From Clostridia bacterium (lineage in GTDB: Bacteria > Bacillota > Clostridia > Christensenellales > CAG-138): a DNA stretch of 64,000 nt. The DNA lies in the NCBI GenBank assembly GCA_017395105.1, contig JAFPWD010000002.1:38336-102335 (forward strand), given 5' to 3'. The stretch's first letter is position 1, and each line of letters begins with the position of its first letter. The notes beneath the pieces are model-generated. The model saw only the letters and a list, made by a program, of their open reading frames with translations, did no database searches and was not told where the DNA came from. Below, in pieces: positions 1 through 64,000 of the stretch. The translations under genes were made by a program, and so were the position numbers.

Positions 1-1
1 T

Positions 2-709
2 TTCATCGAGGATACGGTCAAAATACGCTACTTTACGCCAACGGGCGAGGTGGAGCTCTGCGGTCATGCCACGGTCGCAAGCTTCGCGCTGCTTCGCAGG
101 ATGGAACTGATAGGGGATGGCAATGTCTTTGCCGACACAAAGGCGGGCAGGCTGAATATCACCGTAAACGGCGATCATGTTTGGATGGATATGGCGGAGC
201 CGAGGCTCGTAAAAACGCTTGAAGAAGCCGAGGCGCTCGAGCTGTATTCTGCATACGGGCTGCATCCGGAGGACGGCATTGAGGGCTTTATGCCGCAGAT
301 CGTTTCCACAGGGCTTTCGGACATTATAATGCCCGTTCGCGACAGAAAAACCCTGCTTGGCGCGGTTCAAAACGAAGCCGCCGTTTCCGCGCTCTCAAAA
401 AAGCTCGATTGCGTGGGCGTGCACATGTTTGCTCCGGGCGGGGAAGACTGCACCGCGTTCTGCGGCAATTTTGCGCCGCTTTTCGGCATTCCCGAGGAAT
501 GCGCCACGGGCACCGCGAACGGCGCGCTGACCTATTATCTTTATCTCAAGGGGCTGATCGCGCCCGAGAGAGAAAATGTTTTCGTTCAGGGCGAGCGCAT
601 GAACAGGCCGTCGAAGGTTTTGAGCAGGCTTTATAAAAGCGGCGAAAGCGTGAAGATACGCATAGGCGGCAGCGCTGTGATGAGCATGGAATGCGATATT
701 AGGCTTTGA
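2..709 (+). CDS. PhzF-family isomerase-like protein, N-terminus cut by window edge
   Basis: Frame of ORF 50..709 stays open back to nt 2 (FIEDTVKIRYFTPTGEVELCGHATVAS...). The ELCGHAT motif and C-terminal-half layout are typical of the PhzF/YddE family. Confidence 0.7.
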   Translation, partial: FIEDTVKIRYFTPTGEVELCGHATVASFALLRRMELIGDGNVFADTKAGRLNITVNGDHVWMDMAEPRLVKTLEEAEALELYSAYGLHPEDGIEGFMPQIVSTGLSDIIMPVRDRKTLLGAVQNEAAVSALSKKLDCVGVHMFAPGGEDCTAFCGNFAPLFGIPEECATGTANGALTYYLYLKGLIAPERENVFVQGERMNRPSKVLSRLYKSGESVKIRIGGSAVMSMECDIRL

Positions 710-879
710 TATGGTGCGGCGAATGCTCCGCTTTTGGCGCTCGCTGTCGATCCATGCAGCAGCGATATTCTGAATAAAACATATATTTGCAAATAGTGTA
801 ATTTTTTGACAGAATGCAAACTGCGGTTCGTTGAGCGCAGGGGCTTGACGCGCCGTAATTTCGTAGTGAGGGATACGGA

Positions 880-1707
880 ATGCAAGCATACAGCTTCTTC
901 GATTATAAGTACAATATCGAGGGCTTCGACAGCGATCTGTTCAGTCCGATGCATATTGTTTACATCATCGTGGTATACGTGCTCGGCTTCGCGCTTTCGT
1001 TTCTTTTCAGAAACACGAAGCGTGAAAGCAGCTCCCGCGGCTTAAAGGCGCTTTCGCTGATAATGCCGATTCTTGAGATAAGCAAGATCACATGGGAAAG
1101 CTATTTCGATATAACCACGGGGCAGGGCTTCAACTACGGCGGGCTCCTTCCGCTCTACACCTGCTCGCTGTTTATGTATGCGCTGATCGGCGCGGCGTGG
1201 GGCAGGGGAAGGCTGCGCGAATACTGCCTTTCATTCATAACCACGATCGGGCTTTTGTACGGCGCGGTCGGCGTAGTGTACTGCAACGGGCTCAATTATT
1301 ACCCGTTCTGGACCTTCGGTGCGTTCTATTCGCTGTTTTTCCACTCGGCGATGTTTATAACGGGCGTTTTCCTGCTCGTTTCGGGCTATAAAAGGCTCGA
1401 ATGGGCGGACTGCCTGCGCGCTATGATCCCAATACTTGCTCTTGCCGCGATAGCCGTGCCGTTCAACTACGTCTACAACCACCTTGCCCACTCCAATGCG
1501 GACTATATGCTTCTGTATTCGGGCGGGGGAGTGCCGATCTATCAAGACCTTTCAGAAAAGCTCGCTCAAAAGGGTCTGCGCTTCGTCTATACGATAATAA
1601 TGCTTCTAACGCATATCCCGCTCGCCGCGCTCATAACAGGTGCGTATAAGCTGATAAATAGCGCATCGGCGCGAAATAAAAAAAGCAAAAGCGCGATCAA
1701 GAGCTGA
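880..1707 (+). CDS. polytopic integral membrane protein (YwaF/TIGR02206-like, tentative)
   Basis: 275-aa ORF with multiple hydrophobic segments and a purine-rich RBS (GAGGGA) upstream of the ATG. Family assignment rests on general layout only. Confidence 0.4.
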   Translation: MQAYSFFDYKYNIEGFDSDLFSPMHIVYIIVVYVLGFALSFLFRNTKRESSSRGLKALSLIMPILEISKITWESYFDITTGQGFNYGGLLPLYTCSLFMYALIGAAWGRGRLREYCLSFITTIGLLYGAVGVVYCNGLNYYPFWTFGAFYSLFFHSAMFITGVFLLVSGYKRLEWADCLRAMIPILALAAIAVPFNYVYNHLAHSNADYMLLYSGGGVPIYQDLSEKLAQKGLRFVYTIIMLLTHIPLAALITGAYKLINSASARNKKSKSAIKS

Positions 1708-1738
1708 AAAATGCATTATTGAAGAGCATAAGAGGGGA

Positions 1739-1785
1739 CTGCTGCACAAGCAAGCAAATTCTGTGCAGCAGCCTCTTTCTTTTCG
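1739..1785 (+). terminator. Rho-independent terminator
   Basis: Stem ctgctgcac/gtgcagcag (1739-1747 / 1763-1771) followed by the T-rich run tctttcttttc. Confidence 0.7.
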
Positions 1786-2031
1786 TGGTATTTGAGTTTA
1801 TCTGAGGGGGCCGGCGAAAGGAGCGGATCAAAGATGACCTTGAGCCACAAAGCTGCCATAATATTTTAAGAAAGTTTTAAGATTTTTTTAAGAGTTTCAT
1901 TGAAATTGTTGAGCATTCAAATGTCATTTCACAAACACAGGCAGAATAAGGTTGCAATTTTTGAATACTTATTATTCAAAATAAGAAACCTCATAATAAT
2001 AAAATATATTTGATAAATGTGATAATTTAGC

Positions 2032-2060
2032 TTGACGATGATAGTATACAATGTTAGAAT
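2032..2060 (+). promoter_or_regulatory. sigma-A type promoter for the giant surface-protein locus
   Basis: TTGACG (2032-2037), 17-nt spacer, TAGAAT (2055-2060), with a TGT extended -10 just upstream. It lies in a very A+T-rich tract. Confidence 0.5.
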
Positions 2061-2617
2061 ATAAATATGGTAGCATCGGAGTCGTAATATATATGATCCT
2101 CCGATGCAAAAACCCCAATATATTTTTTGGAATAATTGTGTTCTGGATAGTGAGGTGTTGTAAAAAGAACAAGTATCAAAACCGCCGCAGTAATGGCGTT
2201 TGGCTTCGCGTATATACCGAAATCGGTAATACCGCGCATTGCCGTTCTGCACCGCTGCCTGTATCAAGAGCCCCGTTTATAAAGCTCTATCGGCAGTGCA
2301 GCATGGTGAATACAACGGCATTTCACCCTCGCGTGATCGGCGTCATTTCGGTTAGCGTTCGGCGATGAGCGCTTTGACGTCGACAACAGTCACTCGCATC
2401 CTGAAAACAGGGTATAAAAGCTCTCGATATACGGTATCCGAGAGTTGAATCGATACCCGTGCCGGCAAGTGTCATCGCAGCGCGCGCACTCGGATCGCAG
2501 GAACAAGAACCTCGCTTATTCCTTATCATGATCCGAGGAGATGAATCGACTTGGTTTATGCACTCGCCTGGCAGCAGACGTTTTTTGTGCACACAAGCAA
2601 TATGGAGGTCGTTTATT

Positions 2618-5600
2618 ATGAAAAAGACATTGTCACTTTTTTTGGCGATTATGACCGTCGTGTCTCTGATACTCGGCGTCGCCCCCGCCGCTAAAGTAAA
2701 TGCAGACTCCGATGTTGTTGCCGTCTACGAGGTCAAGGTGCCGGCAAAATCGGAAGGAGAAGCAACCCGCGGCAATCCGACAGGCAGGAGTATTTCGTCA
2801 ATGAACACGAAAAATCTTGCCAATACGGTAACTTATACGGGATCAATTTTCCAAGAGGCGAAAGTTACCATACTCAATTACTGGGGAACTTGGTGTGGCG
2901 TATGCACCAGCGAAATGCCTCAGGTAAAGCAGTTCTATCAGTATTTGCAGAATAATCCCAGCTACAACGTCAAGCTTTACGGCGTTGTATCGCAGGGCAA
3001 TGAATCAAGTGCGCAGTCGTATTTGAGCCAGAACGGTTATAACTGGCCCAACATGAGAACCGACAGCGTGCTTCAGTCTGCTTTCTACGGCTCCGGTTCA
3101 AACGCAGGCGACGGTTCCGCACCCCAGTGGGCAGCGGTTGACTGCAACGGAAAGATCATTAAGTATCTGAACCAGAGCGTTACCTACTCATCTCTTAAGT
3201 CATTTGCAGATCAGGCGCTCGCGATAGCTCCCGATAACGGCGGCGGCAATCCCACTCCCAGCCCCACCCCCGGCGGCAGCGGCACTACCTACAGCGGCAC
3301 CGCGACAGTTCAGGGCTACAATTATTCCGTTACCGTTTCCGTAACCAAGAGTAACGGAATGATCACCGATGTAAACGTCACCGGCAATAGCGTTGGCAAC
3401 AATTCATATTACTATAATCTTGCAGTAAACGGCAGCGGCAGCAGGCCGGGCATTCCTCAGCAGATCATAAATAATCAGGGCACAAGCAACATAAACGTGA
3501 TCTCAGGCGCAACGCGCACCTGCAATGCGATAGTTCAGGGTGCAAATACTGCGCTGTCCTACTTCTCGTCCACAACCCCCACTCCCGCTCCCACGGCGAC
3601 TCCCGCTCCTATCAGCGCACCCACGGTCAGCGTGAGCATTGTGGACGGAAAGCCCCATCTTACTTGGAACTCCGTAAGCGGCGCAACGAGATATAAAGTT
3701 AAGCGCGGAACCGGAAACGGCACCATGGGTGTTATCGCAACCATTACCGCAACAAACTATACCGATATCGCGTACCTTGTTCAGGGACAGACCTATCGCT
3801 ATGCGGTATGCGGAGTAAGCTCGAATGGCAGCGACGGAAACTACAGTAATCCCGTGAGCATAACCATCCCCACTCCGATCGTAACGCCGATCCCCACTGC
3901 GGTTCCCACGGCGATCCCCACTGCGATCCCCACTGCGGTTCCCACGGCGATTCCCACGGCGGCGCCCACGGCGACTCCCGCGCCGATCTCGGCACCTTCT
4001 ATAAACGTCACCCTCAACGGTAGCAATCAGCCTGTTATCACTTGGAACGCCGTTAGCGGCGCTGCAAACTACAAGGTCAAGCGTGCTGCGCTTGGCAGCG
4101 GCACACCGAGCGTTATCGCGACCGTTACCGGCACCGACTACACGGATACCGATAATCTCAGCATGGGTCAGACCTACACCTACGTTGTGTGCGGCGTTGG
4201 CTCGAACGGCACCGAGGGAGCTTGCAGCGCTCCCAAGAACATCACTATCTCCGCGCCTCTCAGCGCTCCGACCCTCTCCGTTTCTCTTTTGAGCAGCGGC
4301 AGACCCAAGCTCACTTGGACTGCGGTCAGCGGCGCTTCGAAGTATCAGCTCAGGCGTGCGATAGGAGACGGCGAATTCGCGCTTGTTTCAAGCACGACCG
4401 GTACTGCCTACATTGACAACTCAGCCTCTATACCCGGGCAGACCTACAACTACATAGTCTGCGCCGTTACACCGAACGGCAGTGCCGGTGCTTACAGCGA
4501 TCCCGTCAGCATTACGATAGTCGGACAGCTCGAAGCTCCTTCTGTAAGCATTTCTCTCAACAGCAATGACCAGCCCGTTATCACCTGGAATGCGGTTACC
4601 GGTGCGGCCAAATACAAGGTTAAGCGTGCTGTTGGAAACGGCACTCCGAGCGTTATCGGAACCACTGCCGATACCTCTTATACCGATGCTGCGGCTCTTA
4701 CCCCGGGTCAGACCTATACCTACGTGGTATGCGGAGCCCCCGTCAGCGGCATGGAGGGCGTATGCAGTGCTCCCCAGACCGTAACCATCCCCGAACCGCT
4801 TGCAGCTCCTTCTATAACGGTTACAATCAACGGCAACAATCAGCCCGTTATCAGTTGGAACGACGTCAGCGGCGCGATGAACTACAAAGTGAAGCGTACA
4901 CTCGGCAGCGGCACCCAGTACGTTATCGCTACCGTTAACAGCACCAACTATACCGACAACTCGGCCCTCATCCCCGGTGAGACCTATACCTACGTGGTAT
5001 GCTCGGTGGGATTTAACGGCGCTGAGGGCGCATGCAGCGCTCCCCAGACCGTAACCATCCCCGTTCCGACTGCGGCACCTTCGATAACAGTTACCATCGC
5101 AGGCGGAAAGCCGGTTATCACTTGGAATGAAGTAAGCGGAGCTGCGCAATACAAGGTTAAGCGCGCACTTGGCAACGGCACTCCCAGCGTTATCAGGACC
5201 GTTACCGCCACCACCTATACCGACGGAGCAAGCCTCACCGCAGGCAAGACCTACACCTACACCGTTTGCGCCGTTGATGCGAGCGGAAACGAAGGTGGAT
5301 GCAGCGCTCCCAAGTCCATCACCATAATAGGCAAGCCGGCGAACCTCACCGCGGGCATCGTCAATGGCAAGCCCAACCTCACCTGGACCGCAGCACAGGG
5401 TGCATCCGGCTACCAGATCTACCGCAGCACAAAGAAGAGCAGCGGCTATAAGCTCGTGGCCACCGTGAACGGAACCACCTTCACCGATGCTGCATCGCTT
5501 ACCGCGCTTAAGACCTACTACTATAAGGTTCGCGCGATAGACAACAATACCAATACCGGCGCATTCAGCACGGCAGTCGGTATCGTTGCATACGGCGTGG

Positions 5601-8600
5601 GCAAGCCCGAGAACTTTGCCGTGAGCTTGGTTGACCGCTTGCCTCATCTCACCTGGAGCGCTTCGCAGAACGCAACGCAGTATCAGATCTACCGCAGCAC
5701 AAAGAAGAGCAGCGGCTATAAGCTCATTGCTGCCGTGGACGGAACCTCCTTCACCGATACCGCAGCGCTCACAGGTCTTAAGACCTACTACTACAAGATT
5801 CGCGCTACCGACGATCACGACACCTTGAGCGAATACAGCTCGGTGGTCAGCATCGTTGCATACGGCATTGGCAAACCTGCGGGGCTCGTCATTGACACCA
5901 TCGACGGTATGCCGTTGCTCTGCTGGGATCCCGCTGCCAATGCAGCATATTATAACGTTTACCGCAGCACCAAGAGCTCCAGCGGCTACAAGCTGGTGAG
6001 CTCGGTAATGGATCCCGCTTTTGTCGACACGGATACGCTTACGGTTGGCAAAACGTACTACTACAAGATCCGCGCTTATGACGATCAGGACATGGCAGGC
6101 GCGATGAGCGCTTATGTTTCCATCGTTATTTCCGAATCCGACATCAAGGGTGAAGCTACAAGGGGCGGCGTTATCGGCGACAAGAGTACTGCACCCGTGG
6201 TAACGATTACTCTTACAAGCAACAACAGGCCCAAGCTTACCTGGAATGCGGTCAGCGGTGCAGCGAAGTATAAGGTAAACCGTGCAATAGGTGAAGGCAG
6301 TTTCGCGACTATCTCGACCTTAACGGGCACAACCTATATCGACCTCGCGGCATCCACGCCCGGTCAGACCTACATCTACACGGTATGCACGTTAGCAGCG
6401 AACGGTGATGAAATTGCATGCAGCGTGCCCAAGAGCATAACTATTCCCGGCGGCACTCCCGCTCCCGGCGCACCCAGCATCACCGTTACCCTTAACGGCA
6501 GCAATCAGCCCGTTATCAGCTGGAACGCTGTCACCTATGCGGTGAGCTACAAGATCAGTCGCGCTCTCGGCAACGGCACACCGACTGTTCTCACCACAAT
6601 TAACGGCACCTCATATACCGACACCTCGGCTCTTATCCCCGGGCAAACCTACAACTACACGGTATGCTCGTTAGGAGCTAACGGCGTTGAAGGTGCATGC
6701 AGCGTACCCAAGAGTATAACCATTCCCAGCGCTCCCGGCGCACCCAGCATCACCGTTACCCTTAACGGCAGCAATCAGCCCGTTATCAGCTGGAACGCGG
6801 TAAGCGGCGCATCGAGCTATAAGGTAAAGCGCGGACTCGGCAATGCCGAACCGAGCCTTATCGCTACCGTTACCGGCACCACCCATACCGACACCGCAGC
6901 CCTTATCCCGGGGCAGACCTACACCTACGTGGTATGCTCGGTAGGAGCGAACGGTGCTGAGAGCAACTGCAGCGCACCCAAGACTGTGACCATTCCTGCA
7001 GGCGGTCCGCTTCCCGCACCCGCCAACGTAAGTGCGAGCTGTGTCAACGGCAAGCCCGTCATCACCTGGAGCGCGGTCAGCGGAGCGGTCAACTACAGGG
7101 TATACCGCGCCACCAAGGCATCCGGTTCGTATTCCGGTGTAGGCACCGCAAACGGAACCTCCTTCACCGATGATGATGCACTGACCGTAGGCAAGACCTA
7201 CTACTACAAGGTTCGTGCAGTCGATGCAAGCGGCACCCTCGGCACGACCAGCACCTATGCGAGCGTAACCGTTACCACAGGCACCGCCACTCCGACTCCC
7301 GCCCCCGGCGGTCCGCTTCCCGCACCCGCCAACGTAAGTGCGAGCTGTGTCAACGGCAAGCCCGTCATCACCTGGAGCGCGGTCAGCGGAGCGGTCAACT
7401 ACAGGGTATACCGCGCCACCAAGGCATCCGGTTCGTATGCCGGTGTAGGCACCGCAAACGGAACATCCTTCACTGATGATGATGCACTTACCGTAGGCAA
7501 GACCTACTACTACAAGGTTCGTGCAGTCGATGCAAGCGGCACCCTCGGCACGACCAGCGCCTATGCGAGCGTAACCGTTACCGCAGATACCGCCACTCCG
7601 ACTCCCGCTCCCAGCGGCACCACCTACAGCGGAACTGCGAACGTTGTGGGCTTCAACTACACCGTTACCGTTTATGTTACCAAGAACAACGGCACGATCA
7701 CCAATGTAAGCGTAACCGCCAATAACCTTGGCGACAGTGCACCTTATTATAATCTTGCTATCAACGGCAGCGGCAGCAGGCCGGGTATCCCGCAGCAGAT
7801 CATCAACAATCAGGGCACGAGCAACATTGATGTGATCTCCGGCGCGACCGTCACCTGTGACGCTATCGTTCAGGGCGCAAACGCCGCCCTTGCAAACTTC
7901 CCGCCCAGCGGTCCGCTTCCGGCGCCAGCTAACGTAGGTGCGAGCTGTGTCAACGGCAAGCCCGTCATAACCTGGAGTGCAGTGAGTGGAGCGGTCAACT
8001 ACAGGGTATACCGCGCCACCAAGGCATCCGGTTCGTATGCCGGCGTAGGCACCGCAAACGGAACCTCCTTCACCGATGATGATGCACTGACCGTAGGCAA
8101 GACCTACTACTACAAGGTTCGTGCGGTCGATGCAAGCGGCACTCTCGGCACGACCAGCACCTATACAAGCGTTACCGTTGCCGCAGCCAATGCCCTGCCT
8201 GCGCCCACCGGCGTGAATGTGAGCATTGTTAATTCCAAGCCCGTAATAAGCTGGAATGCTGTAAACGGCGCGCTGCACTATAATGTTTTTCGCGAGAGCG
8301 ACATCAAGACATACGCTCTGGTAGGCATCACGAACGAAGAGGTATTCACCGACAACAACGTTATTGAACACGGAAAATACTCCTACAAGGTTCAGGCTGT
8401 GAACGGTGAGATCGTGAGTGAATTCAGCGTGGTAGTCAGCGTTGAGGTCTACGGAGATGAACTCGATGCGCCCACCGGTGTGCGCGCGACCATCGTTGAT
8501 TTCAAGCCCGTCATCACCTGGAATGCTGTGGCCGGCGCGACTCACTATGAGGTCTACCGCGAAGCCGATATCAAGACTTACACCCTCGTTGCCAGCCTGA

Positions 8601-8800
8601 CCGAAACGAGCTTCACCGACAACACTCTGCTCGAGCCCGGAGTTTACTGCTACAAGATCCGTGCTGTGAATGAGCATTCCGTGAGCGGATACAGCGAAGT
8701 TGTCAGCGTTGAAGTCAGCGATATCAAGCAAATGTACCTGACTGTAAACGTGCTCAAAATGCAGCAGCTCGCGCTTATTGAGCAGAAGTATGCGGCGTAA
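2618..8800 (+). CDS. giant secreted multidomain protein: signal peptide, TlpA/ResA-like thioredoxin, 2 FMN_bind domains, ~17 Fn3-like repeats
   Basis: GGAGG RBS at 2604-2608 precedes ATG 2618 (MKKTLSLFLAIMTVVSLILGVAPAAKVNA signal peptide). WCGVC lies at 2891-2905. The two FMN_bind regions end in NVISGAT and DVISGAT. Repeated ...ITWNAVSGA.xYKVKR... and ...YRSTKxSSGYKL...KTYYYKVRA... modules are present. The 53 codons upstream in the ORF track lack an RBS or signal peptide. Confidence 0.85.
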   Translation: MKKTLSLFLAIMTVVSLILGVAPAAKVNADSDVVAVYEVKVPAKSEGEATRGNPTGRSISSMNTKNLANTVTYTGSIFQEAKVTILNYWGTWCGVCTSEMPQVKQFYQYLQNNPSYNVKLYGVVSQGNESSAQSYLSQNGYNWPNMRTDSVLQSAFYGSGSNAGDGSAPQWAAVDCNGKIIKYLNQSVTYSSLKSFADQALAIAPDNGGGNPTPSPTPGGSGTTYSGTATVQGYNYSVTVSVTKSNGMITDVNVTGNSVGNNSYYYNLAVNGSGSRPGIPQQIINNQGTSNINVISGATRTCNAIVQGANTALSYFSSTTPTPAPTATPAPISAPTVSVSIVDGKPHLTWNSVSGATRYKVKRGTGNGTMGVIATITATNYTDIAYLVQGQTYRYAVCGVSSNGSDGNYSNPVSITIPTPIVTPIPTAVPTAIPTAIPTAVPTAIPTAAPTATPAPISAPSINVTLNGSNQPVITWNAVSGAANYKVKRAALGSGTPSVIATVTGTDYTDTDNLSMGQTYTYVVCGVGSNGTEGACSAPKNITISAPLSAPTLSVSLLSSGRPKLTWTAVSGASKYQLRRAIGDGEFALVSSTTGTAYIDNSASIPGQTYNYIVCAVTPNGSAGAYSDPVSITIVGQLEAPSVSISLNSNDQPVITWNAVTGAAKYKVKRAVGNGTPSVIGTTADTSYTDAAALTPGQTYTYVVCGAPVSGMEGVCSAPQTVTIPEPLAAPSITVTINGNNQPVISWNDVSGAMNYKVKRTLGSGTQYVIATVNSTNYTDNSALIPGETYTYVVCSVGFNGAEGACSAPQTVTIPVPTAAPSITVTIAGGKPVITWNEVSGAAQYKVKRALGNGTPSVIRTVTATTYTDGASLTAGKTYTYTVCAVDASGNEGGCSAPKSITIIGKPANLTAGIVNGKPNLTWTAAQGASGYQIYRSTKKSSGYKLVATVNGTTFTDAASLTALKTYYYKVRAIDNNTNTGAFSTAVGIVAYGVGKPENFAVSLVDRLPHLTWSASQNATQYQIYRSTKKSSGYKLIAAVDGTSFTDTAALTGLKTYYYKIRATDDHDTLSEYSSVVSIVAYGIGKPAGLVIDTIDGMPLLCWDPAANAAYYNVYRSTKSSSGYKLVSSVMDPAFVDTDTLTVGKTYYYKIRAYDDQDMAGAMSAYVSIVISESDIKGEATRGGVIGDKSTAPVVTITLTSNNRPKLTWNAVSGAAKYKVNRAIGEGSFATISTLTGTTYIDLAASTPGQTYIYTVCTLAANGDEIACSVPKSITIPGGTPAPGAPSITVTLNGSNQPVISWNAVTYAVSYKISRALGNGTPTVLTTINGTSYTDTSALIPGQTYNYTVCSLGANGVEGACSVPKSITIPSAPGAPSITVTLNGSNQPVISWNAVSGASSYKVKRGLGNAEPSLIATVTGTTHTDTAALIPGQTYTYVVCSVGANGAESNCSAPKTVTIPAGGPLPAPANVSASCVNGKPVITWSAVSGAVNYRVYRATKASGSYSGVGTANGTSFTDDDALTVGKTYYYKVRAVDASGTLGTTSTYASVTVTTGTATPTPAPGGPLPAPANVSASCVNGKPVITWSAVSGAVNYRVYRATKASGSYAGVGTANGTSFTDDDALTVGKTYYYKVRAVDASGTLGTTSAYASVTVTADTATPTPAPSGTTYSGTANVVGFNYTVTVYVTKNNGTITNVSVTANNLGDSAPYYNLAINGSGSRPGIPQQIINNQGTSNIDVISGATVTCDAIVQGANAALANFPPSGPLPAPANVGASCVNGKPVITWSAVSGAVNYRVYRATKASGSYAGVGTANGTSFTDDDALTVGKTYYYKVRAVDASGTLGTTSTYTSVTVAAANALPAPTGVNVSIVNSKPVISWNAVNGALHYNVFRESDIKTYALVGITNEEVFTDNNVIEHGKYSYKVQAVNGEIVSEFSVVVSVEVYGDELDAPTGVRATIVDFKPVITWNAVAGATHYEVYREADIKTYTLVASLTETSFTDNTLLEPGVYCYKIRAVNEHSVSGYSEVVSVEVSDIKQMYLTVNVLKMQQLALIEQKYAA
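2800..3220 (+). other. thioredoxin-fold (TlpA/ResA-like) domain of the giant protein, CxxC = WCGVC
   Basis: KVTILNYWGTWCGVCTSEMPQVKQFYQYL...VKLYGVV...NGYNWPNM matches the usual extracytoplasmic redoxin pattern. Confidence 0.75.
3284..3560 (+). other. FMN_bind domain 1 with flavinylation-type motif (Thr codon 3512-3514)
   Basis: YSGTATVQGYNYSVTVSVTKSNGMITDVNVTG...INVISGATRTCNAIVQGANTAL. Confidence 0.8.
7001..7612 (+). repeat. two tandem, nearly identical 306-bp coding repeats (Fn3-like module); a third copy lies at ~7907-8175
   Basis: By-eye alignment of 7001.. and 7307.. shows only a handful of substitutions. Each encodes GGPLPAPANVSASCVNGKPVITWSAVSGAVNYRVYRATKASGSY.... Confidence 0.85.
7613..7900 (+). 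other. FMN_bind domain 2 with flavinylation-type motif (Thr codon 7847-7849)
   Basis: YSGTANVVGFNYTVTVYVTKNNGTITNVSVTA...IDVISGATVTCDAIVQGANAAL. Confidence 0.8.
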
Positions 8801-8850
8801 CCGCGTTACCCATCGGAAACCTAAGCGTTCCCGATCAACATTAGCCAATC

Positions 8851-8876
8851 CCCGGAGCTTTTCAAAAAGCTCCGGG
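8851..8876 (+). other. strong intergenic hairpin between the two giant genes (no U-tract)
   Basis: cccggagcttt / aaagctccggg form an 11-bp perfect stem. The hairpin is followed by tggtataaaaaacc, not a T-run. Confidence 0.4.
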
Positions 8877-8948
8877 ATGGTATAAAAAACCTCGCTTCCC
8901 CAGCATCATGGGTATGATGCAAAAAAAAACGCAAAGGAGATACCTCAC

Positions 8949-11900
8949 ATGAAGCACTCGTTTAAAAAAATTGTGTCGCTGCTTATCGCGGCGATCATGG
9001 TCTTCGGCGTATTGCCGTTGTCCGCTCTCGGCGCCTCCGAAGGAGTGATCGAGATTCCCGTTGAGGAAGTTATAACTTCTGATACAGTCAATGAAGCTTC
9101 CTTCGACAGCGCAATGAGCACTGACGGAAGAACCTTCGGCCACGTACACACCGAACGAACCGGCGGACATGCTCTCACCGAAGCCTATCTGAAGGGCGAA
9201 CTTGAAGACACCCGCGATCCCCTCCCCGCAAAGTACGACAGCCGCGATTACGGCTACATTTCCTCCGTTAAGAACCAGAACCCCTACGGAACCTGCTGGG
9301 CGCACGCTTCCGTTGCCGCTGTTGAGGCATACATGGTCAAGCACGGCATCATCAACGCTCAGACCGGCGCTGCCGCAACCACCAGCATGAACCTTTCCGA
9401 GTATCATCTTGCATGGTTCAACTACACCAGCGCTTATGACAAGCTCGGAATGCTCACCGGCGATAAGACCACACCTTCCTCCAGCTACCTTAACCTCGGC
9501 GGAACGGCGTATCATTCCACCTATACCTTCCTGCGCGGCACCGGCCCCGCTGCCGAAAGCACCTCTGCGCTTGCTTACAGCGCGGCTTCCTCCTCCGGTC
9601 TCAACTCGCAGTACGCATACAACTACAACGTTGCCCGCGTTACCGACGTTGTGTGGATCCCCACCTCCAACAAGGATGCGGTCAAGAGAGCCATTATGGA
9701 ATACGGCGCGGGCTACATTGCCTACTACCATTCCGACAGCTACGTATCCAGTGCCGGCGGCTATTGCTACAAGGGCAACCAGTATGCTAACCACGCCGTT
9801 ACCGTTGTTGGCTGGGACGACAACTACGCAACCAGCAACTTCAATTCCAGCGCAAGACCCAGCTCTCCCGGCGCATGGATCATCAAAAACTCCTGGGGCT
9901 CCAGCTGGGGCAGAAGCGGCTACTTCTACCTCTCCTATGAGGACGTTCCCTCCCGCAACGAAGACTGCGCGTTCTACAAGGCTGTAAACTCCGATGTTTA
10001 CACCAACTGCTATCAGTACGACGGCACCACCAACGACACCAGCAGCAGGACGCTTGGCAACAATGCTTCCGTAGCAAACATCTTCACCGCAAAGGCCAGC
10101 GAGACCATCACCGCGGTTGCGTTTGCTCCCGGCGATGAGGGCACCAGCTACACCATCAAGGTTTACAAGAACCTCTCAAGCTCCACCAACCCCACCTCGG
10201 GTACCCTGATGTCCACCAAGACCGGCTCCGTGGACTTCCCCGGTTATCACACCGCCGTTCTCGACACCCCCGTTTCGATCAGCAATGGCGAAACCTTCTC
10301 CGTAGTGGTCACCCTCAGTGTCCGCTCCGGCTCCGTCCACATGCCCTACGATGCTTCTGCAAATTACTCTTGGGTTACCTGGACTCATAAGAACAACGGC
10401 AACACCTCCTACTACAAGGAATCAAGCAGCAGCTCATGGACCGATTGCCCCAGCAACGGTGACTTCCGTATCAAGGCTTTCACCGGCGTTGCTCAGGCTT
10501 CATACAGCGTAAACGCTCAGGTAAACAACAGCTCCTACGGTTACGTTCAGGTAAGCGGCAACACCATCACCGCCAATCCGTACAGCGGCTACTATCTTGC
10601 TGATGCATACATCGTTTCCGGCGACGGCACTCTGAATGTCAGCGGCAACACCATCACCGTAGCTCCCTCCTCCGATTGCACCGTAATGGTAGTTTTTGCT
10701 CCGAGGCAGCTCGTTACGATCAACCTCTACGCCTGCGGTATGCCCGAGAGCTACATCAACGCATACAGCGGTGATACCGTCCAGCTTCCCGATGGCGTAA
10801 GCTTCATTCCCGACGGTTGGAACTTCATCGGCTGGTGCGAGACCACGATCAATGACAGCGGCGAAGATGACGATATCAAATCCGCTCCCAACTACTATCG
10901 CCCCGGCAGCTCCTACGTTGTCGGCAACTCCTACGCGCTCTATGCACTTTACTCCATGGTTGAAGGCGGCGGCACCGGTGAAACCGTTTACCAGCTTGTA
11001 GCCGGCAGCAGCGACGAACGCGGCGAATACGACGGCCGCTACGTCATCACCTCCGGCGCGGACAGCAACCTCACCGTGCTCAAGTCTCCCGGAACCACGG
11101 TTTCGCTCGAGAGCGCAAGCGCTGGCGGCGCCATCCCCTATGCAAGCACCGGCATGCAGCTTGACGGCAATATGCTCCGCAATGTTTCCGATGAGTACGT
11201 ATTCGACATTACGAGCACCGGCTCAACCTACACCATCATCAATGAAGCGACCGGTTGCTACATCGGTGCATACACGGACACCCTTTGGAATCTCGATTCG
11301 GATTACAGCGCTTCCCAGTGGATCAACTGGAATATCGAATACGATAGTGCTTATGGCTGCATGAAGCTTGAGAACAATGTTGGCGGCGAATCGTATCCCT
11401 ACCTCGTGTTGGGCAACAATTCGTACTTCATCATGAGCAACACCTACACCAACAACAAGACCTATCTGTGGAAGGAGACCGGCGCAGGAACGATCAGCTA
11501 CAGCACCAACCCCTACGGTCCCATCGTGCCCGATCCCACTCCCGAACCCACCCCCGTACCCACTGCAGTTCCCACCGCGGTACCCACTGCTGTTCCCACC
11601 GCAGTTCCCACCGCAGTTCCCACCGCGGCTCCCACTGCGGCTCCCACTCAGACTCCCACGGCTCCTTCCGCTCCCACCGGCGTTACCGCAGGTCTTGTAG
11701 ACCGCAAGCCCTACATTGCATGGAATGCTTCTGCCAATGCGATGACCTATCAGATCTATCGCAGCGCTAAGAAGACCTCCGGCTTCAAGCTTGTCAGCAC
11801 CGTGTACGACACCTCGTTTGTAGACACCGCTCAGCTCACCGGCTTTAAGACCTATTACTACAAGGTAAAGGCTGTGGATGAGTTCGCAAGAGAAAGCGCC

Positions 11901-13025
11901 TTCAGCGCAGTGGTCAACGTAACAACGTTTGGCCTTAACGCTCCGATAAGCATAAGCACATACCTTATCGATAATATGCCCACCATTGAGTGGTCCGCTT
12001 CCGATAATGCGACGAACTATCAGGTTTATCGCAGTAAGTCGATTTCCAGCGGATATACGCTCATCGGAACGGTGTATGATACTTGCTTCACCGATTGCGA
12101 TACGCTGACCCCTCTTACGACTTATTACTACAAGGTTCGCGCACTTGACGATTTCGGCACCATCAGCGCATACAGCGATGCCACAAGCGTGCTTTCGTAC
12201 GGCGTAGCAACTCCCTTGAACATCACCGCAGATCTTGTTGACCGCCTCCCCGCGATAACCTGGAGTCCCGCCAGCAACGCAACGAACTATCAGGTTTATC
12301 GCAGCGCGAAGCAGACCAGTGGCTACATGCTTATTGCAACGGTATACGATACCTCCTTTGTGGACACCGAGTCGCTTACCGGCAACAAGAAGTATTACTA
12401 CAAGGTCCGCGCGGTTGATGATTATGGTGTAGTCAGCTCGTTCAGCGACATAGTAAGCGTTGTAACGTTTGCTCTGCTTCGCCCGGAAAATGTGAATGCG
12501 ACCCTCTCCGACCGTAAGCCCACGATCTCATGGAATCCTTCGCAGTATGCTTCGGGCTATGAGGTTTACCGCAGCACCAAGTCCTCAAGCGGCTTCAAGC
12601 TTGTCGGTCTTGTGGAAGACACGGTCTTTGTCGATAATGCGGCGCTCACCGGCCTCAAGAAGTATTACTACAAGGTTCGCGCGATCGACGAATACAATAA
12701 CACCAGCTCGTTCAGCCCCGTTGTTTCCGTAGAAACTTATGGAATTGGCAATACGACTGGTGTTAACGCAGGTGTCTTTGATGGTATTCCCCATATTTCA
12801 TGGAACGAAGCCACGAATGCCGTTGGTTATCAGATCTACCGCAGCACCAAGAGCGCAAGCGGCTACAAACTTATCGGCACCGTATACGACACTTCCTTCA
12901 CCGACCTTGCACTCCTGAGCGAAGGCAAGACCTACTACTACAAGGTCCGCGCGTTTGACGAATTCGGAACGAACGGAGCTTGGAGCTCGGTAGTTTCGGT
13001 ACGGATCGAAAGCGATATCAAATGA
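8949..13025 (+). CDS. secreted papain-like (C1 family) cysteine peptidase with accessory beta-domains, PT linker and 5 Fn3-like repeats
   Basis: Signal peptide MKHSFKKIVSLLIAAIMVFGVLPLSALGA. NQNPYGTCWAHAS carries the Cys codon at 9294-9296. YANHAVTVVGWDD carries the His codon at 9792-9794. WIIKNSWGSSWGRSGYFYLSYED is present. A Listeria-Bacteroides-type repeat (GWNFIGW...LYALYS), a (A/V)PT linker at ~11521-11665 and 5 YQIYRSxK...YYYKVRA modules follow. Confidence 0.85.
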   Translation: MKHSFKKIVSLLIAAIMVFGVLPLSALGASEGVIEIPVEEVITSDTVNEASFDSAMSTDGRTFGHVHTERTGGHALTEAYLKGELEDTRDPLPAKYDSRDYGYISSVKNQNPYGTCWAHASVAAVEAYMVKHGIINAQTGAAATTSMNLSEYHLAWFNYTSAYDKLGMLTGDKTTPSSSYLNLGGTAYHSTYTFLRGTGPAAESTSALAYSAASSSGLNSQYAYNYNVARVTDVVWIPTSNKDAVKRAIMEYGAGYIAYYHSDSYVSSAGGYCYKGNQYANHAVTVVGWDDNYATSNFNSSARPSSPGAWIIKNSWGSSWGRSGYFYLSYEDVPSRNEDCAFYKAVNSDVYTNCYQYDGTTNDTSSRTLGNNASVANIFTAKASETITAVAFAPGDEGTSYTIKVYKNLSSSTNPTSGTLMSTKTGSVDFPGYHTAVLDTPVSISNGETFSVVVTLSVRSGSVHMPYDASANYSWVTWTHKNNGNTSYYKESSSSSWTDCPSNGDFRIKAFTGVAQASYSVNAQVNNSSYGYVQVSGNTITANPYSGYYLADAYIVSGDGTLNVSGNTITVAPSSDCTVMVVFAPRQLVTINLYACGMPESYINAYSGDTVQLPDGVSFIPDGWNFIGWCETTINDSGEDDDIKSAPNYYRPGSSYVVGNSYALYALYSMVEGGGTGETVYQLVAGSSDERGEYDGRYVITSGADSNLTVLKSPGTTVSLESASAGGAIPYASTGMQLDGNMLRNVSDEYVFDITSTGSTYTIINEATGCYIGAYTDTLWNLDSDYSASQWINWNIEYDSAYGCMKLENNVGGESYPYLVLGNNSYFIMSNTYTNNKTYLWKETGAGTISYSTNPYGPIVPDPTPEPTPVPTAVPTAVPTAVPTAVPTAVPTAAPTAAPTQTPTAPSAPTGVTAGLVDRKPYIAWNASANAMTYQIYRSAKKTSGFKLVSTVYDTSFVDTAQLTGFKTYYYKVKAVDEFARESAFSAVVNVTTFGLNAPISISTYLIDNMPTIEWSASDNATNYQVYRSKSISSGYTLIGTVYDTCFTDCDTLTPLTTYYYKVRALDDFGTISAYSDATSVLSYGVATPLNITADLVDRLPAITWSPASNATNYQVYRSAKQTSGYMLIATVYDTSFVDTESLTGNKKYYYKVRAVDDYGVVSSFSDIVSVVTFALLRPENVNATLSDRKPTISWNPSQYASGYEVYRSTKSSSGFKLVGLVEDTVFVDNAALTGLKKYYYKVRAIDEYNNTSSFSPVVSVETYGIGNTTGVNAGVFDGIPHISWNEATNAVGYQIYRSTKSASGYKLIGTVYDTSFTDLALLSEGKTYYYKVRAFDEFGTNGAWSSVVSVRIESDIK

Positions 13026-13075
13026 TCGCCGCTCGATCATACCCGATCCATAACCGATAATTAAAACAGAAAAAG

Positions 13076-13123
13076 GGGCTGCTGCACAAGCAAATAGCTT
13101 GCGTGCAGCAGCCTCTTTCTTTT
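13076..13123 (+). terminator. Rho-independent terminator
   Basis: Stem ggctgctgcac/gtgcagcagcc followed by tctttcttttt. Its sequence is closely related to the terminator at 1739-1785. Confidence 0.8.
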
Positions 13124-13431
13124 TGGGCTCAATGTCAATAGTTGGGGTTCAATGTGGAATTTACTTTGGAAACTCACCATGAATAAATATTATTTTAAAC
13201 AAAAGATTAAACGATAAGGTACAATAAGTTACGCAAATTCAGAATCCGTCCGGCGGGCGGATAAAAGAATAGGCATGGTTCTGACCGATTGGTAAAATAG
13301 AGTTACCACAACAAAACTTACCGGGAGGTCAGAACTACCGCATAGATGAAGCGCAAAAGCGCATCACGGTTGCGCGTGTTGTTTATGGCGGCAGAACCCA
13401 CTCGCTTCTGCTTGAAAAGGATACAGAAGCT

Positions 13432-14571
13432 TTAAACGAGCGATAGGTACTTGCAAAGCCTGTCGTTCACCGTTTCACGCACCATTTCCGCAATTCCCCT
13501 TGCGCGCGATTCCTTTATTCCGGCCTTCTTTGCAACGGCAAGGATATCCTTCGTTGTGGGGTTTCGACCTTCTCCTGCAACTGTCGTTGCGTGTTCGCCT
13601 CCGATTGAGTTTGAGTATGTAAGATCGTAAGCCGGGGAAAGCCGCCAATTTCCTTTATGGTAAAGAAAACTGAAATTATTGGAATGATCGTCCCTGTTGT
13701 GTGCAAACACATTGAAGCACATCAGTGTAAACAGCTTCTCAAGCTCGGCGGCTTCCCTTGTAAGCTGCCAAGTGAGCGCCATGAGCGAGGTGTAATCAAG
13801 CGAAGGAATACGGTGCGAAACCTCGAGCAGAGCCGAGGCGGATGCCATGTGGAGCTTACGCACATCGGTTCCGTCATTCACCCTGTCAAAGCGCTTGCTG
13901 CCGAAATAGCCGGCGCATTTTGAAGAGGGAAACAGCTTTACATCGGGCACGTCGATCCCGCAGGCTTTGGCGCACAGGTTGTATTCGTATTCCATGAGCC
14001 CAATATCGTCCGGGTCGGCGGATGAGGGGAATTTGATTATCCAGTCGCCGTCATCGAGCGTGAGCATTACCTTCGGTCGAGCACCACCTGATGAGCCGCC
14101 AAGCGCGAAAAGCGTGTCCAGATCGTCTGATTCTTCAGAACGCAAAATCTTTTTGCATTCATCGGCAAGCCGATCCAGATCGTTGATCTCATCGGGTGCT
14201 TTCAAATCGTAAACAGGCTTGTATTCAAGTGCTCCCATGCCTGATTTACCGACAATGGAAAGCCTAAACAGGGGATCGGTCTTCGAAGGGTCGATTCCTT
14301 GCTTTCGGAGCATTCGGTCAACGAGCAGTCTGCCCCAACCATCGGGAAGGGAATCGAAAAAGATACCGAACAAGCCATTGAACGGATCGGGCTTTGCTAT
14401 TTTCACGCCATCCTCAAGCGGAAGCGAGAAGGGGCTTATGGAGAAGCCGTCATGAAGCCACTCGCGGGAGTATTCAAAGGCAGTCATGTATCTTTTGTAC
14501 GGAGCCATAGAACCTACATGACGACCCGAATAGTAAACTTGCAATCTTTCGACACTATTTACGGTTTCCAC
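13432..14571 (-). CDS. hipA: HipA-family serine/threonine kinase toxin (type II TA)
   Basis: GGSSGGARPKV motif and NRDDHSNNFSF catalytic-loop motif. It overlaps the upstream HTH gene by 17 nt. Confidence 0.85.
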   Translation of the reverse strand: METVNSVERLQVYYSGRHVGSMAPYKRYMTAFEYSREWLHDGFSISPFSLPLEDGVKIAKPDPFNGLFGIFFDSLPDGWGRLLVDRMLRKQGIDPSKTDPLFRLSIVGKSGMGALEYKPVYDLKAPDEINDLDRLADECKKILRSEESDDLDTLFALGGSSGGARPKVMLTLDDGDWIIKFPSSADPDDIGLMEYEYNLCAKACGIDVPDVKLFPSSKCAGYFGSKRFDRVNDGTDVRKLHMASASALLEVSHRIPSLDYTSLMALTWQLTREAAELEKLFTLMCFNVFAHNRDDHSNNFSFLYHKGNWRLSPAYDLTYSNSIGGEHATTVAGEGRNPTTKDILAVAKKAGIKESRARGIAEMVRETVNDRLCKYLSLV

Positions 14572-14839
14572 GGATTACCTCCTCGATCGATGCGGGAACG
14601 CTCTCAGCGAAAAGCGCGGTTATTTGCCCGTCCTCCCCGAGGGCGGATGCAAGCTTAACGAGTGAAACAAATGATATTTCGCCGCTGCTTTCAAACCGCC
14701 TTATTGTTGAGTATGGAACTCCGCTTTTCTCGCTCAAAGCCTTCAGCGTTATATTCTTTGCCTTTCGGACGCGCCTGAAACGCGCGGCAGCATCCACAAC
14801 AAGTTCGTATGGAGTTTTAAGAAGCATTCTCTTCACCAC
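14555..14839 (-). CDS. hipB: XRE-family HTH antitoxin (HipB-like)
   Basis: 94 aa with ITLKALSEKSGVPYSTIRRFESSGEISF helix-turn-helix. It sits immediately upstream of and overlaps hipA. Confidence 0.75.
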   Translation of the reverse strand: MVKRMLLKTPYELVVDAAARFRRVRKAKNITLKALSEKSGVPYSTIRRFESSGEISFVSLVKLASALGEDGQITALFAESVPASIEEVIRGNRK

Positions 14840-14843
14840 CTAA

Positions 14844-14878
14844 CGCTAATATTTTAGCACTATTTTATTTATATGTCA
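14844..14878 (-). promoter_or_regulatory. hipBA promoter with palindrome over the -10
   Basis: On the minus strand: TTGACA (14878-14873), 17-nt spacer, TAAAAT (14855-14850). The palindrome GCTAA-tatt-TTAGC (14844-14857) overlaps the -10. Confidence 0.45.
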
Positions 14879-14910
14879 ATTAAATGTTAATATGTTAGCC
14901 CTTGTTGAAC

Positions 14911-14940
14911 AAAAAGCCGCCGTATAGTTTTGCTGGCGGC
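14911..14940 (-). terminator. Rho-independent terminator (minus strand)
   Basis: Minus-strand hairpin gccgcc...ggcggc followed by TTTTTG. Confidence 0.5.
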
Positions 14941-15220
14941 CAATGTTAGGCATACGAAAGAAATGAATTCGTTAGAATACACGAGTGGTAAAGCGCATGT
15001 GGCGCTTGCCTAAGAGCCGGAGCATGATCGTACAGCTCTACCCTTCGTTTTGCTTTAGCACCTGCTCTGTTGATATAAACTGCAGGGATAGCATTGTTTA
15101 GATTTAAAACGATTATCCGCTCTTCGTTCTTAAAGTGTTGCAATCATAACGATGGCACGATGACGGTTTATTCATTATCAGCGGTTTGCGGGCAGTTGTT
15201 TCATAGTGTTGTAAAGAAAA

Positions 15221-15344
15221 TGTGGTAAAATGTGGTAAAATTGTCTGATGAGGCATGAAAAAAGACCGTTTAATTTGTTCAAAAGGGTTTGAAAAATGAG
15301 GATGTCGGCTTTTTGAAAGCGAAAACTGTGGTATAAATGTGGTA
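15221..15344. repeat. two pairs of helically phased TGTGGTA direct repeats
   Basis: TGTGGTA occurs at 15221, 15231 (10-bp phase) and at 15327, 15338 (11-bp phase), between the tRNA-Arg 3' end and hipBA. Confidence 0.6.
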
Positions 15345-15405
15345 GTAAAACGGACTAACAATTATAAAACGAAATCCCGAAAATCTGATGATTAACGGGA
15401 TTATT

Positions 15406-15482
15406 TGGCGTACCTGCCGAGATTCGAACTCGGGACCTTCAGAGTCGGAGTCTGACACTCTATCCAGCTGAGCTACAGGTAC
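15406..15482 (-). tRNA. tRNA-Arg (anticodon CCG), CCA encoded
   Basis: The reverse complement GTACCTGTAGCTCAGCTGGATAGAGTGTCAGACTCCGACTCTGAAGGTCCCGAGTTCGAATCTCGGCAGGTACGCCA folds as a cloverleaf. Features: 7-bp acceptor stem, anticodon loop CTCCGAC, T-loop TTCGAAT. Confidence 0.9.
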
Positions 15483-15595
15483 ATATTCGGTTTTGCGCTT
15501 AAAGCGAATAAAAGGGGCTTGCCTGCGTTTTCGGCGAAACAAGCCCTTTGGTTTTGCCGCATTCATGGGGCGAGGGCTATAGACCCCTTCGCGAA

Positions 15596-15949
15596 TCAGT
15601 TCTTGCAGCCGCAGTCGCAGCCTTCGCCGCACTCGTCGCCGCATTCTTCACAGTCGCAGTCCTCTTCATCGAAGCGAGCCTGAACGATCTCGATCAGCGC
15701 GTCCATGTCCTCATCGGCGGGGGAAACGAATTCCTCGGTGTCCTCGGCCTCGTTCACAACGATCTGCATGATGTAAACATCGGTCTCATGCTCGCAGTCG
15801 CAGTCCTCATCCTCGCAATCGCAATCCGCGTTTGCATCGATAAGCACGGCGTATTCCTTGCCGTTGTAGTCGAAATAGTCGATAACGTCAAGCTCGAAAT
15901 CGTTGCCGTCGTCATCAGTGAAGGTTACAAAATCTCTTTCCTCGTTCAT
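15596..15949 (-). CDS. DUF1292-family protein with acidic CxC-rich insert and tail
   Basis: AGGAG RBS before ATG 15949. FVTFTDDDGNDFELDVIDYFDYNGKEYAVL is the DUF1292 core. It also carries CDCEDEDCDCEHE and DCDCEECGDECGEGCDCGC. Confidence 0.7.
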   Translation of the reverse strand: MNEERDFVTFTDDDGNDFELDVIDYFDYNGKEYAVLIDANADCDCEDEDCDCEHETDVYIMQIVVNEAEDTEEFVSPADEDMDALIEIVQARFDEEDCDCEECGDECGEGCDCGCKN

Positions 15950-16036
15950 TGTGTGAACACTCCTTTCGTTTGGTGGAAAATCCATTCCTTAGCATTTTAC
16001 ATCATCTTGACACGAATTGCAACCGTTTTTTATGTC

Positions 16037-17677
16037 TCATTCATCCGAAAGATACCAATTTTTGATGCCGCGCAGCAGATAGGGCTCGCGAAGCGCGGTT
16101 ATCCCCTTGAGCTTGGCGGTGCAAACCACGCTGTTCAGCCTGAAATAGAGCACCAAAAACGGAAGCTGCTCGGTGAATTTGACCTCGAGCAGGCGGAATG
16201 CCTCGCGCAGGCTCTCCTCATCATCGGCGATGCGTATTGCCCTCAGCTCCTCGGCGAACACAACGCCCGAAAACCTGCCGAAGTTGTTGCTGCCGTCGGT
16301 GGTGAGATAGGAGCGCATATCGTTGGAGGCGGAAAGGTTGAAGCCCACGAGCGCAATATCCCAATCCATTGAGAGGAGCGCCTGCATAAATTCGCTTTCC
16401 GCTTCGCCGTAGCCGTGCGGCGCGGTGATGACCTTCACGGTTATGCCAAACTCACGAAGCTGAGAAGCGATCACGCTTGCCGCATCGGAGCGAGTGGTGT
16501 TGTCCGTGGTGCCGCTCGTCAGCAGCGTGAGCTCAACTGGCGTGACCCCGTTCATCAAAAGCCCTTCGTCGTTTTTGGTATAGCCGAGCTGCGCAAACAG
16601 CGCTTCTGCCGCGGCGGGGTCGTGGCTTATGAGGCTGCCGCCGCTGTAGAGCCATGAATCGGGGGGAACGGGCACGTCGCAGGCGCGGACGCGGTTCATA
16701 TAGATATTGGTGATTATGGGGCTGCGGTTTATCGCGCGGGAGAGCGCCTTTCGGAAATCCGCATCCATCGTGGGATGGCGGCGGTGGTTGAAAAGAAGCG
16801 TTTCCATGCCCTGCGTCATGTGGTCGATAACGTTCGTAACGCCGTTTTCACCGAAGCGGCTTGCGGATAGCTGCGCCGTTGGCACCAGATCGAGCTGACC
16901 CGCCGAATACGAGGCGAGCGCGGTGTCGTTGTTTTCACGCGCCAAGAATTCTATCGAGGAGATATACGGCGTTCTGTCCCACCAGCTTGCGTTGGCGCGA
17001 AGCATGATCCGTTCGTCGCTGTATTGGGTGACTGAGTACGGCCCCGTGCCGTTGAGAATAGAGCCGTCCGCCTTCTTGATCGGGAAATCGAGGGCGTACA
17101 GCTCAAGAATTCCTGCACTGCTCATGGTTATGCGAACGGTGAACTCGTCCACCTTGACCACGGATGCAACGGCTGAAAGCGTTTGCACATAATAGCTCTC
17201 CGCGCTGTGGCGCTTCAGGCTGTTGAAGGAATAGACCACGTCGTCCGCACAGAGCCTCTCGCCAGAGTGGAAAACTGCGCTCTCGCGCAGGCTGATGAGC
17301 CAGCTTCGCTCATCACCCGCAAAGCGGCTCCATTTCGCGGCAAGGCAGGGCGTGAGCTCGCCCGATTCGTTTACCGCGATAAGCGGCTCGTAAACGAGCG
17401 AAAAGAGCGCGAGCGATTCCTCGGTGCGAGCAAGCAGCGGATCGTAGCTTTCGTTTCCAACGCTCAGGTTTTCGGGCATCGCCATGCGAAGCAGTCCGCC
17501 GGAAACGGGAGAAAGCGATGCGGAGGGGGAGGGAGTGGACCCGGAATCATCGGGTGACTCGGTATCGCCCGAGCAGGCGCAGAAAACAAGCGCGAAGAAC
17601 AGTGCCGCCAACATGGCGCATAGAGCTCTTTTTAGGGGGAACGCTCTATTATCCGCGCTTGAGTTTGTATTTTTCAT
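16037..17677 (-). CDS. ABC transporter substrate-binding lipoprotein, family 5 (peptide/nickel type), orphan
   Basis: Lipobox-type signal ...FALVFCACSG and LVYEPLIAVNESGELTPCLAAKWS-type SBP_bac_5 pattern. The start is uncertain (ATG 17677 or 17701). No permease genes lie adjacent. Confidence 0.7.
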   Translation of the reverse strand: MKNTNSSADNRAFPLKRALCAMLAALFFALVFCACSGDTESPDDSGSTPSPSASLSPVSGGLLRMAMPENLSVGNESYDPLLARTEESLALFSLVYEPLIAVNESGELTPCLAAKWSRFAGDERSWLISLRESAVFHSGERLCADDVVYSFNSLKRHSAESYYVQTLSAVASVVKVDEFTVRITMSSAGILELYALDFPIKKADGSILNGTGPYSVTQYSDERIMLRANASWWDRTPYISSIEFLARENNDTALASYSAGQLDLVPTAQLSASRFGENGVTNVIDHMTQGMETLLFNHRRHPTMDADFRKALSRAINRSPIITNIYMNRVRACDVPVPPDSWLYSGGSLISHDPAAAEALFAQLGYTKNDEGLLMNGVTPVELTLLTSGTTDNTTRSDAASVIASQLREFGITVKVITAPHGYGEAESEFMQALLSMDWDIALVGFNLSASNDMRSYLTTDGSNNFGRFSGVVFAEELRAIRIADDEESLREAFRLLEVKFTEQLPFLVLYFRLNSVVCTAKLKGITALREPYLLRGIKNWYLSDE

Positions 17678-18233
17678 AGGAATCGAGCACCTTTTCAACA
17701 TAATTCTTCGTTTCTGCGTAGGGAATATCCAGGCTCTCCCCGTTGCTTGCTTCGCTTTTTTCAAGCCACCCGTCCACGCTGCTCGCGCCCGCGTTGTAGG
17801 CGGCAACGGCGAGGATCAGATCGTTCTTGTAATAATCGAGCAGGTATGAGAGCAGATAGCAGCCCATATCGATATTGTACGCGGGCTCAAAAACCTTCTC
17901 GCGCTCGTGCGTATAGCCCCTGCGCCACGCGATCCATTCGGCGGTCACGGGCATTATCTGCATAAGTCCCTCCGCGCCCGCATGGGAAACGGCCTTTGGT
18001 TCGAAATGGCTCTCGGTGCGTATCACGGCAAAAACAAGATCGGGATCGAGCCCGTATTCGCGGCTCGCAGTCAGCACCTCCTGCTCGAATTGGCGGGGGT
18101 AGGTCAGCCTTGAGCCGTATTTTGAGATGGCGGCTATAGAAAAAGCAAGCAGCAGCACGGCGAGAACGGAAAACAGCACCGCAGGGCGCGAACTCTTTTT
18201 CTTTTTTGAATTGTCAGCGGATTTTCTTAGCAT
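17649..18233 (-). CDS. membrane-anchored lytic transglycosylase (SLT domain)
   Basis: TESHFEPKAVSHAGAEGLMQIMPVTAEW motif and an N-terminal TM anchor. Confidence 0.8.
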   Translation of the reverse strand: MLRKSADNSKKKKSSRPAVLFSVLAVLLLAFSIAAISKYGSRLTYPRQFEQEVLTASREYGLDPDLVFAVIRTESHFEPKAVSHAGAEGLMQIMPVTAEWIAWRRGYTHEREKVFEPAYNIDMGCYLLSYLLDYYKNDLILAVAAYNAGASSVDGWLEKSEASNGESLDIPYAETKNYVEKVLDSYEKYKLKRG

Positions 18234-18256
18234 TTATTTATATAATACCGTTTTAT

Positions 18257-18913
18257 TCAATTATCGTAATCATCGGTAAGATAGCTTTCAAGCTCGGTTT
18301 GGTTCAACCGATCTTCGGCTTCGGGCGAAATGCCGATATGCTCAAGCGCCTTCATCACCGCTTCTTCAAGCTCTGCGCCCGTGCCGTTATTGACTATAAC
18401 CGCATCCGAACACGCCGCCTTTTCCTCCTGCGACATCTGCTTGGCGAGTCGGGCGGCGGCTTCCTCTCGGCTCAAACCGTCCCGAAGCATTATGCGCGTA
18501 TAGCGCGTTTCGTCGTCTGCAATAACGCATAAAAGCCTAGCGCAATAGCGTTCAAAGCCCGTTTCAAACAGCAGCGGAACGTCGAAAACAATATGCTCCC
18601 GCCCGCTCGCTTCGGCCTCATCGGCTTCACGGAGCATCGCCTCAAAAACATGCGGATGAACGATGGAATTCAGCGCAGCGGTGTTTTCGTCTGAAGCGAA
18701 GGCGATTTTTGCAAGCGCTTTTCGATCCACGCCGCCGCGCTCCTCGAGAATGTCGCTGCCGAAAGCGGAGGAAAGCTCCGCGATCACCTCGGGAAAAGCG
18801 AGCGCCCCATGCGCGGTTTTATCCGCATCCACGATATAAAAGCCGAGACCGCGAAGGATGGCGGAAACGGTCGATTTTCCCGCCGCCATACTGCCCGTCA
18901 GACCAATTCTCAT
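18257..18913 (-). CDS. coaE: dephospho-CoA kinase
   Basis: MRIGLTGSMAAGKST P-loop followed by IVDADK. Confidence 0.85.
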   Translation of the reverse strand: MRIGLTGSMAAGKSTVSAILRGLGFYIVDADKTAHGALAFPEVIAELSSAFGSDILEERGGVDRKALAKIAFASDENTAALNSIVHPHVFEAMLREADEAEASGREHIVFDVPLLFETGFERYCARLLCVIADDETRYTRIMLRDGLSREEAAARLAKQMSQEEKAACSDAVIVNNGTGAELEEAVMKALEHIGISPEAEDRLNQTELESYLTDDYDN

Positions 18914-18945
18914 ACGGGAAACCTCCGAAGAAAAAACAGTTTTTA

Positions 18946-21570
18946 TTATTTCGTGTCGAACCAGCTATGCCCGAATTCAACGTCCGCACGAAGCGGAACG
19001 GAGAGCTTCATCACGTTTATCATGCACTCGGCTAAAAGCGCCTTCACGCGCTCAAGCTCATCCTCGGGCGTGTCGATTATCAGCTCATCGTGAATCTGGA
19101 GCACAAGCTTTGCCTTCAAGCCCTCGTCGAAAAGCCTCTTATGTACGGCGACCATCGCCGCCTTGATGATATCAGCCGCGGTGCCCTGAATGGGCATATT
19201 CATCGCCACGCGCTCGCCGAAGGAGCGGGTGTTGAAATTGCTCGATTTAAGCTCGGGCAGCTCGCGCCTGCGGTTGAAAAGGGTGGCAGCGTAGCCGCGC
19301 TCCTTTCCGCGCTCAACGGAGGAGTGCATATAATCGCGAACCCCGGGAAGCCGCTCAAGATATTTTTCTATGTATGAAGCCGCTTTTTTCTGCGGGATCC
19401 CGAGCTGCTCGGACAGGCCGAACGCACTTATTCCGTACACTATTCCGAAGTTGACCGCCTTCGCGCTCGAGCGCATCTCGCGGGTTACTTCATCTGTTGA
19501 AACGCCGAAGATCTCCGAAGCGGTGCGGGTGTGGATATCCTCACCGGAATTGAACGCCGAGATAAAGGTTGGATCGCCGCTTATATGCGCCAGAACCCGC
19601 AGCTCGATCTGCGAATAATCCGCGCCAACAAGAAGATTTCCCTCGCTTGCAACGAAAGCCCTTCGTATCTGCCGCCCAAGCTCGGTGCGAACGGGAATAT
19701 TCTGAAGGTTCGGCTCTGTGGATGAGATGCGCCCCGTTGCGGTCACGGTTTGGTTGAAGGTGGTGTGTATCCTTCCGTCCGCTCCCGTTTTTTCAAGCAT
19801 CGCATCGATAAAGGTGGATTTGAGCTTGGTGAGGAAACGGTATTCGGTAACTGCGCCCACGATCGGGTGCAGGGGCTTTAGGGCTTCGAGCACGTCGCTG
19901 TCCGTCGAATAGCCGGTCTTTGTCTTTTTCTTCGGAGGCAGGCCGAGCTTTTCAAATAAAATTTGCCCGAGCTGCTTGGTGGAGAGGATGTTGAAGCTTT
20001 CGCCCGCAAGCTCGAAGATCTCCTCGGCAAGCGCGTTTATGCGCTTCTCCATCTCGCTTCCAAGCTCCGTCAGCACGGCCTTATCTATCGGGAAACCCGT
20101 TTTTTCCATGTCGAAGAGCACGCCCGCGAGCGGCAGCTCGATATCGCGGAAAAGCGCAAGCATCTCGTTTTCGCGAAGCTTTTCGAGCATACGCGAGCGC
20201 AGGATCGCAAGCGCGGCGGGCGCGGGGATATGCGAAAGTCCGCTTTCGGAAACGAGCGTTATCGTGTCCTTGGCGGGGTGGAGCGCGTTCAGAAGATAGT
20301 CCGCGATCATCGCATCGAACTCAAGCCCCGAAAGCGCCGAGCCGTAGTCGTGAAGCAGCCACATAAGGCGCTTTGCATCGAAAACGATCTTAAAAACGCG
20401 CTCGTTTTCGAGTATCGGCTTGAGCGCGGCTATCACCTCGCCAGGCTCAAAGCCCGGATCGAGCAGCGTTCCGCCGAGGCTGAGCGCATAGCAGGGGAGG
20501 GGCTTTTCCTTGGAAGCGGCTTGCAGCTCCTTTTCATCGAAGCCCGCAAAGCATATCGAGGCTTCGGCGATATCGAAGGCGAAAAAGCCTTTATTCATAA
20601 GGCTTTTGATTGCGCCTTCAAGCTGCGCCGGATCGGTCAAAGCTGTGCTTTCAAAAGCGGCGGCATCTATCGCCTCATCGGATTTAAGCGAGAAAACCTC
20701 GTTTTCCTCAGCGCCGGAAAGCTCGCGCACGCGCTTTAAAACGGCGCGAAGCTCCAGCTCGGTCAGCTCGCCTATCGCGTTCTTCATATTCGCGGGATCG
20801 AAGCGGCAGCTTTCGAGCGTTTCCGCTACGGGCGCGTTCGTGTCGATCGTGCCGAGCCTTTGGCTAAGCTCCGCGCTCTCCCTGCCGCCGAGCAGCTTTT
20901 CACGAAGAGCACCCTTCTCCAATTCCGCGCTGTCGAGCACCGAGGCGAGGCTGCCGTATTTTTCAAGCAGCTTGAGCGCGGTCTTTTCGCCGATGCCCTT
21001 TATCCCGGGCAGATTATCAGAGCTGTCGCCCATCAAGCCCTTGAGATCGACCATTCGCGCGGGTTCGAGGCCGTATTCGTCAAAAAGCGTTTTTTTATCA
21101 TATTCAACGGTCTCGCTTATGCCCTTCTTAGTCATAAGAACGTGAACGCTGTCCGTAACTAGCTGCAAAGCATCCCTATCGCCCGTAACCAGAAGGGACT
21201 CAACGCCCGCTTCTTGTGCTCTGCGCGAAAAGGTGCCGAGAATGTCGTCCGCTTCGTAGCGTTCGCATTCGATCACGGCAATGCCCATCTTTTTAAGCAG
21301 CTCGCGCAGCATCGGGAACTGCTCGCGCAGCTCAACAGGCGTTTCGCGCCTTCCCGCCTTGTACTCGGTATACTGCTCGTGGCGGAAGGTGGGTGTACTC
21401 ATATCAAACGCCGCAAGAAGGTAATCGGGCTTGAGCTCGATAAGCTTCATCAGCATCGAAAGAAAGCCGTGCAGCGCACCGGTGGGCGTTCCCTTTCTAT
21501 TGGTCATATTCGGCAGAGCGTAGAACGCCCTGAACATAAGCGAGTTGCCGTCTATCGCGATAAGCTTCAT
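18946..21570 (-). CDS. polA: DNA polymerase I
   Basis: 874 aa with an N-terminal 5'-3' exonuclease pattern (IDGNSLMFRAFYALP), DYSQIELRVLAH and LQIHDELII motifs. Confidence 0.95.
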   Translation of the reverse strand: MKLIAIDGNSLMFRAFYALPNMTNRKGTPTGALHGFLSMLMKLIELKPDYLLAAFDMSTPTFRHEQYTEYKAGRRETPVELREQFPMLRELLKKMGIAVIECERYEADDILGTFSRRAQEAGVESLLVTGDRDALQLVTDSVHVLMTKKGISETVEYDKKTLFDEYGLEPARMVDLKGLMGDSSDNLPGIKGIGEKTALKLLEKYGSLASVLDSAELEKGALREKLLGGRESAELSQRLGTIDTNAPVAETLESCRFDPANMKNAIGELTELELRAVLKRVRELSGAEENEVFSLKSDEAIDAAAFESTALTDPAQLEGAIKSLMNKGFFAFDIAEASICFAGFDEKELQAASKEKPLPCYALSLGGTLLDPGFEPGEVIAALKPILENERVFKIVFDAKRLMWLLHDYGSALSGLEFDAMIADYLLNALHPAKDTITLVSESGLSHIPAPAALAILRSRMLEKLRENEMLALFRDIELPLAGVLFDMEKTGFPIDKAVLTELGSEMEKRINALAEEIFELAGESFNILSTKQLGQILFEKLGLPPKKKTKTGYSTDSDVLEALKPLHPIVGAVTEYRFLTKLKSTFIDAMLEKTGADGRIHTTFNQTVTATGRISSTEPNLQNIPVRTELGRQIRRAFVASEGNLLVGADYSQIELRVLAHISGDPTFISAFNSGEDIHTRTASEIFGVSTDEVTREMRSSAKAVNFGIVYGISAFGLSEQLGIPQKKAASYIEKYLERLPGVRDYMHSSVERGKERGYAATLFNRRRELPELKSSNFNTRSFGERVAMNMPIQGTAADIIKAAMVAVHKRLFDEGLKAKLVLQIHDELIIDTPEDELERVKALLAECMINVMKLSVPLRADVEFGHSWFDTK

Positions 21571-21592
21571 TTAAAACTCCTTTTTGCGCACG

Positions 21593-21700
21593 GTTTTTCG
21601 GGGGAAACGGCGTTCAACGATCCGAAAAAAGCCGCGCTAAATACATCTATTCATCCAAATTAATATTATACCATTAAAAGGGCGGTTTAACAATGATTCG
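21593..21700. repeat. copy A of a ~105-bp direct repeat (carries the polA promoter)
   Basis: Aligns by eye to 24192-24298 with a few substitutions or indels. Confidence 0.85.
21665..21693 (-). promoter_or_regulatory. consensus-like promoter upstream of polA
   Basis: On the minus strand: TTGTTA (21693-21688), 17-nt spacer, TATAAT (21670-21665). Confidence 0.65.
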
Positions 21701-21721
21701 CGCTGAAAAAATGGGAGAAAA

Positions 21722-21750
21722 CAAAGAAAAAAGCCCCGAATGAACGGGGC
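21722..21750 (-). terminator. Rho-independent terminator after lipoprotein paralog 1
   Basis: Hairpin gccccg/cggggc (21733-21750) followed on the minus strand by a T-run (A-run 21724-21732 on plus). Confidence 0.75.
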
Positions 21751-21756
21751 GAAATA

Positions 21757-22467
21757 TCAGCCGAGCGCCTTTATGGCGGCGATTATCTTATCAAGATAGC
21801 AAACGTAGTTGCTTCTTCGCGGAATATCGTTCCAAATTTCGTCCGCCCGCCTCAATTCATCAAGGCAGCTTTCGCGAAGCTTGATGTCCGCAGCTATGCT
21901 TTTTGCAACGCCGGGCAGCACGCCGTTTGCAAACATACTTTCCCTTGGGAGAAGAAATTTTTGACCCGATTCGAGGGTAACGATATCCGAAACGGTATAG
22001 GACGAGCCGCCGATAAAATAGGAGTTATTCGGCAGGTTTAGATGCTCTTTCGTATAATCACCGCATTTTTTCAAGAATAGAAGCAGCTCGTTTCCGGCGG
22101 TGAAAAGGGGAAAATCCGGAATCGTGCCGGTGCTCGATCCGTCCTGAAGCAGCACGGAACCCTCGGGCAGCTCGCCCCTGATGAGCTCGACCGTCTCAAA
22201 TTCATACATAGCGTAAACATCATCCGTATCACCGAGCCAATCGCCGATGCGAACGTAAGCGACGGCATCCGCATTTTCGACGGCATCCGCCATCCTTTCC
22301 TCAATGCTTGTGGAGTAATCGATAAGCAACTTGCCTGTCATGCGCACGGGCGGCACAACGGGCTCCTTTTTGTTTCCGTCGCAGGAAACAAGCAGCGCAC
22401 CCGCGAGTATGCTAAGTATCAGAGCGGCGGCGGTGAAAAAACGGGGGAACGAAGTTCTTTTTTTTAT
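21757..22467 (-). CDS. lipoprotein of unknown family, paralog 1; canonical ATG replaced by ATA (possible pseudogene or non-canonical start)
   Basis: The frame is open from 22467 and encodes IKKRTSFPRFFTAAALILSILAGALLVSCDGNKK..., colinear with paralogs 2 and 3. The codon equivalent to their ATG is ATA (22467-22465). The ORF track only picks up GTG 22356. Confidence 0.55.
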   Translation of the reverse strand: MKKRTSFPRFFTAAALILSILAGALLVSCDGNKKEPVVPPVRMTGKLLIDYSTSIEERMADAVENADAVAYVRIGDWLGDTDDVYAMYEFETVELIRGELPEGSVLLQDGSSTGTIPDFPLFTAGNELLLFLKKCGDYTKEHLNLPNNSYFIGGSSYTVSDIVTLESGQKFLLPRESMFANGVLPGVAKSIAADIKLRESCLDELRRADEIWNDIPRRSNYVCYLDKIIAAIKALG

Positions 22468-22525
22468 TGCTCATAAATCCTTTCCAAAGCTTTTAACTTT
22501 CATAGGTTTGCTCCTCAGTCGGCAT

Positions 22526-23236
22526 TCAGCCCGCTTTTACCATTGACAGAAGCTGATCGAGTTTGTAAACGTGATAACGATTCTGCATCGTATCGACGTT
22601 TTCCCAAATGCTGTCCGAACGGATAAGCTCATCAACGGCTTTTTTCAAAAACGTTTCGTCTTGTGCAAAATTGCGTACGGAGCTCGGCATGGTCTCAAGT
22701 AGCGCATAGTTGCGGGGAAAAGCGTATTTTTCGCCGTCTATGGCAATAACGTCAAAAGTTGTTATATGAGCACAGGTTATAATATATGAGTCGTCCGGAA
22801 GATTATTGCGTTCTCTGCCTTCATCGGAAAGCTTGTTAAGAAAAAGCAACAGCTCGTTGCCCGCCGTGAACAGCGGATGACCTTCAAGGGTAAATCTGCT
22901 TGAGCCATCCTGAATAAGCGTGAACTTTGAGGGAAGGTTGCCTTTTGCGGTTTCAATGACTTCGGCGCTAAAAAGGGTGCTGTACATATCATCGGTATAG
23001 CCAAGCCAATCACCGATACGTATGTAAGCAATCGCATCGGATTCCTCTACGGCATCGGCTACTGAAGCAGGAGCATACCCAAAACTTGCATGAGAAGGAT
23101 ACTCCGTCATACGAACAGGAGGCACAACGACTTGCTTTTTGCTGCCTGTGCATGAGGCAAGAAGCAGCCCTAAGAGCATGCTCGCCATCAGCACGGCGGC
23201 GGTGAAAAAACGGGGGAACGAAGTTCTTTTTTTCAT
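22526..23236 (-). CDS. lipoprotein of unknown family, paralog 2
   Basis: MKKRTSFPRFFTAAVLMASMLLGLLLASC lipobox. It is clearly paralogous to its neighbours (IRIGDWLG..., PLFTAGNELLLFL...). Confidence 0.7.
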   Translation of the reverse strand: MKKRTSFPRFFTAAVLMASMLLGLLLASCTGSKKQVVVPPVRMTEYPSHASFGYAPASVADAVEESDAIAYIRIGDWLGYTDDMYSTLFSAEVIETAKGNLPSKFTLIQDGSSRFTLEGHPLFTAGNELLLFLNKLSDEGRERNNLPDDSYIITCAHITTFDVIAIDGEKYAFPRNYALLETMPSSVRNFAQDETFLKKAVDELIRSDSIWENVDTMQNRYHVYKLDQLLSMVKAG

Positions 23237-23294
23237 TGCTCATAAATCCTTTCCAAAGCTTTTAACTTTCATAGGTTTGCTCCTCAGTCGGCGT

Positions 23295-23999
23295 TCAGCC
23301 CGCTTTTACCATTGAAACAAGCTCATCGAGCTTATACACGTGCGCATACGCTATATTGACTTTGCTCAAAACGCTGTCGGAGCGCTTAAGCTCATCTACG
23401 GCTCTTTTCAAAAAGGCTTCATCCTTTGCAAGATTCTTCACGGACTCCGGCATATTCTCAAGCAGCGCATAGTCTCGCGGGATAACGTATTTTTCGCCGT
23501 CAAGCTCGATCAGATGCATAACGCTGGTGTAGGTGCCGGTTATCTTATAAGTGTTCTCCGGGAATTTTAAGAATTCTCTGTTCTCATCCGATATCTTGGT
23601 CAGGAACAGAAACAGCTCGTTGCCGTATGTAAACAGAGGGTAGTCCCTGTAAGTAAACTCGCTCGAGCCACCCTGAAGGAGCGTGAATTTTGCGGGAAGC
23701 TCGCCCTTTATCGTCTCAATGACTTCGGCATTGAAAAGTGTAGTCAGCTTATCGGTCGTTTCACCGAGCCAATCGCCAACGCGAACCATGGCGACGGCAT
23801 CGGATCGCTCGATTGCCTCCTGTACCGTGCCGGGAACGTTTCCAAGGGAGCTGTCGGCCGGATACTCGGCCATCCGCATTGGCGGCACAACGGGCTCCTT
23901 TTTATTTCCCGCGCAGGAAACAAGCAGCGCACCCGCGAGTATGCTAAGTATCATAGCGGCGGCGGTGAAAAAACGGGGGAACGAGGTTCTTTTTTTCAT
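23295..23999 (-). CDS. lipoprotein of unknown family, paralog 3
   Basis: MKKRTSFPRFFTAAAMILSILAGALLVSC lipobox. Paralogous to 22526..23236. Confidence 0.7.
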   Translation of the reverse strand: MKKRTSFPRFFTAAAMILSILAGALLVSCAGNKKEPVVPPMRMAEYPADSSLGNVPGTVQEAIERSDAVAMVRVGDWLGETTDKLTTLFNAEVIETIKGELPAKFTLLQGGSSEFTYRDYPLFTYGNELFLFLTKISDENREFLKFPENTYKITGTYTSVMHLIELDGEKYVIPRDYALLENMPESVKNLAKDEAFLKRAVDELKRSDSVLSKVNIAYAHVYKLDELVSMVKAG

Positions 24000-24191
24000 T
24001 GCTCATAAATCCTTTCAAAAGCTTTCTTTTACGGGAACAGATGCAGACGAGCCGGGATAGCTTCGATAGCGGCAGACACGATATGCATCAGAGAATTCCC
24101 ATTAATTACATTATAAAAAAATAAATGTCAATACCTAAATCGGGATTTTTTCGAAAAATACTGCGAAAGATTTTTCGACCGCTTTGCGGGC

Positions 24192-24298
24192 GTTTTTCGG
24201 GGAAATGGTGTTCAACGATCCGAAAAAAGCCGCACGAAATACATCTATTCTTCCGAAATAATATTATACCATTAAAAGGGCGGTTTAACAATGATTCT
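24192..24298. repeat. copy B of the ~105-bp direct repeat
   Basis: cgtttttcggggaaatggtgttcaacgatccgaaaaaagccgcacgaaatacatctattcttccgaaataatattataccattaaaagggcggtttaacaatgattc aligns with 21593-21700. Confidence 0.85.
24263..24291 (-). promoter_or_regulatory. duplicated copy of the polA-type promoter, now facing the lipoprotein array
   Basis: On the minus strand: TTGTTA (24291-24286), 17-nt spacer, TATAAT (24268-24263). Confidence 0.6.
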
Positions 24299-24312
24299 TG
24301 GTGGAAAAACGC

Positions 24313-24525
24313 TTATTTGATGTTCTTTGTGTTTCTGCAAAGTATGTAATCGGTTGAAACACCGTAATAATCGGCAAGCTTAACAAGATGGCGTATCGGA
24401 AGCTCGCTTGCTCCGCGTTCATAACGCGCATACATGGTCTGCGATGTGCCGAGCATAATTGCTATTTCTGCTTGAGTTTTATCGTGATCCTCTCTCAGAT
24501 CGCGTATTCTGCGTTGATAGTTCAT
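24313..24525 (-). CDS. XRE/Cro-CI family HTH transcriptional regulator
   Basis: 70 aa with KTQAEIAIMLGTSQTMYARYERG helix-turn-helix. Confidence 0.85.
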   Translation of the reverse strand: MNYQRRIRDLREDHDKTQAEIAIMLGTSQTMYARYERGASELPIRHLVKLADYYGVSTDYILCRNTKNIK

Positions 24526-24559
24526 ACTGAATACTGCACCTCCGTACAGTATTTTATTC

Positions 24560-24605
24560 AGTAAATAAGTTTACTATTGACTTTAGTAAATAAATTTACT
24601 ATAAT
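24560..24605 (+). promoter_or_regulatory. plus-strand promoter flanked or overlapped by two palindromic operators
   Basis: TTGACT (24577-24582), 17-nt spacer, TATAAT (24600-24605). Operators are AGTAAATAAGTTTACT (24560-24575) and AGTAAATAAATTTACT (24585-24600). Confidence 0.65.
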
Positions 24606-24726
24606 GTGCGTGGAAGCAATGGTTCGTAATTCAAGAGCATCGGATTTATGCAAATGCTTCTGTTGAAAAGAATTCATTGAAAATGCTAAATAAACCATTA
24701 TTGAATTTTAAGCTTGGGAGGTTGTT

Positions 24727-25257
24727 ATGGAGTATAGGGGAGTTCTTACGCTAACGATTATTGCTTCGGGAATAATCCTGTTGATAGCAATATGCTTCTT
24801 GCTTGTAATGTTAGCCAATCGCTCGAAAAGAGCCTCGTTTTCCAAAACGCCGGATTTCATATTTAAGAGGTATTGTGCATATTATTCCTCTTTTATTGCA
24901 TGGACAATTGTACAGTATGCATTAATGCTTGTTCCTCTTTTTACATCAACGGCAACGGTTTACTTTACAGCCGACTTTTTGCAGAGTGCAGGGAGTCAAA
25001 GCGCGGTTTGGATGGCGATAATGTCATTTTTATCGGCATTGCTCCCCGTAATCAATTCAAGAGTTTTATCTAAAACACACGCAGATGGCTTTTATCGTGC
25101 TTTTACGGAATTGGAGCAGGGAATGCTGAAATATGAACACGGAGTTATTACAGAAATAAAAGACCTTATAAATATCGCTGCCGATGCAGAAAAGCATTCA
25201 AACCCTTTGGCGCACTGCGACATTAAAGATGTCGTTGATCGGGAACGCGATAAGTGA
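24727..25257 (+). CDS. small 3-TM membrane protein with C-terminal helical region (possibly SLATT-like; weak)
   Basis: 176 aa with three hydrophobic segments followed by GFYRAFTELEQGMLKYEHG. GGAGG RBS upstream. A+T-rich. Confidence 0.5.
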   Translation: MEYRGVLTLTIIASGIILLIAICFLLVMLANRSKRASFSKTPDFIFKRYCAYYSSFIAWTIVQYALMLVPLFTSTATVYFTADFLQSAGSQSAVWMAIMSFLSALLPVINSRVLSKTHADGFYRAFTELEQGMLKYEHGVITEIKDLINIAADAEKHSNPLAHCDIKDVVDRERDK

Positions 25258-25320
25258 GCCCTGGTAAAGCCAACACTAACCTGAGTTTAGGTTTTTAGGA
25301 AACAATGATGCGTAAAAGCA

Positions 25321-25354
25321 GAAAACCGGGCGGTTTGATTCGCCCGGTTTTTCT
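25321..25354. terminator. bidirectional Rho-independent terminator
   Basis: aaccgggcg/cgcccggtt stem flanked by an A-run and a T-run, between convergent genes. Confidence 0.75.
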
Positions 25355-25411
25355 GATGAAGGCTGAATTGCTTTCATAATGGAAGAAAAACGCATGGAAT
25401 AGTATTCGCTT

Positions 25412-27097
25412 TTACGGCGTATTATTGCCGCTATTCATGCCGCCCGCGCCCGTTGCCGCGGCAAGCGCCAGCTCAAGCGCCTTTGCCTTCATAAGCTGCA
25501 CGGCCTGATCCTTGCCGTCGAAGATAAGCAGCTGCAAGCCCACGTCCGGCGTTATCATCCCCGCCGAAACGAGGCGGAAAACGGTTTCGTTGTTGTTCAG
25601 CACCGAGAAGGCGTTTTCCTTTACCACCTTGACCGTTACCCGAAACTCGGCAGGCAGATTTTCAAGCCTGTCGAGGGCTTTTTCTATTGCGGAAAGCTTT
25701 GCGATATTCGCGGCTCTTTGATCCATGCCCATCTCGGAGCCTATCGCGGCGAGGCTCTTTTCGCAGCGCTCACGAAGCGTGAATTCGCGCTCGATCTCTA
25801 TCTCCTGACAGACCGCTTTTCTGAATGAGGAGTGGATATTCCTCGCCGCCATTCTCGAGCGCTTGCTCGAGGCTTCCTGCAGCGCGGCAATAGCCGTTCC
25901 GCTCGTTACGCCCGCATGGGTCATGCCGCGCGCAAATTCGTTTGCGCCCGATTCCTCCTTGATGGAGTTTCGCATCTCGGCGATGTAGTGCAGCATATAC
26001 GAGGGCAGGGGAGCGGTGGCAAACCACGAGATGCCGTTCAGGTTGTCGCCCTGATGCACCTCCTTCGACCAATCGCGCAGATCGGCGGGATCGAAGCCGC
26101 TTGCTCCAGTGATAAGAAGCTTGTTGTGGCTTGCAAGCAGCGCATTCTTCATCACGATCTGATCGAGCTTATCCGAATTGCGCTGGCTTGTTTCAAACAT
26201 ATCCACGAAGCCGTAGCCGAGGCAGCTTCCCTTGCGCTCAAACAGCTTTGTTATCACGAACGGATACTCGCCGTGCGAAAAATACCCATCGGGGCGCGTG
26301 TCGCGGCTGTCCTCAAGCATCATGCCGCCAGCAAGCAGCATCATGTGAACGGCGTACTTTTCGCGCTTTGCATCGTACACCCTGCGCCAGCATTCGATCA
26401 GAAGAATGGTCTTTTCGCAGTCTGCGGTCAGAAGCTGCTCCTCGGGCGTGTCGAACATGAAGCCGTCCTCGCGAAGCTCCGAAGCCTTGTCGGGGTAGTG
26501 CTGAGTGAACCAGTCGCGCGTGTGGTGGGTGAATTTGAAAACCGCCCTGCCGTCCTGAAGGTCGCTTGCAAGCGGATCGAACAGCACGCTTCGCGCATCC
26601 ACGTGGCGAATGTACGCGCCGCCCATGCCGCCGTTCGCGCTTTCGTCGAAGCCTATCTGCTGAACGCCGTAGCCGCCCACGAGCAGATCGTGAGTCATGT
26701 TCAGATACTCCTCGTCGTAGGCGCAGCGCAGATGGTTTTCGTGGATTATATGGGTGAATATCTCCGAAAGCGCATCGTATTCGGGAGCATCGGAGCTTAC
26801 TATCGCCTCGGGCAGATAGTCCACAAGGTCGGCGCGAACGTTCTCGATCGTGCTCTGAAGAACCGGCGTAACGGGGCGCGGCTCGCCCTTTTCGCCCATC
26901 GGCACATCGTACCAATGCTCGCCCCGATACATTCGTTCGCATTTATCGAGCCTTGCGCGTTCGCCCGCGTATGCGGTGTAGAATTCGTTGAAAAGCGCGT
27001 AAAGCGCCTCGGTCTCCTCGGCCTTGCCGCTCGACCGCGTGGGTTGCGCCACCGCTCCGTAAGCGGGGCTGAAGCTTTTGTTTGTTTCGTTTCTCAT
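25412..27097 (-). CDS. phage portal protein
   Basis: 561 aa, located 39 nt downstream of terL on the same strand. The size and general sequence character fit portal proteins. This call rests mainly on context. Confidence 0.65.
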   Translation of the reverse strand: MRNETNKSFSPAYGAVAQPTRSSGKAEETEALYALFNEFYTAYAGERARLDKCERMYRGEHWYDVPMGEKGEPRPVTPVLQSTIENVRADLVDYLPEAIVSSDAPEYDALSEIFTHIIHENHLRCAYDEEYLNMTHDLLVGGYGVQQIGFDESANGGMGGAYIRHVDARSVLFDPLASDLQDGRAVFKFTHHTRDWFTQHYPDKASELREDGFMFDTPEEQLLTADCEKTILLIECWRRVYDAKREKYAVHMMLLAGGMMLEDSRDTRPDGYFSHGEYPFVITKLFERKGSCLGYGFVDMFETSQRNSDKLDQIVMKNALLASHNKLLITGASGFDPADLRDWSKEVHQGDNLNGISWFATAPLPSYMLHYIAEMRNSIKEESGANEFARGMTHAGVTSGTAIAALQEASSKRSRMAARNIHSSFRKAVCQEIEIEREFTLRERCEKSLAAIGSEMGMDQRAANIAKLSAIEKALDRLENLPAEFRVTVKVVKENAFSVLNNNETVFRLVSAGMITPDVGLQLLIFDGKDQAVQLMKAKALELALAAATGAGGMNSGNNTP

Positions 27098-27136
27098 ATC
27101 TGTTCCTTTCTTTCGCTTGTGGTTGCCGACAAGATA

Positions 27137-28501
27137 TCAACTCGAATACCAGCTCGCTCCCGTTTCGGGAAGGCTTAGAGGATCATAGGCTTTTTTCTTG
27201 ACTATCACGGGCTCGCGGCTTCCGTGCGGGCGGCTCATCAGGCCGTAGCGCAGCGCCTCGGGTGCGTGGTCGTTGCCGTCGGCGGCATCCTCGCGGTTCA
27301 GCCTGTCGAACTCGAGCATCGGAAGCTGGCGGATAAGGTTCGTGCAGTTTTCAAAGCATTGCCACATCGGTTTTTCGCCGCCAAAGCCGTCGGGCTTCGG
27401 TGCAAGGTATTCGCGGATGCGGTTCCAGCCCGAAATGCGCGAATTATCCGCAGGCGTGAGCGCAAGCCCCGCACTCATAAACAGCTCCGCAAGCGTTTCG
27501 CCCTCGAAGCCGCCGCTTGAAGCGAGCATCGCGCCGCGCTTTTGCCACATATCGGGCGAAGCCACGGTGTAGGCGATATGCTCGCCCTCGGAAAGCTTCT
27601 TTACCTCGCCTGCCACGAGGTCGGCGCGCATATAGCGAACGTAGAGCTCGCGGTAGGTGAACACCCTTCCCTCGCCGTCCACCGCATGCCAGAGCACGCA
27701 GCAGGGATCGTTGTAGCCCCAGTCCATCGAGCGGAAGCGCCGCCAGCTTTTCGGTATCTCAAACGGCTGTATAACGTGCTTTTCCCTTGAAAATTCGCGG
27801 AAATACTGCCCTGCGTGCACGTCCCAATCCCCCTCAAGATGCGCCCGCCGCAGATCCTCGGGCAGCGCCATGAGCTGGCGCACATAGCCGGGATCGGCGT
27901 TCATAAGCGCGGCATTGTCGTAGATTCGCGCGGGGATAAAAAGATAGTCCTCGGGGTTCTCCGAGGCGTTGTACTGCCTGTCGATAAAAAGGCGCTTCAC
28001 CCATGCGTGACCGACGTTGCCGGGGTTGCAGGTATAGTACATCCTCGGGGAAAAATCCTTGCGCGTGGTGCGGTTGCAGGTGGTCAGAAAGCGCATCTGC
28101 TCCTCGGTGAAATGCGTTGCCTCCTCCATGCCCACCACCGCATATTCCTGCCCCTGATATTGGTAAACATCCTGCGCGCTGTCGCAGTAGCCGAGCTTTA
28201 TTCGCGAGCCGTTCGGGAAGCGGAAAACGCGCTCGGTGCCGTTGTACTCCGCCGCGCCGTAAAGCTCCCTTTGAAGCGGCACGATATGGTTTTCGCGCAG
28301 CTCGGGCAGGGTGCGGCGCAATAACAGCAGGTTCAGATTCGGGTAGCGGAGCGCAAGCAGCACGAATTTTCTTCGCATAGCCCAGCTCTTGCCGCCGCCG
28401 CGCGCACCTCCATAGGCGGTGTGCCTTGCGCGGGAGAGGAAGAATTCCTTCTGCCGCTCGTTCGGTTCGCCGTGCAGGATAAGATTCATAAGCTTTATCA
28501 C
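27137..28501 (-). CDS. terL: phage terminase large subunit
   Basis: Walker A YGGARGGGKSWA and a C-terminal nuclease-type segment (MDWGYNDPCCVLWHAVDGEGRVFTYRELY). Confidence 0.85.
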   Translation of the reverse strand: MIKLMNLILHGEPNERQKEFFLSRARHTAYGGARGGGKSWAMRRKFVLLALRYPNLNLLLLRRTLPELRENHIVPLQRELYGAAEYNGTERVFRFPNGSRIKLGYCDSAQDVYQYQGQEYAVVGMEEATHFTEEQMRFLTTCNRTTRKDFSPRMYYTCNPGNVGHAWVKRLFIDRQYNASENPEDYLFIPARIYDNAALMNADPGYVRQLMALPEDLRRAHLEGDWDVHAGQYFREFSREKHVIQPFEIPKSWRRFRSMDWGYNDPCCVLWHAVDGEGRVFTYRELYVRYMRADLVAGEVKKLSEGEHIAYTVASPDMWQKRGAMLASSGGFEGETLAELFMSAGLALTPADNSRISGWNRIREYLAPKPDGFGGEKPMWQCFENCTNLIRQLPMLEFDRLNREDAADGNDHAPEALRYGLMSRPHGSREPVIVKKKAYDPLSLPETGASWYSS

Positions 28502-28962
28502 CTGTTCTTTTGTGTTCTATCGGGGTTTAGTGCCGCGCTGCTTGCGGCACGGATTTGCCGCGCCTTCGCACCGCCCGTGCGCGAAAAGACCGGGTGTGGC
28601 AACTTGCTGAGATAAGTGCGTTCAAAATGCTTTGCTGTTTTTTATATCCTGCCGCCGAATGGGGCTCGGCGAAAGGAAGAACGTGACACACGGGCGGCGA
28701 AAAGCGCTTGCGTTGGCATATTAAGTTTTTGAAGGGGGCAAAACTGCCTCCCTAATAATATTTTATCATTTTTCATAGAGCGCGTACAAGGAACAGAGAG
28801 CGCTTTGTTATACATAAAAGCGTACAGGCAACGTATTGACTTTTGAACTTGAAAATGGTATTGCAGGGTCGCGGAAGTCGTTTTTATGCCGCTTTTTGCT
28901 TTGAAAGGGTGCGCCGTTTCATGGTATAATAAATATGGGGCAGCGCCGAGGAAAGGAGCGAG

Positions 28963-29220
28963 GTGAAGGGGAAGATGATCCCTGAAAGCGAGCATACCGA
29001 GGCAAAAAGGAAGCGAAGAAGCCCGTCGAGCGAAAAGCGGCTCAGAAAGCTTGCGCTGGACACCATAATTTCCATGGTGAACGACACGGAGCTCAAGCCG
29101 TCCGATCGGCTCAGCGCGGTCAAAGCGCTTCTTGACTACATCAAATCGCAGCCCGAAAAGGCGGAGGACAGCGCTATTCGCGTTATCTTCGAGAATATGC
29201 CCGAGGGCTTTGCGGATTGA
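28963..29220 (+). CDS. small basic hypothetical protein (C-terminal helix reminiscent of phage small-terminase proteins)
   Basis: TGGTATAAT extended -10 about 35 nt upstream and AGGAG RBS. KRKRRSPSSEKRLRKL...DRLSAVKALLDY. The start is GTG 28963 or ATG 28975. Confidence 0.35.
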   Translation: MKGKMIPESEHTEAKRKRRSPSSEKRLRKLALDTIISMVNDTELKPSDRLSAVKALLDYIKSQPEKAEDSAIRVIFENMPEGFAD

Positions 29221-29223
29221 AAG

Positions 29224-29263
29224 AAAAAACGCTCTCCCGATTTTCGGTCGGGGGAGCGTTTTG
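29224..29263. terminator. bidirectional terminator
   Basis: Imperfect stem acgctc(t)cccga / tcg(g)ggggagcgt flanked by an A-run and TTTT. Confidence 0.65.
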
Positions 29264-29281
29264 CCGTTTCTTAAAGAAATC

Positions 29282-31492
29282 TTACAGTCGGAACAGTATC
29301 CTTCTGAGCAGGAAGCGCTTGAGCGGCTTTTTCTTGAAAGCCGAGCGGCGCACGCCGTCACAGCGCTCGATGAGCCGCTTCTGCTTGGAGCTCATGGAGT
29401 GGTTGGAGAATGCGGCCTCCTCGCCCAGCTCCTTGGCATCGGGCTCGGGGGGCAGTCCGTAGCGTTCAAGCCTTCTCAAGTAGCGAAGCATGCACAGTAC
29501 AGCGGCGTTCGGATCGCTCTGCTCGAAGCGATGCTTGCGTATCCTGTCCACAATGAAGCCGATAAGCAGCCTGAGTGCAATGATGCCGAGCGGTATAATC
29601 AGCCACAGCAGCGAATTATCCTTGGCTCTGCCGCTTCCTCCGCCGCTGCCTCCGTTTGCGGGGGTGGGGGAGGGACTGGGCCTCGGAGTTGCGGATGCGC
29701 GCGGATTGCGCGAGGGCTTCACGATCTCGTCGGGCTCGTCGGTCACTGGAGGCCTGGTTTCGCGCTCATCGGGATCCTGCGATGGCTCGGGAGTGGGCTC
29801 CGGCGTGGGAGTGGGCTCGGCGTAATTGCCATGAGCCGGGGTATAACTGTTAGTTCCGGGGAAGCCGGGGGTGCATTCAAGCGGCACCCAGCCAACGCCC
29901 TTTATGTATATCTCCACCCATGCATGGGAGGCTTCCTTGGTGATATCCTGCCAGGTATCCGCTTCGGCAACGTCCACGCGGTAGCCTATCGTGAAGCGGG
30001 CGGGAATGTCCAATGCCTGAAGGAACGCCGTTGCTGCGGATGCGTAGTGTACGCAGTAGCCCTGCTTATTATCCGAAATGAAGTATTCAACAAAACTCCT
30101 GCCCCTCGGCGTTGCGCCCGGGGTGAGCGTGTAGGAACCGAAGCTGCGAACCTTATCGACAACTGCAAGCGAAGCGCCGTATACGTCTGTCTTTTTAAGA
30201 TACTTAACGTATTCCGAGAGCGTGGGGGCGATGCCGAGAACAACGGGGAAGCTTTCGTCCATGAGCTTGATAAGCTCGTCCTTCTGCTTGCCGGCGGGCA
30301 TGGTGTAGTTATTGAGCGCAAAGAGATAGTATTCGCTCTCCGCCTTGCCGCCGTTTACCGGTGTAAAGCGCAGATCGGGAATGAAGTGCCATGTATACGA
30401 GGTTTCGCCGTATGAGCGAACGAAGCCCTCCTCCACCTTAACGTATGCATCCGGCCGGAATGCGTAAGGCACCACACGCTCGTTTGTGAACGCGCCCTGA
30501 ACGGAGATTGTTGCGGAGTCGCCCTGCTGTGTGCTTCCGAGCTCATGCATGGAGCGCCAATCGCCGCCGTATTCGGGCGATACGGCGAAGCCGTTGTTTT
30601 TATACAGACCGTAGGAGTGGGTACGCATAAGGAAGGAGCCCGCCGCCGTGGAGCTGACGGAGAAAGCCTTGGAGTCGCTCACAAGGCGGTCGTTTATCGA
30701 GTCGAGCCCGTACTCCTTCGGGTTGCTTGAAAACAGCGAGAGCACGCCGTCCTGAACACGCCCGAAGCGTTCACCCAGAACGTACTGCCTTTGCTCGTAT
30801 GGGATGGGAATGTATCTCTTCTCGGGCGAAAGCGCACGAAGCGCAAAAGCCAGCGCCGTTAGCAGCAGCAGGAACACGAGCCTTGCCATCGCGTGCTTCT
30901 TGGTGCTGCCCTTGATGCCGTGCCCGAGCAGAACGCCGCCGAAGTAAACAACGAGGAGTATCACCGAGTACAGCACGGGCGAGCAGTCCGTATAGACCAT
31001 GCTCAAAAACACGGAGGGGAGCAGCACGAGTATCGCGGGAAGGGGGGAACTGCTCTTTATCACCGCGAGCGAAATAAGCACCGCCACGATCGCCTCGATC
31101 GCGATCAAAAACGAGGTAACGCGGGAGGCAACGAATATATGAGGCAAGTTCGGTTCCTTGGGAACGGGAAGGAACGGGAAGATAGAGGAAGGGGGCCGCA
31201 TTAACGCGTAATAAAAAATTTTAATGCCCGATTTAATATGCGCCCAATCCAAGATCACGTAGACCGAAACTGCCAAAAGGAAAAGCAGCATCGGGAAGAG
31301 CGGTCTTTTAGCAAGATGAAGGATCGCGCAAAGGAGCAGGGAAAACAGAAGTGCAATGTAGATGAGCGTGGGAAGCTCGAATTCAACGCCGTATGAGCTT
31401 GGAACGGTCAGCACGGCCGCAAGCACGCCGCAGCAAACGAGCAGGGCGTTCACGAATATGCTCCAATAGGGCTTTTTCATGCGGCTGTTCAT
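29282..31492 (-). CDS. transglutaminase-like (TGc) polytopic membrane protein with C-terminal DUF4129-like region
   Basis: QGYCVHYASAATAFLQALDIPARF (Cys) and EASHAWVEIYIKGVGWVPLECTP (His/Asp region). Multi-TM N-terminus. The ATGA overlaps the upstream DUF58 gene. Confidence 0.8.
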   Translation of the reverse strand: MNSRMKKPYWSIFVNALLVCCGVLAAVLTVPSSYGVEFELPTLIYIALLFSLLLCAILHLAKRPLFPMLLFLLAVSVYVILDWAHIKSGIKIFYYALMRPPSSIFPFLPVPKEPNLPHIFVASRVTSFLIAIEAIVAVLISLAVIKSSSPLPAILVLLPSVFLSMVYTDCSPVLYSVILLVVYFGGVLLGHGIKGSTKKHAMARLVFLLLLTALAFALRALSPEKRYIPIPYEQRQYVLGERFGRVQDGVLSLFSSNPKEYGLDSINDRLVSDSKAFSVSSTAAGSFLMRTHSYGLYKNNGFAVSPEYGGDWRSMHELGSTQQGDSATISVQGAFTNERVVPYAFRPDAYVKVEEGFVRSYGETSYTWHFIPDLRFTPVNGGKAESEYYLFALNNYTMPAGKQKDELIKLMDESFPVVLGIAPTLSEYVKYLKKTDVYGASLAVVDKVRSFGSYTLTPGATPRGRSFVEYFISDNKQGYCVHYASAATAFLQALDIPARFTIGYRVDVAEADTWQDITKEASHAWVEIYIKGVGWVPLECTPGFPGTNSYTPAHGNYAEPTPTPEPTPEPSQDPDERETRPPVTDEPDEIVKPSRNPRASATPRPSPSPTPANGGSGGGSGRAKDNSLLWLIIPLGIIALRLLIGFIVDRIRKHRFEQSDPNAAVLCMLRYLRRLERYGLPPEPDAKELGEEAAFSNHSMSSKQKRLIERCDGVRRSAFKKKPLKRFLLRRILFRL

Positions 31493-32442
31493 GCTTCCAC
31501 CCCCTTTGAAGGACGGATGCGGTAGATAAGCGTATCCCCTCCGAGGGGAACGCCGGGTGCGTAGCGGGCATTCATGGGATTTGAGAGCTTTTCCTTTATG
31601 AACTCGTTGAATTCGTCGTTGGAGGTGATATCGAGCATATCCGGACCGAAAACGAGCCTATACGGAATTTCCTTTTCGATCAGCTCCTCGCTCAGATACC
31701 TGAGCTGCTCTATAACGCTCTGCTGATCCGAATAATTGGCGGGAAGATCGGCGGAAAGCAAGATCTTTTTTCTTATAACCTCCTGAGGCTCGCGGATTAT
31801 AAGCTCGTCCATCTTGCCCGAGAGCTTCCAATGAACAAGGTTCAGCGGATCGCCCGCGCGGTATTCCCTAAGCTCGTGCTCCTCGGAGAAGCCGAGGGGC
31901 TTGGGCTTGAAATGAAGCGTTGAGGGGTCGTCGAGCTCGGGCTCGGGATTCGGGCGCTCGATATTGGGCAAAACGGTGAATTCCGCCGCGCCGCTGCGCC
32001 GAACGGGTATGGGAAACAGCCCGAGATAGTCGTATACCCGAGCTTTTTTTATGCGGTAGCGTATGGTGCCGAGGCGCGTGGTGTCGGGATGGAAGCTCTT
32101 GGTGAGCGTGTTCATTCCGCCTGTTTTGATGGTCTGCGGCGAGCCGGCTTGATTTGTGAAAAGATTCTTTTCCTCAACCGTGATGCTCCATGCCTCGGGA
32201 GGAAGGAAAAACTTGCAGTTGAGCTCGAGCAGAACGCTGCCCTCGGAATTCCTGTGCACGTCCAAGCCGCCCACAAGGGAGGCCTTTGAGGTTAGTGCAG
32301 CGGGCAGGCTCACGAGCAGAGAAAGCAGGGGAAGACATAAGAAAAATATCAGTATGTAATGCGTTGCATACTGTCCGTAAGCGAAATGATAGAGCGCGGC
32401 AAGTGCAAGCAGCGCTATGTAGATTATGCGCCGAACCGCCAT
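31489..32442 (-). CDS. DUF58 domain protein
   Basis: HELREYRAGDPLNLVHWKLSGKMDELIIRE motif. It sits between MoxR and the transglutaminase gene. Confidence 0.8.
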   Translation of the reverse strand: MAVRRIIYIALLALAALYHFAYGQYATHYILIFFLCLPLLSLLVSLPAALTSKASLVGGLDVHRNSEGSVLLELNCKFFLPPEAWSITVEEKNLFTNQAGSPQTIKTGGMNTLTKSFHPDTTRLGTIRYRIKKARVYDYLGLFPIPVRRSGAAEFTVLPNIERPNPEPELDDPSTLHFKPKPLGFSEEHELREYRAGDPLNLVHWKLSGKMDELIIREPQEVIRKKILLSADLPANYSDQQSVIEQLRYLSEELIEKEIPYRLVFGPDMLDITSNDEFNEFIKEKLSNPMNARYAPGVPLGGDTLIYRIRPSKGVEA

Positions 32443-33371
32443 TATTTTACGGAGGGAGCGGGGGTTCTTGAAAGGATCTCATCGAGCACGGACTGCTGCG
32501 TTTTGCCGGAGGACTTCGCTTCGGGCGTAAGCACGAGTCTGTGCGCAACGGTGCAGGGGTAGATCAGCTCCACGTCGTCGGGAACGACGTAATCGCGGTT
32601 CTGCACCCATGCCGCCGCCTTTGCCATGGCGATGACCGCCAGCGAAGCGCGGGGGCTTGCGCCGTGGATGAGGGATTCGTGGGAGCGGGAGGTGCTTGAA
32701 AGCCTTATGGTGTAGTCGAGGATCTTTTTATCGGTATAGACCCTGTCCACCTCGCGCCTCATATCGGCAAGCTCCTGCCTGTTTGCAACGCAGTTGACGG
32801 TCTCAAGCGGATTGCCGAGCTGCTTGCGCGTTAGAAGATCGAGCTCGTGATTGTGCTCGGGGTAGCCGAGCGAAAGCTTGACCATGAAGCGGTCGAGCTG
32901 GGATTCGGGCAGAAGCTGCGTTCCGCTCGAGCCGACGGGGTTCTGTGTTGCGATAACGATGAACGGATCGGGCACGGGATGGGTCTCGCCGTCAACCGTG
33001 ACGCTGCCCTCCTCCATCGCCTCAAGAAGCGCACTCTGGGTGCGGCTCGTGGCGCGGTTCAGCTCGTCCGCAAGGAAAAGGTTGCAGAGGATGGCGCCGG
33101 GCTTATAGACCATCTTGCCGGACTGCTTGTCGAAAAGGGAGAAGCCCACGATATCCGAGGGCAGAACGTCCGGCGTGAACTGCACACGCTGATAGTCTAA
33201 GCCGAGCGCCTTGCTGAACGCAAGCGCCATGGTGGTTTTGCCAACGCCCGGAATATCTTCAATGAGGATATGGCCGCGTGCGAGGATGGAAATAAGCGCC
33301 ATCGTAAGCACTTCGTCCTTGCCCACAACCGCTTTTTTGAGTTCCTTGAGTATGGATACGGGATCGGTCAT
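32442..33371 (-). CDS. MoxR-family AAA+ ATPase
   Basis: GHILIEDIPGVGKTTMALAFS, FTPDVLPSDIVG and ALLEAMEEGSVTVDGETHPVPDPFIVIATQNP. Confidence 0.9.
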   Translation of the reverse strand: MTDPVSILKELKKAVVGKDEVLTMALISILARGHILIEDIPGVGKTTMALAFSKALGLDYQRVQFTPDVLPSDIVGFSLFDKQSGKMVYKPGAILCNLFLADELNRATSRTQSALLEAMEEGSVTVDGETHPVPDPFIVIATQNPVGSSGTQLLPESQLDRFMVKLSLGYPEHNHELDLLTRKQLGNPLETVNCVANRQELADMRREVDRVYTDKKILDYTIRLSSTSRSHESLIHGASPRASLAVIAMAKAAAWVQNRDYVVPDDVELIYPCTVAHRLVLTPEAKSSGKTQQSVLDEILSRTPAPSVK

Positions 33372-33565
33372 TTGTTGCCTCCGAACTATATGTATGCATA
33401 AGGAAGTATACTATAGTTTACATGGTTTGTAAAGCCGTAAAATGTGTACTTTTTATTAACGCGAACAAGGCGGCGCAAGCTAAACCGCCGAAGTCGTATC
33501 CCGGGCGGGATAAAGCTTCGGCGGTCTGCTTTTCGTTATAAAGCCGTGCGGATGCGCCCTATGGC

Positions 33566-34741
33566 TTATTTTTTAAACTCCAGATCGGTCTTTTCCCAAG
33601 GGAAGCCGCAGTCCTCCCTGCCGAAGTGACCGTATGCGGCGGTCTTGGCATAGATGGGACGGCGCAGGCCGAGATGGCGGATTATCGCGGCGGGGCGGAA
33701 GTCGAAGCTTCTTGAAAGCATCTCTTCAAGCTCGCTGTCGGGCATGATGCCGGTGCCGAAGGTGTCCACCCTCAGGGAAACGGGCTTTGCAACGCCGATC
33801 GCGTAGGCAAGCTGTATCTCGCAGCGCTTGGCATAGCCCTGAGCCACGATATTCTTTGCGGCATAGCGGGCGGCATACGCGGCGGAACGGTCAACCTTGG
33901 TGGGATCCTTGCCTGAGAAGCTGCCGCCGCCGTGACGGCCGTAGCCGCCGTAGGTATCGACGATTATTTTCCTGCCCGTGAGACCGGAATCGCCCTGAGG
34001 ACCGCCGATAACGAAGCGGCCGGTCGGGTTCACATAGATCTTGGTGTGCTCATCCATGAGCTCAGCGGGGATCACGGCCTTGATGACCTTCCCGGTTATC
34101 TCGGCGCGAAGCTGTTCCATATCGACCTCGGGATCGTGCTGGGTGGAGATCACGACCGTGTCAACGCGCACGGGTCGGTTTTCGTCGTCGTATTCGACAG
34201 TTACCTGGCTCTTGCCGTCCGGGCGAAGATTTGAAACGATGCCGCTTTTGCGAACCTCGGTGAGCCTCTTGGTAAGTCTGTGCGCAAGGCTGATGGGAAG
34301 AGGCATGCATTCGGGAGTTTCATCGCAGGCAAAACCAAACATCATGCCCTGATCGCCAGCGCCGATGTCGAGTGCATCGCCCGTTTCGCCGTTTTTCGCT
34401 TCAAGGCTCTTATCAACGCCCATCGCGATATCGGCGGACTGGCTGTTGAGCGCGCTGATAACGGCGAGCGCATTGCCGTCGAAGCCGTATTCGGGCTTGT
34501 CGTAGCCAATGTCGAGCACAACGTCGCGAACGAGCCTCGGAATGTCGATGTAGCAATCCGTAGTTACCTCGCCCATGACCATCACCATGCCGGTGGTGGC
34601 GCAGCATTCGCAGGCAACGCGGGAATTGGGGTCGTTCTTGAGCATTTCGTCAAGAACCGTGTCCGCGATCCTGTCGCAGACCTTGTCGGGATGTCCCTCC
34701 GTAACGGATTCGGAGGTAAAAAGTCTTTTCTGTTTTTCCAT
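33566..34741 (-). CDS. metK: S-adenosylmethionine synthetase
   Basis: [16 protein letters not shown] and [10 protein letters not shown] motifs. Confidence 0.95.
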
Positions 34742-34807
34742 TTTAATTATACCGATTCTTTCGATTGAATTTTTTATATCAACGCTTATTGCGCAGCGTG
34801 AATGGAT

Positions 34808-35815
34808 TTAAAGCTCCGCGCCCTCGTCCTCGCTCTTAACGATGCCGTGGCCGTGGCGGTACAAAAGACGATTATCGAGCGCCCACTGTCTGTCGGAGAA
34901 GCCGCCGATCTGAACGCTTGCAAGAACGTCGAACATTTCGTAGAGCTTCGCATCGAGCGTGTCCACCGTGGAAACGATCTCCGCCTCGGGAAACATCGGG
35001 GGCTTGGGCGAACCGAATTCGGGAACGCCGTGGTGGGAGAGCAGGATATGCGCGAGCAGCATCGCCTTTTCGTTTGGAATGCCGAGCTCCATTGCCGCAA
35101 GCTCGATCATGTTCACGCCCATGGTGATATGCCCAAGCAGCTGACCCTCGGGCGAATACGCAGTCGCAAGCCCGAGCGGGCCCACGTCCAGCTCGGTGGT
35201 TTTTGCGATATCGTGCAGGATAACGCCCGCGTAAACAAGGTCGCTCGAAAGCTCGGGATAGATGGGGGAGTAGACCTCCACCATCTTCTTTGCCACCTCG
35301 AGCATCGTGTGCGTGTGGAACACGAGGCCGCCCTTGTGCGCATGGTGCAGGCGCAGTGCGGCGGGGTATTTCGCGATGCGATCCTTATTCGCGGCAAGCA
35401 GATAGCGGGTCAGCGTTGCGATATCGGGGTCATCGAAGGTGCCCGCGAAATCGTAAAGCGCCTTGTAGAGCAGCTCGCCGTCGATGGGCGGCTCGGCAAC
35501 TATGGTGGAGATATCCACTTCGTCGCCGTCGTTCATCTTGCGGATGCGGTCTATCTTGAGCTGCTCCTGATCGCGGTAAACGTTGATCGTGCCGCGAATC
35601 TTGATTATCTCGCCTGCGGAATAGGTGCCGTGAACGGTGCTCTGGTAATCCCAAAGCTTTGCGTTGATCTCGCCGTCGGCATCCGCAAGCATGAAATCAA
35701 GATACTCCGCACCCTTGACGTTCAGCTTGAGCTGAACGGATTTGATAATGCAGAAGCCCTCCACCTGACCGGAGGCGCTGTTTATAACGTTTGAAAGAAG
35801 TCTCATCCTTCCCAT
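34808..35815 (-). CDS. yhaM: 3'-5' exoribonuclease YhaM-like (OB fold + HD domain)
   Basis: N-terminal OB-fold pattern (...DFMLADADGEINAKLWDY), HHAHKGGLVFHTHTM and LLSHHGVPEFGSPKPPMFPEAEIVSTVDTLDAK. Confidence 0.8.
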   Translation of the reverse strand: MGRMRLLSNVINSASGQVEGFCIIKSVQLKLNVKGAEYLDFMLADADGEINAKLWDYQSTVHGTYSAGEIIKIRGTINVYRDQEQLKIDRIRKMNDGDEVDISTIVAEPPIDGELLYKALYDFAGTFDDPDIATLTRYLLAANKDRIAKYPAALRLHHAHKGGLVFHTHTMLEVAKKMVEVYSPIYPELSSDLVYAGVILHDIAKTTELDVGPLGLATAYSPEGQLLGHITMGVNMIELAAMELGIPNEKAMLLAHILLSHHGVPEFGSPKPPMFPEAEIVSTVDTLDAKLYEMFDVLASVQIGGFSDRQWALDNRLLYRHGHGIVKSEDEGAEL

Positions 35816-35871
35816 GGTTCACCTCAAAAAGCTTTTTGCGGGTAATGCTTCGCCGTGCACGGCAAAGACTT

Positions 35872-36471
35872 TTATTTTTCATCGTATCTTGTGCAGGAGA
35901 GCACGAGTGTATCATCGCCCTCGAGCTTGAAAACGAAGTCAAGCTCCACGCGCGCATCGTCCGCGCAAACGGCCTTAACGAGAACCTCGCGGTTGCCGTT
36001 CTCGTTAAGCTTAACGGAGGCTATCTCGGCGGAGGTCACAACGGGCGAATTGGTTTTAACAAAGTAGGTTCCGTTCGCATAATAGAAATCCTGATCCCCG
36101 GAATTCTTCTGCGTGTGGAGCAGGTTTGCGATTCCGAAATACATTTTAAGGCGCTCGGCGGAATCCGTGCCGGAAACCTTTGCGTAGCCGTCCGATTCGG
36201 GCTTGAGCTCGTCATTATAAAGGTAATAGATGAACTGCTCTATCTCCCTAACGGTGAGCGCGTATTCGCTGTTGTAGACCTTGCCGCTTTCGATGAAGGC
36301 CTCGCTTATCGCAAGTATATTCGCCCGCTGCGCTTCACTCAGCTCGGAGCCGCCGTCGGGCTTGGGAGTGTTGCCGCCGCCGTCCTTATTGCATGCGGAG
36401 AAAACAGCGAGGGAAAACAGCGCGGATGCGCAAACAAGAAGGGCGGCTATGCGCCGAAGGTTCGCTTTCAT
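35872..36471 (-). CDS. hypothetical lipoprotein
   Basis: MKANLRRIAALLVCASALFSLAVFSAC lipobox from ATG 36471. Confidence 0.55.
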   Translation of the reverse strand: MKANLRRIAALLVCASALFSLAVFSACNKDGGGNTPKPDGGSELSEAQRANILAISEAFIESGKVYNSEYALTVREIEQFIYYLYNDELKPESDGYAKVSGTDSAERLKMYFGIANLLHTQKNSGDQDFYYANGTYFVKTNSPVVTSAEIASVKLNENGNREVLVKAVCADDARVELDFVFKLEGDDTLVLSCTRYDEK

Positions 36472-36682
36472 GGACGTAATTCGCTTTCTTAAAAGTATTG
36501 CTCTTTCGGCTCCGCATCGGCGCAAACCAAACGCTTCAAGCGATGCCGTTATCATATTATTTTATCATAGCGCATGGGTTAAAGCAAGAGCAAATCGGCA
36601 GCGTTTCAGGATTTTAAAAAAATAGCGCGAATGTTCGCAACACAAAAAGGCACCGTTTCTGAATTCCTGCTGCAAGTAAAAA

Positions 36683-36711
36683 ACGGACTATAAAGATATA
36701 GTCCACAAAGA
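36683..36711 (-). terminator. Rho-independent terminator (minus strand)
   Basis: ggactata/tatagtcc stem followed by GTTTTTT on the minus strand. Confidence 0.7.
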
Positions 36712-36738
36712 ATTCTGACTTATTCCCACATAGCTTGC

Positions 36739-38267
36739 TTAGCTATGACCGCATACGAAGCAACAGTTATTTGAACTGTCCCAAGTGTCACTATGTTTTT
36801 GTAAAACATAGAAGCCGCAAAGAGTACATATACATTTGTGGTAGGTTGCATTATAATCAACGTATGCATAGGAATGCGGATGAGGATAAAGCGAAAAACC
36901 GGCGTTCATGGCCAAATGGATGGGGGAATAAAAAAATTTAATAGTAGTACTGCCATTATCTAACCCACCGCTAAGCACTCCGTAAAAGGTATTGTCGTTT
37001 ATACAAGCACCGCCACTATCTCCGGATAAAGCCCTTCCGGAGGTCGTGTTAACGATATTCAAACCATTCACAGTGTAGTATATATTATTACCCATATCAT
37101 AATCAACAGCAACGTTTGAATTTACAACTTGTCCTTTTCCATTTAAATAGTTGCTGCCTTTAACCGTTACGGTCTGACCGTTATGATTAGTAGCCGTATA
37201 AGCCTTATACATCGGGATATTACGCACATTATAGGTAGGGGAAAACAAATTGTTATTGATCTTGACAATGGAATAGTCACCAATGCCGCCGTTTTGAAAA
37301 ACATTCTTTACAATAGTGCCGACGGTTCTTCCGCCAAGATCATACCGAATCGGATCTCCGTTATTCAAACCGTGACCGCAGGTGATAACGCATTGTAGCC
37401 ATTGTACTTTCCGCACACACCGAGAGAGAAACGGTTAGAGTAGGTGGAATCATAAAGTTTGATCCCGCCGCACAAGCTTGTAGTTGATTTGGTTTCTTAG
37501 CGCTCGATATCATCGAATTCATAGGGCAAGCGGGCACTCTCATGAACTTCACCGGGAAGTAAAATCGGTTTGCCGTACATACAATCCAGCGTTATAAAAT
37601 CAAGATGCTCTATGCCGGAGGTCTCAAGATACGCCTTTGCCGCCTCATAATCCTCATGGAATACGTCTATAGCAGCCTTGTGATTTATTTCGTCAGTACC
37701 GTAGGTCAATACTTCATAGCCTGCGGCGCTGAGCAGGCAAGCAGTGTTTTGCGCAAGCGAGAGAAGCTCATTCAGGTTTAGCTCGGCTTCAAGGAATATA
37801 ACGCAATCCTTATACTCGCCGAGAGTTTTCTCAAGCTTCGAACGCATGGAGATATCGGTAAGATATACATACAGAGTATCCTTGTCCGGTTCAAAATAGG
37901 CACCGCCATAAAAGTCGGGATATATAGGGCAGGTATAACTGGCGTGATGACCTTCCACGGTTTTATAGCCGCGCATCTTAAGCGGACCGTTTTCAAGCAA
38001 AAGCATCGCCTTGGTAGAGCGCTCCCAACTAAAGAGCACGGGATCCGCATTTTCATCGGGCAGACACTCGCTTGGCGCAGCATCAACAGCATCATCAGCG
38101 GCTTCGGACGCGGATACAGCGGCAGGGGCAGCCGGCTCGGGGGAATTTTGCTCCGCAGAACCGACCGCAGCAATGGCGACCGTAAAGCAAAGACAGATAA
38201 CGAGCGCGGCGGCGATAAACATCCGCAGGAGCTTTAGGGAAGCTTGTTTCATAGTTGGCTCCTCCAA
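36739..38267 (-). pseudogene. streptogrisin/alpha-lytic-like (S1E) serine protease, disrupted by an in-frame TAA (37499-37497) and a frameshift (~37370-37400)
   Basis: 37497..38267 encodes a signal peptide plus a pro-region-like sequence. After the TAA the same frame continues ETKSTTSLCGGIKLYDSTYSNRFSLGVCGKYNGYN.... It then shifts into the frame of 36739..37416: VITCGHG (His), GDYSIVKI (Asp), LSGDSGGAC (Ser). Confidence 0.7.
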
Positions 38268-38576
38268 TCATAAATAAAAATCATTTTGAGTGCAGCATAC
38301 CCAAATGAGCATACCTTAATCAGTAGTAGTATACCATACTTTCGCGAGTTATCAATACCATACGCAGTGCGAAATAATATACAACAATGATTGGTGCATT
38401 TCAGGATTTTATTGCGTTTTTTATGAAGGTGCCTGCTATTGCCGTAAATGCGTGAAAAAAGCGGGAACTTATGGAAAAGATATGTGTTGCCTGTGACATT
38501 TTTTTGAAGAGCGAATAATTCTTCATATTTAATTTTTTCGCCTGCGGTATTGCGGGGCGGCCGGGTGCAAAAACTG

Positions 38577-38605
38577 TTGAAAACGCCATGGCGGAATGGT
38601 ATAAT
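38577..38605 (+). promoter_or_regulatory. promoter of the xpaC-telA cluster
   Basis: TTGAAA (38577-38582), 17-nt spacer with TGG, TATAAT (38600-38605). Confidence 0.6.
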
Positions 38606-38711
38606 CAGCATGGGAGAGGATGCGGGCTTTTCCAAGCCCGAGCTCCCGCGCCGCATCCCTCGGGATGCGAACAAATGTATGGATCGTTTTATCGATATGA
38701 AAGGAGCAGAA

Positions 38712-39359
38712 ATGGCCGAAATGCACAGGACTGTTGAAAAACGGATCAAAAGCGCGATGCCGCTTTGGATAACCGCGGCGCTCGTGATAATCTGCGGGCT
38801 TATCTTCCCGCTCTATCGAATTTGGGGCATACTCGTATCGGCAGCCGTCTGCCTCATCGGGTATCTTATTGCAAAAGGAATTTTCAAGGATAAGGTCGTT
38901 CAGCTTGAGATCGCGCCCGAGTATAAAACCGGCGTTCCCGAGCTCGACAAGTCGCTCTCGGAGGCGGATGCGCATATCGTTGCCCTTCGCAAGCTCAACG
39001 AGCGAATCCCCGATGAAAACGTAACCGCAGCGATCGATCGAATGGTCAAGGCGGGGGACGGCATCCTTGCGGAGCTCTCCAAGAACCCCACCAAGGCGCG
39101 CAGCATGAGAAGGTTTTTGACCTATTATCTGCCCACCTCGGTCAAGCTCATGGAGGGCTACGCCATGCAGCAGGAAGCGGGCTATCAGGGCGAGAACCTC
39201 AAGGAGATAAAGGAACGCATCGAAACCAACGCCGAAACCATAGCAAGAAGCTTTGAAACGAGCCTTGATTCGCTCTATGCGGGCGAAGCCATCGACATCA
39301 GCTCCGATATCGCCGTGCTCGATTCGATGGTGAACGGCAAATCCATCAAGAATCAGTGA
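38712..39359 (+). CDS. xpaC: XpaC-like (5-bromo-4-chloroindolyl phosphate hydrolysis family) membrane protein
   Basis: AGGAG RBS before ATG 38712, two TM segments, and RRFLTYYLPTSVKLMEGY motif. It sits upstream of telA, as in Bacillus. Confidence 0.65.
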   Translation: MAEMHRTVEKRIKSAMPLWITAALVIICGLIFPLYRIWGILVSAAVCLIGYLIAKGIFKDKVVQLEIAPEYKTGVPELDKSLSEADAHIVALRKLNERIPDENVTAAIDRMVKAGDGILAELSKNPTKARSMRRFLTYYLPTSVKLMEGYAMQQEAGYQGENLKEIKERIETNAETIARSFETSLDSLYAGEAIDISSDIAVLDSMVNGKSIKNQ

Positions 39360-39403
39360 TCCTAATAAAATAATTATTTGCAATTATGAAAGGATAACCC
39401 AAA

Positions 39404-40555
39404 ATGGAAGAAAAGACCACCAACATCCCCGTTCTTACCCTCGATCCGACCCCCGTTGAGGAGGAGAAGGCGCAGCCCGCCGAGCCCGTTAAGTCGGTCG
39501 AGGAGCTGATCGTTGCAAACTCCCAGCTTTCCCCCGAGGAGATCGCGGCAGTCGATAACTTTGCAAAGCAGATCGACATTACCAACGCCTCGCAGATAAT
39601 GATGTACGGCTCTCAAAGCCAGCAGAAGCTCTCCCAGTTCTCCGAAAGTGCCTTGAGCGCCGTTCGCACCAAGGATCTTGGCGAAACCGGCGTTATGATA
39701 GCCGATCTTATCGGCGAGCTCAAGGGCTTCAGCTCCGAGGAGGATAAAAAGGGTCTGCTCGGCATCTTCAAAAAGAAGGCTGCCCAGATCGAGGCGCTCA
39801 AGCTTCGCTACGATAAAGCCGAGGTAAACGTTGAGCGCATCGCCGCCAAGCTCGACGAGCATCAGGTCGTGCTTCTCAAGGATATTGCGATGCTCGACGA
39901 TATGTATCAGCGCAACCTTGACTATTTCAAGGAGCTTTCCATGTATATACTCGCGGGCAAGAAAAAGCTTGAGAACGAGCGCGCCACCACGCTGCCCGAG
40001 CTGCTCAAGAAGGCAGAGGAGACCAAGCTTCCCGAGGATGCGCAGAAGGCACGCGATTTCGCGGATATGTGCACCCGCTTCGAAAAGAAGATCTACGACC
40101 TGGAGCTGACGAGGAATATCAGCCTTCAGATGGCGCCCCAGATTCGCCTCATTCAGAACAACGACACCATGATGGCGGAGAAGATCCAAACCTCCATCAT
40201 GAACACCATCCCCCTTTGGAAGAGTCAGATGGTGCTCTCCCTCGGACTTGCCCATGCACAGGAGGCTATTGCGGCGCAGCATGCCGTTACCGATATGACG
40301 AACGAACTTCTTAAAAAGAACGCCGAAGCGCTCCACACCGCCACCGTCGCCGCCGCCAAGGAGAGCGAGAGGGGCATCGTGGATATCGAAACCCTGACCG
40401 AGACCAATCAGAAGCTCATCACCACCATGGATGAGGTGCTTCAGATTCAGCAGGAGGGTCACACCAAGCGCATCGCCGCCGAAGCCGAGCTCTCCAGGAT
40501 CGAGGACGAGCTCAAGAGGAAGCTCGTGGAGGTATCCGGCATCCGTCCGCAGTAG
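39404..40555 (+). CDS. telA: TelA-family toxic anion resistance protein
   Basis: 383 aa, coiled-coil rich, with FAKQIDITNASQIMMYGSQSQQKLSQFSE typical of the TelA/YaaN N-terminus. Confidence 0.8.
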   Translation: MEEKTTNIPVLTLDPTPVEEEKAQPAEPVKSVEELIVANSQLSPEEIAAVDNFAKQIDITNASQIMMYGSQSQQKLSQFSESALSAVRTKDLGETGVMIADLIGELKGFSSEEDKKGLLGIFKKKAAQIEALKLRYDKAEVNVERIAAKLDEHQVVLLKDIAMLDDMYQRNLDYFKELSMYILAGKKKLENERATTLPELLKKAEETKLPEDAQKARDFADMCTRFEKKIYDLELTRNISLQMAPQIRLIQNNDTMMAEKIQTSIMNTIPLWKSQMVLSLGLAHAQEAIAAQHAVTDMTNELLKKNAEALHTATVAAAKESERGIVDIETLTETNQKLITTMDEVLQIQQEGHTKRIAAEAELSRIEDELKRKLVEVSGIRPQ

Positions 40556-40680
40556 TGAACCGAAACGGCGCATAAACCGTTATATTGACGAAGAAAGTTT
40601 CAATAAACCGTCCGTGCCCAGAAAAGGGGCATGGACGAAACGAAAAAAGCTCCAAACTCGGATAAAAGGAGGGTAAAGGA

Positions 40681-41238
40681 ATGAAGAAGTTGTCCGAATC
40701 AAGAACGCTCGCACTGATAATTTTGATCGTTGCAGCGTTGATCGTGATACCGCTTCTCGGAGGTCTGGGACTAAAGATAAGCGAGCGCCGAGCGGCAAAG
40801 GAGTTTTCGTCGATCGCCGCCAAAACAGATGAGCAAGGCAACGATCTGTTTTCCGATACCGATGAGCTGATCTATGCAGCAAGCTCCTTGCTCAGTGAGG
40901 GCAAAAAGCTTAACCCTGACGGCGGAAGCGAATTCGAAAAATGGGCGAGTGAGCTTGAAAATTCGATTGAAGCTTGCCGAACGCAGAAGGATGCGATCGG
41001 CAGATACAATAGCTGCGAATCTCTGCTTTTGACAGCAAAGCGGTTTTACAACAGGGTTAAGAACACCGAGGCTGCCGATCTTGAAGCTTGTATGTCCAAG
41101 GTAGAGGAAAGAAGCAAAAGTATAGCGCGAACCTATCGCTATGAACTGAATGATTACCGCGCAAAGTGTGATTCGCTTGTTTCGCGCTGGCCCGGAAGCT
41201 TATTCGCAAAGCTTTACGGCATCGGAGGCGATGAGTGA
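40681..41238 (+). CDS. LemA-like membrane-anchored protein (divergent)
   Basis: N-terminal TM, helical body and C-terminal YELNDYRAKCDSLVSRWPGSLFAKLYG resembling the LemA C-terminus. It is followed by TPM-domain genes. Confidence 0.45.
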   Translation: MKKLSESRTLALIILIVAALIVIPLLGGLGLKISERRAAKEFSSIAAKTDEQGNDLFSDTDELIYAASSLLSEGKKLNPDGGSEFEKWASELENSIEACRTQKDAIGRYNSCESLLLTAKRFYNRVKNTEAADLEACMSKVEERSKSIARTYRYELNDYRAKCDSLVSRWPGSLFAKLYGIGGDE

Positions 41239-41858
41239 TGAAAGCGCATATCAAGCTCGCTGCGCTCATCGTTGCGATCCTCCTTGCGCTTGGGTTTGCT
41301 TCAAGACCGATGACTGCCGCAGCATATCGCGATGGTGAGTTGATGGTGGACAAAGCACAAATTTTGAGCGAGGACACCAAAGAATATATCGCGAGCAGAA
41401 ACCGAAATCTTGAGATAAACTGTCATGGTGCACAGATCGCGGTAATTACTTTGGCCACCATAGGCAGTGGTGCGATCGAGGAATATGCTCAAATGCGGTT
41501 TAAAAAGCTTGATATAGGTCGAGACGAGGATAACGGCGTTTTGCTCCTTGTAGCGGTAGAGGATAAGGACTATTATATTGTCACGGGAAACGACCTTTCT
41601 TCGGTTTTTACAACCGATACGCTTTCAAGCATTGTCAGAAACCATCTCGAACCCGCCTTTGGTGAGGGTGATTATGAGCGTGCGGTCAAGAACACTTTTG
41701 CCAAGCTGAACGAGACCGTGTGCCGATATTACGATGCTGATCCGGATGCAGCTGATTTCGCATACGATAGCTTTGCCTGCAATTCCTGCAGCTGTTCACG
41801 GTTCTCTTGCGGTTCTTGCGCCGGATTGATGCTTTTCAGTTGTGCCGCCGGGCTATGA
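41238..41858 (+). CDS. TPM-domain (YgcG-like) protein with Cys-rich C-terminus
   Basis: Signal or TM segment, then DKAQILSEDTKEYI...AQIAVITLATIG...NGVLLLVAVEDKDYYIVTG...GDYERAV TPM pattern. The tail is CNSCSCSRFSCGSCAG. Confidence 0.75.
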   Translation: MKAHIKLAALIVAILLALGFASRPMTAAAYRDGELMVDKAQILSEDTKEYIASRNRNLEINCHGAQIAVITLATIGSGAIEEYAQMRFKKLDIGRDEDNGVLLLVAVEDKDYYIVTGNDLSSVFTTDTLSSIVRNHLEPAFGEGDYERAVKNTFAKLNETVCRYYDADPDAADFAYDSFACNSCSCSRFSCGSCAGLMLFSCAAGL

Positions 41859-41888
41859 ACTTTTCTCTTCAACAGGAGGAGTTGATTG

Positions 41889-42674
41889 ATGAAAAACAGG
41901 ATAAAACTTATTGCGTTGATTATCGGCATATTCATAGTTTTTGCTTTTCCGCTTTTCGGCGCGAACGCCGTGAATAATCTCGGCGGAGCAAGCGCCGTGG
42001 TTGATTCGAAAGGAGAGTACTGCGATGATCGGGTAGAAGGGATCACGGCAGACACCGAAAAATACATCGCAAAGCGCAATCAAAATCTTGAAAAGAACTG
42101 CAAGGGTGCTCAAATATGTGTATTGGTTCTTGATACCATAGGAAGCCAGCGCATAGAGGATTATTCTGCGATGGTTTTTGAAAAGTGGAAGATCGGTCGA
42201 AACGGCGAAAACAACGGCGTACTGCTTCTTATGGCGACTGAGGATAAGGACTATTACATAATCGCCGGAAGTGGGCTTTCATCGGTTCTCTCCACGAAAA
42301 TTCTTTCCGATATAAGCAGAAATGCGATCGAGCCCTACTTCAGCGAGGGAGAATATGATAAGGCGGTAGAAACGGGCTTCAAAAGGCTGAACGAGGCCGT
42401 TTGCAATCACTATAAAGTGGATCCGTTTGCCAGTGTTGAGGGGAACAACTTCTTCTCGGGCGGCGGCTCCGGTATATTCGGAACCGGCAGCGGGCTATCG
42501 TGCGCTGATATTGAGCTTTCCACAAGCCCCATACTCGACTGCGCTTCATGTTTATTCTGCGGAAGCTGCGGAGCATGCGGAAGCTGTGCCGGTTCAGGAA
42601 GCCTTATCTTCGGACTGCTTGTTGCTTATGTTATTCTGCAAGTGCTCAAATACATCGGCAAGAGCAAATCGTGA
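41889..42674 (+). CDS. TPM-domain (YgcG-like) protein with Cys-rich segment and C-terminal TM
   Basis: AGGAGG RBS and the same TPM pattern (AQICVLVLDTIG...NGVLLLMATEDKDYYIIAG...GEYDKAV). CASCLFCGSCGACGSCAG is followed by a TM segment. Confidence 0.75.
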   Translation: MKNRIKLIALIIGIFIVFAFPLFGANAVNNLGGASAVVDSKGEYCDDRVEGITADTEKYIAKRNQNLEKNCKGAQICVLVLDTIGSQRIEDYSAMVFEKWKIGRNGENNGVLLLMATEDKDYYIIAGSGLSSVLSTKILSDISRNAIEPYFSEGEYDKAVETGFKRLNEAVCNHYKVDPFASVEGNNFFSGGGSGIFGTGSGLSCADIELSTSPILDCASCLFCGSCGACGSCAGSGSLIFGLLVAYVILQVLKYIGKSKS

Positions 42675-42759
42675 GTTGCGGCCAAAATACCGATCGCCGC
42701 TTGGCTTTCTTTGAAGGAACCCGCGGCGGCGCGGGAAGAACGAAACATTGATATCTTTT

Positions 42760-42787
42760 GGAGCGGGCTTCGGCTCGCTCCTTTTTT
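42760..42787 (+). terminator. Rho-independent terminator
   Basis: ggagcg/cgctcc stem followed by TTTTTT. Confidence 0.8.
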
Positions 42788-42878
42788 GCTCCGTTATCAT
42801 GCCCAAAGTATTTCCTTTCCGCTCGTTTTGTGGTATGATATAGCAGAAGAAAAGAAACGGAGTTACGGAGCGGTGAAT

Positions 42879-43562
42879 ATGGAAAACAATTCTAAAATAA
42901 ACCCTATAGAAAAAGATAATATCCTTGCGGAAAACGCGGATGCGCTAATCGGCGGGAAAGAGGAGAGGGCGTTTGAAAAGGCTGCCGAGGCGCTGCATAA
43001 AAAGCATAAGGATTTGAATAAAACCTTCTCACTTTCCTTTTTGCTTACGCTTGCCTGCGTGATCCTTGCCGCGCTTGCCCTTCGGCAGTTCATCGCCGAG
43101 CCCACGCGCGTGAAGGGCGACTCCATGCAGTACACGCTTTTGCATAAAGAGGGTCTGCTGGTCGAAAAGGTAAGCTATTGGTTCGGCGCGCCCGAGCGTG
43201 GGGATATTGTTATCGTTAAGTATCCGAACAGCGCCGATCGCTATGTCAAGCGCATCATCGCGCTGCCGGGCGAAACGATCGAGATAAGGGAGGATCGCTT
43301 CGTTTATATCAACGGAGAAAGGCTCGATGAGAGCGCCTATGCGGGCGACTGGTACGGCAAAATCGATCTGCCGATGGAAACAAAGGGCAGCAAAAACGGC
43401 AAATACACCGTGCCCGAGGGGCATTACTTCGTGATGGGCGATAACCGCAACGATTCGACCGACAGCCGCCATAAATTGGTCGGCGCAATTCCCGAGGATA
43501 AGGTGCTCGGCAGGGTGCGCGCTGTGGTTTGGCCGCTTAATAAGATCAGAAGAGCTGATTGA
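42879..43562 (+). CDS. lepB: signal peptidase I
   Basis: GDSMQYTL (Ser), RGDIVIVKYP, YVKRIIALPGETIEI (Lys) and GDNRNDSTDSR boxes. Start at ATG 42879 with a GGAG RBS. Confidence 0.9.
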   Translation: MENNSKINPIEKDNILAENADALIGGKEERAFEKAAEALHKKHKDLNKTFSLSFLLTLACVILAALALRQFIAEPTRVKGDSMQYTLLHKEGLLVEKVSYWFGAPERGDIVIVKYPNSADRYVKRIIALPGETIEIREDRFVYINGERLDESAYAGDWYGKIDLPMETKGSKNGKYTVPEGHYFVMGDNRNDSTDSRHKLVGAIPEDKVLGRVRAVVWPLNKIRRAD

Positions 43563-43598
43563 CGGCAAGCGCAATTCGCTTGAAGCAGAAAGCATTAT

Positions 43599-43627
43599 AA
43601 CGCGCCGAATCAAAACGGCGCGTTTTT
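43599..43627 (+). terminator. Rho-independent terminator
   Basis: aacgcgccg/cggcgcgtt stem followed by TTT. Confidence 0.75.
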
Positions 43628-43694
43628 ATGTGTTCCATTTTTCTTTGGTTTGTGGTATAATGCAGTTTGAGGTTTTATCGGCATCGGAGGAAAT

Positions 43695-43940
43695 ATGCTC
43701 GAGGTATTCGGCATTGGCGACCGTGTGCAGATGCGCAAAAAGCATGCCTGCGGCGCAAATGAATGGGAAATAACGCGCAACGGCGCGGATATCCGCATAA
43801 AATGCGTGAACTGCGGCCGAAGCATCATGCTCGACAGGCTGGATTTCATGCGCGCGGCAAAGAAACGTACCTTTATCGCAAGTGAAGCGAAAAAGGTCGA
43901 GCCGCAATCGAGCAATAGCGCCGAAATCGCCTTAGAATAA
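43695..43940 (+). CDS. DUF951-family small protein
   Basis: GDRVQMRKKHACGANEWEITRNGADIRIKCVNCGRSIM is the typical DUF951 pattern. A TGGTATAAT extended -10 lies at 43653-43661. Confidence 0.75.
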   Translation: MLEVFGIGDRVQMRKKHACGANEWEITRNGADIRIKCVNCGRSIMLDRLDFMRAAKKRTFIASEAKKVEPQSSNSAEIALE

Positions 43941-43962
43941 GCTTAAAATTTAACGGTGAAAT

Positions 43963-44658
43963 ATGGAAAACAACGAAATGATAAAAGAAAATTACGGCAA
44001 AGCTTACGATGATGGAAGGAAAGCGGGCGGTCTGCCCGTTATCGACAGAAAAACCGAGGGAGCCTTCGCTAAAGCCGCCGAAACGCTGCATAAAAAGCAT
44101 ACGGAAATAAATCGAACCTTCACTCTGCCTTTCTTTTTGATGCTCGCCTGCGTGGTCGTGGCGGCGTTTGCGCTCAGGCAGTTTATCGCCGAGCCCACGA
44201 TGGTGGACGGCGACTCCATGCAATACACGCTCTTGGACCGCGAGCGCGTGTTCGTTGAAAAGGTCAGCTATTGGCTGCATGAGCCCAAGCGCGGCGATAT
44301 CGTTATCGTCAAATATCCCGATAGAGTGGAGCGCTTCGTTAAGCGCATTATCGCAATGCCGGGCGAAACGATCGAGATAAAGGAAGACGGCTTCGTTTAT
44401 ATAAACGATGAAAGGCTCGATGAAAGTGCATACGCGGGCGATTGGTACGGCAGAATCTCCACAATGGTTGAAACCGTGGGCAGCGTGGACGGCCGCTACA
44501 CCGTGCCGAAAGGTCATTACTTTGTTATAGGCGACAACCGCAATGAGTCGAACGACAGCCGCGCCAAAGCTGTTGGCCCCATTCCCGCAGAGGACGTGCT
44601 CGGCAGGGTGCGCGCCGTTATCTGGCCCATAAATAAGCTTAGGAGCGTGAGCAAATGA
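43963..44658 (+). CDS. lepB: signal peptidase I (second paralog)
   Basis: GDSMQYTL, FVKRIIAMPGETIEI and GDNRNESNDSR. Confidence 0.9.
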   Translation: MENNEMIKENYGKAYDDGRKAGGLPVIDRKTEGAFAKAAETLHKKHTEINRTFTLPFFLMLACVVVAAFALRQFIAEPTMVDGDSMQYTLLDRERVFVEKVSYWLHEPKRGDIVIVKYPDRVERFVKRIIAMPGETIEIKEDGFVYINDERLDESAYAGDWYGRISTMVETVGSVDGRYTVPKGHYFVIGDNRNESNDSRAKAVGPIPAEDVLGRVRAVIWPINKLRSVSK

Positions 44659-45224
44659 ATAATCAAGCCTCGGCTATGCGGCCGCGAAGCGGTCAAAAAA
44701 GAAATTTCGGCTATAAGCTGCTCGATTGGCTCACGATCGCCGTGATAAGCCTCGGTCTTGCGGCGTTTCTGCTGTTCGTGGTGTTCAGCCCCGTCAAGAT
44801 AGAGGACACGGGCGTGGGAGGCTTCGATAACGGCGACCTCATCTTTGCGGACAGGTTCTCAAAATACATCGTCGGCTTCGATCGCGGCGATGCGCTCGTT
44901 CTTAAAAAGATAACCGTTGGCGGCGATGCAAGCGGAAGAAGGCTCGTTCGCGCCATCGCCTTTGCGGGCGAAAAGGTAACGGTCACGGGCGGCAGGGTCT
45001 ATATAGACGGCGCTCTGCTCGATGAAAGCGCATACACCTATGAAATGTACGAAGGCATAAACGAGGAGTTCATAGTGCCGACCGGCAGCGTTTTCGTGCT
45101 TCCGGACGATCGAATGATGGTATCAAAGGATGATATCCGTCAGCTCATCGTTGAGCTTCCGCAGATACTCGGCGAGGTGCGCTTTATCGCGTATCCGTTC
45201 GACAGGCTGCAGGCATTCAAATGA
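44655..45224 (+). CDS. S26/signal-peptidase-I-like protein lacking the catalytic Ser/Lys dyad (predicted inactive)
   Basis: Aligns with the two lepB products, but GDSM becomes EDTG, VKRII becomes LVRAI and GDNRN becomes PDDRM. ATGA start/stop overlap with the upstream lepB. Confidence 0.65.
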   Translation: MNNQASAMRPRSGQKRNFGYKLLDWLTIAVISLGLAAFLLFVVFSPVKIEDTGVGGFDNGDLIFADRFSKYIVGFDRGDALVLKKITVGGDASGRRLVRAIAFAGEKVTVTGGRVYIDGALLDESAYTYEMYEGINEEFIVPTGSVFVLPDDRMMVSKDDIRQLIVELPQILGEVRFIAYPFDRLQAFK

Positions 45225-45278
45225 TGAGATCTCACCGAAAACGGGCAAAAACAACTATTTCGCCAAAGGAAGAAAAAT

Positions 45279-47717
45279 ATGGGTATTCTATCGGTTCTGT
45301 ATATGCTGGCCTTCGCCGCCTGCGGCATCCTTATCGCAAGGGAGGTTTTTTCGCGCGATGACACGGTGAAAAGGCTGACCTTTGGGCTTGCCATCGGGCT
45401 TTTGATGCTTATTTGGCTGCCCACGCTGTTTGCGTTCGTTATCAGCTTCAATCTTGCATCGCAGCTTCTTGCGCTCGCTGCGGCGATAGCCATAGCGGGC
45501 TTCTTCACGCTTAAATCGCTCAAACGCACGAAAAACGGCGCTTTTATCTATAAGCGCACGGAAAAAGAAAAGCTCCTGCCGATGCTGCTTACGGTGGTGC
45601 CGATAACGCTCATCCTTTTCATTCTTCATTTGAACCACACGATCGTTTCCTCTTCAAACGGCTCTCTGCACGTGGGTCAATGCACCTACGGCGATCTGTG
45701 CATGCATCTTGGCTTCATCTCGTCCATAAGCGTTCAGCAGACCTTCCCGCCCGAGTACTCGCTGCTTCCCGGAACGCCTCTCGGCTATCCCTTCCTTTGC
45801 GACAGCGTAAGCTCAACCTTCTACACCCTCGGCGCTTCGCTGCGACTTTCTGCGCTGCTTCCCGCGCTGTATGCCTGCCTGGTCGTAACGCTGGGCGTAT
45901 ACTGCCTTTTCGACACGTGGTTCAAGCGCAATAAGACCTCGGTGATAGCAACCTATATGTTCTTCATCGGCGGCGGTCTCGGCTTTGCCTACATTTTAAA
46001 CAACAAGCTGCTGCTTGCGGGCGAAGGAGTGGACAGGCTCAAGGACATGATGCAGGGCTTCTATCAGGCTCCCACGAACATTCCCGCTCAGGGACTGCGC
46101 TGGGTGAACGCCATCGCCGATATGCTCGTGCCTCAGCGGGCAACTCTCTTCGGCTGGGCGCTGCTGTTTCCTGCGCTGACGATGCTCTACCGCGCCGCCA
46201 TCGAGAAGGAAAACAGGCTCTTTATCCCGCTCGGCATCTTCGCGGGTGCGATGCCGCTGGTGCATACGCATTCCTTCGTTGCGCTCGGCATCATCTCTGC
46301 TTATCTGTTCGTAACCGCCTGCTTCGAGCGCATAGTCGAGCGCAGGCCGGGCGAAAACAGCCGCTTGCTCGTTAAAATGATGGGCGTTTTCCTCGCCATG
46401 CTGATACTCGGCGCGCTTCGGATGCTCAAGCTTGCGGAGAACCCTGCGGGCGTTGCGGCAACGATAACCGCCGCCGCCGTAATCGCGATCGGCTTCATAG
46501 CGCTTATCATTCTCGCGGTGGAGCTTATCAAGGCAAATAAAAATAAAAAGCCCGCATCGCTTATCGCTCCGCTGATGGCTATGACCGTTGCCGTGAGCGC
46601 GATCTCCGCATTTGCTGCGAATAAGAAGTCCGTGCTGTTCGTTCTTGCGCCCCTTGCGGCGCTTGCCGCCACCTTCGCTCTTGCTTGGATGCAGAAGCCG
46701 CAAAGCGATGCAGTGCCGGATGAGCACACTTTGAAGAGCGGCCGCAGCCATATTCTGTATTTCATCCTCTTCGGCGTTATCGCCGTTGCGCTCGCTTCTC
46801 CGCAGCTCTTCGGCTTCACCTTCAAGCAGTCGGCGGACAGCGCATCCTTCCTGCGCTGGAATTTCAATTGGGACAATGAGAGCGATTCTTGGCTTTGGTT
46901 CTACATCAAAAACCTTGGGCTCATCTTCATCCTGATGCCGATCGCGTTCATCCTTATCAAAAAGGAACATCGCCGCTTCTACGCGGGCTCGCTCGTTATC
47001 TGGGCGATCTGCGAGATGCTGCTTTTCCAGCCGAACCCGTACGACAACAACAAGCTGCTGTTTATATGGTTCGCGCTCACCTGCGGCATCGTTTCGGAGC
47101 TTATCGCATCAAGGCTCGCCGAAAAAGCCTATAAGGAGGGCGCAACGCCCGATGCTTCGGGCAGAAGGATCGTGGACACGCAGCGTACCGCCGCAAGGTA
47201 TCTGCTCTGCGCCTTCGTGCTGACGGCGATCATGCTTTCTGGCGTTATGACGCTCGCAAGGGAATACGTTTCGGGCGACCATTACGACATAAGCGCCGAT
47301 GAAAACGGCAAAAAGCGCCTTACGCTCGTTGAATCGGGCTATGAGGCGGTGCCCGCAGAGCTTGTTTCCGTGACGGAATGGATCAAGGAAAACACCGAGA
47401 AGGATGCCGTGTTCCTAACGCACAACAACCACAACAACGCTGTTGCGATGCTGACCGGCCGCAATATCTTCTGCGGCTCGGGAACCTTCCTGCATTGGCA
47501 CGGCGTGGACTACGGCTCGAGGCAGAAGCTGATCTCCGGAATGTACTCCGACCCCGCGAATAATCTTCTCAGATATGCCGAGGAATACGGCATAGACTAC
47601 GTGCTCGTGAGCCAATATGAGCGCGGGAGCTACACCGTGGATATGAACTGGCTCAACGCAAATCTTCAGAAGGTGTATTCTAATGGGAACGTAATGCTGT
47701 TCAAAATCGGGCGCTGA
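45279..47717 (+). CDS. large polytopic membrane protein, GT-C-fold glycosyltransferase-like (tentative)
   Basis: 812 aa with many TM segments and a soluble C-terminal domain. The overall ArnT/PMT-like layout is the only basis for the call. Confidence 0.35.
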   Translation: MGILSVLYMLAFAACGILIAREVFSRDDTVKRLTFGLAIGLLMLIWLPTLFAFVISFNLASQLLALAAAIAIAGFFTLKSLKRTKNGAFIYKRTEKEKLLPMLLTVVPITLILFILHLNHTIVSSSNGSLHVGQCTYGDLCMHLGFISSISVQQTFPPEYSLLPGTPLGYPFLCDSVSSTFYTLGASLRLSALLPALYACLVVTLGVYCLFDTWFKRNKTSVIATYMFFIGGGLGFAYILNNKLLLAGEGVDRLKDMMQGFYQAPTNIPAQGLRWVNAIADMLVPQRATLFGWALLFPALTMLYRAAIEKENRLFIPLGIFAGAMPLVHTHSFVALGIISAYLFVTACFERIVERRPGENSRLLVKMMGVFLAMLILGALRMLKLAENPAGVAATITAAAVIAIGFIALIILAVELIKANKNKKPASLIAPLMAMTVAVSAISAFAANKKSVLFVLAPLAALAATFALAWMQKPQSDAVPDEHTLKSGRSHILYFILFGVIAVALASPQLFGFTFKQSADSASFLRWNFNWDNESDSWLWFYIKNLGLIFILMPIAFILIKKEHRRFYAGSLVIWAICEMLLFQPNPYDNNKLLFIWFALTCGIVSELIASRLAEKAYKEGATPDASGRRIVDTQRTAARYLLCAFVLTAIMLSGVMTLAREYVSGDHYDISADENGKKRLTLVESGYEAVPAELVSVTEWIKENTEKDAVFLTHNNHNNAVAMLTGRNIFCGSGTFLHWHGVDYGSRQKLISGMYSDPANNLLRYAEEYGIDYVLVSQYERGSYTVDMNWLNANLQKVYSNGNVMLFKIGR

Positions 47718-47791
47718 GCTTGATATTATTTTGAATTCGTGATAAACTAAATTAATACGGTTTTAAAGCCGCGTTTGAAAGGTAGAGCTTT

Positions 47792-48406
47792 ATGAGCGAA
47801 ACTAATACCTCTGCAAAAAAGAAAAAGGCACAGCTCGAGGAGAATCAAAGCCCCGTTGGCGTTGCAAGGCGTTCGCTTTGGTACATCATTCGGTTGCTTC
47901 TCGTTATAACTCTCGTGGTCGCGCTTTGCTATTTTGCGCTTGTGCAGGCGATGTATATGAGCAATATCTATATCATCGTTACCGAGGGCCTTGAGCGCCG
48001 CGCCGACTGCATACTCGGAAACAGGTCGTCCGCAGAGCTGACCGAGTATTTCACAAAGGACTGGATAATCCGCGATGAAGCCATAGATAGCGGCAAATAT
48101 GATGCCTTCCGAGTTGATTCCAACGACTACCGCCTAACCATCGAAAAGATGAGCGTTTCCCCCTGGTCGAAGGAGGCCTCGATCCGCGTGCTCGAGCAGG
48201 TGGTGAATATCCAGGCCACGCCGTACAACGATTCCAATAAGGATCCCCTGCCCAAGTGGGAGGATTCCAGAATGGATATCCGCCTTGAAAAGATCGACGG
48301 CCGCTGGTACATTTCGGTTATCTCGCTGCTGCAGGCGAACCCCGAGATAGAGCCGGGCGCAACGCCGGACTATTCGCAGCTTGAAACGGATATTCCGCAT
48401 TATTGA
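47792..48406 (+). CDS. membrane-anchored hypothetical protein
   Basis: 204 aa with a basic N-terminus and a single TM (LWYIIRLLLVITLVVALCYFALV). Confidence 0.5.
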   Translation: MSETNTSAKKKKAQLEENQSPVGVARRSLWYIIRLLLVITLVVALCYFALVQAMYMSNIYIIVTEGLERRADCILGNRSSAELTEYFTKDWIIRDEAIDSGKYDAFRVDSNDYRLTIEKMSVSPWSKEASIRVLEQVVNIQATPYNDSNKDPLPKWEDSRMDIRLEKIDGRWYISVISLLQANPEIEPGATPDYSQLETDIPHY

Positions 48407-48453
48407 TGATGAGCGGCTTTAAAGCGTAGTAAGCCGCATATAAGAGGCGTTGT

Positions 48454-49290
48454 ATGAAATATCATATTGTTGCAGATTCAAGCTGCGATTTATTCACCCT
48501 GCCGGAGTGCCCGCCGGATGCCGATTTTTCGACCGTGCCGTTTTCAATAACCATTGGTGAGAAAACCTTTATTGACGATGAAACAATGTCGGTGTCCATG
48601 CTGCTTGATGCAAACGAGCAGCGCGGCGTGTCTGCGCATACGGCTTGTCCCTCGGCCCATGATTGGGTGGAGCGGTTCTCCGTGCCCGGTCCCGTGATCG
48701 CATTCACGATATCGAGCGAGCTTTCGGGCAGCTATAACAGCGCCTGCGCTGCGAAGCAGATGATACTTGAAAAGGAACCCGAAAAGCAGATCGCCATTAT
48801 AGACACAAAGGCGACGGGACCTGAAACCGTTTTGCTGATGCGCAAGGTTTGCAGTTTTATACGCGAGGGGCTTTCGGTAAAGAGCATCGAAAAAAAGCTC
48901 GTTGAAGCGGCGGAAAAAACGCATATCCTGTTTGCGCTTGCCTCCTATTGCAATCTTGTTCGTGCAGGCCGAGTGAGCCGATTTGTCGGGTTGATAGCAA
49001 GCGGCTTGCATCTTTGGGGCATAGGCATGGGCAGCGATGAAGGCAAAATCGAAATGTGCTGCAAAACACGCGGCAGTCAGGGAATGATCCGCTCCATGGC
49101 CGAAGAAATAAAACGGATAGGCCTGAGTGGCAAGGAAGTCGTGATCTCCCATTGCCAAAATCTTGAAGCCGCGATCGGATTGAAGGAAAAGCTTTGTGAG
49201 ATGGTGCATGACCTCAAGGTGGATATCATTCCGACACGGGGACTCGACAGCTTCTACGCCGAAAGAAACGGCTTGATCGTCGGCTTTTGA
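48454..49290 (+). CDS. DegV-family fatty-acid-binding protein
   Basis: MKYHIVADSSCDL... and ISSELSGSYNSA motifs. Confidence 0.85.
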   Translation: MKYHIVADSSCDLFTLPECPPDADFSTVPFSITIGEKTFIDDETMSVSMLLDANEQRGVSAHTACPSAHDWVERFSVPGPVIAFTISSELSGSYNSACAAKQMILEKEPEKQIAIIDTKATGPETVLLMRKVCSFIREGLSVKSIEKKLVEAAEKTHILFALASYCNLVRAGRVSRFVGLIASGLHLWGIGMGSDEGKIEMCCKTRGSQGMIRSMAEEIKRIGLSGKEVVISHCQNLEAAIGLKEKLCEMVHDLKVDIIPTRGLDSFYAERNGLIVGF

Positions 49291-49326
49291 CGGCTGCTGT
49301 AAACGGAATACAAGGAACAATATAAG

Positions 49327-49356
49327 TAAAAAGCAGAGCCCGCGGGTTCTGCTTTT
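49327..49356. terminator. bidirectional terminator
   Basis: gcagagccc/gggttctgc stem flanked by AAAAA and TTTT, between convergent genes. Confidence 0.65.
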
Positions 49357-49397
49357 AAGTTTGCGTTTATTAAAGGATTGCCGCGCATCGGGCGGTC

Positions 49398-49781
49398 TCA
49401 GATCTCGCGTTTATAAAAATACGGGCCGCAGAGATCGCCTTCGTGCGTTTTGATGTAGGTCCAGCTCTCATCGGCCGAGAGCGCGTAACATTCGATAAGT
49501 TCGTCAAGCTCCGCGGCGGAAGGGGAATCGTAGCTCGGTTCGTGCTCCCCGTTTTCGGGAAAGGGCTCGTAATAACGCGCACCGCTTTTATCGGCTCTGT
49601 CGAACGCTTCCTGCGCCGCATCACCTACAAGGTACGAGCCTTTGGGCTTGAGCTCCCAGGAAAAAACGTGCCAAATATAGTTACCGTACGATACGACGTA
49701 TTTTTCGATATCCTTTTCCGATATTTCGGAAGCAAAAAGCTTCAGCCAACGCTTCTCAAAATCGCTCAGCTTTCTGCGCAT
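49398..49781 (-). CDS. DUF4275-family protein
   Basis: YIWHVFSWE and WTYIKTHEGDLCGPYFY signatures. Confidence 0.65.
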   Translation of the reverse strand: MRRKLSDFEKRWLKLFASEISEKDIEKYVVSYGNYIWHVFSWELKPKGSYLVGDAAQEAFDRADKSGARYYEPFPENGEHEPSYDSPSAAELDELIECYALSADESWTYIKTHEGDLCGPYFYKREI

Positions 49782-49818
49782 ATAATTCTCCTTGATATTA
49801 AAAGCAACCTGCCGCGCC

Positions 49819-50322
49819 TCAAAGAGTTATTATCTTCGCGCGCAGCTTGCCGCCGTCTATCTCAAGCACGGCGCAGGCGGGCTTTGCTCCCGCGCGGGGT
49901 CTTGCGGGGCTGCCCGGGTTCAGAACTATTATCCCGTCGCGCTGAACGAGCTGCGGGATATGCGTATGCCCGTAGATGAGCGCGCCGCAGCCAAGCTCTA
50001 TCGCACGCTGCCTTGCGGCGTAGGTGGTGTACATATCGATCTCGTGCCTATGCCCGTGAACCAGCAAAAGCCTTGCGCCCTCGATCTCGAGCACGCGCTC
50101 CACGGGCTGATCCTTTTCAGAGAAGGAGAGCGTGTCGCAATTGCCGCGCACGGCATGAACGGGCTTGCCCGTTTCCTTTGCAATGCGCTCCGCATCGGAA
50201 ACAACGTCCCCAAGGTGCAGATATCCGTCCACCTCGCCGATGGCACGCAGCGCGGCATCGATGGCGGGGGAAACGCCGTGTGTATCGCTTATAACGCCGA
50301 ATCTGAGCATATTATTTCGCAT
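49819..50322 (-). CDS. yfcE: YfcE-type metallophosphoesterase
   Basis: ISDTHG, HLGD, VRGNCD, LLVHGH and YGHTH motifs. Confidence 0.85.
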   Translation of the reverse strand: MRNNMLRFGVISDTHGVSPAIDAALRAIGEVDGYLHLGDVVSDAERIAKETGKPVHAVRGNCDTLSFSEKDQPVERVLEIEGARLLLVHGHRHEIDMYTTYAARQRAIELGCGALIYGHTHIPQLVQRDGIIVLNPGSPARPRAGAKPACAVLEIDGGKLRAKIITL

Positions 50323-50902
50323 TCAGCGCAGCAAGCAGCATCATAAGCGCGTTGCTCCTGTGGCTGACCGCGTTCTTCTTTTCGGAATCTATCTCGGCAA
50401 AGCTCTGCTCAAAGGGCGGATAATAGAATAAGGAATCGTAGCCGAAGCCGTTTTCACCGCGCTCCTTGAAAAGAATGCTGCCATGCACCCTTCCGACCGC
50501 CTCGACAATGCTCTTATTGCCTTGAGCGAGCACCATGGCGCAGGCAAAATATGCGCCGCGCTCCTCCGCGGGAACGCCTGAAAGCTCCTCAAGCAGCTTT
50601 TTGCGGTTCATGGCATCGTCGTGCCCTTCGCCAGCGTATCTTGCGGAGTATACGCCCGGAGCACCGCCGAGCGCATCCACGCACAGCCCGGAATCATCGG
50701 CAAGCACCGCATCGCCGGGAAGCAGCGCAGCAGCTTCAAGCGCCTTCTTGCGAGCGTTTCCGAGGAAACTGTCTGCGTCCTCAACGGTGTTGAGCTCGAT
50801 GCCCGCTTCGCGCAGGGAGAGGATCTCGCTGAATCGTTCGCCGAGTATCTGCCTGATCTCGTCGATCTTGTTTTTGTTGTTGGATGCAATAATAAGTCTC
50901 AT
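50312..50902 (-). CDS. rdgB: non-canonical purine NTP pyrophosphatase (RdgB/HAM1)
   Basis: IIASNNKNKIDEI, FGYDSLF and SHRSNAL motifs. Confidence 0.9.
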   Translation of the reverse strand: MRLIIASNNKNKIDEIRQILGERFSEILSLREAGIELNTVEDADSFLGNARKKALEAAALLPGDAVLADDSGLCVDALGGAPGVYSARYAGEGHDDAMNRKKLLEELSGVPAEERGAYFACAMVLAQGNKSIVEAVGRVHGSILFKERGENGFGYDSLFYYPPFEQSFAEIDSEKKNAVSHRSNALMMLLAALNAK

Positions 50903-50954
50903 TCTTTATCTCCTAAACGCTCAAAAACCGAGCGATGTAATTTGTGGATGGATG

Positions 50955-51839
50955 TTAAAGCTCGCCGCGGATCGCCGCATCGAGATACCCGTCCAGCCCG
51001 TCGCGCAGGCTCGAGGTGACGGAGTCGAGCATAAGCACGTCCATAGCCCGCGCAAGCAGCGCCGCGCCGTAGAGGATAACGTCGTGTCTGACGGCCAGAA
51101 TGCCGACGGCGGCTCGCCCGCTGCCGAGTCGGTCGAGCGCAAATATTAGCGATTCGAGCCTATCCCTTGTAAGCACTGCGCCTTCGCCGACCTTCTTGCT
51201 TGCGGCATTGGGATCGACCGAGAGCGCACAAAGGGTGGTGATGGTGCCGCCAACGCCCGTGCACGGGGCGAAGCGGGCGCACTTGATTTTGTCAAGATGG
51301 GGCTCGAGAAGCCCGTCGAGATAACCCGCAAGCGCGGTGCGCTGAACGGAATAATTGCCCGCATCCGTTTCGTTTTTAACGAGCTCGAGAGCAATATCCT
51401 TTCCGCGAACGCAGCCCACGGGAAAGCTCTTTTTAAAGCTGTCCGAAACAAGCTGCATCGAAGCGCCGCCGATATCCATAAGCCCGCCCTTTCCGCTGCA
51501 AGCGCCGAGATGCGCATAAAGCGCCTCCCTTTCGCCGCTCAAAACGTCTATATCGATGCCCGTATAAAGCTTGGTCAGCTCCAAAAACTCGTCCCTGTTT
51601 TCGGCATCGCGAACGGCGCTGGTGGCGTACGCAAGCGGAATAAGCCCGCGCTTCTTCGCTTCGCGCACATAGGAAGCGATGGCGGATAAGCTGTGCTTTG
51701 CCCGCGCGGTATCAAGCTTGCCTGTATGCGCAAGATTCGTTCCAAGGCGGGTCGTAGCGCTGTATTTCCTTTCATCGCCCTGAAAAAGTGCGCGGATAGA
51801 ATTGGAGCCTATATCGATAACTGCGTATTTATTGCTCAT
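50955..51839 (-). CDS. Ppx/GppA-family phosphatase
   Basis: YAVIDIGSNSIRAL N-terminal motif and MDIGGASMQL. Confidence 0.8.
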   Translation of the reverse strand: MSNKYAVIDIGSNSIRALFQGDERKYSATTRLGTNLAHTGKLDTARAKHSLSAIASYVREAKKRGLIPLAYATSAVRDAENRDEFLELTKLYTGIDIDVLSGEREALYAHLGACSGKGGLMDIGGASMQLVSDSFKKSFPVGCVRGKDIALELVKNETDAGNYSVQRTALAGYLDGLLEPHLDKIKCARFAPCTGVGGTITTLCALSVDPNAASKKVGEGAVLTRDRLESLIFALDRLGSGRAAVGILAVRHDVILYGAALLARAMDVLMLDSVTSSLRDGLDGYLDAAIRGEL

Positions 51840-51873
51840 TTAAACAGCACCTTTCGCTCTGCGGCAGTATGGA

Positions 51874-52248
51874 TCAATTCTCGGAGGGGACGGGGGTGGG
51901 GATGACCGCTTCCGGGTCCGCAAGATCGAGCCTGATATCGCCCTTGAGGATATAGCCCTGCGTTTCCCTGAGGTAGCGGACAAGAAACTCCCTGCTCTCG
52001 CTGAGAGAGGAGAGCTCCTGCAAAAATTCTTTTTGAAGCGTCAGCTCGTCGAGCTCCTGCTTCTTGAGAGCGCGCTCCTCTTCAAGCTGCCTCTGCCTGC
52101 GGCTCAGCCCCGGTATGACGAGCGAGAAGGCGATGAATGCAACGATGAGCACGATCGAGGTGCCTATGAGCGCGACGGCGGCGAAGGACAGCTTTCCGTC
52201 CTTATCGCGCAGAGCGGATGCTGCGGTTTTCAGCAGGGGCTTTTTCAT
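51874..52248 (-). CDS. septum-formation-initiator (FtsB/DivIC)-like protein
   Basis: AAGGAG RBS before ATG 52248, a single TM and then a coiled coil (RRQRQLEEERALKKQELDELTLQKEFLQEL). Confidence 0.45.
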   Translation of the reverse strand: MKKPLLKTAASALRDKDGKLSFAAVALIGTSIVLIVAFIAFSLVIPGLSRRQRQLEEERALKKQELDELTLQKEFLQELSSLSESREFLVRYLRETQGYILKGDIRLDLADPEAVIPTPVPSEN

Positions 52249-52478
52249 AACTGTCTCCTTTACGGCAAATAACATGCCTATAATATTATGCCGCAAAATG
52301 AAGCCGTTTTCAAGCCCCTTTGATGAAAAAACGGCAAATAATAATGGTTTTGCGCTGCCTATTTTAGTGCCGACGGGATGTTGGAGCGGATTTTATACTT
52401 CCATTTCAGAGCGGTTTGTGCTATAATTTATACGTTGCACATCAGGAGTGCAAACGAAATTTACGGAGGATATCAAAA

Positions 52479-53702
52479 ATGAAAAAGCTTCTGGCAATCG
52501 TTCTTGCCGCGCTGATGCTCGTTCCCGTTCTGGCAGCTTGCCAGCCGGCTAACAACAATGGCGACAACAGCGGCAAAATCGACGATGGCGGCAAAACCGA
52601 CGGTACCTACAAAGTCGCGATGATCACCGACTACGGCGATATCACCGACGAGTCCTTCAACCAGACCACTTACGAGGCTTGCAAGGAGTACTGCGAAGCC
52701 AACAAGATCAGCTTCAAGTACTACAAGCCCGCAGGCGACTCCACCCCCGAGCGTGTTGACAAGGTCGAAGAGGCCATCGACGCCGGTTACAACGTGATCG
52801 TTATGCCCGGCTTCGCTTTCGCCGAAACCGTATACGCGGTTCAGGACAAGGAAGAGTATAAGGACGTTAAGTTCATCGCTCTCGACGTTTCCAAAGACGA
52901 CGTATTCAGCAAGTTCTACACCGAGGGCGATATGGAAAAGCCCCTCATCGACGAGAACAACAAGCCCCACGTTGGCAAGAACGTCTACTGCGCGGTCTAC
53001 AAGGAAGAGCTCTGCGGCTACATGGCGGGCTACGCTGCCGTTAAGCTCGGCTACAAGCACCTCGGCTTCCTCGGCGGTATGGCTGTTCCCGCGGTTATCC
53101 GCTATGGCTACGGCTTCGTTCAGGGCTGCGATGCGGCTGCTGCCGAGATGGGCATTGCCGATCAGGTTTCCGTTGAATACGTATACGGCAACAAGTTCGC
53201 AGGCGATCCCGCTATCGCGGCTTATATGGACATCTGGTATCAGACCAAGGGCGTTGAAGTAGTCTTCGCTTGCGGCGGCGGCATCTACACCTCCGCTGTT
53301 GAGGCTGCTAAGAAGGCAAACGGCAAGGTCATCGGCGTTGACGTTGACCAGGCTGCTATCATCAAGACTCTCTCCAAAGTTGACGGCATGACCGTTACCT
53401 CCGCTATGAAGGGCCTTGGTGCGACCGTTAAGAACGTTCTTAACGAGACCATCAAGAACGACAAGTGGGCAAGCTTCGGCGGCAATGTTGAGGAACTCGG
53501 CCTCGTTTCCGGCACCGATCCCGAGCTGAACTACGTTCAGATCCCGATGAAGTCCACCCAGTGGAAGGACGGCGCGTTCACCATTGAGAACTACAAGGAG
53601 CTTGTAAGCAAGATGTTCAAGGGCGAGATCAAGGTCTCCAGCGAGATCGGCGATATGCCCGGCACCACGATCACCGTAAATAAGTACGACGACATTCTCT
53701 AA
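52479..53702 (+). CDS. BMP-family (PnrA/Med-like) nucleoside-binding lipoprotein
   Basis: MKKLLAIVLAALMLVPVLAAC lipobox and YKVAMITDYGDITDESFNQ pattern. GGAGGA RBS. Confidence 0.85.
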   Translation: MKKLLAIVLAALMLVPVLAACQPANNNGDNSGKIDDGGKTDGTYKVAMITDYGDITDESFNQTTYEACKEYCEANKISFKYYKPAGDSTPERVDKVEEAIDAGYNVIVMPGFAFAETVYAVQDKEEYKDVKFIALDVSKDDVFSKFYTEGDMEKPLIDENNKPHVGKNVYCAVYKEELCGYMAGYAAVKLGYKHLGFLGGMAVPAVIRYGYGFVQGCDAAAAEMGIADQVSVEYVYGNKFAGDPAIAAYMDIWYQTKGVEVVFACGGGIYTSAVEAAKKANGKVIGVDVDQAAIIKTLSKVDGMTVTSAMKGLGATVKNVLNETIKNDKWASFGGNVEELGLVSGTDPELNYVQIPMKSTQWKDGAFTIENYKELVSKMFKGEIKVSSEIGDMPGTTITVNKYDDIL

Positions 53703-53716
53703 TCGAATAGCTTTAA

Positions 53717-53741
53717 GGGACGGGCGAGCCCGTCCCTTTTT
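53717..53741 (+). terminator. Rho-independent terminator
   Basis: gggacggg/cccgtccc stem followed by TTTTT. Confidence 0.85.
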
Positions 53742-53828
53742 GCATTCAAAACCTACGCTTGCTGCAAGGCCGCCCCGATAGACGGAGCGGCCGTTTTGCT
53801 TATAAATTCAGTTGATGAAGCATCGGGC

Positions 53829-54905
53829 TTATTCGCCGTAGACCCTTGCCTCCTCCTCGCCGCAGAGCACGCGGATAGCGCCGCCAACCAGCGCCTCAAG
53901 CTCGCTCTCACCGGGGTAGACCACGACGGGGGCGATGAAGCCGACCATCTCCTTGATGTATTCGCAGAGGGGCTTGGAGTACGCAAGTCCGCCGGTGAGG
54001 ATTATCGCCTCGGCGGTGCCCTTGAGCACGGTCGCCATCTCGCCGATGGTTTTTGCAACGTTATAGCCGAGAGCATCGAAGATCGCCTTCGCCTTCTCAT
54101 CGCCCGCGAGCATCGCATTTTCAACGTCCAGAGCGGAGTTGGTGTTCATGTGGGCAACGAAGCCGCCCGCCTTGGAGCAGAAGCCGTAGAGCTGCTCCTT
54201 GGTGTATTCGCCGCTGTAGCACATATCAAGAACCAGCTTCATCGGAATGCTGCCGGTGCGCTCGGGGCTGAAGGGACCCTCGCCCGCGATGCCGTCGTTT
54301 ACGTCGATAACAACGCCCTTTTCGTGCGCTCCAACGGTGATGCCGCCGCCCATGTGCGCCACGATCAGGTTCACCTCGTTATACTTCTTGCCGTGCTCCT
54401 TGCAGTATGCGCGTGCGCTTGCCTTCTGATTGAGGCAATGGAAAACGCAGGTGCGCTCCACCTGGGGAAGTCCCGTGATCTTCGCGATATCGTTGCGCTC
54501 GTCCACAACAACGGGATCGGCGATGAAGCAGGGCTTGTTGAACTCATCGCCGAGCTGACGGGCGAAGATGCCGCCGAGCGCGGAGGCGTGGCGCTGCGCA
54601 CTGGGAAGATTCTTGAGATCGTCCAAGAGCTTGTCGTTCACGGTGTAAACGCCGCTCCTCATCGGGCGAACGATGCCGCCGCGGCCGATAAACGCATCCA
54701 CGGTGGCAAGATCCACATCGTGCTCTTTAAGCAGATTCTTTATAAGCTCCATGCGCATGGGAGCCTGCTCGATGATCGAGCCGCACTTTGCAAGCTCCTC
54801 GGCGGTGTGGCGAACAACGCCCTCAAAGACCTTTTTTTCGCCGTCGTAAACGCCCACCTTGGTGGAGGTGGAGCCCGGATTGATAGCAAGAATACGGTAT
54901 GCCAT
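53829..54905 (-). CDS. buk: butyrate kinase
   Basis: MAYRILAINPGSTSTKVGVY from ATG 54905 (AAGGAG RBS). The longer ORF-track extension upstream has no support. Confidence 0.85.
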   Translation of the reverse strand: MAYRILAINPGSTSTKVGVYDGEKKVFEGVVRHTAEELAKCGSIIEQAPMRMELIKNLLKEHDVDLATVDAFIGRGGIVRPMRSGVYTVNDKLLDDLKNLPSAQRHASALGGIFARQLGDEFNKPCFIADPVVVDERNDIAKITGLPQVERTCVFHCLNQKASARAYCKEHGKKYNEVNLIVAHMGGGITVGAHEKGVVIDVNDGIAGEGPFSPERTGSIPMKLVLDMCYSGEYTKEQLYGFCSKAGGFVAHMNTNSALDVENAMLAGDEKAKAIFDALGYNVAKTIGEMATVLKGTAEAIILTGGLAYSKPLCEYIKEMVGFIAPVVVYPGESELEALVGGAIRVLCGEEEARVYGE

Positions 54906-55075
54906 GATAGTTCTCCTTCTGTTGTTAAACTTGTTTTTTGTTATTCTTTGCGGCAAAAAAGCCGCTTGGCTTACTTTCATTATTATAATGTATTGCCCAA
55001 TGGAGTTCAAGTATATTTGAAAACGGCCGCACCTTTCGGAACGGCCGTTTGGAATGACGTGAGCTTGTATCGCTC

Positions 55076-56026
55076 TTATCTCGTGCTCTTGTCGTACGGT
55101 ATGCCCTCTGCCTTCGGAGCATGGGAGTTCTTGGAGGTGAAGGCAAGCACGATAAGCGAGATTATGTAGGGCAGCATGTTGTAAACGGGCTGCGGCAGGT
55201 TCAGCGCAGTCAGGAAGTCGAAGCCGTTGTTGACGTTCGCAAGCGCCCTGAACACGCCGAAGAGCAGCGCCGCAAGCACTATGCGATGCGGTTTCCACTG
55301 GCCGAAGATCATAACCGCGAGAGCAAGGAAGCCGAAGCCCGCAACGCCGACCTCGAAATTCGCCTTACTCACGCCCGCCGTGATGTACACAAGGCCGCCT
55401 ATTCCGCCGAGCGCACCCGAGATCAGCACGCCCGCATAGCGCATCTTGGAAACGCTGATGCCGACCGAGTTCGCCGCCTGCGGATGCTCGCCGCAAGCCA
55501 TGAGCCTGAGGCCGAAGCGGGTTTTATAAAGAAGGATATAGGCTGCCACGAGTATTATGAGAGTGAGCACAAGGAACATGTTGAACTCCGTGCCCTGTGC
55601 GAGCAGCAGCTTTTCGCGGGTGGCGGTGAACACGATCTCGGCGGAGTTGTTTGAGCCCCCGGAGGAAGCGATGTTCAGCGCCTTGACTATAACGGTCGCA
55701 AGCGCGAGGCCGAGCATATTCATCGCGGTTCCCGCAAGGGTCTGATCCGCCTTGAAGTTTATCGCCGCAACGCCGAGCAGCAGCGAAAACAGCATTCCGA
55801 ACACTATCGCCGCAAGCACCGCCGCAAGGAAGATCACAATGCCCGGAAGGTCGGGCGAGATGCGTCCGAGCACGAGTGCGCCGCCGAGCGCGCCCATTAC
55901 CATGATGCCCTCAAGACCGATGTTGATAACGCCCGAGCGTTCGGAATAGCAGCCGCCGAGTGCAACGAGGGTGAGAACCGAAGCGTAAACGAGCGTGTAC
56001 TGGATAAGAAGCATTATCTGCTGCAT
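55076..56026 (-). CDS. ABC transporter permease (BMP/nucleoside system)
   Basis: 316-aa polytopic protein. It follows another permease and a double-ATPase gene on the same strand. Confidence 0.8.
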   Translation of the reverse strand: MQQIMLLIQYTLVYASVLTLVALGGCYSERSGVINIGLEGIMVMGALGGALVLGRISPDLPGIVIFLAAVLAAIVFGMLFSLLLGVAAINFKADQTLAGTAMNMLGLALATVIVKALNIASSGGSNNSAEIVFTATREKLLLAQGTEFNMFLVLTLIILVAAYILLYKTRFGLRLMACGEHPQAANSVGISVSKMRYAGVLISGALGGIGGLVYITAGVSKANFEVGVAGFGFLALAVMIFGQWKPHRIVLAALLFGVFRALANVNNGFDFLTALNLPQPVYNMLPYIISLIVLAFTSKNSHAPKAEGIPYDKSTR

Positions 56027-57204
56027 TACTTGTCGCCTCCCTTCTTATTTTCGGCATCATGCTTGATATCGGCCTCCATATCGGGGCGCTTCTGCGGTAT
56101 GCCGCCAGATGCCTTGAGCATCTTGAGCTTGATGAACAGCACGAAGCCGCAGAGATAGATGATTATTGCCGAGATAAGATCCGCGATCTGAACGGGGTAG
56201 AACCTCGTGTCGAGCGAGGCACCGCCGTCGGTTATATGCTGGATAAAATAGGAGGAGAAGATCGCGCCGAGCGGATGCAGACCGCCGAGGAAGGAAGCTG
56301 CGATGCCGTTGAAGCCCATTGTGGGAACGGAGCTTTGGTTGATATCCCATTGTGAAAAATCAGAAAGGAACAGCAGCGCCGCCGCAAGACCCGCGAGCGA
56401 GCCCGCGATGACCATGGTGAGGATTATGTTCTGCTTTTCGCGCATACCGCAGTACTTCGCCGCGTTGCGGTTATAGCCCGTTGCCTTGATCTCGTAGCCG
56501 AACTTGGTTTTGGTAAGGATTATCCATATCGCAATGGCGATGAGTATGGAGATCGGTATTGCGATCGTGACGCTCGAATTTCCGAAGATGCCGTCCAAAC
56601 CGAGCGTGGGCAGCATAGCGGAGGGGTTTTTGGAAACGAGGGTGAAGGTGTCCTTGTAGCCGACGGGGCAGAAATCCTTTAGCACGGAGTTCACGGTGTA
56701 AAGGCTTATCCAGTTCAGCATTATGCAGGATATGACCTCGTTTACGTTCAGATACGCCTTGAGTGCGCCCGAGATCGCGCCGAAAACAGCGCCCGCGAGC
56801 ACCGCAGCGAGCAGGCAGACGTACCAGGGCATGTTAAGCGCAAGTGCGCAGTAGAGCGCAGCGCCCGCACCCAGAACGTACTGACCCGCAGCGCCGATGT
56901 TGAAGAGGCCGGCCTTGTACGCAAAGAGTATCGAGAGGCTGCAAAGAAGCAGCGGCGCGGTCTTAACGAGCGTGTTGCCGAGCGACTTTAAGCGCAGCTT
57001 CTCGGAGTTTCTTGTCATGAAGTTCTTGAGTACCGTGCTCATGCCCTCGCCGGCGTGCGATGGGTTTATGATAAGAAGCACGATATAGCCTATCAAAAGG
57101 CCGATGAGTATGCAGGCAAGCGCCGCGGCAAACGAGCGGAAGCCGGGGTGCGCAAGCAGCTTTTGAAAGAAATTCTTATCTTTTTGAACGCTTTTTGTTT
57201 CCAT
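56026..57204 (-). CDS. ABC transporter permease (BMP/nucleoside system)
   Basis: 392-aa polytopic protein, translationally coupled to its neighbours. Confidence 0.8.
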   Translation of the reverse strand: METKSVQKDKNFFQKLLAHPGFRSFAAALACILIGLLIGYIVLLIINPSHAGEGMSTVLKNFMTRNSEKLRLKSLGNTLVKTAPLLLCSLSILFAYKAGLFNIGAAGQYVLGAGAALYCALALNMPWYVCLLAAVLAGAVFGAISGALKAYLNVNEVISCIMLNWISLYTVNSVLKDFCPVGYKDTFTLVSKNPSAMLPTLGLDGIFGNSSVTIAIPISILIAIAIWIILTKTKFGYEIKATGYNRNAAKYCGMREKQNIILTMVIAGSLAGLAAALLFLSDFSQWDINQSSVPTMGFNGIAASFLGGLHPLGAIFSSYFIQHITDGGASLDTRFYPVQIADLISAIIIYLCGFVLFIKLKMLKASGGIPQKRPDMEADIKHDAENKKGGDK

Positions 57205-57205
57205 A

Positions 57206-58819
57206 TCAGTTTGCCTCCCCGTTCTTTTCGCGCTTTGCGCCCGCCATGTAGAGGCCGAGCTCCTGCACGGTGGTGGTCTTGGGATCGGGCTGACCCACGA
57301 TCTCGCCCTCGTACATAACGAGTATGCGGTCGGAGAGGTTCATAACCTCATCGAGCTCAAGCGAGATCAGAAGCACTGCGTTGCCCGCATCCCTCTGCTC
57401 GATCAGCCTTCTGTGAACGCCCTCGATCGCGCCAACGTCGAGACCGCGCGCGGGCTGAACCGCAACGAGCAGCTTCGGCCGCTTGTCCACCTCGCGGGCG
57501 ATGATCGCCTTCTGCTGGTTGCCGCCGGACATGCTTCTCGTGGTGGTTATCGCGCCCTGACCGGATCTGACGTCGAACTGCTCGATAAGCCCGTCCGCAT
57601 ATTCGCGGATAGCCTTGGTTTTAAGGAAGCCCGCGCCGCTTGTGAAGCGCGGCTCGAAATAGGTTTGAAGAATGAAATTGTATTCAAGCGAATAGTCGAG
57701 CACGAGGCCGTGCTTATGCCTGTCCTCGGGGATATGGCTCATGCCGAGCTTGGAGCGCTTTCTTATAGGAAGATGGGTTATCTCGGAAAGCGGAATATCC
57801 TTTCCGTTTTTATCCTTGCCCGCCATAAAGAGCTTTCCGCTCTCAAGCGGCTCAAGCCCCGTGATGCCGTAAACAAGCTCGGTTTGGCCGTTGCCGTCGA
57901 TGCCCGCGATGCACACTATCTCGCCCGCGCGCACCTCGAAGCTTACGTTTTTGACCGCAAGCCCTTTATGCGATTTTGATGCGACCGAGATATTCTCCGC
58001 CTTGAACAGCACCTCGCCCGGAGTTGCTTCCTTTTTGGGAACAACGAATTCAACGTCCCTTCCCACCATCATTCGGGAGAGCTCCTCCTTCGTGATGCCC
58101 TTTATATCCACAGTGCCGATGTATTTGCCCTTTCTCAGAACCGTGCAGCGGTCGGCAACGGCAAGGATCTCGTTCAGCTTATGCGATATGAAGAGAATGC
58201 TCTTGCCCTCGGCGGCGAGATTGCGCATTATCTGCATCAATTCGTCGATCTCCTGCGGGGTGAGCACCGCCGTGGGCTCGTCGAATATAAGTATCTCGTT
58301 GTCACGGTAGAGCATCTTGAGGATCTCGGTGCGCTGCTGCATACCGACCGTTATATCGGCGATCTTCGCATCGGGATCGATCCTAAGGCCGTATCTTTCG
58401 CTGAGTGCGACCACCTTCTCGCGCGCCTCCTTCTTTTTAAGGAAGCCGGCCGTGTTCGGCTCAACGCCGAGAATGATGTTGTCGAGCACGGAGAAGATCT
58501 CAACCAGCTTGAAATGCTGATGCACCATGCCGATGCCGAGCGCGTTGGCATCGTTCGGATCGTTGATCTTGACCTCTTTACCGTCCTTTTTGATAACGCC
58601 CTCCTCGGGCTGATAAAGCCCGAAAAGCACACTCATAAGGGTGGATTTGCCCGCGCCGTTCTCGCCGAGAAGCGCGTGTATCTCGCCCTTTTTGAGGCGC
58701 AGCATTATGTTGTCGTTTGCAACGATGCCGGGAAAGCGCTTCGTGATGTTAAGCATCTCGATAGCGTATTCGCTTGCGTTCGTCTTTGCTTCGCTGCCTG
58801 AAGAAGTTTTGAGCTCCAA
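57206..58819 (-). CDS. ABC transporter ATP-binding protein (duplicated ATPase)
   Basis: GENGAGKST Walker A, MSGGNQQK signature, and two nucleotide-binding halves. Confidence 0.9.
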   Translation of the reverse strand: MELKTSSGSEAKTNASEYAIEMLNITKRFPGIVANDNIMLRLKKGEIHALLGENGAGKSTLMSVLFGLYQPEEGVIKKDGKEVKINDPNDANALGIGMVHQHFKLVEIFSVLDNIILGVEPNTAGFLKKKEAREKVVALSERYGLRIDPDAKIADITVGMQQRTEILKMLYRDNEILIFDEPTAVLTPQEIDELMQIMRNLAAEGKSILFISHKLNEILAVADRCTVLRKGKYIGTVDIKGITKEELSRMMVGRDVEFVVPKKEATPGEVLFKAENISVASKSHKGLAVKNVSFEVRAGEIVCIAGIDGNGQTELVYGITGLEPLESGKLFMAGKDKNGKDIPLSEITHLPIRKRSKLGMSHIPEDRHKHGLVLDYSLEYNFILQTYFEPRFTSGAGFLKTKAIREYADGLIEQFDVRSGQGAITTTRSMSGGNQQKAIIAREVDKRPKLLVAVQPARGLDVGAIEGVHRRLIEQRDAGNAVLLISLELDEVMNLSDRILVMYEGEIVGQPDPKTTTVQELGLYMAGAKREKNGEAN

Positions 58820-58969
58820 AAAAGATTACCCCCTGTTCTGTAGTTTGACCGATAATGCCAAAGCGGATGTTTGGAAGAATCATGACATATATTATTTTAC
58901 CATATTCACTGCGGCTAATCAACAGAATTTGCGGAATGAATCAAAAATAATGGGCAAGCATATAAAAAC

Positions 58970-58998
58970 TTGACAAGAATCACCGCATATAATACAAT
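58970..58998 (+). promoter_or_regulatory. promoter of the SLATT/ROCO-TIR island
   Basis: TTGACA (58970-58975), 17-nt spacer, TACAAT (58993-58998). A GGAGG RBS precedes ATG 59028. Confidence 0.55.
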
Positions 58999-59027
58999 AT
59001 TTTCAGAATAAATACGGAGGTAGACAC

Positions 59028-59612
59028 ATGAGTACAACCGATAAAAGCATGAGCACCGCGGCGGAACAGCCGGGCGAAGTGAAGCAGGAAGCCGCGAAGC
59101 AGGAAGCATCGAAGCAGGAATATAAAGGCAGGTATGCGGCGTTCATCAATGCAATGACGGACAAAACTGCGAAAAATTACCTTGTTGAACGTATCGTTCC
59201 GCAGATGGATTACTACAGCAAAAACAGCGCAAAAAATCGAAAGCTGTATTATAGGTTTGCGGTCATATCCATAATACTGAATGCCGTGATCCCGATAATC
59301 GTGCTTTTCGACCATTTTACCGCGATTCAGTTTTGGCTTAAGGTAGCTATTGCATCCGTCAGCGCTGCGGCCGGAGTGCTGACGGCGGTTTCCGTATTGA
59401 AAAACTATCGCGAGCTTTGGATCGAGTACAGGGTAACGCTTGAAAAGCTCAAATGCGCGTTGGACAGCTATTTTCTTAAATCGGGTGAGTTTTTCGGAAA
59501 GAGCGATGATGATGAATGCACTGCGCTCCTCGAAGCTGTTTGCAGCAGTATAATGGGCAATGAGCATGAGCTTTGGAGGCAGATGCATACCGCGGAAAAA
59601 AAGGAAAAATGA
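59028..59612 (+). CDS. DUF4231 / SLATT-domain two-TM protein
   Basis: YLVERIVPQMDYYSKNSAKNRKLYYRFAVISIILNAVIPIIVL...VAIASVSAAAGVLTAVSVLKNYRELWIEYRVTLEKLKCALDSYF matches the remembered DUF4231 pattern. That pattern is a helix, 2 TM segments, then Y.E.W..YR...E.L. Confidence 0.75.
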   Translation: MSTTDKSMSTAAEQPGEVKQEAAKQEASKQEYKGRYAAFINAMTDKTAKNYLVERIVPQMDYYSKNSAKNRKLYYRFAVISIILNAVIPIIVLFDHFTAIQFWLKVAIASVSAAAGVLTAVSVLKNYRELWIEYRVTLEKLKCALDSYFLKSGEFFGKSDDDECTALLEAVCSSIMGNEHELWRQMHTAEKKEK

Positions 59613-59667
59613 TTTGAAACGAATTCCTGCGTGAACTATCCGATTATGATACGGGGGGAGCAAAATT

Positions 59668-59835
59668 ATGCCGAAAAGTAAAGGGATTGAACTATTCGGG
59701 GGAATAGCCAAAAGGTTTTTGGCTGCGCTTGAGGAAGGTGACAGATTCGCCTGCCAAGTTGCCGGGGTTTCATCTTTGACTGAGATAATGAGTCTTGTCC
59801 TGCCGAGCGACTATGCATTCGAGCTTCCTGTCTGA
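59668..59835 (+). CDS. probable true N-terminal segment of the ROCO-TIR gene, separated by a 1-nt frameshift
   Basis: GGGGGGAG RBS 7 nt before ATG 59668. It encodes MPKSKGIELFGG...VSSLTEIMSLVLPSDYAFELPV*. Its last codons (ELP) match the SLP consensus of the downstream LRR units in this frame. cttcctGtctgag carries one extra nucleotide compared with cttccgtctgag at later repeat junctions. Confidence 0.55.
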   Translation: MPKSKGIELFGGIAKRFLAALEEGDRFACQVAGVSSLTEIMSLVLPSDYAFELPV

Positions 59836-62638
59836 GATAGGCGGGCTGAGCAATCTGCAGAGCTTGGATTTGAGTGGTACAAGCATATCTTCGCTTCCTG
59901 CTGAGATAGGCAGGCTGAGCAATCTGCAGATCTTGGATTTGAGTGGTACAAGCATATCTTCGCTTCCGTCTGAGATAGGCGGGCTGAGCAATCTGCAGCG
60001 CTTGGATTTGAGTGGTACAAGCATATCTTCGCTTCCTGCTGCGATAGGCAGGCTGAGCGATCTGTGGAGCTTGGATTTGAGTGATACAAGCATATCTTCG
60101 CTTCCTGCTGCGATAGGCAGGCTGAGCGATCTGTGGAGCTTGGATTTGAGTGATACAAGCATATCTTCGCTTCCTGCTGAGATAGGCGGGCTGAGTAATC
60201 TGCAGAGCTTGGATTTGAGTGGTACAAGCATATCTTCGCTTCCGGCTGAGATAGGCGGGCTGAGCAATCTGCGGAGCTTGTATTTGGGTGGGACAAGCAT
60301 ATCTTCGCTTCCGTCGGAGCTTGCCGATCTCAAGGCGTTGAAGCGCATCAATCTATCCCATATGATGCTTGATGAGATACCCGCTTGGCTTTTTGAAAAG
60401 GGACTGCCATTTGTTAAAGAAGTAATTTCCTTCGCTGATGAAGGTATCAACATTTTTGAAACAAAGCTTCGCAATCAGCCTATTGAAATATTCGAGCGAG
60501 ACAGGGAGTTTATTGCAGCGTATTATGCGAAGCAGGCGGCTGATTCAATCGAGCGCGAGGCGAAGGTGATCTTCCTCGGGTACGGAAACGCGGGGAAGAC
60601 ACATACCGTGGAGCGATTGCTGAATGAATGCAACGATATAAGCTTCGATCCGTCCCAAACGCAGGGCATAGTGATCAAGCCATGGCATCCAAAGCTTGAG
60701 GACGGCAGCATAAGGATCAATTTTTGGGATTTCGGCGGTCAGGAGATACTGCATTCGATGCACCGCTGTTTCCTGACGAACCGCAGCCTCTATGTTGTGG
60801 TTCTGCGCGACAGGCCGAACAGCCCCTATGATGATTTTACGAATCAGGCAAAGTATTGGCTTGAAAACATCAATAGCTTTGCGCCAAACAGCCCCGTGAT
60901 AATCGCCCTGAACCGAGAGAAAAACGGCTTTGGTTTAAACGGCATACGCAGGAAGCAGCTTAATGATCTTTTTGGCGGCATGATAGTGGATGTTGTTGAA
61001 TATTGCGCCAAGGAGGATGAACGCGATCACTTTTCGGATATTTATAATGCCATACTCAAGCAGGTCAAAGCGCTCGTCGGAACAGGGGCAAGGATACCGC
61101 CAAGCTGGATGCTCATAAGGCGGGAGCTTGAGAGCCTGAGTACCCGCGCCGCAAAAGGTGAAAAGCCCTATATTGATAAGAATGAGTATTATAGAATATG
61201 CGGAAGGCATGGGGTGAATGATCCGACTGAGATAAGCGAGCTTCTTCAATGGTTCATCGATCTTGGCGTGTGTTTCAGCTATCATAAGGAGAATGAAAAG
61301 GAGCTTGGGAATTATAAGGTGCTTAATCCCGAATGGCTTACAAACGCCGTTTACGCCATAATAGTAATCGCCGGCAATCCTGAGCATGATTTGAGCAGCG
61401 AGGGGATAATTACCAAAACCGAGATTGAAGAAATACTTAAGGATCCGGAAAAGTACAAGGAAAGCATGGTAAAGCCCATAAAATACAAAAAGTCCGAATG
61501 CGGCTATGTTACCGATGTTATGAAGCTTTTCCGCCTCTGCTATGCAAGAAATAAAAGGGAATTTTTCATTCCGGCGCTTTGCCCGGTCGAAAAACCCAAG
61601 GGCTTCGATCCCGATGCAAATGAATACTCAAACAAATTCAGCTTCTTGATGAAGTTCGGCTTCCTTCCAAACAGCGTTGTTCACCGCCTTATGATCGATT
61701 GCTGCGAAGGTAGTTTCGGAAGCACGAAGTTTTATTCAAACGGTATCCGAATCGATTTCAGCCATGAAGATATCGCGATAGTTGCGGATATGGGATTGAC
61801 GATGGATACTTTGAGCATCGACATTTACTATAAAAACGAGCATGCCGATATTCGATCAAAGCTTCGGTGGCTGAGAGCGCATATCAAAAAGATTTGCGAT
61901 GTAATGGGATTGCGCGCAGGCGAGGAGCTGATAAGGCTTAAGCAGAATGATAAAACGGCGGATATTCATATGCCGTCGCTGTATGAGCTGTTCTTGGAAA
62001 ATGTGAATGATTATCCATGTTCCGGCCGAAAGGGATTAATCAGATGTAATATTCCAAAGCTTATGAATGCGCTTTATACGGACGAGGAGATTGATAAGGC
62101 AAAAAAGGTATTGCGTGATGGAGCATACGGCATCGGAAGCTTTGCGGATGCGATGGCTTTGGTTCAGTCCGATGATTACAAACCGAGCGAGAGCTCCGAT
62201 AAGCGCTTCAGGCTTGCGTTTTCGGTTGCGGGCGAGCAGAGCGATCTTATCGAGGCAGTCTGCAAAAAGCTTGAGCAAAGCGGGTATTTGCGCAATGAGA
62301 TATTCTTTCATAGGTATAATCCCGAATATGCAAACGGGAGAGGGGGCGCGGACAAGCTTGCAAATATGTATAAAAATGAAGCGGAGCGCGTGATCGTTGT
62401 GCTATCGCAGGCATATTTGGCTAAGAAAATAACGAGAGATATCGAATGGGGCGCAATCAGCTCGAGGATCGAATCAAAGCGTGGCGGTGAGGTATGCTTG
62501 CTTAAATACGGCAGCTTCGAGTGGCCGGATTATCTCGGCATTAGCAGCAAAGACATTACTGAGAATATTACCGATATGGATGCGGAGAGTATAGCGAGTT
62601 TTATACTCAATTGGATCGCGGAATACGCTGAGAACTGA
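59795..62638 (+). CDS. LRR - Roc GTPase - COR - TIR-like multidomain protein (bacterial ROCO with C-terminal TIR)
   Basis: About 8 LRR units (LSNLQSLDLSGTSISSLPAEIGG). P-loop GYGNAGKT (~60578-60601) and WDFGGQE switch II (60725-60745). A COR-like region contains PSWMLIRRELE and YKVLNPEWLTNAVYAI. The C-terminus FRLAFSVAGEQ...VIVVLSQAYLAKKITRDIEWGAI is TIR-like (~62204-62635). The first in-frame ATG is 59813 and has no RBS. Confidence 0.75.
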   Translation: MSCRATMHSSFLSEIGGLSNLQSLDLSGTSISSLPAEIGRLSNLQILDLSGTSISSLPSEIGGLSNLQRLDLSGTSISSLPAAIGRLSDLWSLDLSDTSISSLPAAIGRLSDLWSLDLSDTSISSLPAEIGGLSNLQSLDLSGTSISSLPAEIGGLSNLRSLYLGGTSISSLPSELADLKALKRINLSHMMLDEIPAWLFEKGLPFVKEVISFADEGINIFETKLRNQPIEIFERDREFIAAYYAKQAADSIEREAKVIFLGYGNAGKTHTVERLLNECNDISFDPSQTQGIVIKPWHPKLEDGSIRINFWDFGGQEILHSMHRCFLTNRSLYVVVLRDRPNSPYDDFTNQAKYWLENINSFAPNSPVIIALNREKNGFGLNGIRRKQLNDLFGGMIVDVVEYCAKEDERDHFSDIYNAILKQVKALVGTGARIPPSWMLIRRELESLSTRAAKGEKPYIDKNEYYRICGRHGVNDPTEISELLQWFIDLGVCFSYHKENEKELGNYKVLNPEWLTNAVYAIIVIAGNPEHDLSSEGIITKTEIEEILKDPEKYKESMVKPIKYKKSECGYVTDVMKLFRLCYARNKREFFIPALCPVEKPKGFDPDANEYSNKFSFLMKFGFLPNSVVHRLMIDCCEGSFGSTKFYSNGIRIDFSHEDIAIVADMGLTMDTLSIDIYYKNEHADIRSKLRWLRAHIKKICDVMGLRAGEELIRLKQNDKTADIHMPSLYELFLENVNDYPCSGRKGLIRCNIPKLMNALYTDEEIDKAKKVLRDGAYGIGSFADAMALVQSDDYKPSESSDKRFRLAFSVAGEQSDLIEAVCKKLEQSGYLRNEIFFHRYNPEYANGRGGADKLANMYKNEAERVIVVLSQAYLAKKITRDIEWGAISSRIESKRGGEVCLLKYGSFEWPDYLGISSKDITENITDMDAESIASFILNWIAEYAEN
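59834..60316 (+). repeat. 7 tandem near-identical 69-bp units (coding LRRs); units 4 and 5 identical
   Basis: Unit boundaries lie at 59834, 59903, 59972, 60041, 60110, 60179 and 60248. An eighth, degenerate unit follows. Confidence 0.9.
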
Positions 62639-62785
62639 TCGGCTGCTTGATGCCTGCTGGAAGCAGAGACGGGAAAATTATTCCTTGCTTTTTTCCTTTA
62701 ATTGTTATATACTGATTTTATGGGCGCTTCGCCCGATACACTATCATTATTATTCCCCGCAAAGCGGGAAACGGAGGTCAAATAA

Positions 62786-63982
62786 ATGAGAGAAATCTAT
62801 GTAGTAAACTGCTGCCGTACTGCGATCGGCTCCTTCGGCGGCTCCCTCAAGGACGTTTCCGCCGCAAAGCTCGGCTCCATCGTTGTTAAAGAGGCTCTCA
62901 ACCGTGCGGGCGTTAAACCCGAAAATGTTGACGAAGTCATGTTCGGCTGCATCCTCACCGCGGGACTTGGTCAGAACGTTGCCCGTCAGGTCAGCCTCGG
63001 CGCGGGTCTGCCCGTTGAGGTTCCCGCATACACCGTCGGCATGGTCTGCGGCAGCGGCATGAAGTCCGTTATCGAGGGCGCTCGTGCGATCGCTTGCGGC
63101 GATGCGGAGATCGTTGTTGCGGGCGGCACCGAGAATATGTCCCAGGCTCCCTATGCTCTCCCCGCAGCTCGTTGGGGCGCGAGGATGGGCAACCACACCC
63201 TTGTGGACACCATGATTTCGGACGGCCTTTGGGATGTTTACAACAACTACCACATGGGCACCACCGCAGAGAACGTTTGCGATAAATGGGAGCTGACTCG
63301 TGAAGAGCTCGATGCGTTCGCGCTCGCTTCCCAGCTCAAGACCGAGATCGCGCAGAACAACAACCGCTTCGATGATGAGATCGTTCCCGTAACCATCAAG
63401 GTCAAGAAGCAGGACGTTGAGTTCAAGAAGGACGAGTTCCCCCGCGCAGGCTCCACCATCGAGGGTCTGCAGAAGCTTCGCGGCGCATTCGCCACCGCCG
63501 ATGGCGGCAAGGGCGAGCGCGTTACAGCGGGCAACGCTTCGGGCATCAACGACGGCGCTGCGGCGATCGTGCTTGCTTCCAAGGAAGCCGTTGAAAAGTA
63601 CGGCCTCAAGCCCATGGCGAAGCTCGTTAGCTGGGGTCAGGGCGGCGTAGATCCCGCGATCATGGGCGTTGGCCCCGTTCCCGCCACCCGTCAGGCGCTT
63701 GAAAAGGCGAATATGAAGATTCACGATATCGACCTCGTCGAAGCAAACGAAGCATTCGCGGCTCAGAGCTGCGCAGTTGCCAAGGATCTCGGCTTCGATA
63801 TGGAGAAGGTAAACGTCAACGGCGGCGCGATCTCCATCGGTCACCCCGTCGGCGCGAGCGGAGCCCGCATCATCGTTACCCTGCTGCACGAGATGCTCAA
63901 GCGCGACGAAGCCAAGCACGGCCTCGCTACCCTCTGCATCGGCGGCGGCATGGGCGTTGCAACCATCTTTGAAAAGTGCTGA
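62786..63982 (+). CDS. thlA: acetyl-CoA C-acetyltransferase (thiolase)
   Basis: [21 protein letters not shown]..., VCGSGMKSV (active Cys), [20 protein letters not shown] and CIGGGMG. Confidence 0.95.
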
Positions 63983-64000
63983 TAAAAAGGGAGAAAAGCT

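Follow-up and report, generated by a model that had tools for sequence, protein, structure and literature searches.

A strain-variable island in a gut Clostridia genome encodes a SLATT membrane protein beside an LRR-Roc-COR-TIR protein, a putative Thoeris-like abortive-infection module

The window analysed here, a 64,000-nt stretch of a gut Clostridia genome, contains an insert between an ABC ATPase gene and a thiolase gene that carries a promoter and two genes, the first encoding a small SLATT protein and the second a large LRR-Roc-COR-TIR (ROCO-TIR) protein. Its features are as follows.

58928 to 62673 (edges approximate), no strand: strain-variable 3.75-kb insert, delimited by an empty site and GC content
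58970 to 58998, + strand: sigma-70-like promoter within the island, TTGACA-17 nt-TACAAT, 11/12 matches
59028 to 59612, + strand: gene 1, a 194-aa two-TM protein of the SLATT_1/DUF4231 type (NCBIfam SLATT_1, Pfam DUF4231)
59247 to 59402, + strand: hydrophobic stretches of gene 1, its two TM segments, at residues 74-96 and 102-125 (Kyte-Doolittle)
59668 to 59835, + strand: 5' fragment of gene 2, a 55-aa ORF holding the genuine start codon of the gene along with the LRR N-cap, its stop produced by the frameshift
59795 to 62638, + strand: main frame of gene 2, LRR-Roc-COR-TIR, a 947-aa mechanical ORF with its first ATG at 59813
59823 to 60312, + strand: LRR array of 69-bp (23-aa) units, 7.1 copies, 92% match (TRF)
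59831, + strand: frameshift, one T more than in intact alleles (CCTG-T-CTGAG; DNA alignment)
60563 to 60916, + strand: Roc GTPase domain (Pfam Roc, 8.4e-20; alignment to 4wnr and 3dpu)
60578 to 60601, + strand: Roc P-loop, GYGNAGKT
60728 to 60742, + strand: Roc DFGGQ motif
60911 to 60922, + strand: Roc G4 position, NREK in place of NKxD (alignment to 4wnr and 3dpu)
61097 to 61993, + strand: COR-A (61097-61582; Pfam 1.3e-29) and a weak COR-B (61631-61993; 0.096)
62186 to 62635, + strand: C-terminal TIR domain, residues 798-947 (TIR_2, AF2/Foldseek, conserved Glu)
62444 to 62446, + strand: codon of the candidate catalytic Glu884

The insert is seen most directly by comparison with a close relative (L105) that holds the empty site: both flanks are 96% identical to the window, and about 31 bp replaces approximately 58928-62673. 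GC content is 0.42-0.50 inside the island and 0.55-0.60 in its flanks, and the presence of the island varies among near-identical strains, some of which are without it. An earlier note on this DNA had described a low-GC insert between these two neighbours, with two co-oriented genes and a TTGACA-17-TACAAT promoter of its own; the GC step and empty site bear out the insert, both ORFs lie on the + strand and the promoter lies where proposed, but the left edge lies at about 58928 and not where the ABC gene ends. This promoter is the best match in the region, where promoter-like sites in total are no more numerous than expected by chance. The layout is that of an operon, with a single promoter, GGAGG 6 nt upstream of the gene 1 ATG, and a gap of 55 nt between two genes on the same strand. 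A defence-island setting, which the note had raised, was not what we found: the flanking genes are housekeeping and metabolic, which counts against reading the pair as a defence module.

Gene 1 is the two-TM SLATT/DUF4231 protein that had been proposed, scoring 105 bits (2.1e-30) against NCBIfam SLATT_1, for which the cut-off is 41 bits, and 3.6e-16 against Pfam DUF4231, with both hydrophobic segments called from Kyte-Doolittle 19-residue windows above 1.6. Its product is predicted to be a membrane effector resembling ThsH. For gene 2, the proposed LRR-Roc-COR architecture is recovered by Pfam matches to LRR, Roc and COR-A, by the GYGNAGKT and DFGGQ motifs, and by alignment to known Roco proteins. 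Over residues 9-637 gene 2 shares its LRR-Roc-COR core with the Chlorobium tepidum Roco (6hlu; E 4.7e-56), and C. tepidum Roco (3dpu) and Methanosarcina barkeri Roco2 (4wnr) have its P-loop and DxxGQ motif as well. Whereas both of these carry a canonical NKID at G4 and no TIR, gene 2 has NREK and a TIR; with NREK in place of NKxD, the GTP specificity of the domain is only putative, which counts against the switch proposed below.

The C-terminus of gene 2 had been called TIR-like, and several lines of evidence support a TIR domain, although the window sequence alone falls below the Pfam TIR_2 threshold (20.6 bits against a cut-off of 28). TIR_2 is matched by the C-termini of all seven family members (7/7, best 8.4e-8) and by 62 of 101 related representatives; an AF2 model (pLDDT 79) retrieves only TIRs as its top Foldseek matches, namely BtpA, the best, PdTIR, AbTir, MyD88 and SARM1. 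The catalytic Glu is present and is kept by 144 of 148 sequences; in alignments it falls on the corresponding residue of AbTIR, an NADase ('WTNYE'), of BtpA and of RPS4. The subfamily is found fused to many sensor or NTPase modules, including WD40, TPR, AAA_16 and Roc/COR. The window TIR is without Trp82, Asp42 and Asp55, which are otherwise conserved in its subfamily, and this counts against the reading we favour. The TIRs linked to SLATT have derived residues in common at 4-5 near-invariant positions while keeping the Glu, as would be expected of a change in function more than of decay.

Gene 2 of the window strain is interrupted, as the earlier note had recognised. Alignment of its DNA with alleles of sister strains, which carry intact genes, places the extra T at position 59831 of the window and finds it also in L001 and L098, with none in L004, L006 or L101; recurring in other assemblies, the +1 frameshift after codon ~54-55 is real. 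The short fragment upstream has the same sequence as the N-terminus of each of the intact orthologs P0002 and P0003 (MPKSKGIELFGG...). The frameshift probably leaves the module inactive in the window strain, or at best allows a protein lacking the N-cap to be made from ATG 59813. Among strains the number of LRR units differs, giving alleles of 918, 947, 989, 1012 and 1033 aa beside an identical thiolase. Close alleles have dN/dS of 0.45-0.87, pointing to weak constraint, and in the P0003 allele the conserved xAGxQ motif has its G replaced by D, with dN raised in the TIR.

The pairing of SLATT with ROCO-TIR recurs in three diverged lineages at 47-53% identity: the window group (L001, L004-6 and L097-101), a second lineage (L008-L011; SLATT 53%, ROCO 47% identity) and a third (L012). 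The co-conservation proposed for the two genes thus stands for these lineages but is clade-limited, since a sister ROCO-TIR clade at 40-44% identity (P0004, P0005, P0007, P0008 and P0009) has no SLATT within 10 kb; its genes lie in mobile-element contexts or adjoin a defence gene (ThsA-type SIR2). That this clade functions without SLATT suggests that the TIR need not generate a signal. The pair is carried by just a handful of metagenomic contigs, which also counts against our favoured reading. More distant SLATT_1 relatives (P0323 and P0324, 32% identity) lie in ThsB_TIR-SLATT_1-TPR-S-ThsB_TIR operons that adjoin Mrr/HEPN or integrase genes.

These last operons connect gene 1 to type VII Thoeris, in which TIR and SLATT (ThsB and the effector ThsH) likewise form a two-gene operon with verified phage defence and cADPR signalling (preprint; Yirmiya et al., bioRxiv 10.64898/2025.12.03.692087). 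We liken the window pair, whose TIR keeps the catalytic Glu, to this system; the signal molecule and defence phenotype of the pair are putative. The differences are substantial: type VII ThsB is a small standalone TIR, whereas the window TIR is the C-terminus of a 0.9-1.0-kaa LRR-Roc-COR protein; SLATT comes first in the window, unlike in type VII Thoeris; and the window TIR belongs to another subfamily (the TIR_2 'SFAGEQR...EW' type), its profile giving at most 2.8 bits, and hence no match, to six type VII ThsB TIR domains.

Gene 2 likewise has precedents. LRR-AP-GTPase-COR proteins with a C-terminal TIR, exactly the same LRR-Roc-COR-TIR architecture, have been predicted to act as immune switches in conflict systems whose LRRs evolve fast (Kaur, Iyer, Burroughs, Aravind, eLife 2021, PMC8195603), much as the LRRs of the window family vary in copy number. 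That work is computational, and its sections on these proteins assign the effector role to the C-terminal domain and mention no adjacent SLATT; the NREK at G4 is a further difference from the systems described there. In public genomes, the TIR of cyanobacterial LRR-Roc-COR-TIR proteins (P0026, P0103) is of another kind, the canonical 'FISYSH' one. GAP1-type ternary systems combine, as here, a GTPase switch, a TIR effector (or PNPase or calcineurin) and a separate two-TM SLATT gene (Kaur et al., eLife 2020, PMC7159879), but they use a GAP1 GTPase and several components rather than Roc-COR, two genes and an LRR sensor. Avs and bacterial NLR-like STAND proteins with TIR also place a repeat sensor, NTPase switch and TIR in one polypeptide with the same abortive-infection logic; their switch is a STAND ATPase, whereas the window protein has a Ras-like Roc GTPase plus COR, in the order sensor-switch-effector with a C-terminal TIR and a SLATT partner gene. 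In the bacterial gasdermin system of Runella, a Roc-COR-CHAT protein adjoins a pore-forming cell-death effector, as here, but its output domain cleaves gasdermin as a caspase-like protease (bioRxiv 10.1101/2021.06.07.447441), in place of a TIR and a putative signal to SLATT.

We therefore lean, at roughly even odds, toward an abortive-infection module of two genes, directed against phages or other invaders: a Thoeris-like TIR-to-SLATT pair whose TIR has a sensor and switch of its own in the same polypeptide. From its domains we infer ligand sensing, GTP gating and signalling to SLATT: an invader-derived ligand would be recognised by the hypervariable N-terminal LRR array, altering how the Roc-COR switch binds nucleotide and dimerises, upon which the C-terminal TIR domains would assemble and use NAD+ via Glu884. 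They would thereby make a signal derived from ADP-ribose, perhaps an isomer of cADPR, which the co-transcribed SLATT may bind, oligomerising and permeabilising the membrane so as to stop phage replication.

It is possible, if rather less probable, that ROCO-TIR is instead a self-contained NLR/Avs-like sensor-effector whose activated TIR simply depletes NAD+, with SLATT no receiver of a TIR-made signal but a parallel or accessory second effector, or a neighbour acquired independently. The sister clade, with the same TIR in a single gene, agrees with this, as do the many sensor and NTPase fusions of the subfamily, typical of effector TIRs, and the Thoeris survey left out NTPase-fused TIRs as NAD+-depleting effectors. 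Against simple depletion, SLATT adjacency and the tight operon layout are kept across three lineages at ~50% identity, related SLATTs always adjoin TIR genes, SLATT genes appear specifically with nucleotide-related effectors (PMC7159879), and the derived changes near the active site that SLATT-linked TIRs have in common suggest co-adaptation.

We consider it improbable that the island is merely a decaying remnant, with gene 2 inactivated, the SLATT orphan silent or harmless and no present function. The extra T cuts the true ORF after 55 codons, ATG 59813 lacks a good ribosome-binding site upstream, the frameshifted allele occurs in several assemblies (L093/94 as well as L001 and L098), and the dN/dS values, the P0003 changes and the strains lacking the island all agree with decay; yet the other 2.8 kb of gene 2 is free of additional stops and frameshifts in three length variants of this allele, and sister strains keep intact alleles, so that decay would concern only the present state of the window strain and is compatible with the proposed ancestral function. 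Very unlikely, in our view, is a non-immune role, in which LRR-ROCO-TIR would be a signalling or scaffold protein of the cell's own physiology or a BtpA/TcpB-like host-directed effector and SLATT an unrelated small membrane protein. Bacterial Roco proteins have no known physiological role, the best structural match is a Brucella host-directed TIR protein, NCBIfam LRR matches are to type III effectors and internalins, and the flanking genes are metabolic. However, those LRR matches are generic repeats far below family cut-offs, neither protein has a secretion signal or secretion-system context, and the locus bears hallmarks of a conflict system: presence/absence polymorphism, low GC, strain-variable LRR copy number, a promiscuous TIR subfamily and SLATT relatives partnered with TIRs.

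The earlier note had not recognised the pair as a named defence system, and PADLOC 2023 indeed matches neither protein. Its further suggestion of an undescribed module holds for the combination but not for the kind, since TIR with SLATT (type VII Thoeris) and LRR-AP-GTPase-COR-TIR (among the systems set out in PMC8195603) are both known; in the literature we found no description of TIR and SLATT combined with LRR-Roc-COR-TIR. Immune logic with an NAD-derived signal, as first proposed, is the best-supported reading, its signal and defence phenotype being putative, and what appears to be new is only the joining of a sensor-fused (ROCO) TIR to SLATT, each half having already been described.

Between divergently oriented ABC ATPase and thiolase genes, the window carries a compact island with two genes on the same strand: a SLATT gene (gene 1) and an LRR-Roc-COR-TIR gene (gene 2, hereafter also ROCO-TIR). 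The features concerned are as follows:

57206-58819, minus strand: ABC ATPase gene, left-hand neighbour of the island
58970-58998, plus strand: promoter-like site TTGACA-17-TACAAT, 11 of 12 matches, the best of the region, inside the island
59028-59612, plus strand: gene 1, ORF of 194 aa
59795-62638, plus strand: long ORF of gene 2, 947 aa
59823-60312, plus strand: LRR array of gene 2 in 69-bp tandem units, 7.1 copies, 92% match
62786-63982, plus strand: thiolase gene, right-hand neighbour of the island

The A+T-richer insert reported in the earlier note is borne out, with a GC content of 0.42-0.50 across the island region against 0.55-0.60 on either side. Furthermore, JGI contig L105, reached via an identical thiolase protein, agrees with the window at 96% in each flank and has about 31 bp in place of window ~58928-62673; this near-empty site indicates that the 3.75-kb island is polymorphic, being present in some very close relatives and absent from others. 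A left edge at 58849, as suggested by blastn, was discarded because the alignment places it at ~58928. No integrase or transposase was found in the island and no obvious target duplication was seen there, and profile scans of viral contigs with SLATT and with TIR returned no matches, which leaves a phage-borne origin unsupported. MAGs are the source from which the host, an uncultured member of the Clostridia, is known. As for expression, the promoter proposed earlier is indeed the best candidate of the region, but such sites are no commoner there than in shuffles, so that it is plausible and unproven. GGAGG lies 6 nt upstream of the gene 1 ATG, and the real ATG of gene 2 is at 59668, 55 nt past gene 1, on the same strand and with one putative promoter for both genes.

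Other parts of the window also hold genes worth recording. A gene for a HipA-family toxin kinase (13432-14571, minus strand; HipA_C 1.3e-48) lies in a low-GC patch (~0.47-0.50, 12-16 kb), and a P22-like phage portal protein gene (25412-27097, minus strand) adjoins a low-GC stretch (24-26 kb, GC 0.45), with two ORFs lacking a Pfam match at 22526-23999; the portal gene region probably represents a prophage or what is left of one, ~32 kb away from the island. Two giant plus-strand ORFs at 2459-13025, of 2113 aa and 1358 aa, presumably encode cell-surface proteins: both have fn3/Ig-like repeats, joined by a redoxin domain and FMN_bind domains in the former and by a papain-type peptidase domain and a lectin-like domain in the latter.

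Profile matches identify gene 1 as a genuine member of SLATT_1/DUF4231, since they exceed the cut-offs of NCBIfam NF033634 SLATT_1 (2.1e-30, 105.4 bits; cut-off 41), Pfam DUF4231 (3.6e-16, 59.9 bits; cut-off 24.7) and Pfam SLATT_1 (38.6 bits; cut-off 26.3). Residues ~74-96 and ~102-125 form two hydrophobic segments, as expected of a protein with two TM helices, and are preceded by a KQE-rich, low-complexity N-terminus (59028-59130) in which an 11-aa indel distinguishes alleles of 194 and 183 aa. Across diverged lineages the dN/dS of SLATT is 0.13-0.17, and among close alleles it is 0.5-0.9.

Gene 2 likewise has the architecture that had been read from the sequence, and the pair is real. Pfam searches place LRRs ahead of Roc (residues 257-374, 8.4e-20), COR-A (435-596, 1.3e-29) and a weak COR-B (613-733), with Roc directly followed by COR as in ROCO proteins; indeed, the Roco protein of C. 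tepidum (6hlu) can be aligned to residues 9-637 with an E-value of 4.7e-56. The NTPase is a Ras-like Roc, and gene 2 has no STAND, NACHT or AAA_16 match in Pfam and no Avs match in PADLOC; unlike Avs/STAND NLR-like proteins, it is without a NACHT/NB-ARC-type ATPase core. Both the G1 P-loop (GYGNAGKT) and G3 (DFGGQ) are intact. At G4 (60911-60922) the sequence is NREK, where the Roco proteins of M. barkeri (4wnr) and C. tepidum (3dpu) have NKID, and N-x-E occupies this position in all nine family members; guanine specificity is therefore not assured, and the substitution raises the possibility of altered nucleotide specificity in the Roc domain.

The N-terminal end of gene 2 is interrupted in the window. 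Intact orthologs P0002 (989 aa, 92% identity) and P0003 (918 aa, 86%) start MPKSKGIELFGG..., a start that corresponds in the window to a separate 55-aa ORF at 59668-59835. In the DNA alignment, an extra single T at 59831 is present in the window and two further contigs (L001, L098) and absent from three others (L004, L006, L101), and gene 2 stays open downstream of the frameshift. Because the same T occurs in independent assemblies, we regard it as a real allele; this recurrence led us to reject both a sequencing error, as the T is also not in a homopolymer, and a programmed frameshift, for which there is also no slippery motif. The probable consequence of the frameshift in the window strain is an inactive system, or one with a truncated N-cap. 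The adjoining repeats differ between strains as well: strains that share an identical thiolase protein have alleles of 918, 947, 989, 1012 and 1033 aa, and the frameshifted allele itself has at least three lengths, a spread indicating that the sensor-like LRR array varies in unit number. Such differences in copy number may reflect true diversification of the sensor or, in part, the collapse of repeats in assembly.

Assigning the C-terminus of gene 2 required the family rather than the single protein. The window TIR alone scores 20.6 bits against Pfam TIR_2 (6.6e-4), below the gathering score of 28, and a direct sequence search of the PDB with the C-terminal 192 aa gave no match, so that a family profile was required; TIR_2 is matched by the C-termini of all seven family members (best 8.4e-8). 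An AF2 model of the domain (pLDDT 79) was compared with the PDB by Foldseek, and the top 21 matches are all TIR domains, including BtpA (5e-5), PdTIR, AbTir 7uxu (TMq 0.64), MyD88 and SARM1; the predicted fold is that of a flavodoxin-like TIR domain. An exhaustive TIR profile search returned 4778 representative proteins at E <=1e-3, and among the best 148 of these Tyr77, Trp82 and Glu87 (domain numbering) are almost invariant, with Glu87 present in 144. TIR_2 itself is matched at <=1e-4 by 62 of the 101 related representatives scanned. Partner domains in this subfamily are very diverse (Roc/COR, WD40, TPR, HD, Metallophos, AAA_16), the pattern of a promiscuous conflict-system domain. A broader subfamily profile matches AbTIR 8g83 (an NADase; 4.6e-4), BtpA and the plant RPS4 and Roq1 TIRs. 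In these alignments Glu884 of the ORF (domain E87; codon 62444-62446) falls on the Glu of AbTIR 'WTNYE', BtpA 'WPARE' and RPS4 'WCVRE', which we take to be the catalytic Glu of TIR domains at the start of helix alphaC, making Glu884 a candidate catalytic residue. Near relatives have a W(x4)E spacing, a one-residue insertion, where more distant subfamily members have the canonical W(x3)E; we considered that Glu884 might be non-catalytic on this account and rejected this, as a one-residue gap in the HMMER alignment brings it into register with AbTIR, BtpA and RPS4. Family matches, fold comparison and aligned Glu together uphold the earlier note's call of a TIR-like domain.

Two irregular TIR sequences deserve mention. 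The otherwise intact P0003 (contig L006) has a Gly-to-Asp change in the conserved xAGxQ motif of the TIR, with a dN of 0.12 in TIR against ~0.04 in Roc-COR (dN/dS 0.75). At L008 ~3940-4051, the TIR frame switches after 'AISARLG' to sequence that by eye is MutS2-like, caused by either an assembly chimera or a TIR-truncating deletion; P0173 is an intact TIR of the L008 type.

Is the pair a stable unit? Every close relative with the island has both genes at the same chromosomal site (L001, L004-L006, L093-L094, L097-L101), and the pair recurs with other flanks in two much more diverged lineages. In the first (L008-L011) SLATT is 53% and ROCO-TIR 47% identical; in the second (L012) a SLATT gene (51% identical) is followed by a gene whose LRR protein shares 51% identity with the L008 ROCO. 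The co-conservation expected of the two genes thus holds in these lineages but not in a sister clade of ROCO-TIRs (P0004, P0005, P0007-P0009; same TIR, 40-44% identity), which have no SLATT within 10 kb; their setting is an integrase/Mob element in L002, the vicinity of a ThsA-type SIR2 gene in L003 and ordinary genes in L007. The L003 gene (4315-5715; SIR2-STALD, PADLOC ThsA 4.4e-76) lies 4.3 kb upstream of P0005, and no ThsB was found in this 23-kb locus; it is an orphan Thoeris effector near a ROCO-TIR, at a single locus.

Wider searches returned little more of the family. A profile scan of GTDB species-representative genomes gave 80 other ROCO loci, none with this TIR or SLATT, and searching the JGI metagenomes with the SLATT alignment yielded two tiny contigs, of which one has a truncated SLATT, and no visible ROCO. 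On JGI contig L096 (1402-1746), a related SLATT gene survives as a remnant that comprises its C-terminal half; an unrelated gene pair lies upstream, and the 350 bp that follow it hold no LRR gene. The ROCO-TIR/SLATT family is rare, and all its known members come from metagenome assemblies of uncultured Clostridia. A profile search added 19 further SLATT_1 relatives, two of which were located on long contigs (P0323 and P0324; 32% identity to gene 1; profile E 1e-33 and 1e-31); both are in ThsB_TIR-SLATT_1-TPR-S-ThsB_TIR operons adjoining Mrr/HEPN genes or an integrase, the flanking genes being confirmed as ThsB by PADLOC. TIR proteins are therefore the consistent partners of this SLATT lineage.

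The TIR domains themselves differ with the presence of SLATT. In all five SLATT-linked TIRs examined (window 62186-62635, P0002, P0003, P0173, P0185), four to five near-invariant subfamily residues are replaced (Phe13 to Val, Asp42 to His/Tyr, Asp55 to Ala/Asn, Trp82 to Ile/Pro/Asn and, in some, Arg18 to Ser) and Glu87 is kept in each, whereas the subfamily consensus residues are kept in six of six SLATT-less sister sequences. As a shared derived state, this signature argues for a functional shift, whose nature we infer, and not for random decay. It also offers a natural comparison between a SLATT-linked clade with a remodelled TIR pocket and a SLATT-less sister with a canonical one.

Both halves of the module have counterparts among described systems. 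Type VII Thoeris, defined in a preprint of December 2025, combines a ThsB TIR with the SLATT effector ThsH and has been verified against phage; canonical cADPR is what its TIR makes on induction by phage and also what triggers toxicity. The underlying survey excluded NTPase-fused TIRs on purpose, as probable NAD+-depleting effectors (bioRxiv 10.64898/2025.12.03.692087). As in type VII, the window has adjacent TIR and SLATT genes in one putative operon, and gene 1 is related to the SLATTs of ThsB operons through P0323/P0324. Unlike the small standalone type VII ThsB, the window TIR is the C-terminal domain of a 947-1033-aa LRR-Roc-COR protein; six type VII ThsB TIR domains score at most 2.8 bits against the window TIR profiles, and the window TIR matches neither PF08937 ThsB_TIR nor the PADLOC ThsB models. 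The other half resembles the AP-GTPase (Roc)-COR proteins whose N-terminal LRRs evolve rapidly and which Kaur et al. (2021; PMC8195603) predict to be conflict systems with at least 24 alternative C-terminal effector domains, TIR included: gene 2 likewise joins varying N-terminal LRRs, AP-GTPase, COR and a C-terminal effector. SLATT genes accompany TIR/nucleotide effectors in other GTPase-centred systems (Kaur et al., 2020; PMC7159879), and a Roc-COR-CHAT protein is the Runella gasdermin protease (bioRxiv 10.1101/2021.06.07.447441). PADLOC-DB 2023 matched neither window protein nor the intact allele, so the module goes undetected as any catalogued system, in line with the earlier note's failure to recognise a named one. 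Our literature search found no paper on SLATT with LRR-Roc-COR-TIR and none experimentally tying Roco proteins to anti-phage defence. The combination thus appears to be new, as the earlier note held; since both halves are of known kinds, novelty is confined to that combination, and the description of the pair as undescribed was to that extent overstated.

What might such a module do? The most likely reading, which we hold to be about evenly poised between right and wrong, is an abortive-infection system in which the LRR array would sense an invader, the Roc-COR switch would gate assembly of the TIR, the TIR would make an NAD-derived signal and this signal would activate a SLATT pore. Its main rival is an autonomous ROCO-TIR NADase to which SLATT is an accessory; the existence of the SLATT-less sister clade suggests such autonomy, and we judge this account rather unlikely. 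Within the abortive-infection reading, a more specific proposal is possible, if doubtful: that the SLATT-linked ROCO-TIR is the first GTPase-gated, sensor-fused TIR signal synthase, in which an LRRK2-type Roc-COR would turn recognition by hypervariable LRRs into an NAD-derived messenger that opens the SLATT pore. Remodelling of the TIR pocket would then be the mark of a product that differs from that of the SLATT-less sister, which would itself be a plain NADase.

The reach of the finding is bounded by the window copy being frameshifted, the family being rare and both building blocks having already been described. Bacterial Roco proteins serve as structural models for human LRRK2, and to our knowledge their own biological role is unknown. 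A compact two-gene module, made up of a Roc-COR switch, a TIR with a candidate catalytic Glu and a SLATT related to the partners of ThsB TIRs, offers a direct genetic and biochemical handle on what the bacterial Roc-COR switch does. If the signal-synthase proposal is true, a defined physiological role would be established for bacterial Roco proteins, and a single module would unite NLR-like sensing with Thoeris-type signalling. Such a module would extend Thoeris-type signalling to a sensor-fused TIR and blur the distinction between the 'signalling' TIRs of ThsB and the 'effector' TIRs carried on NLR-like proteins.
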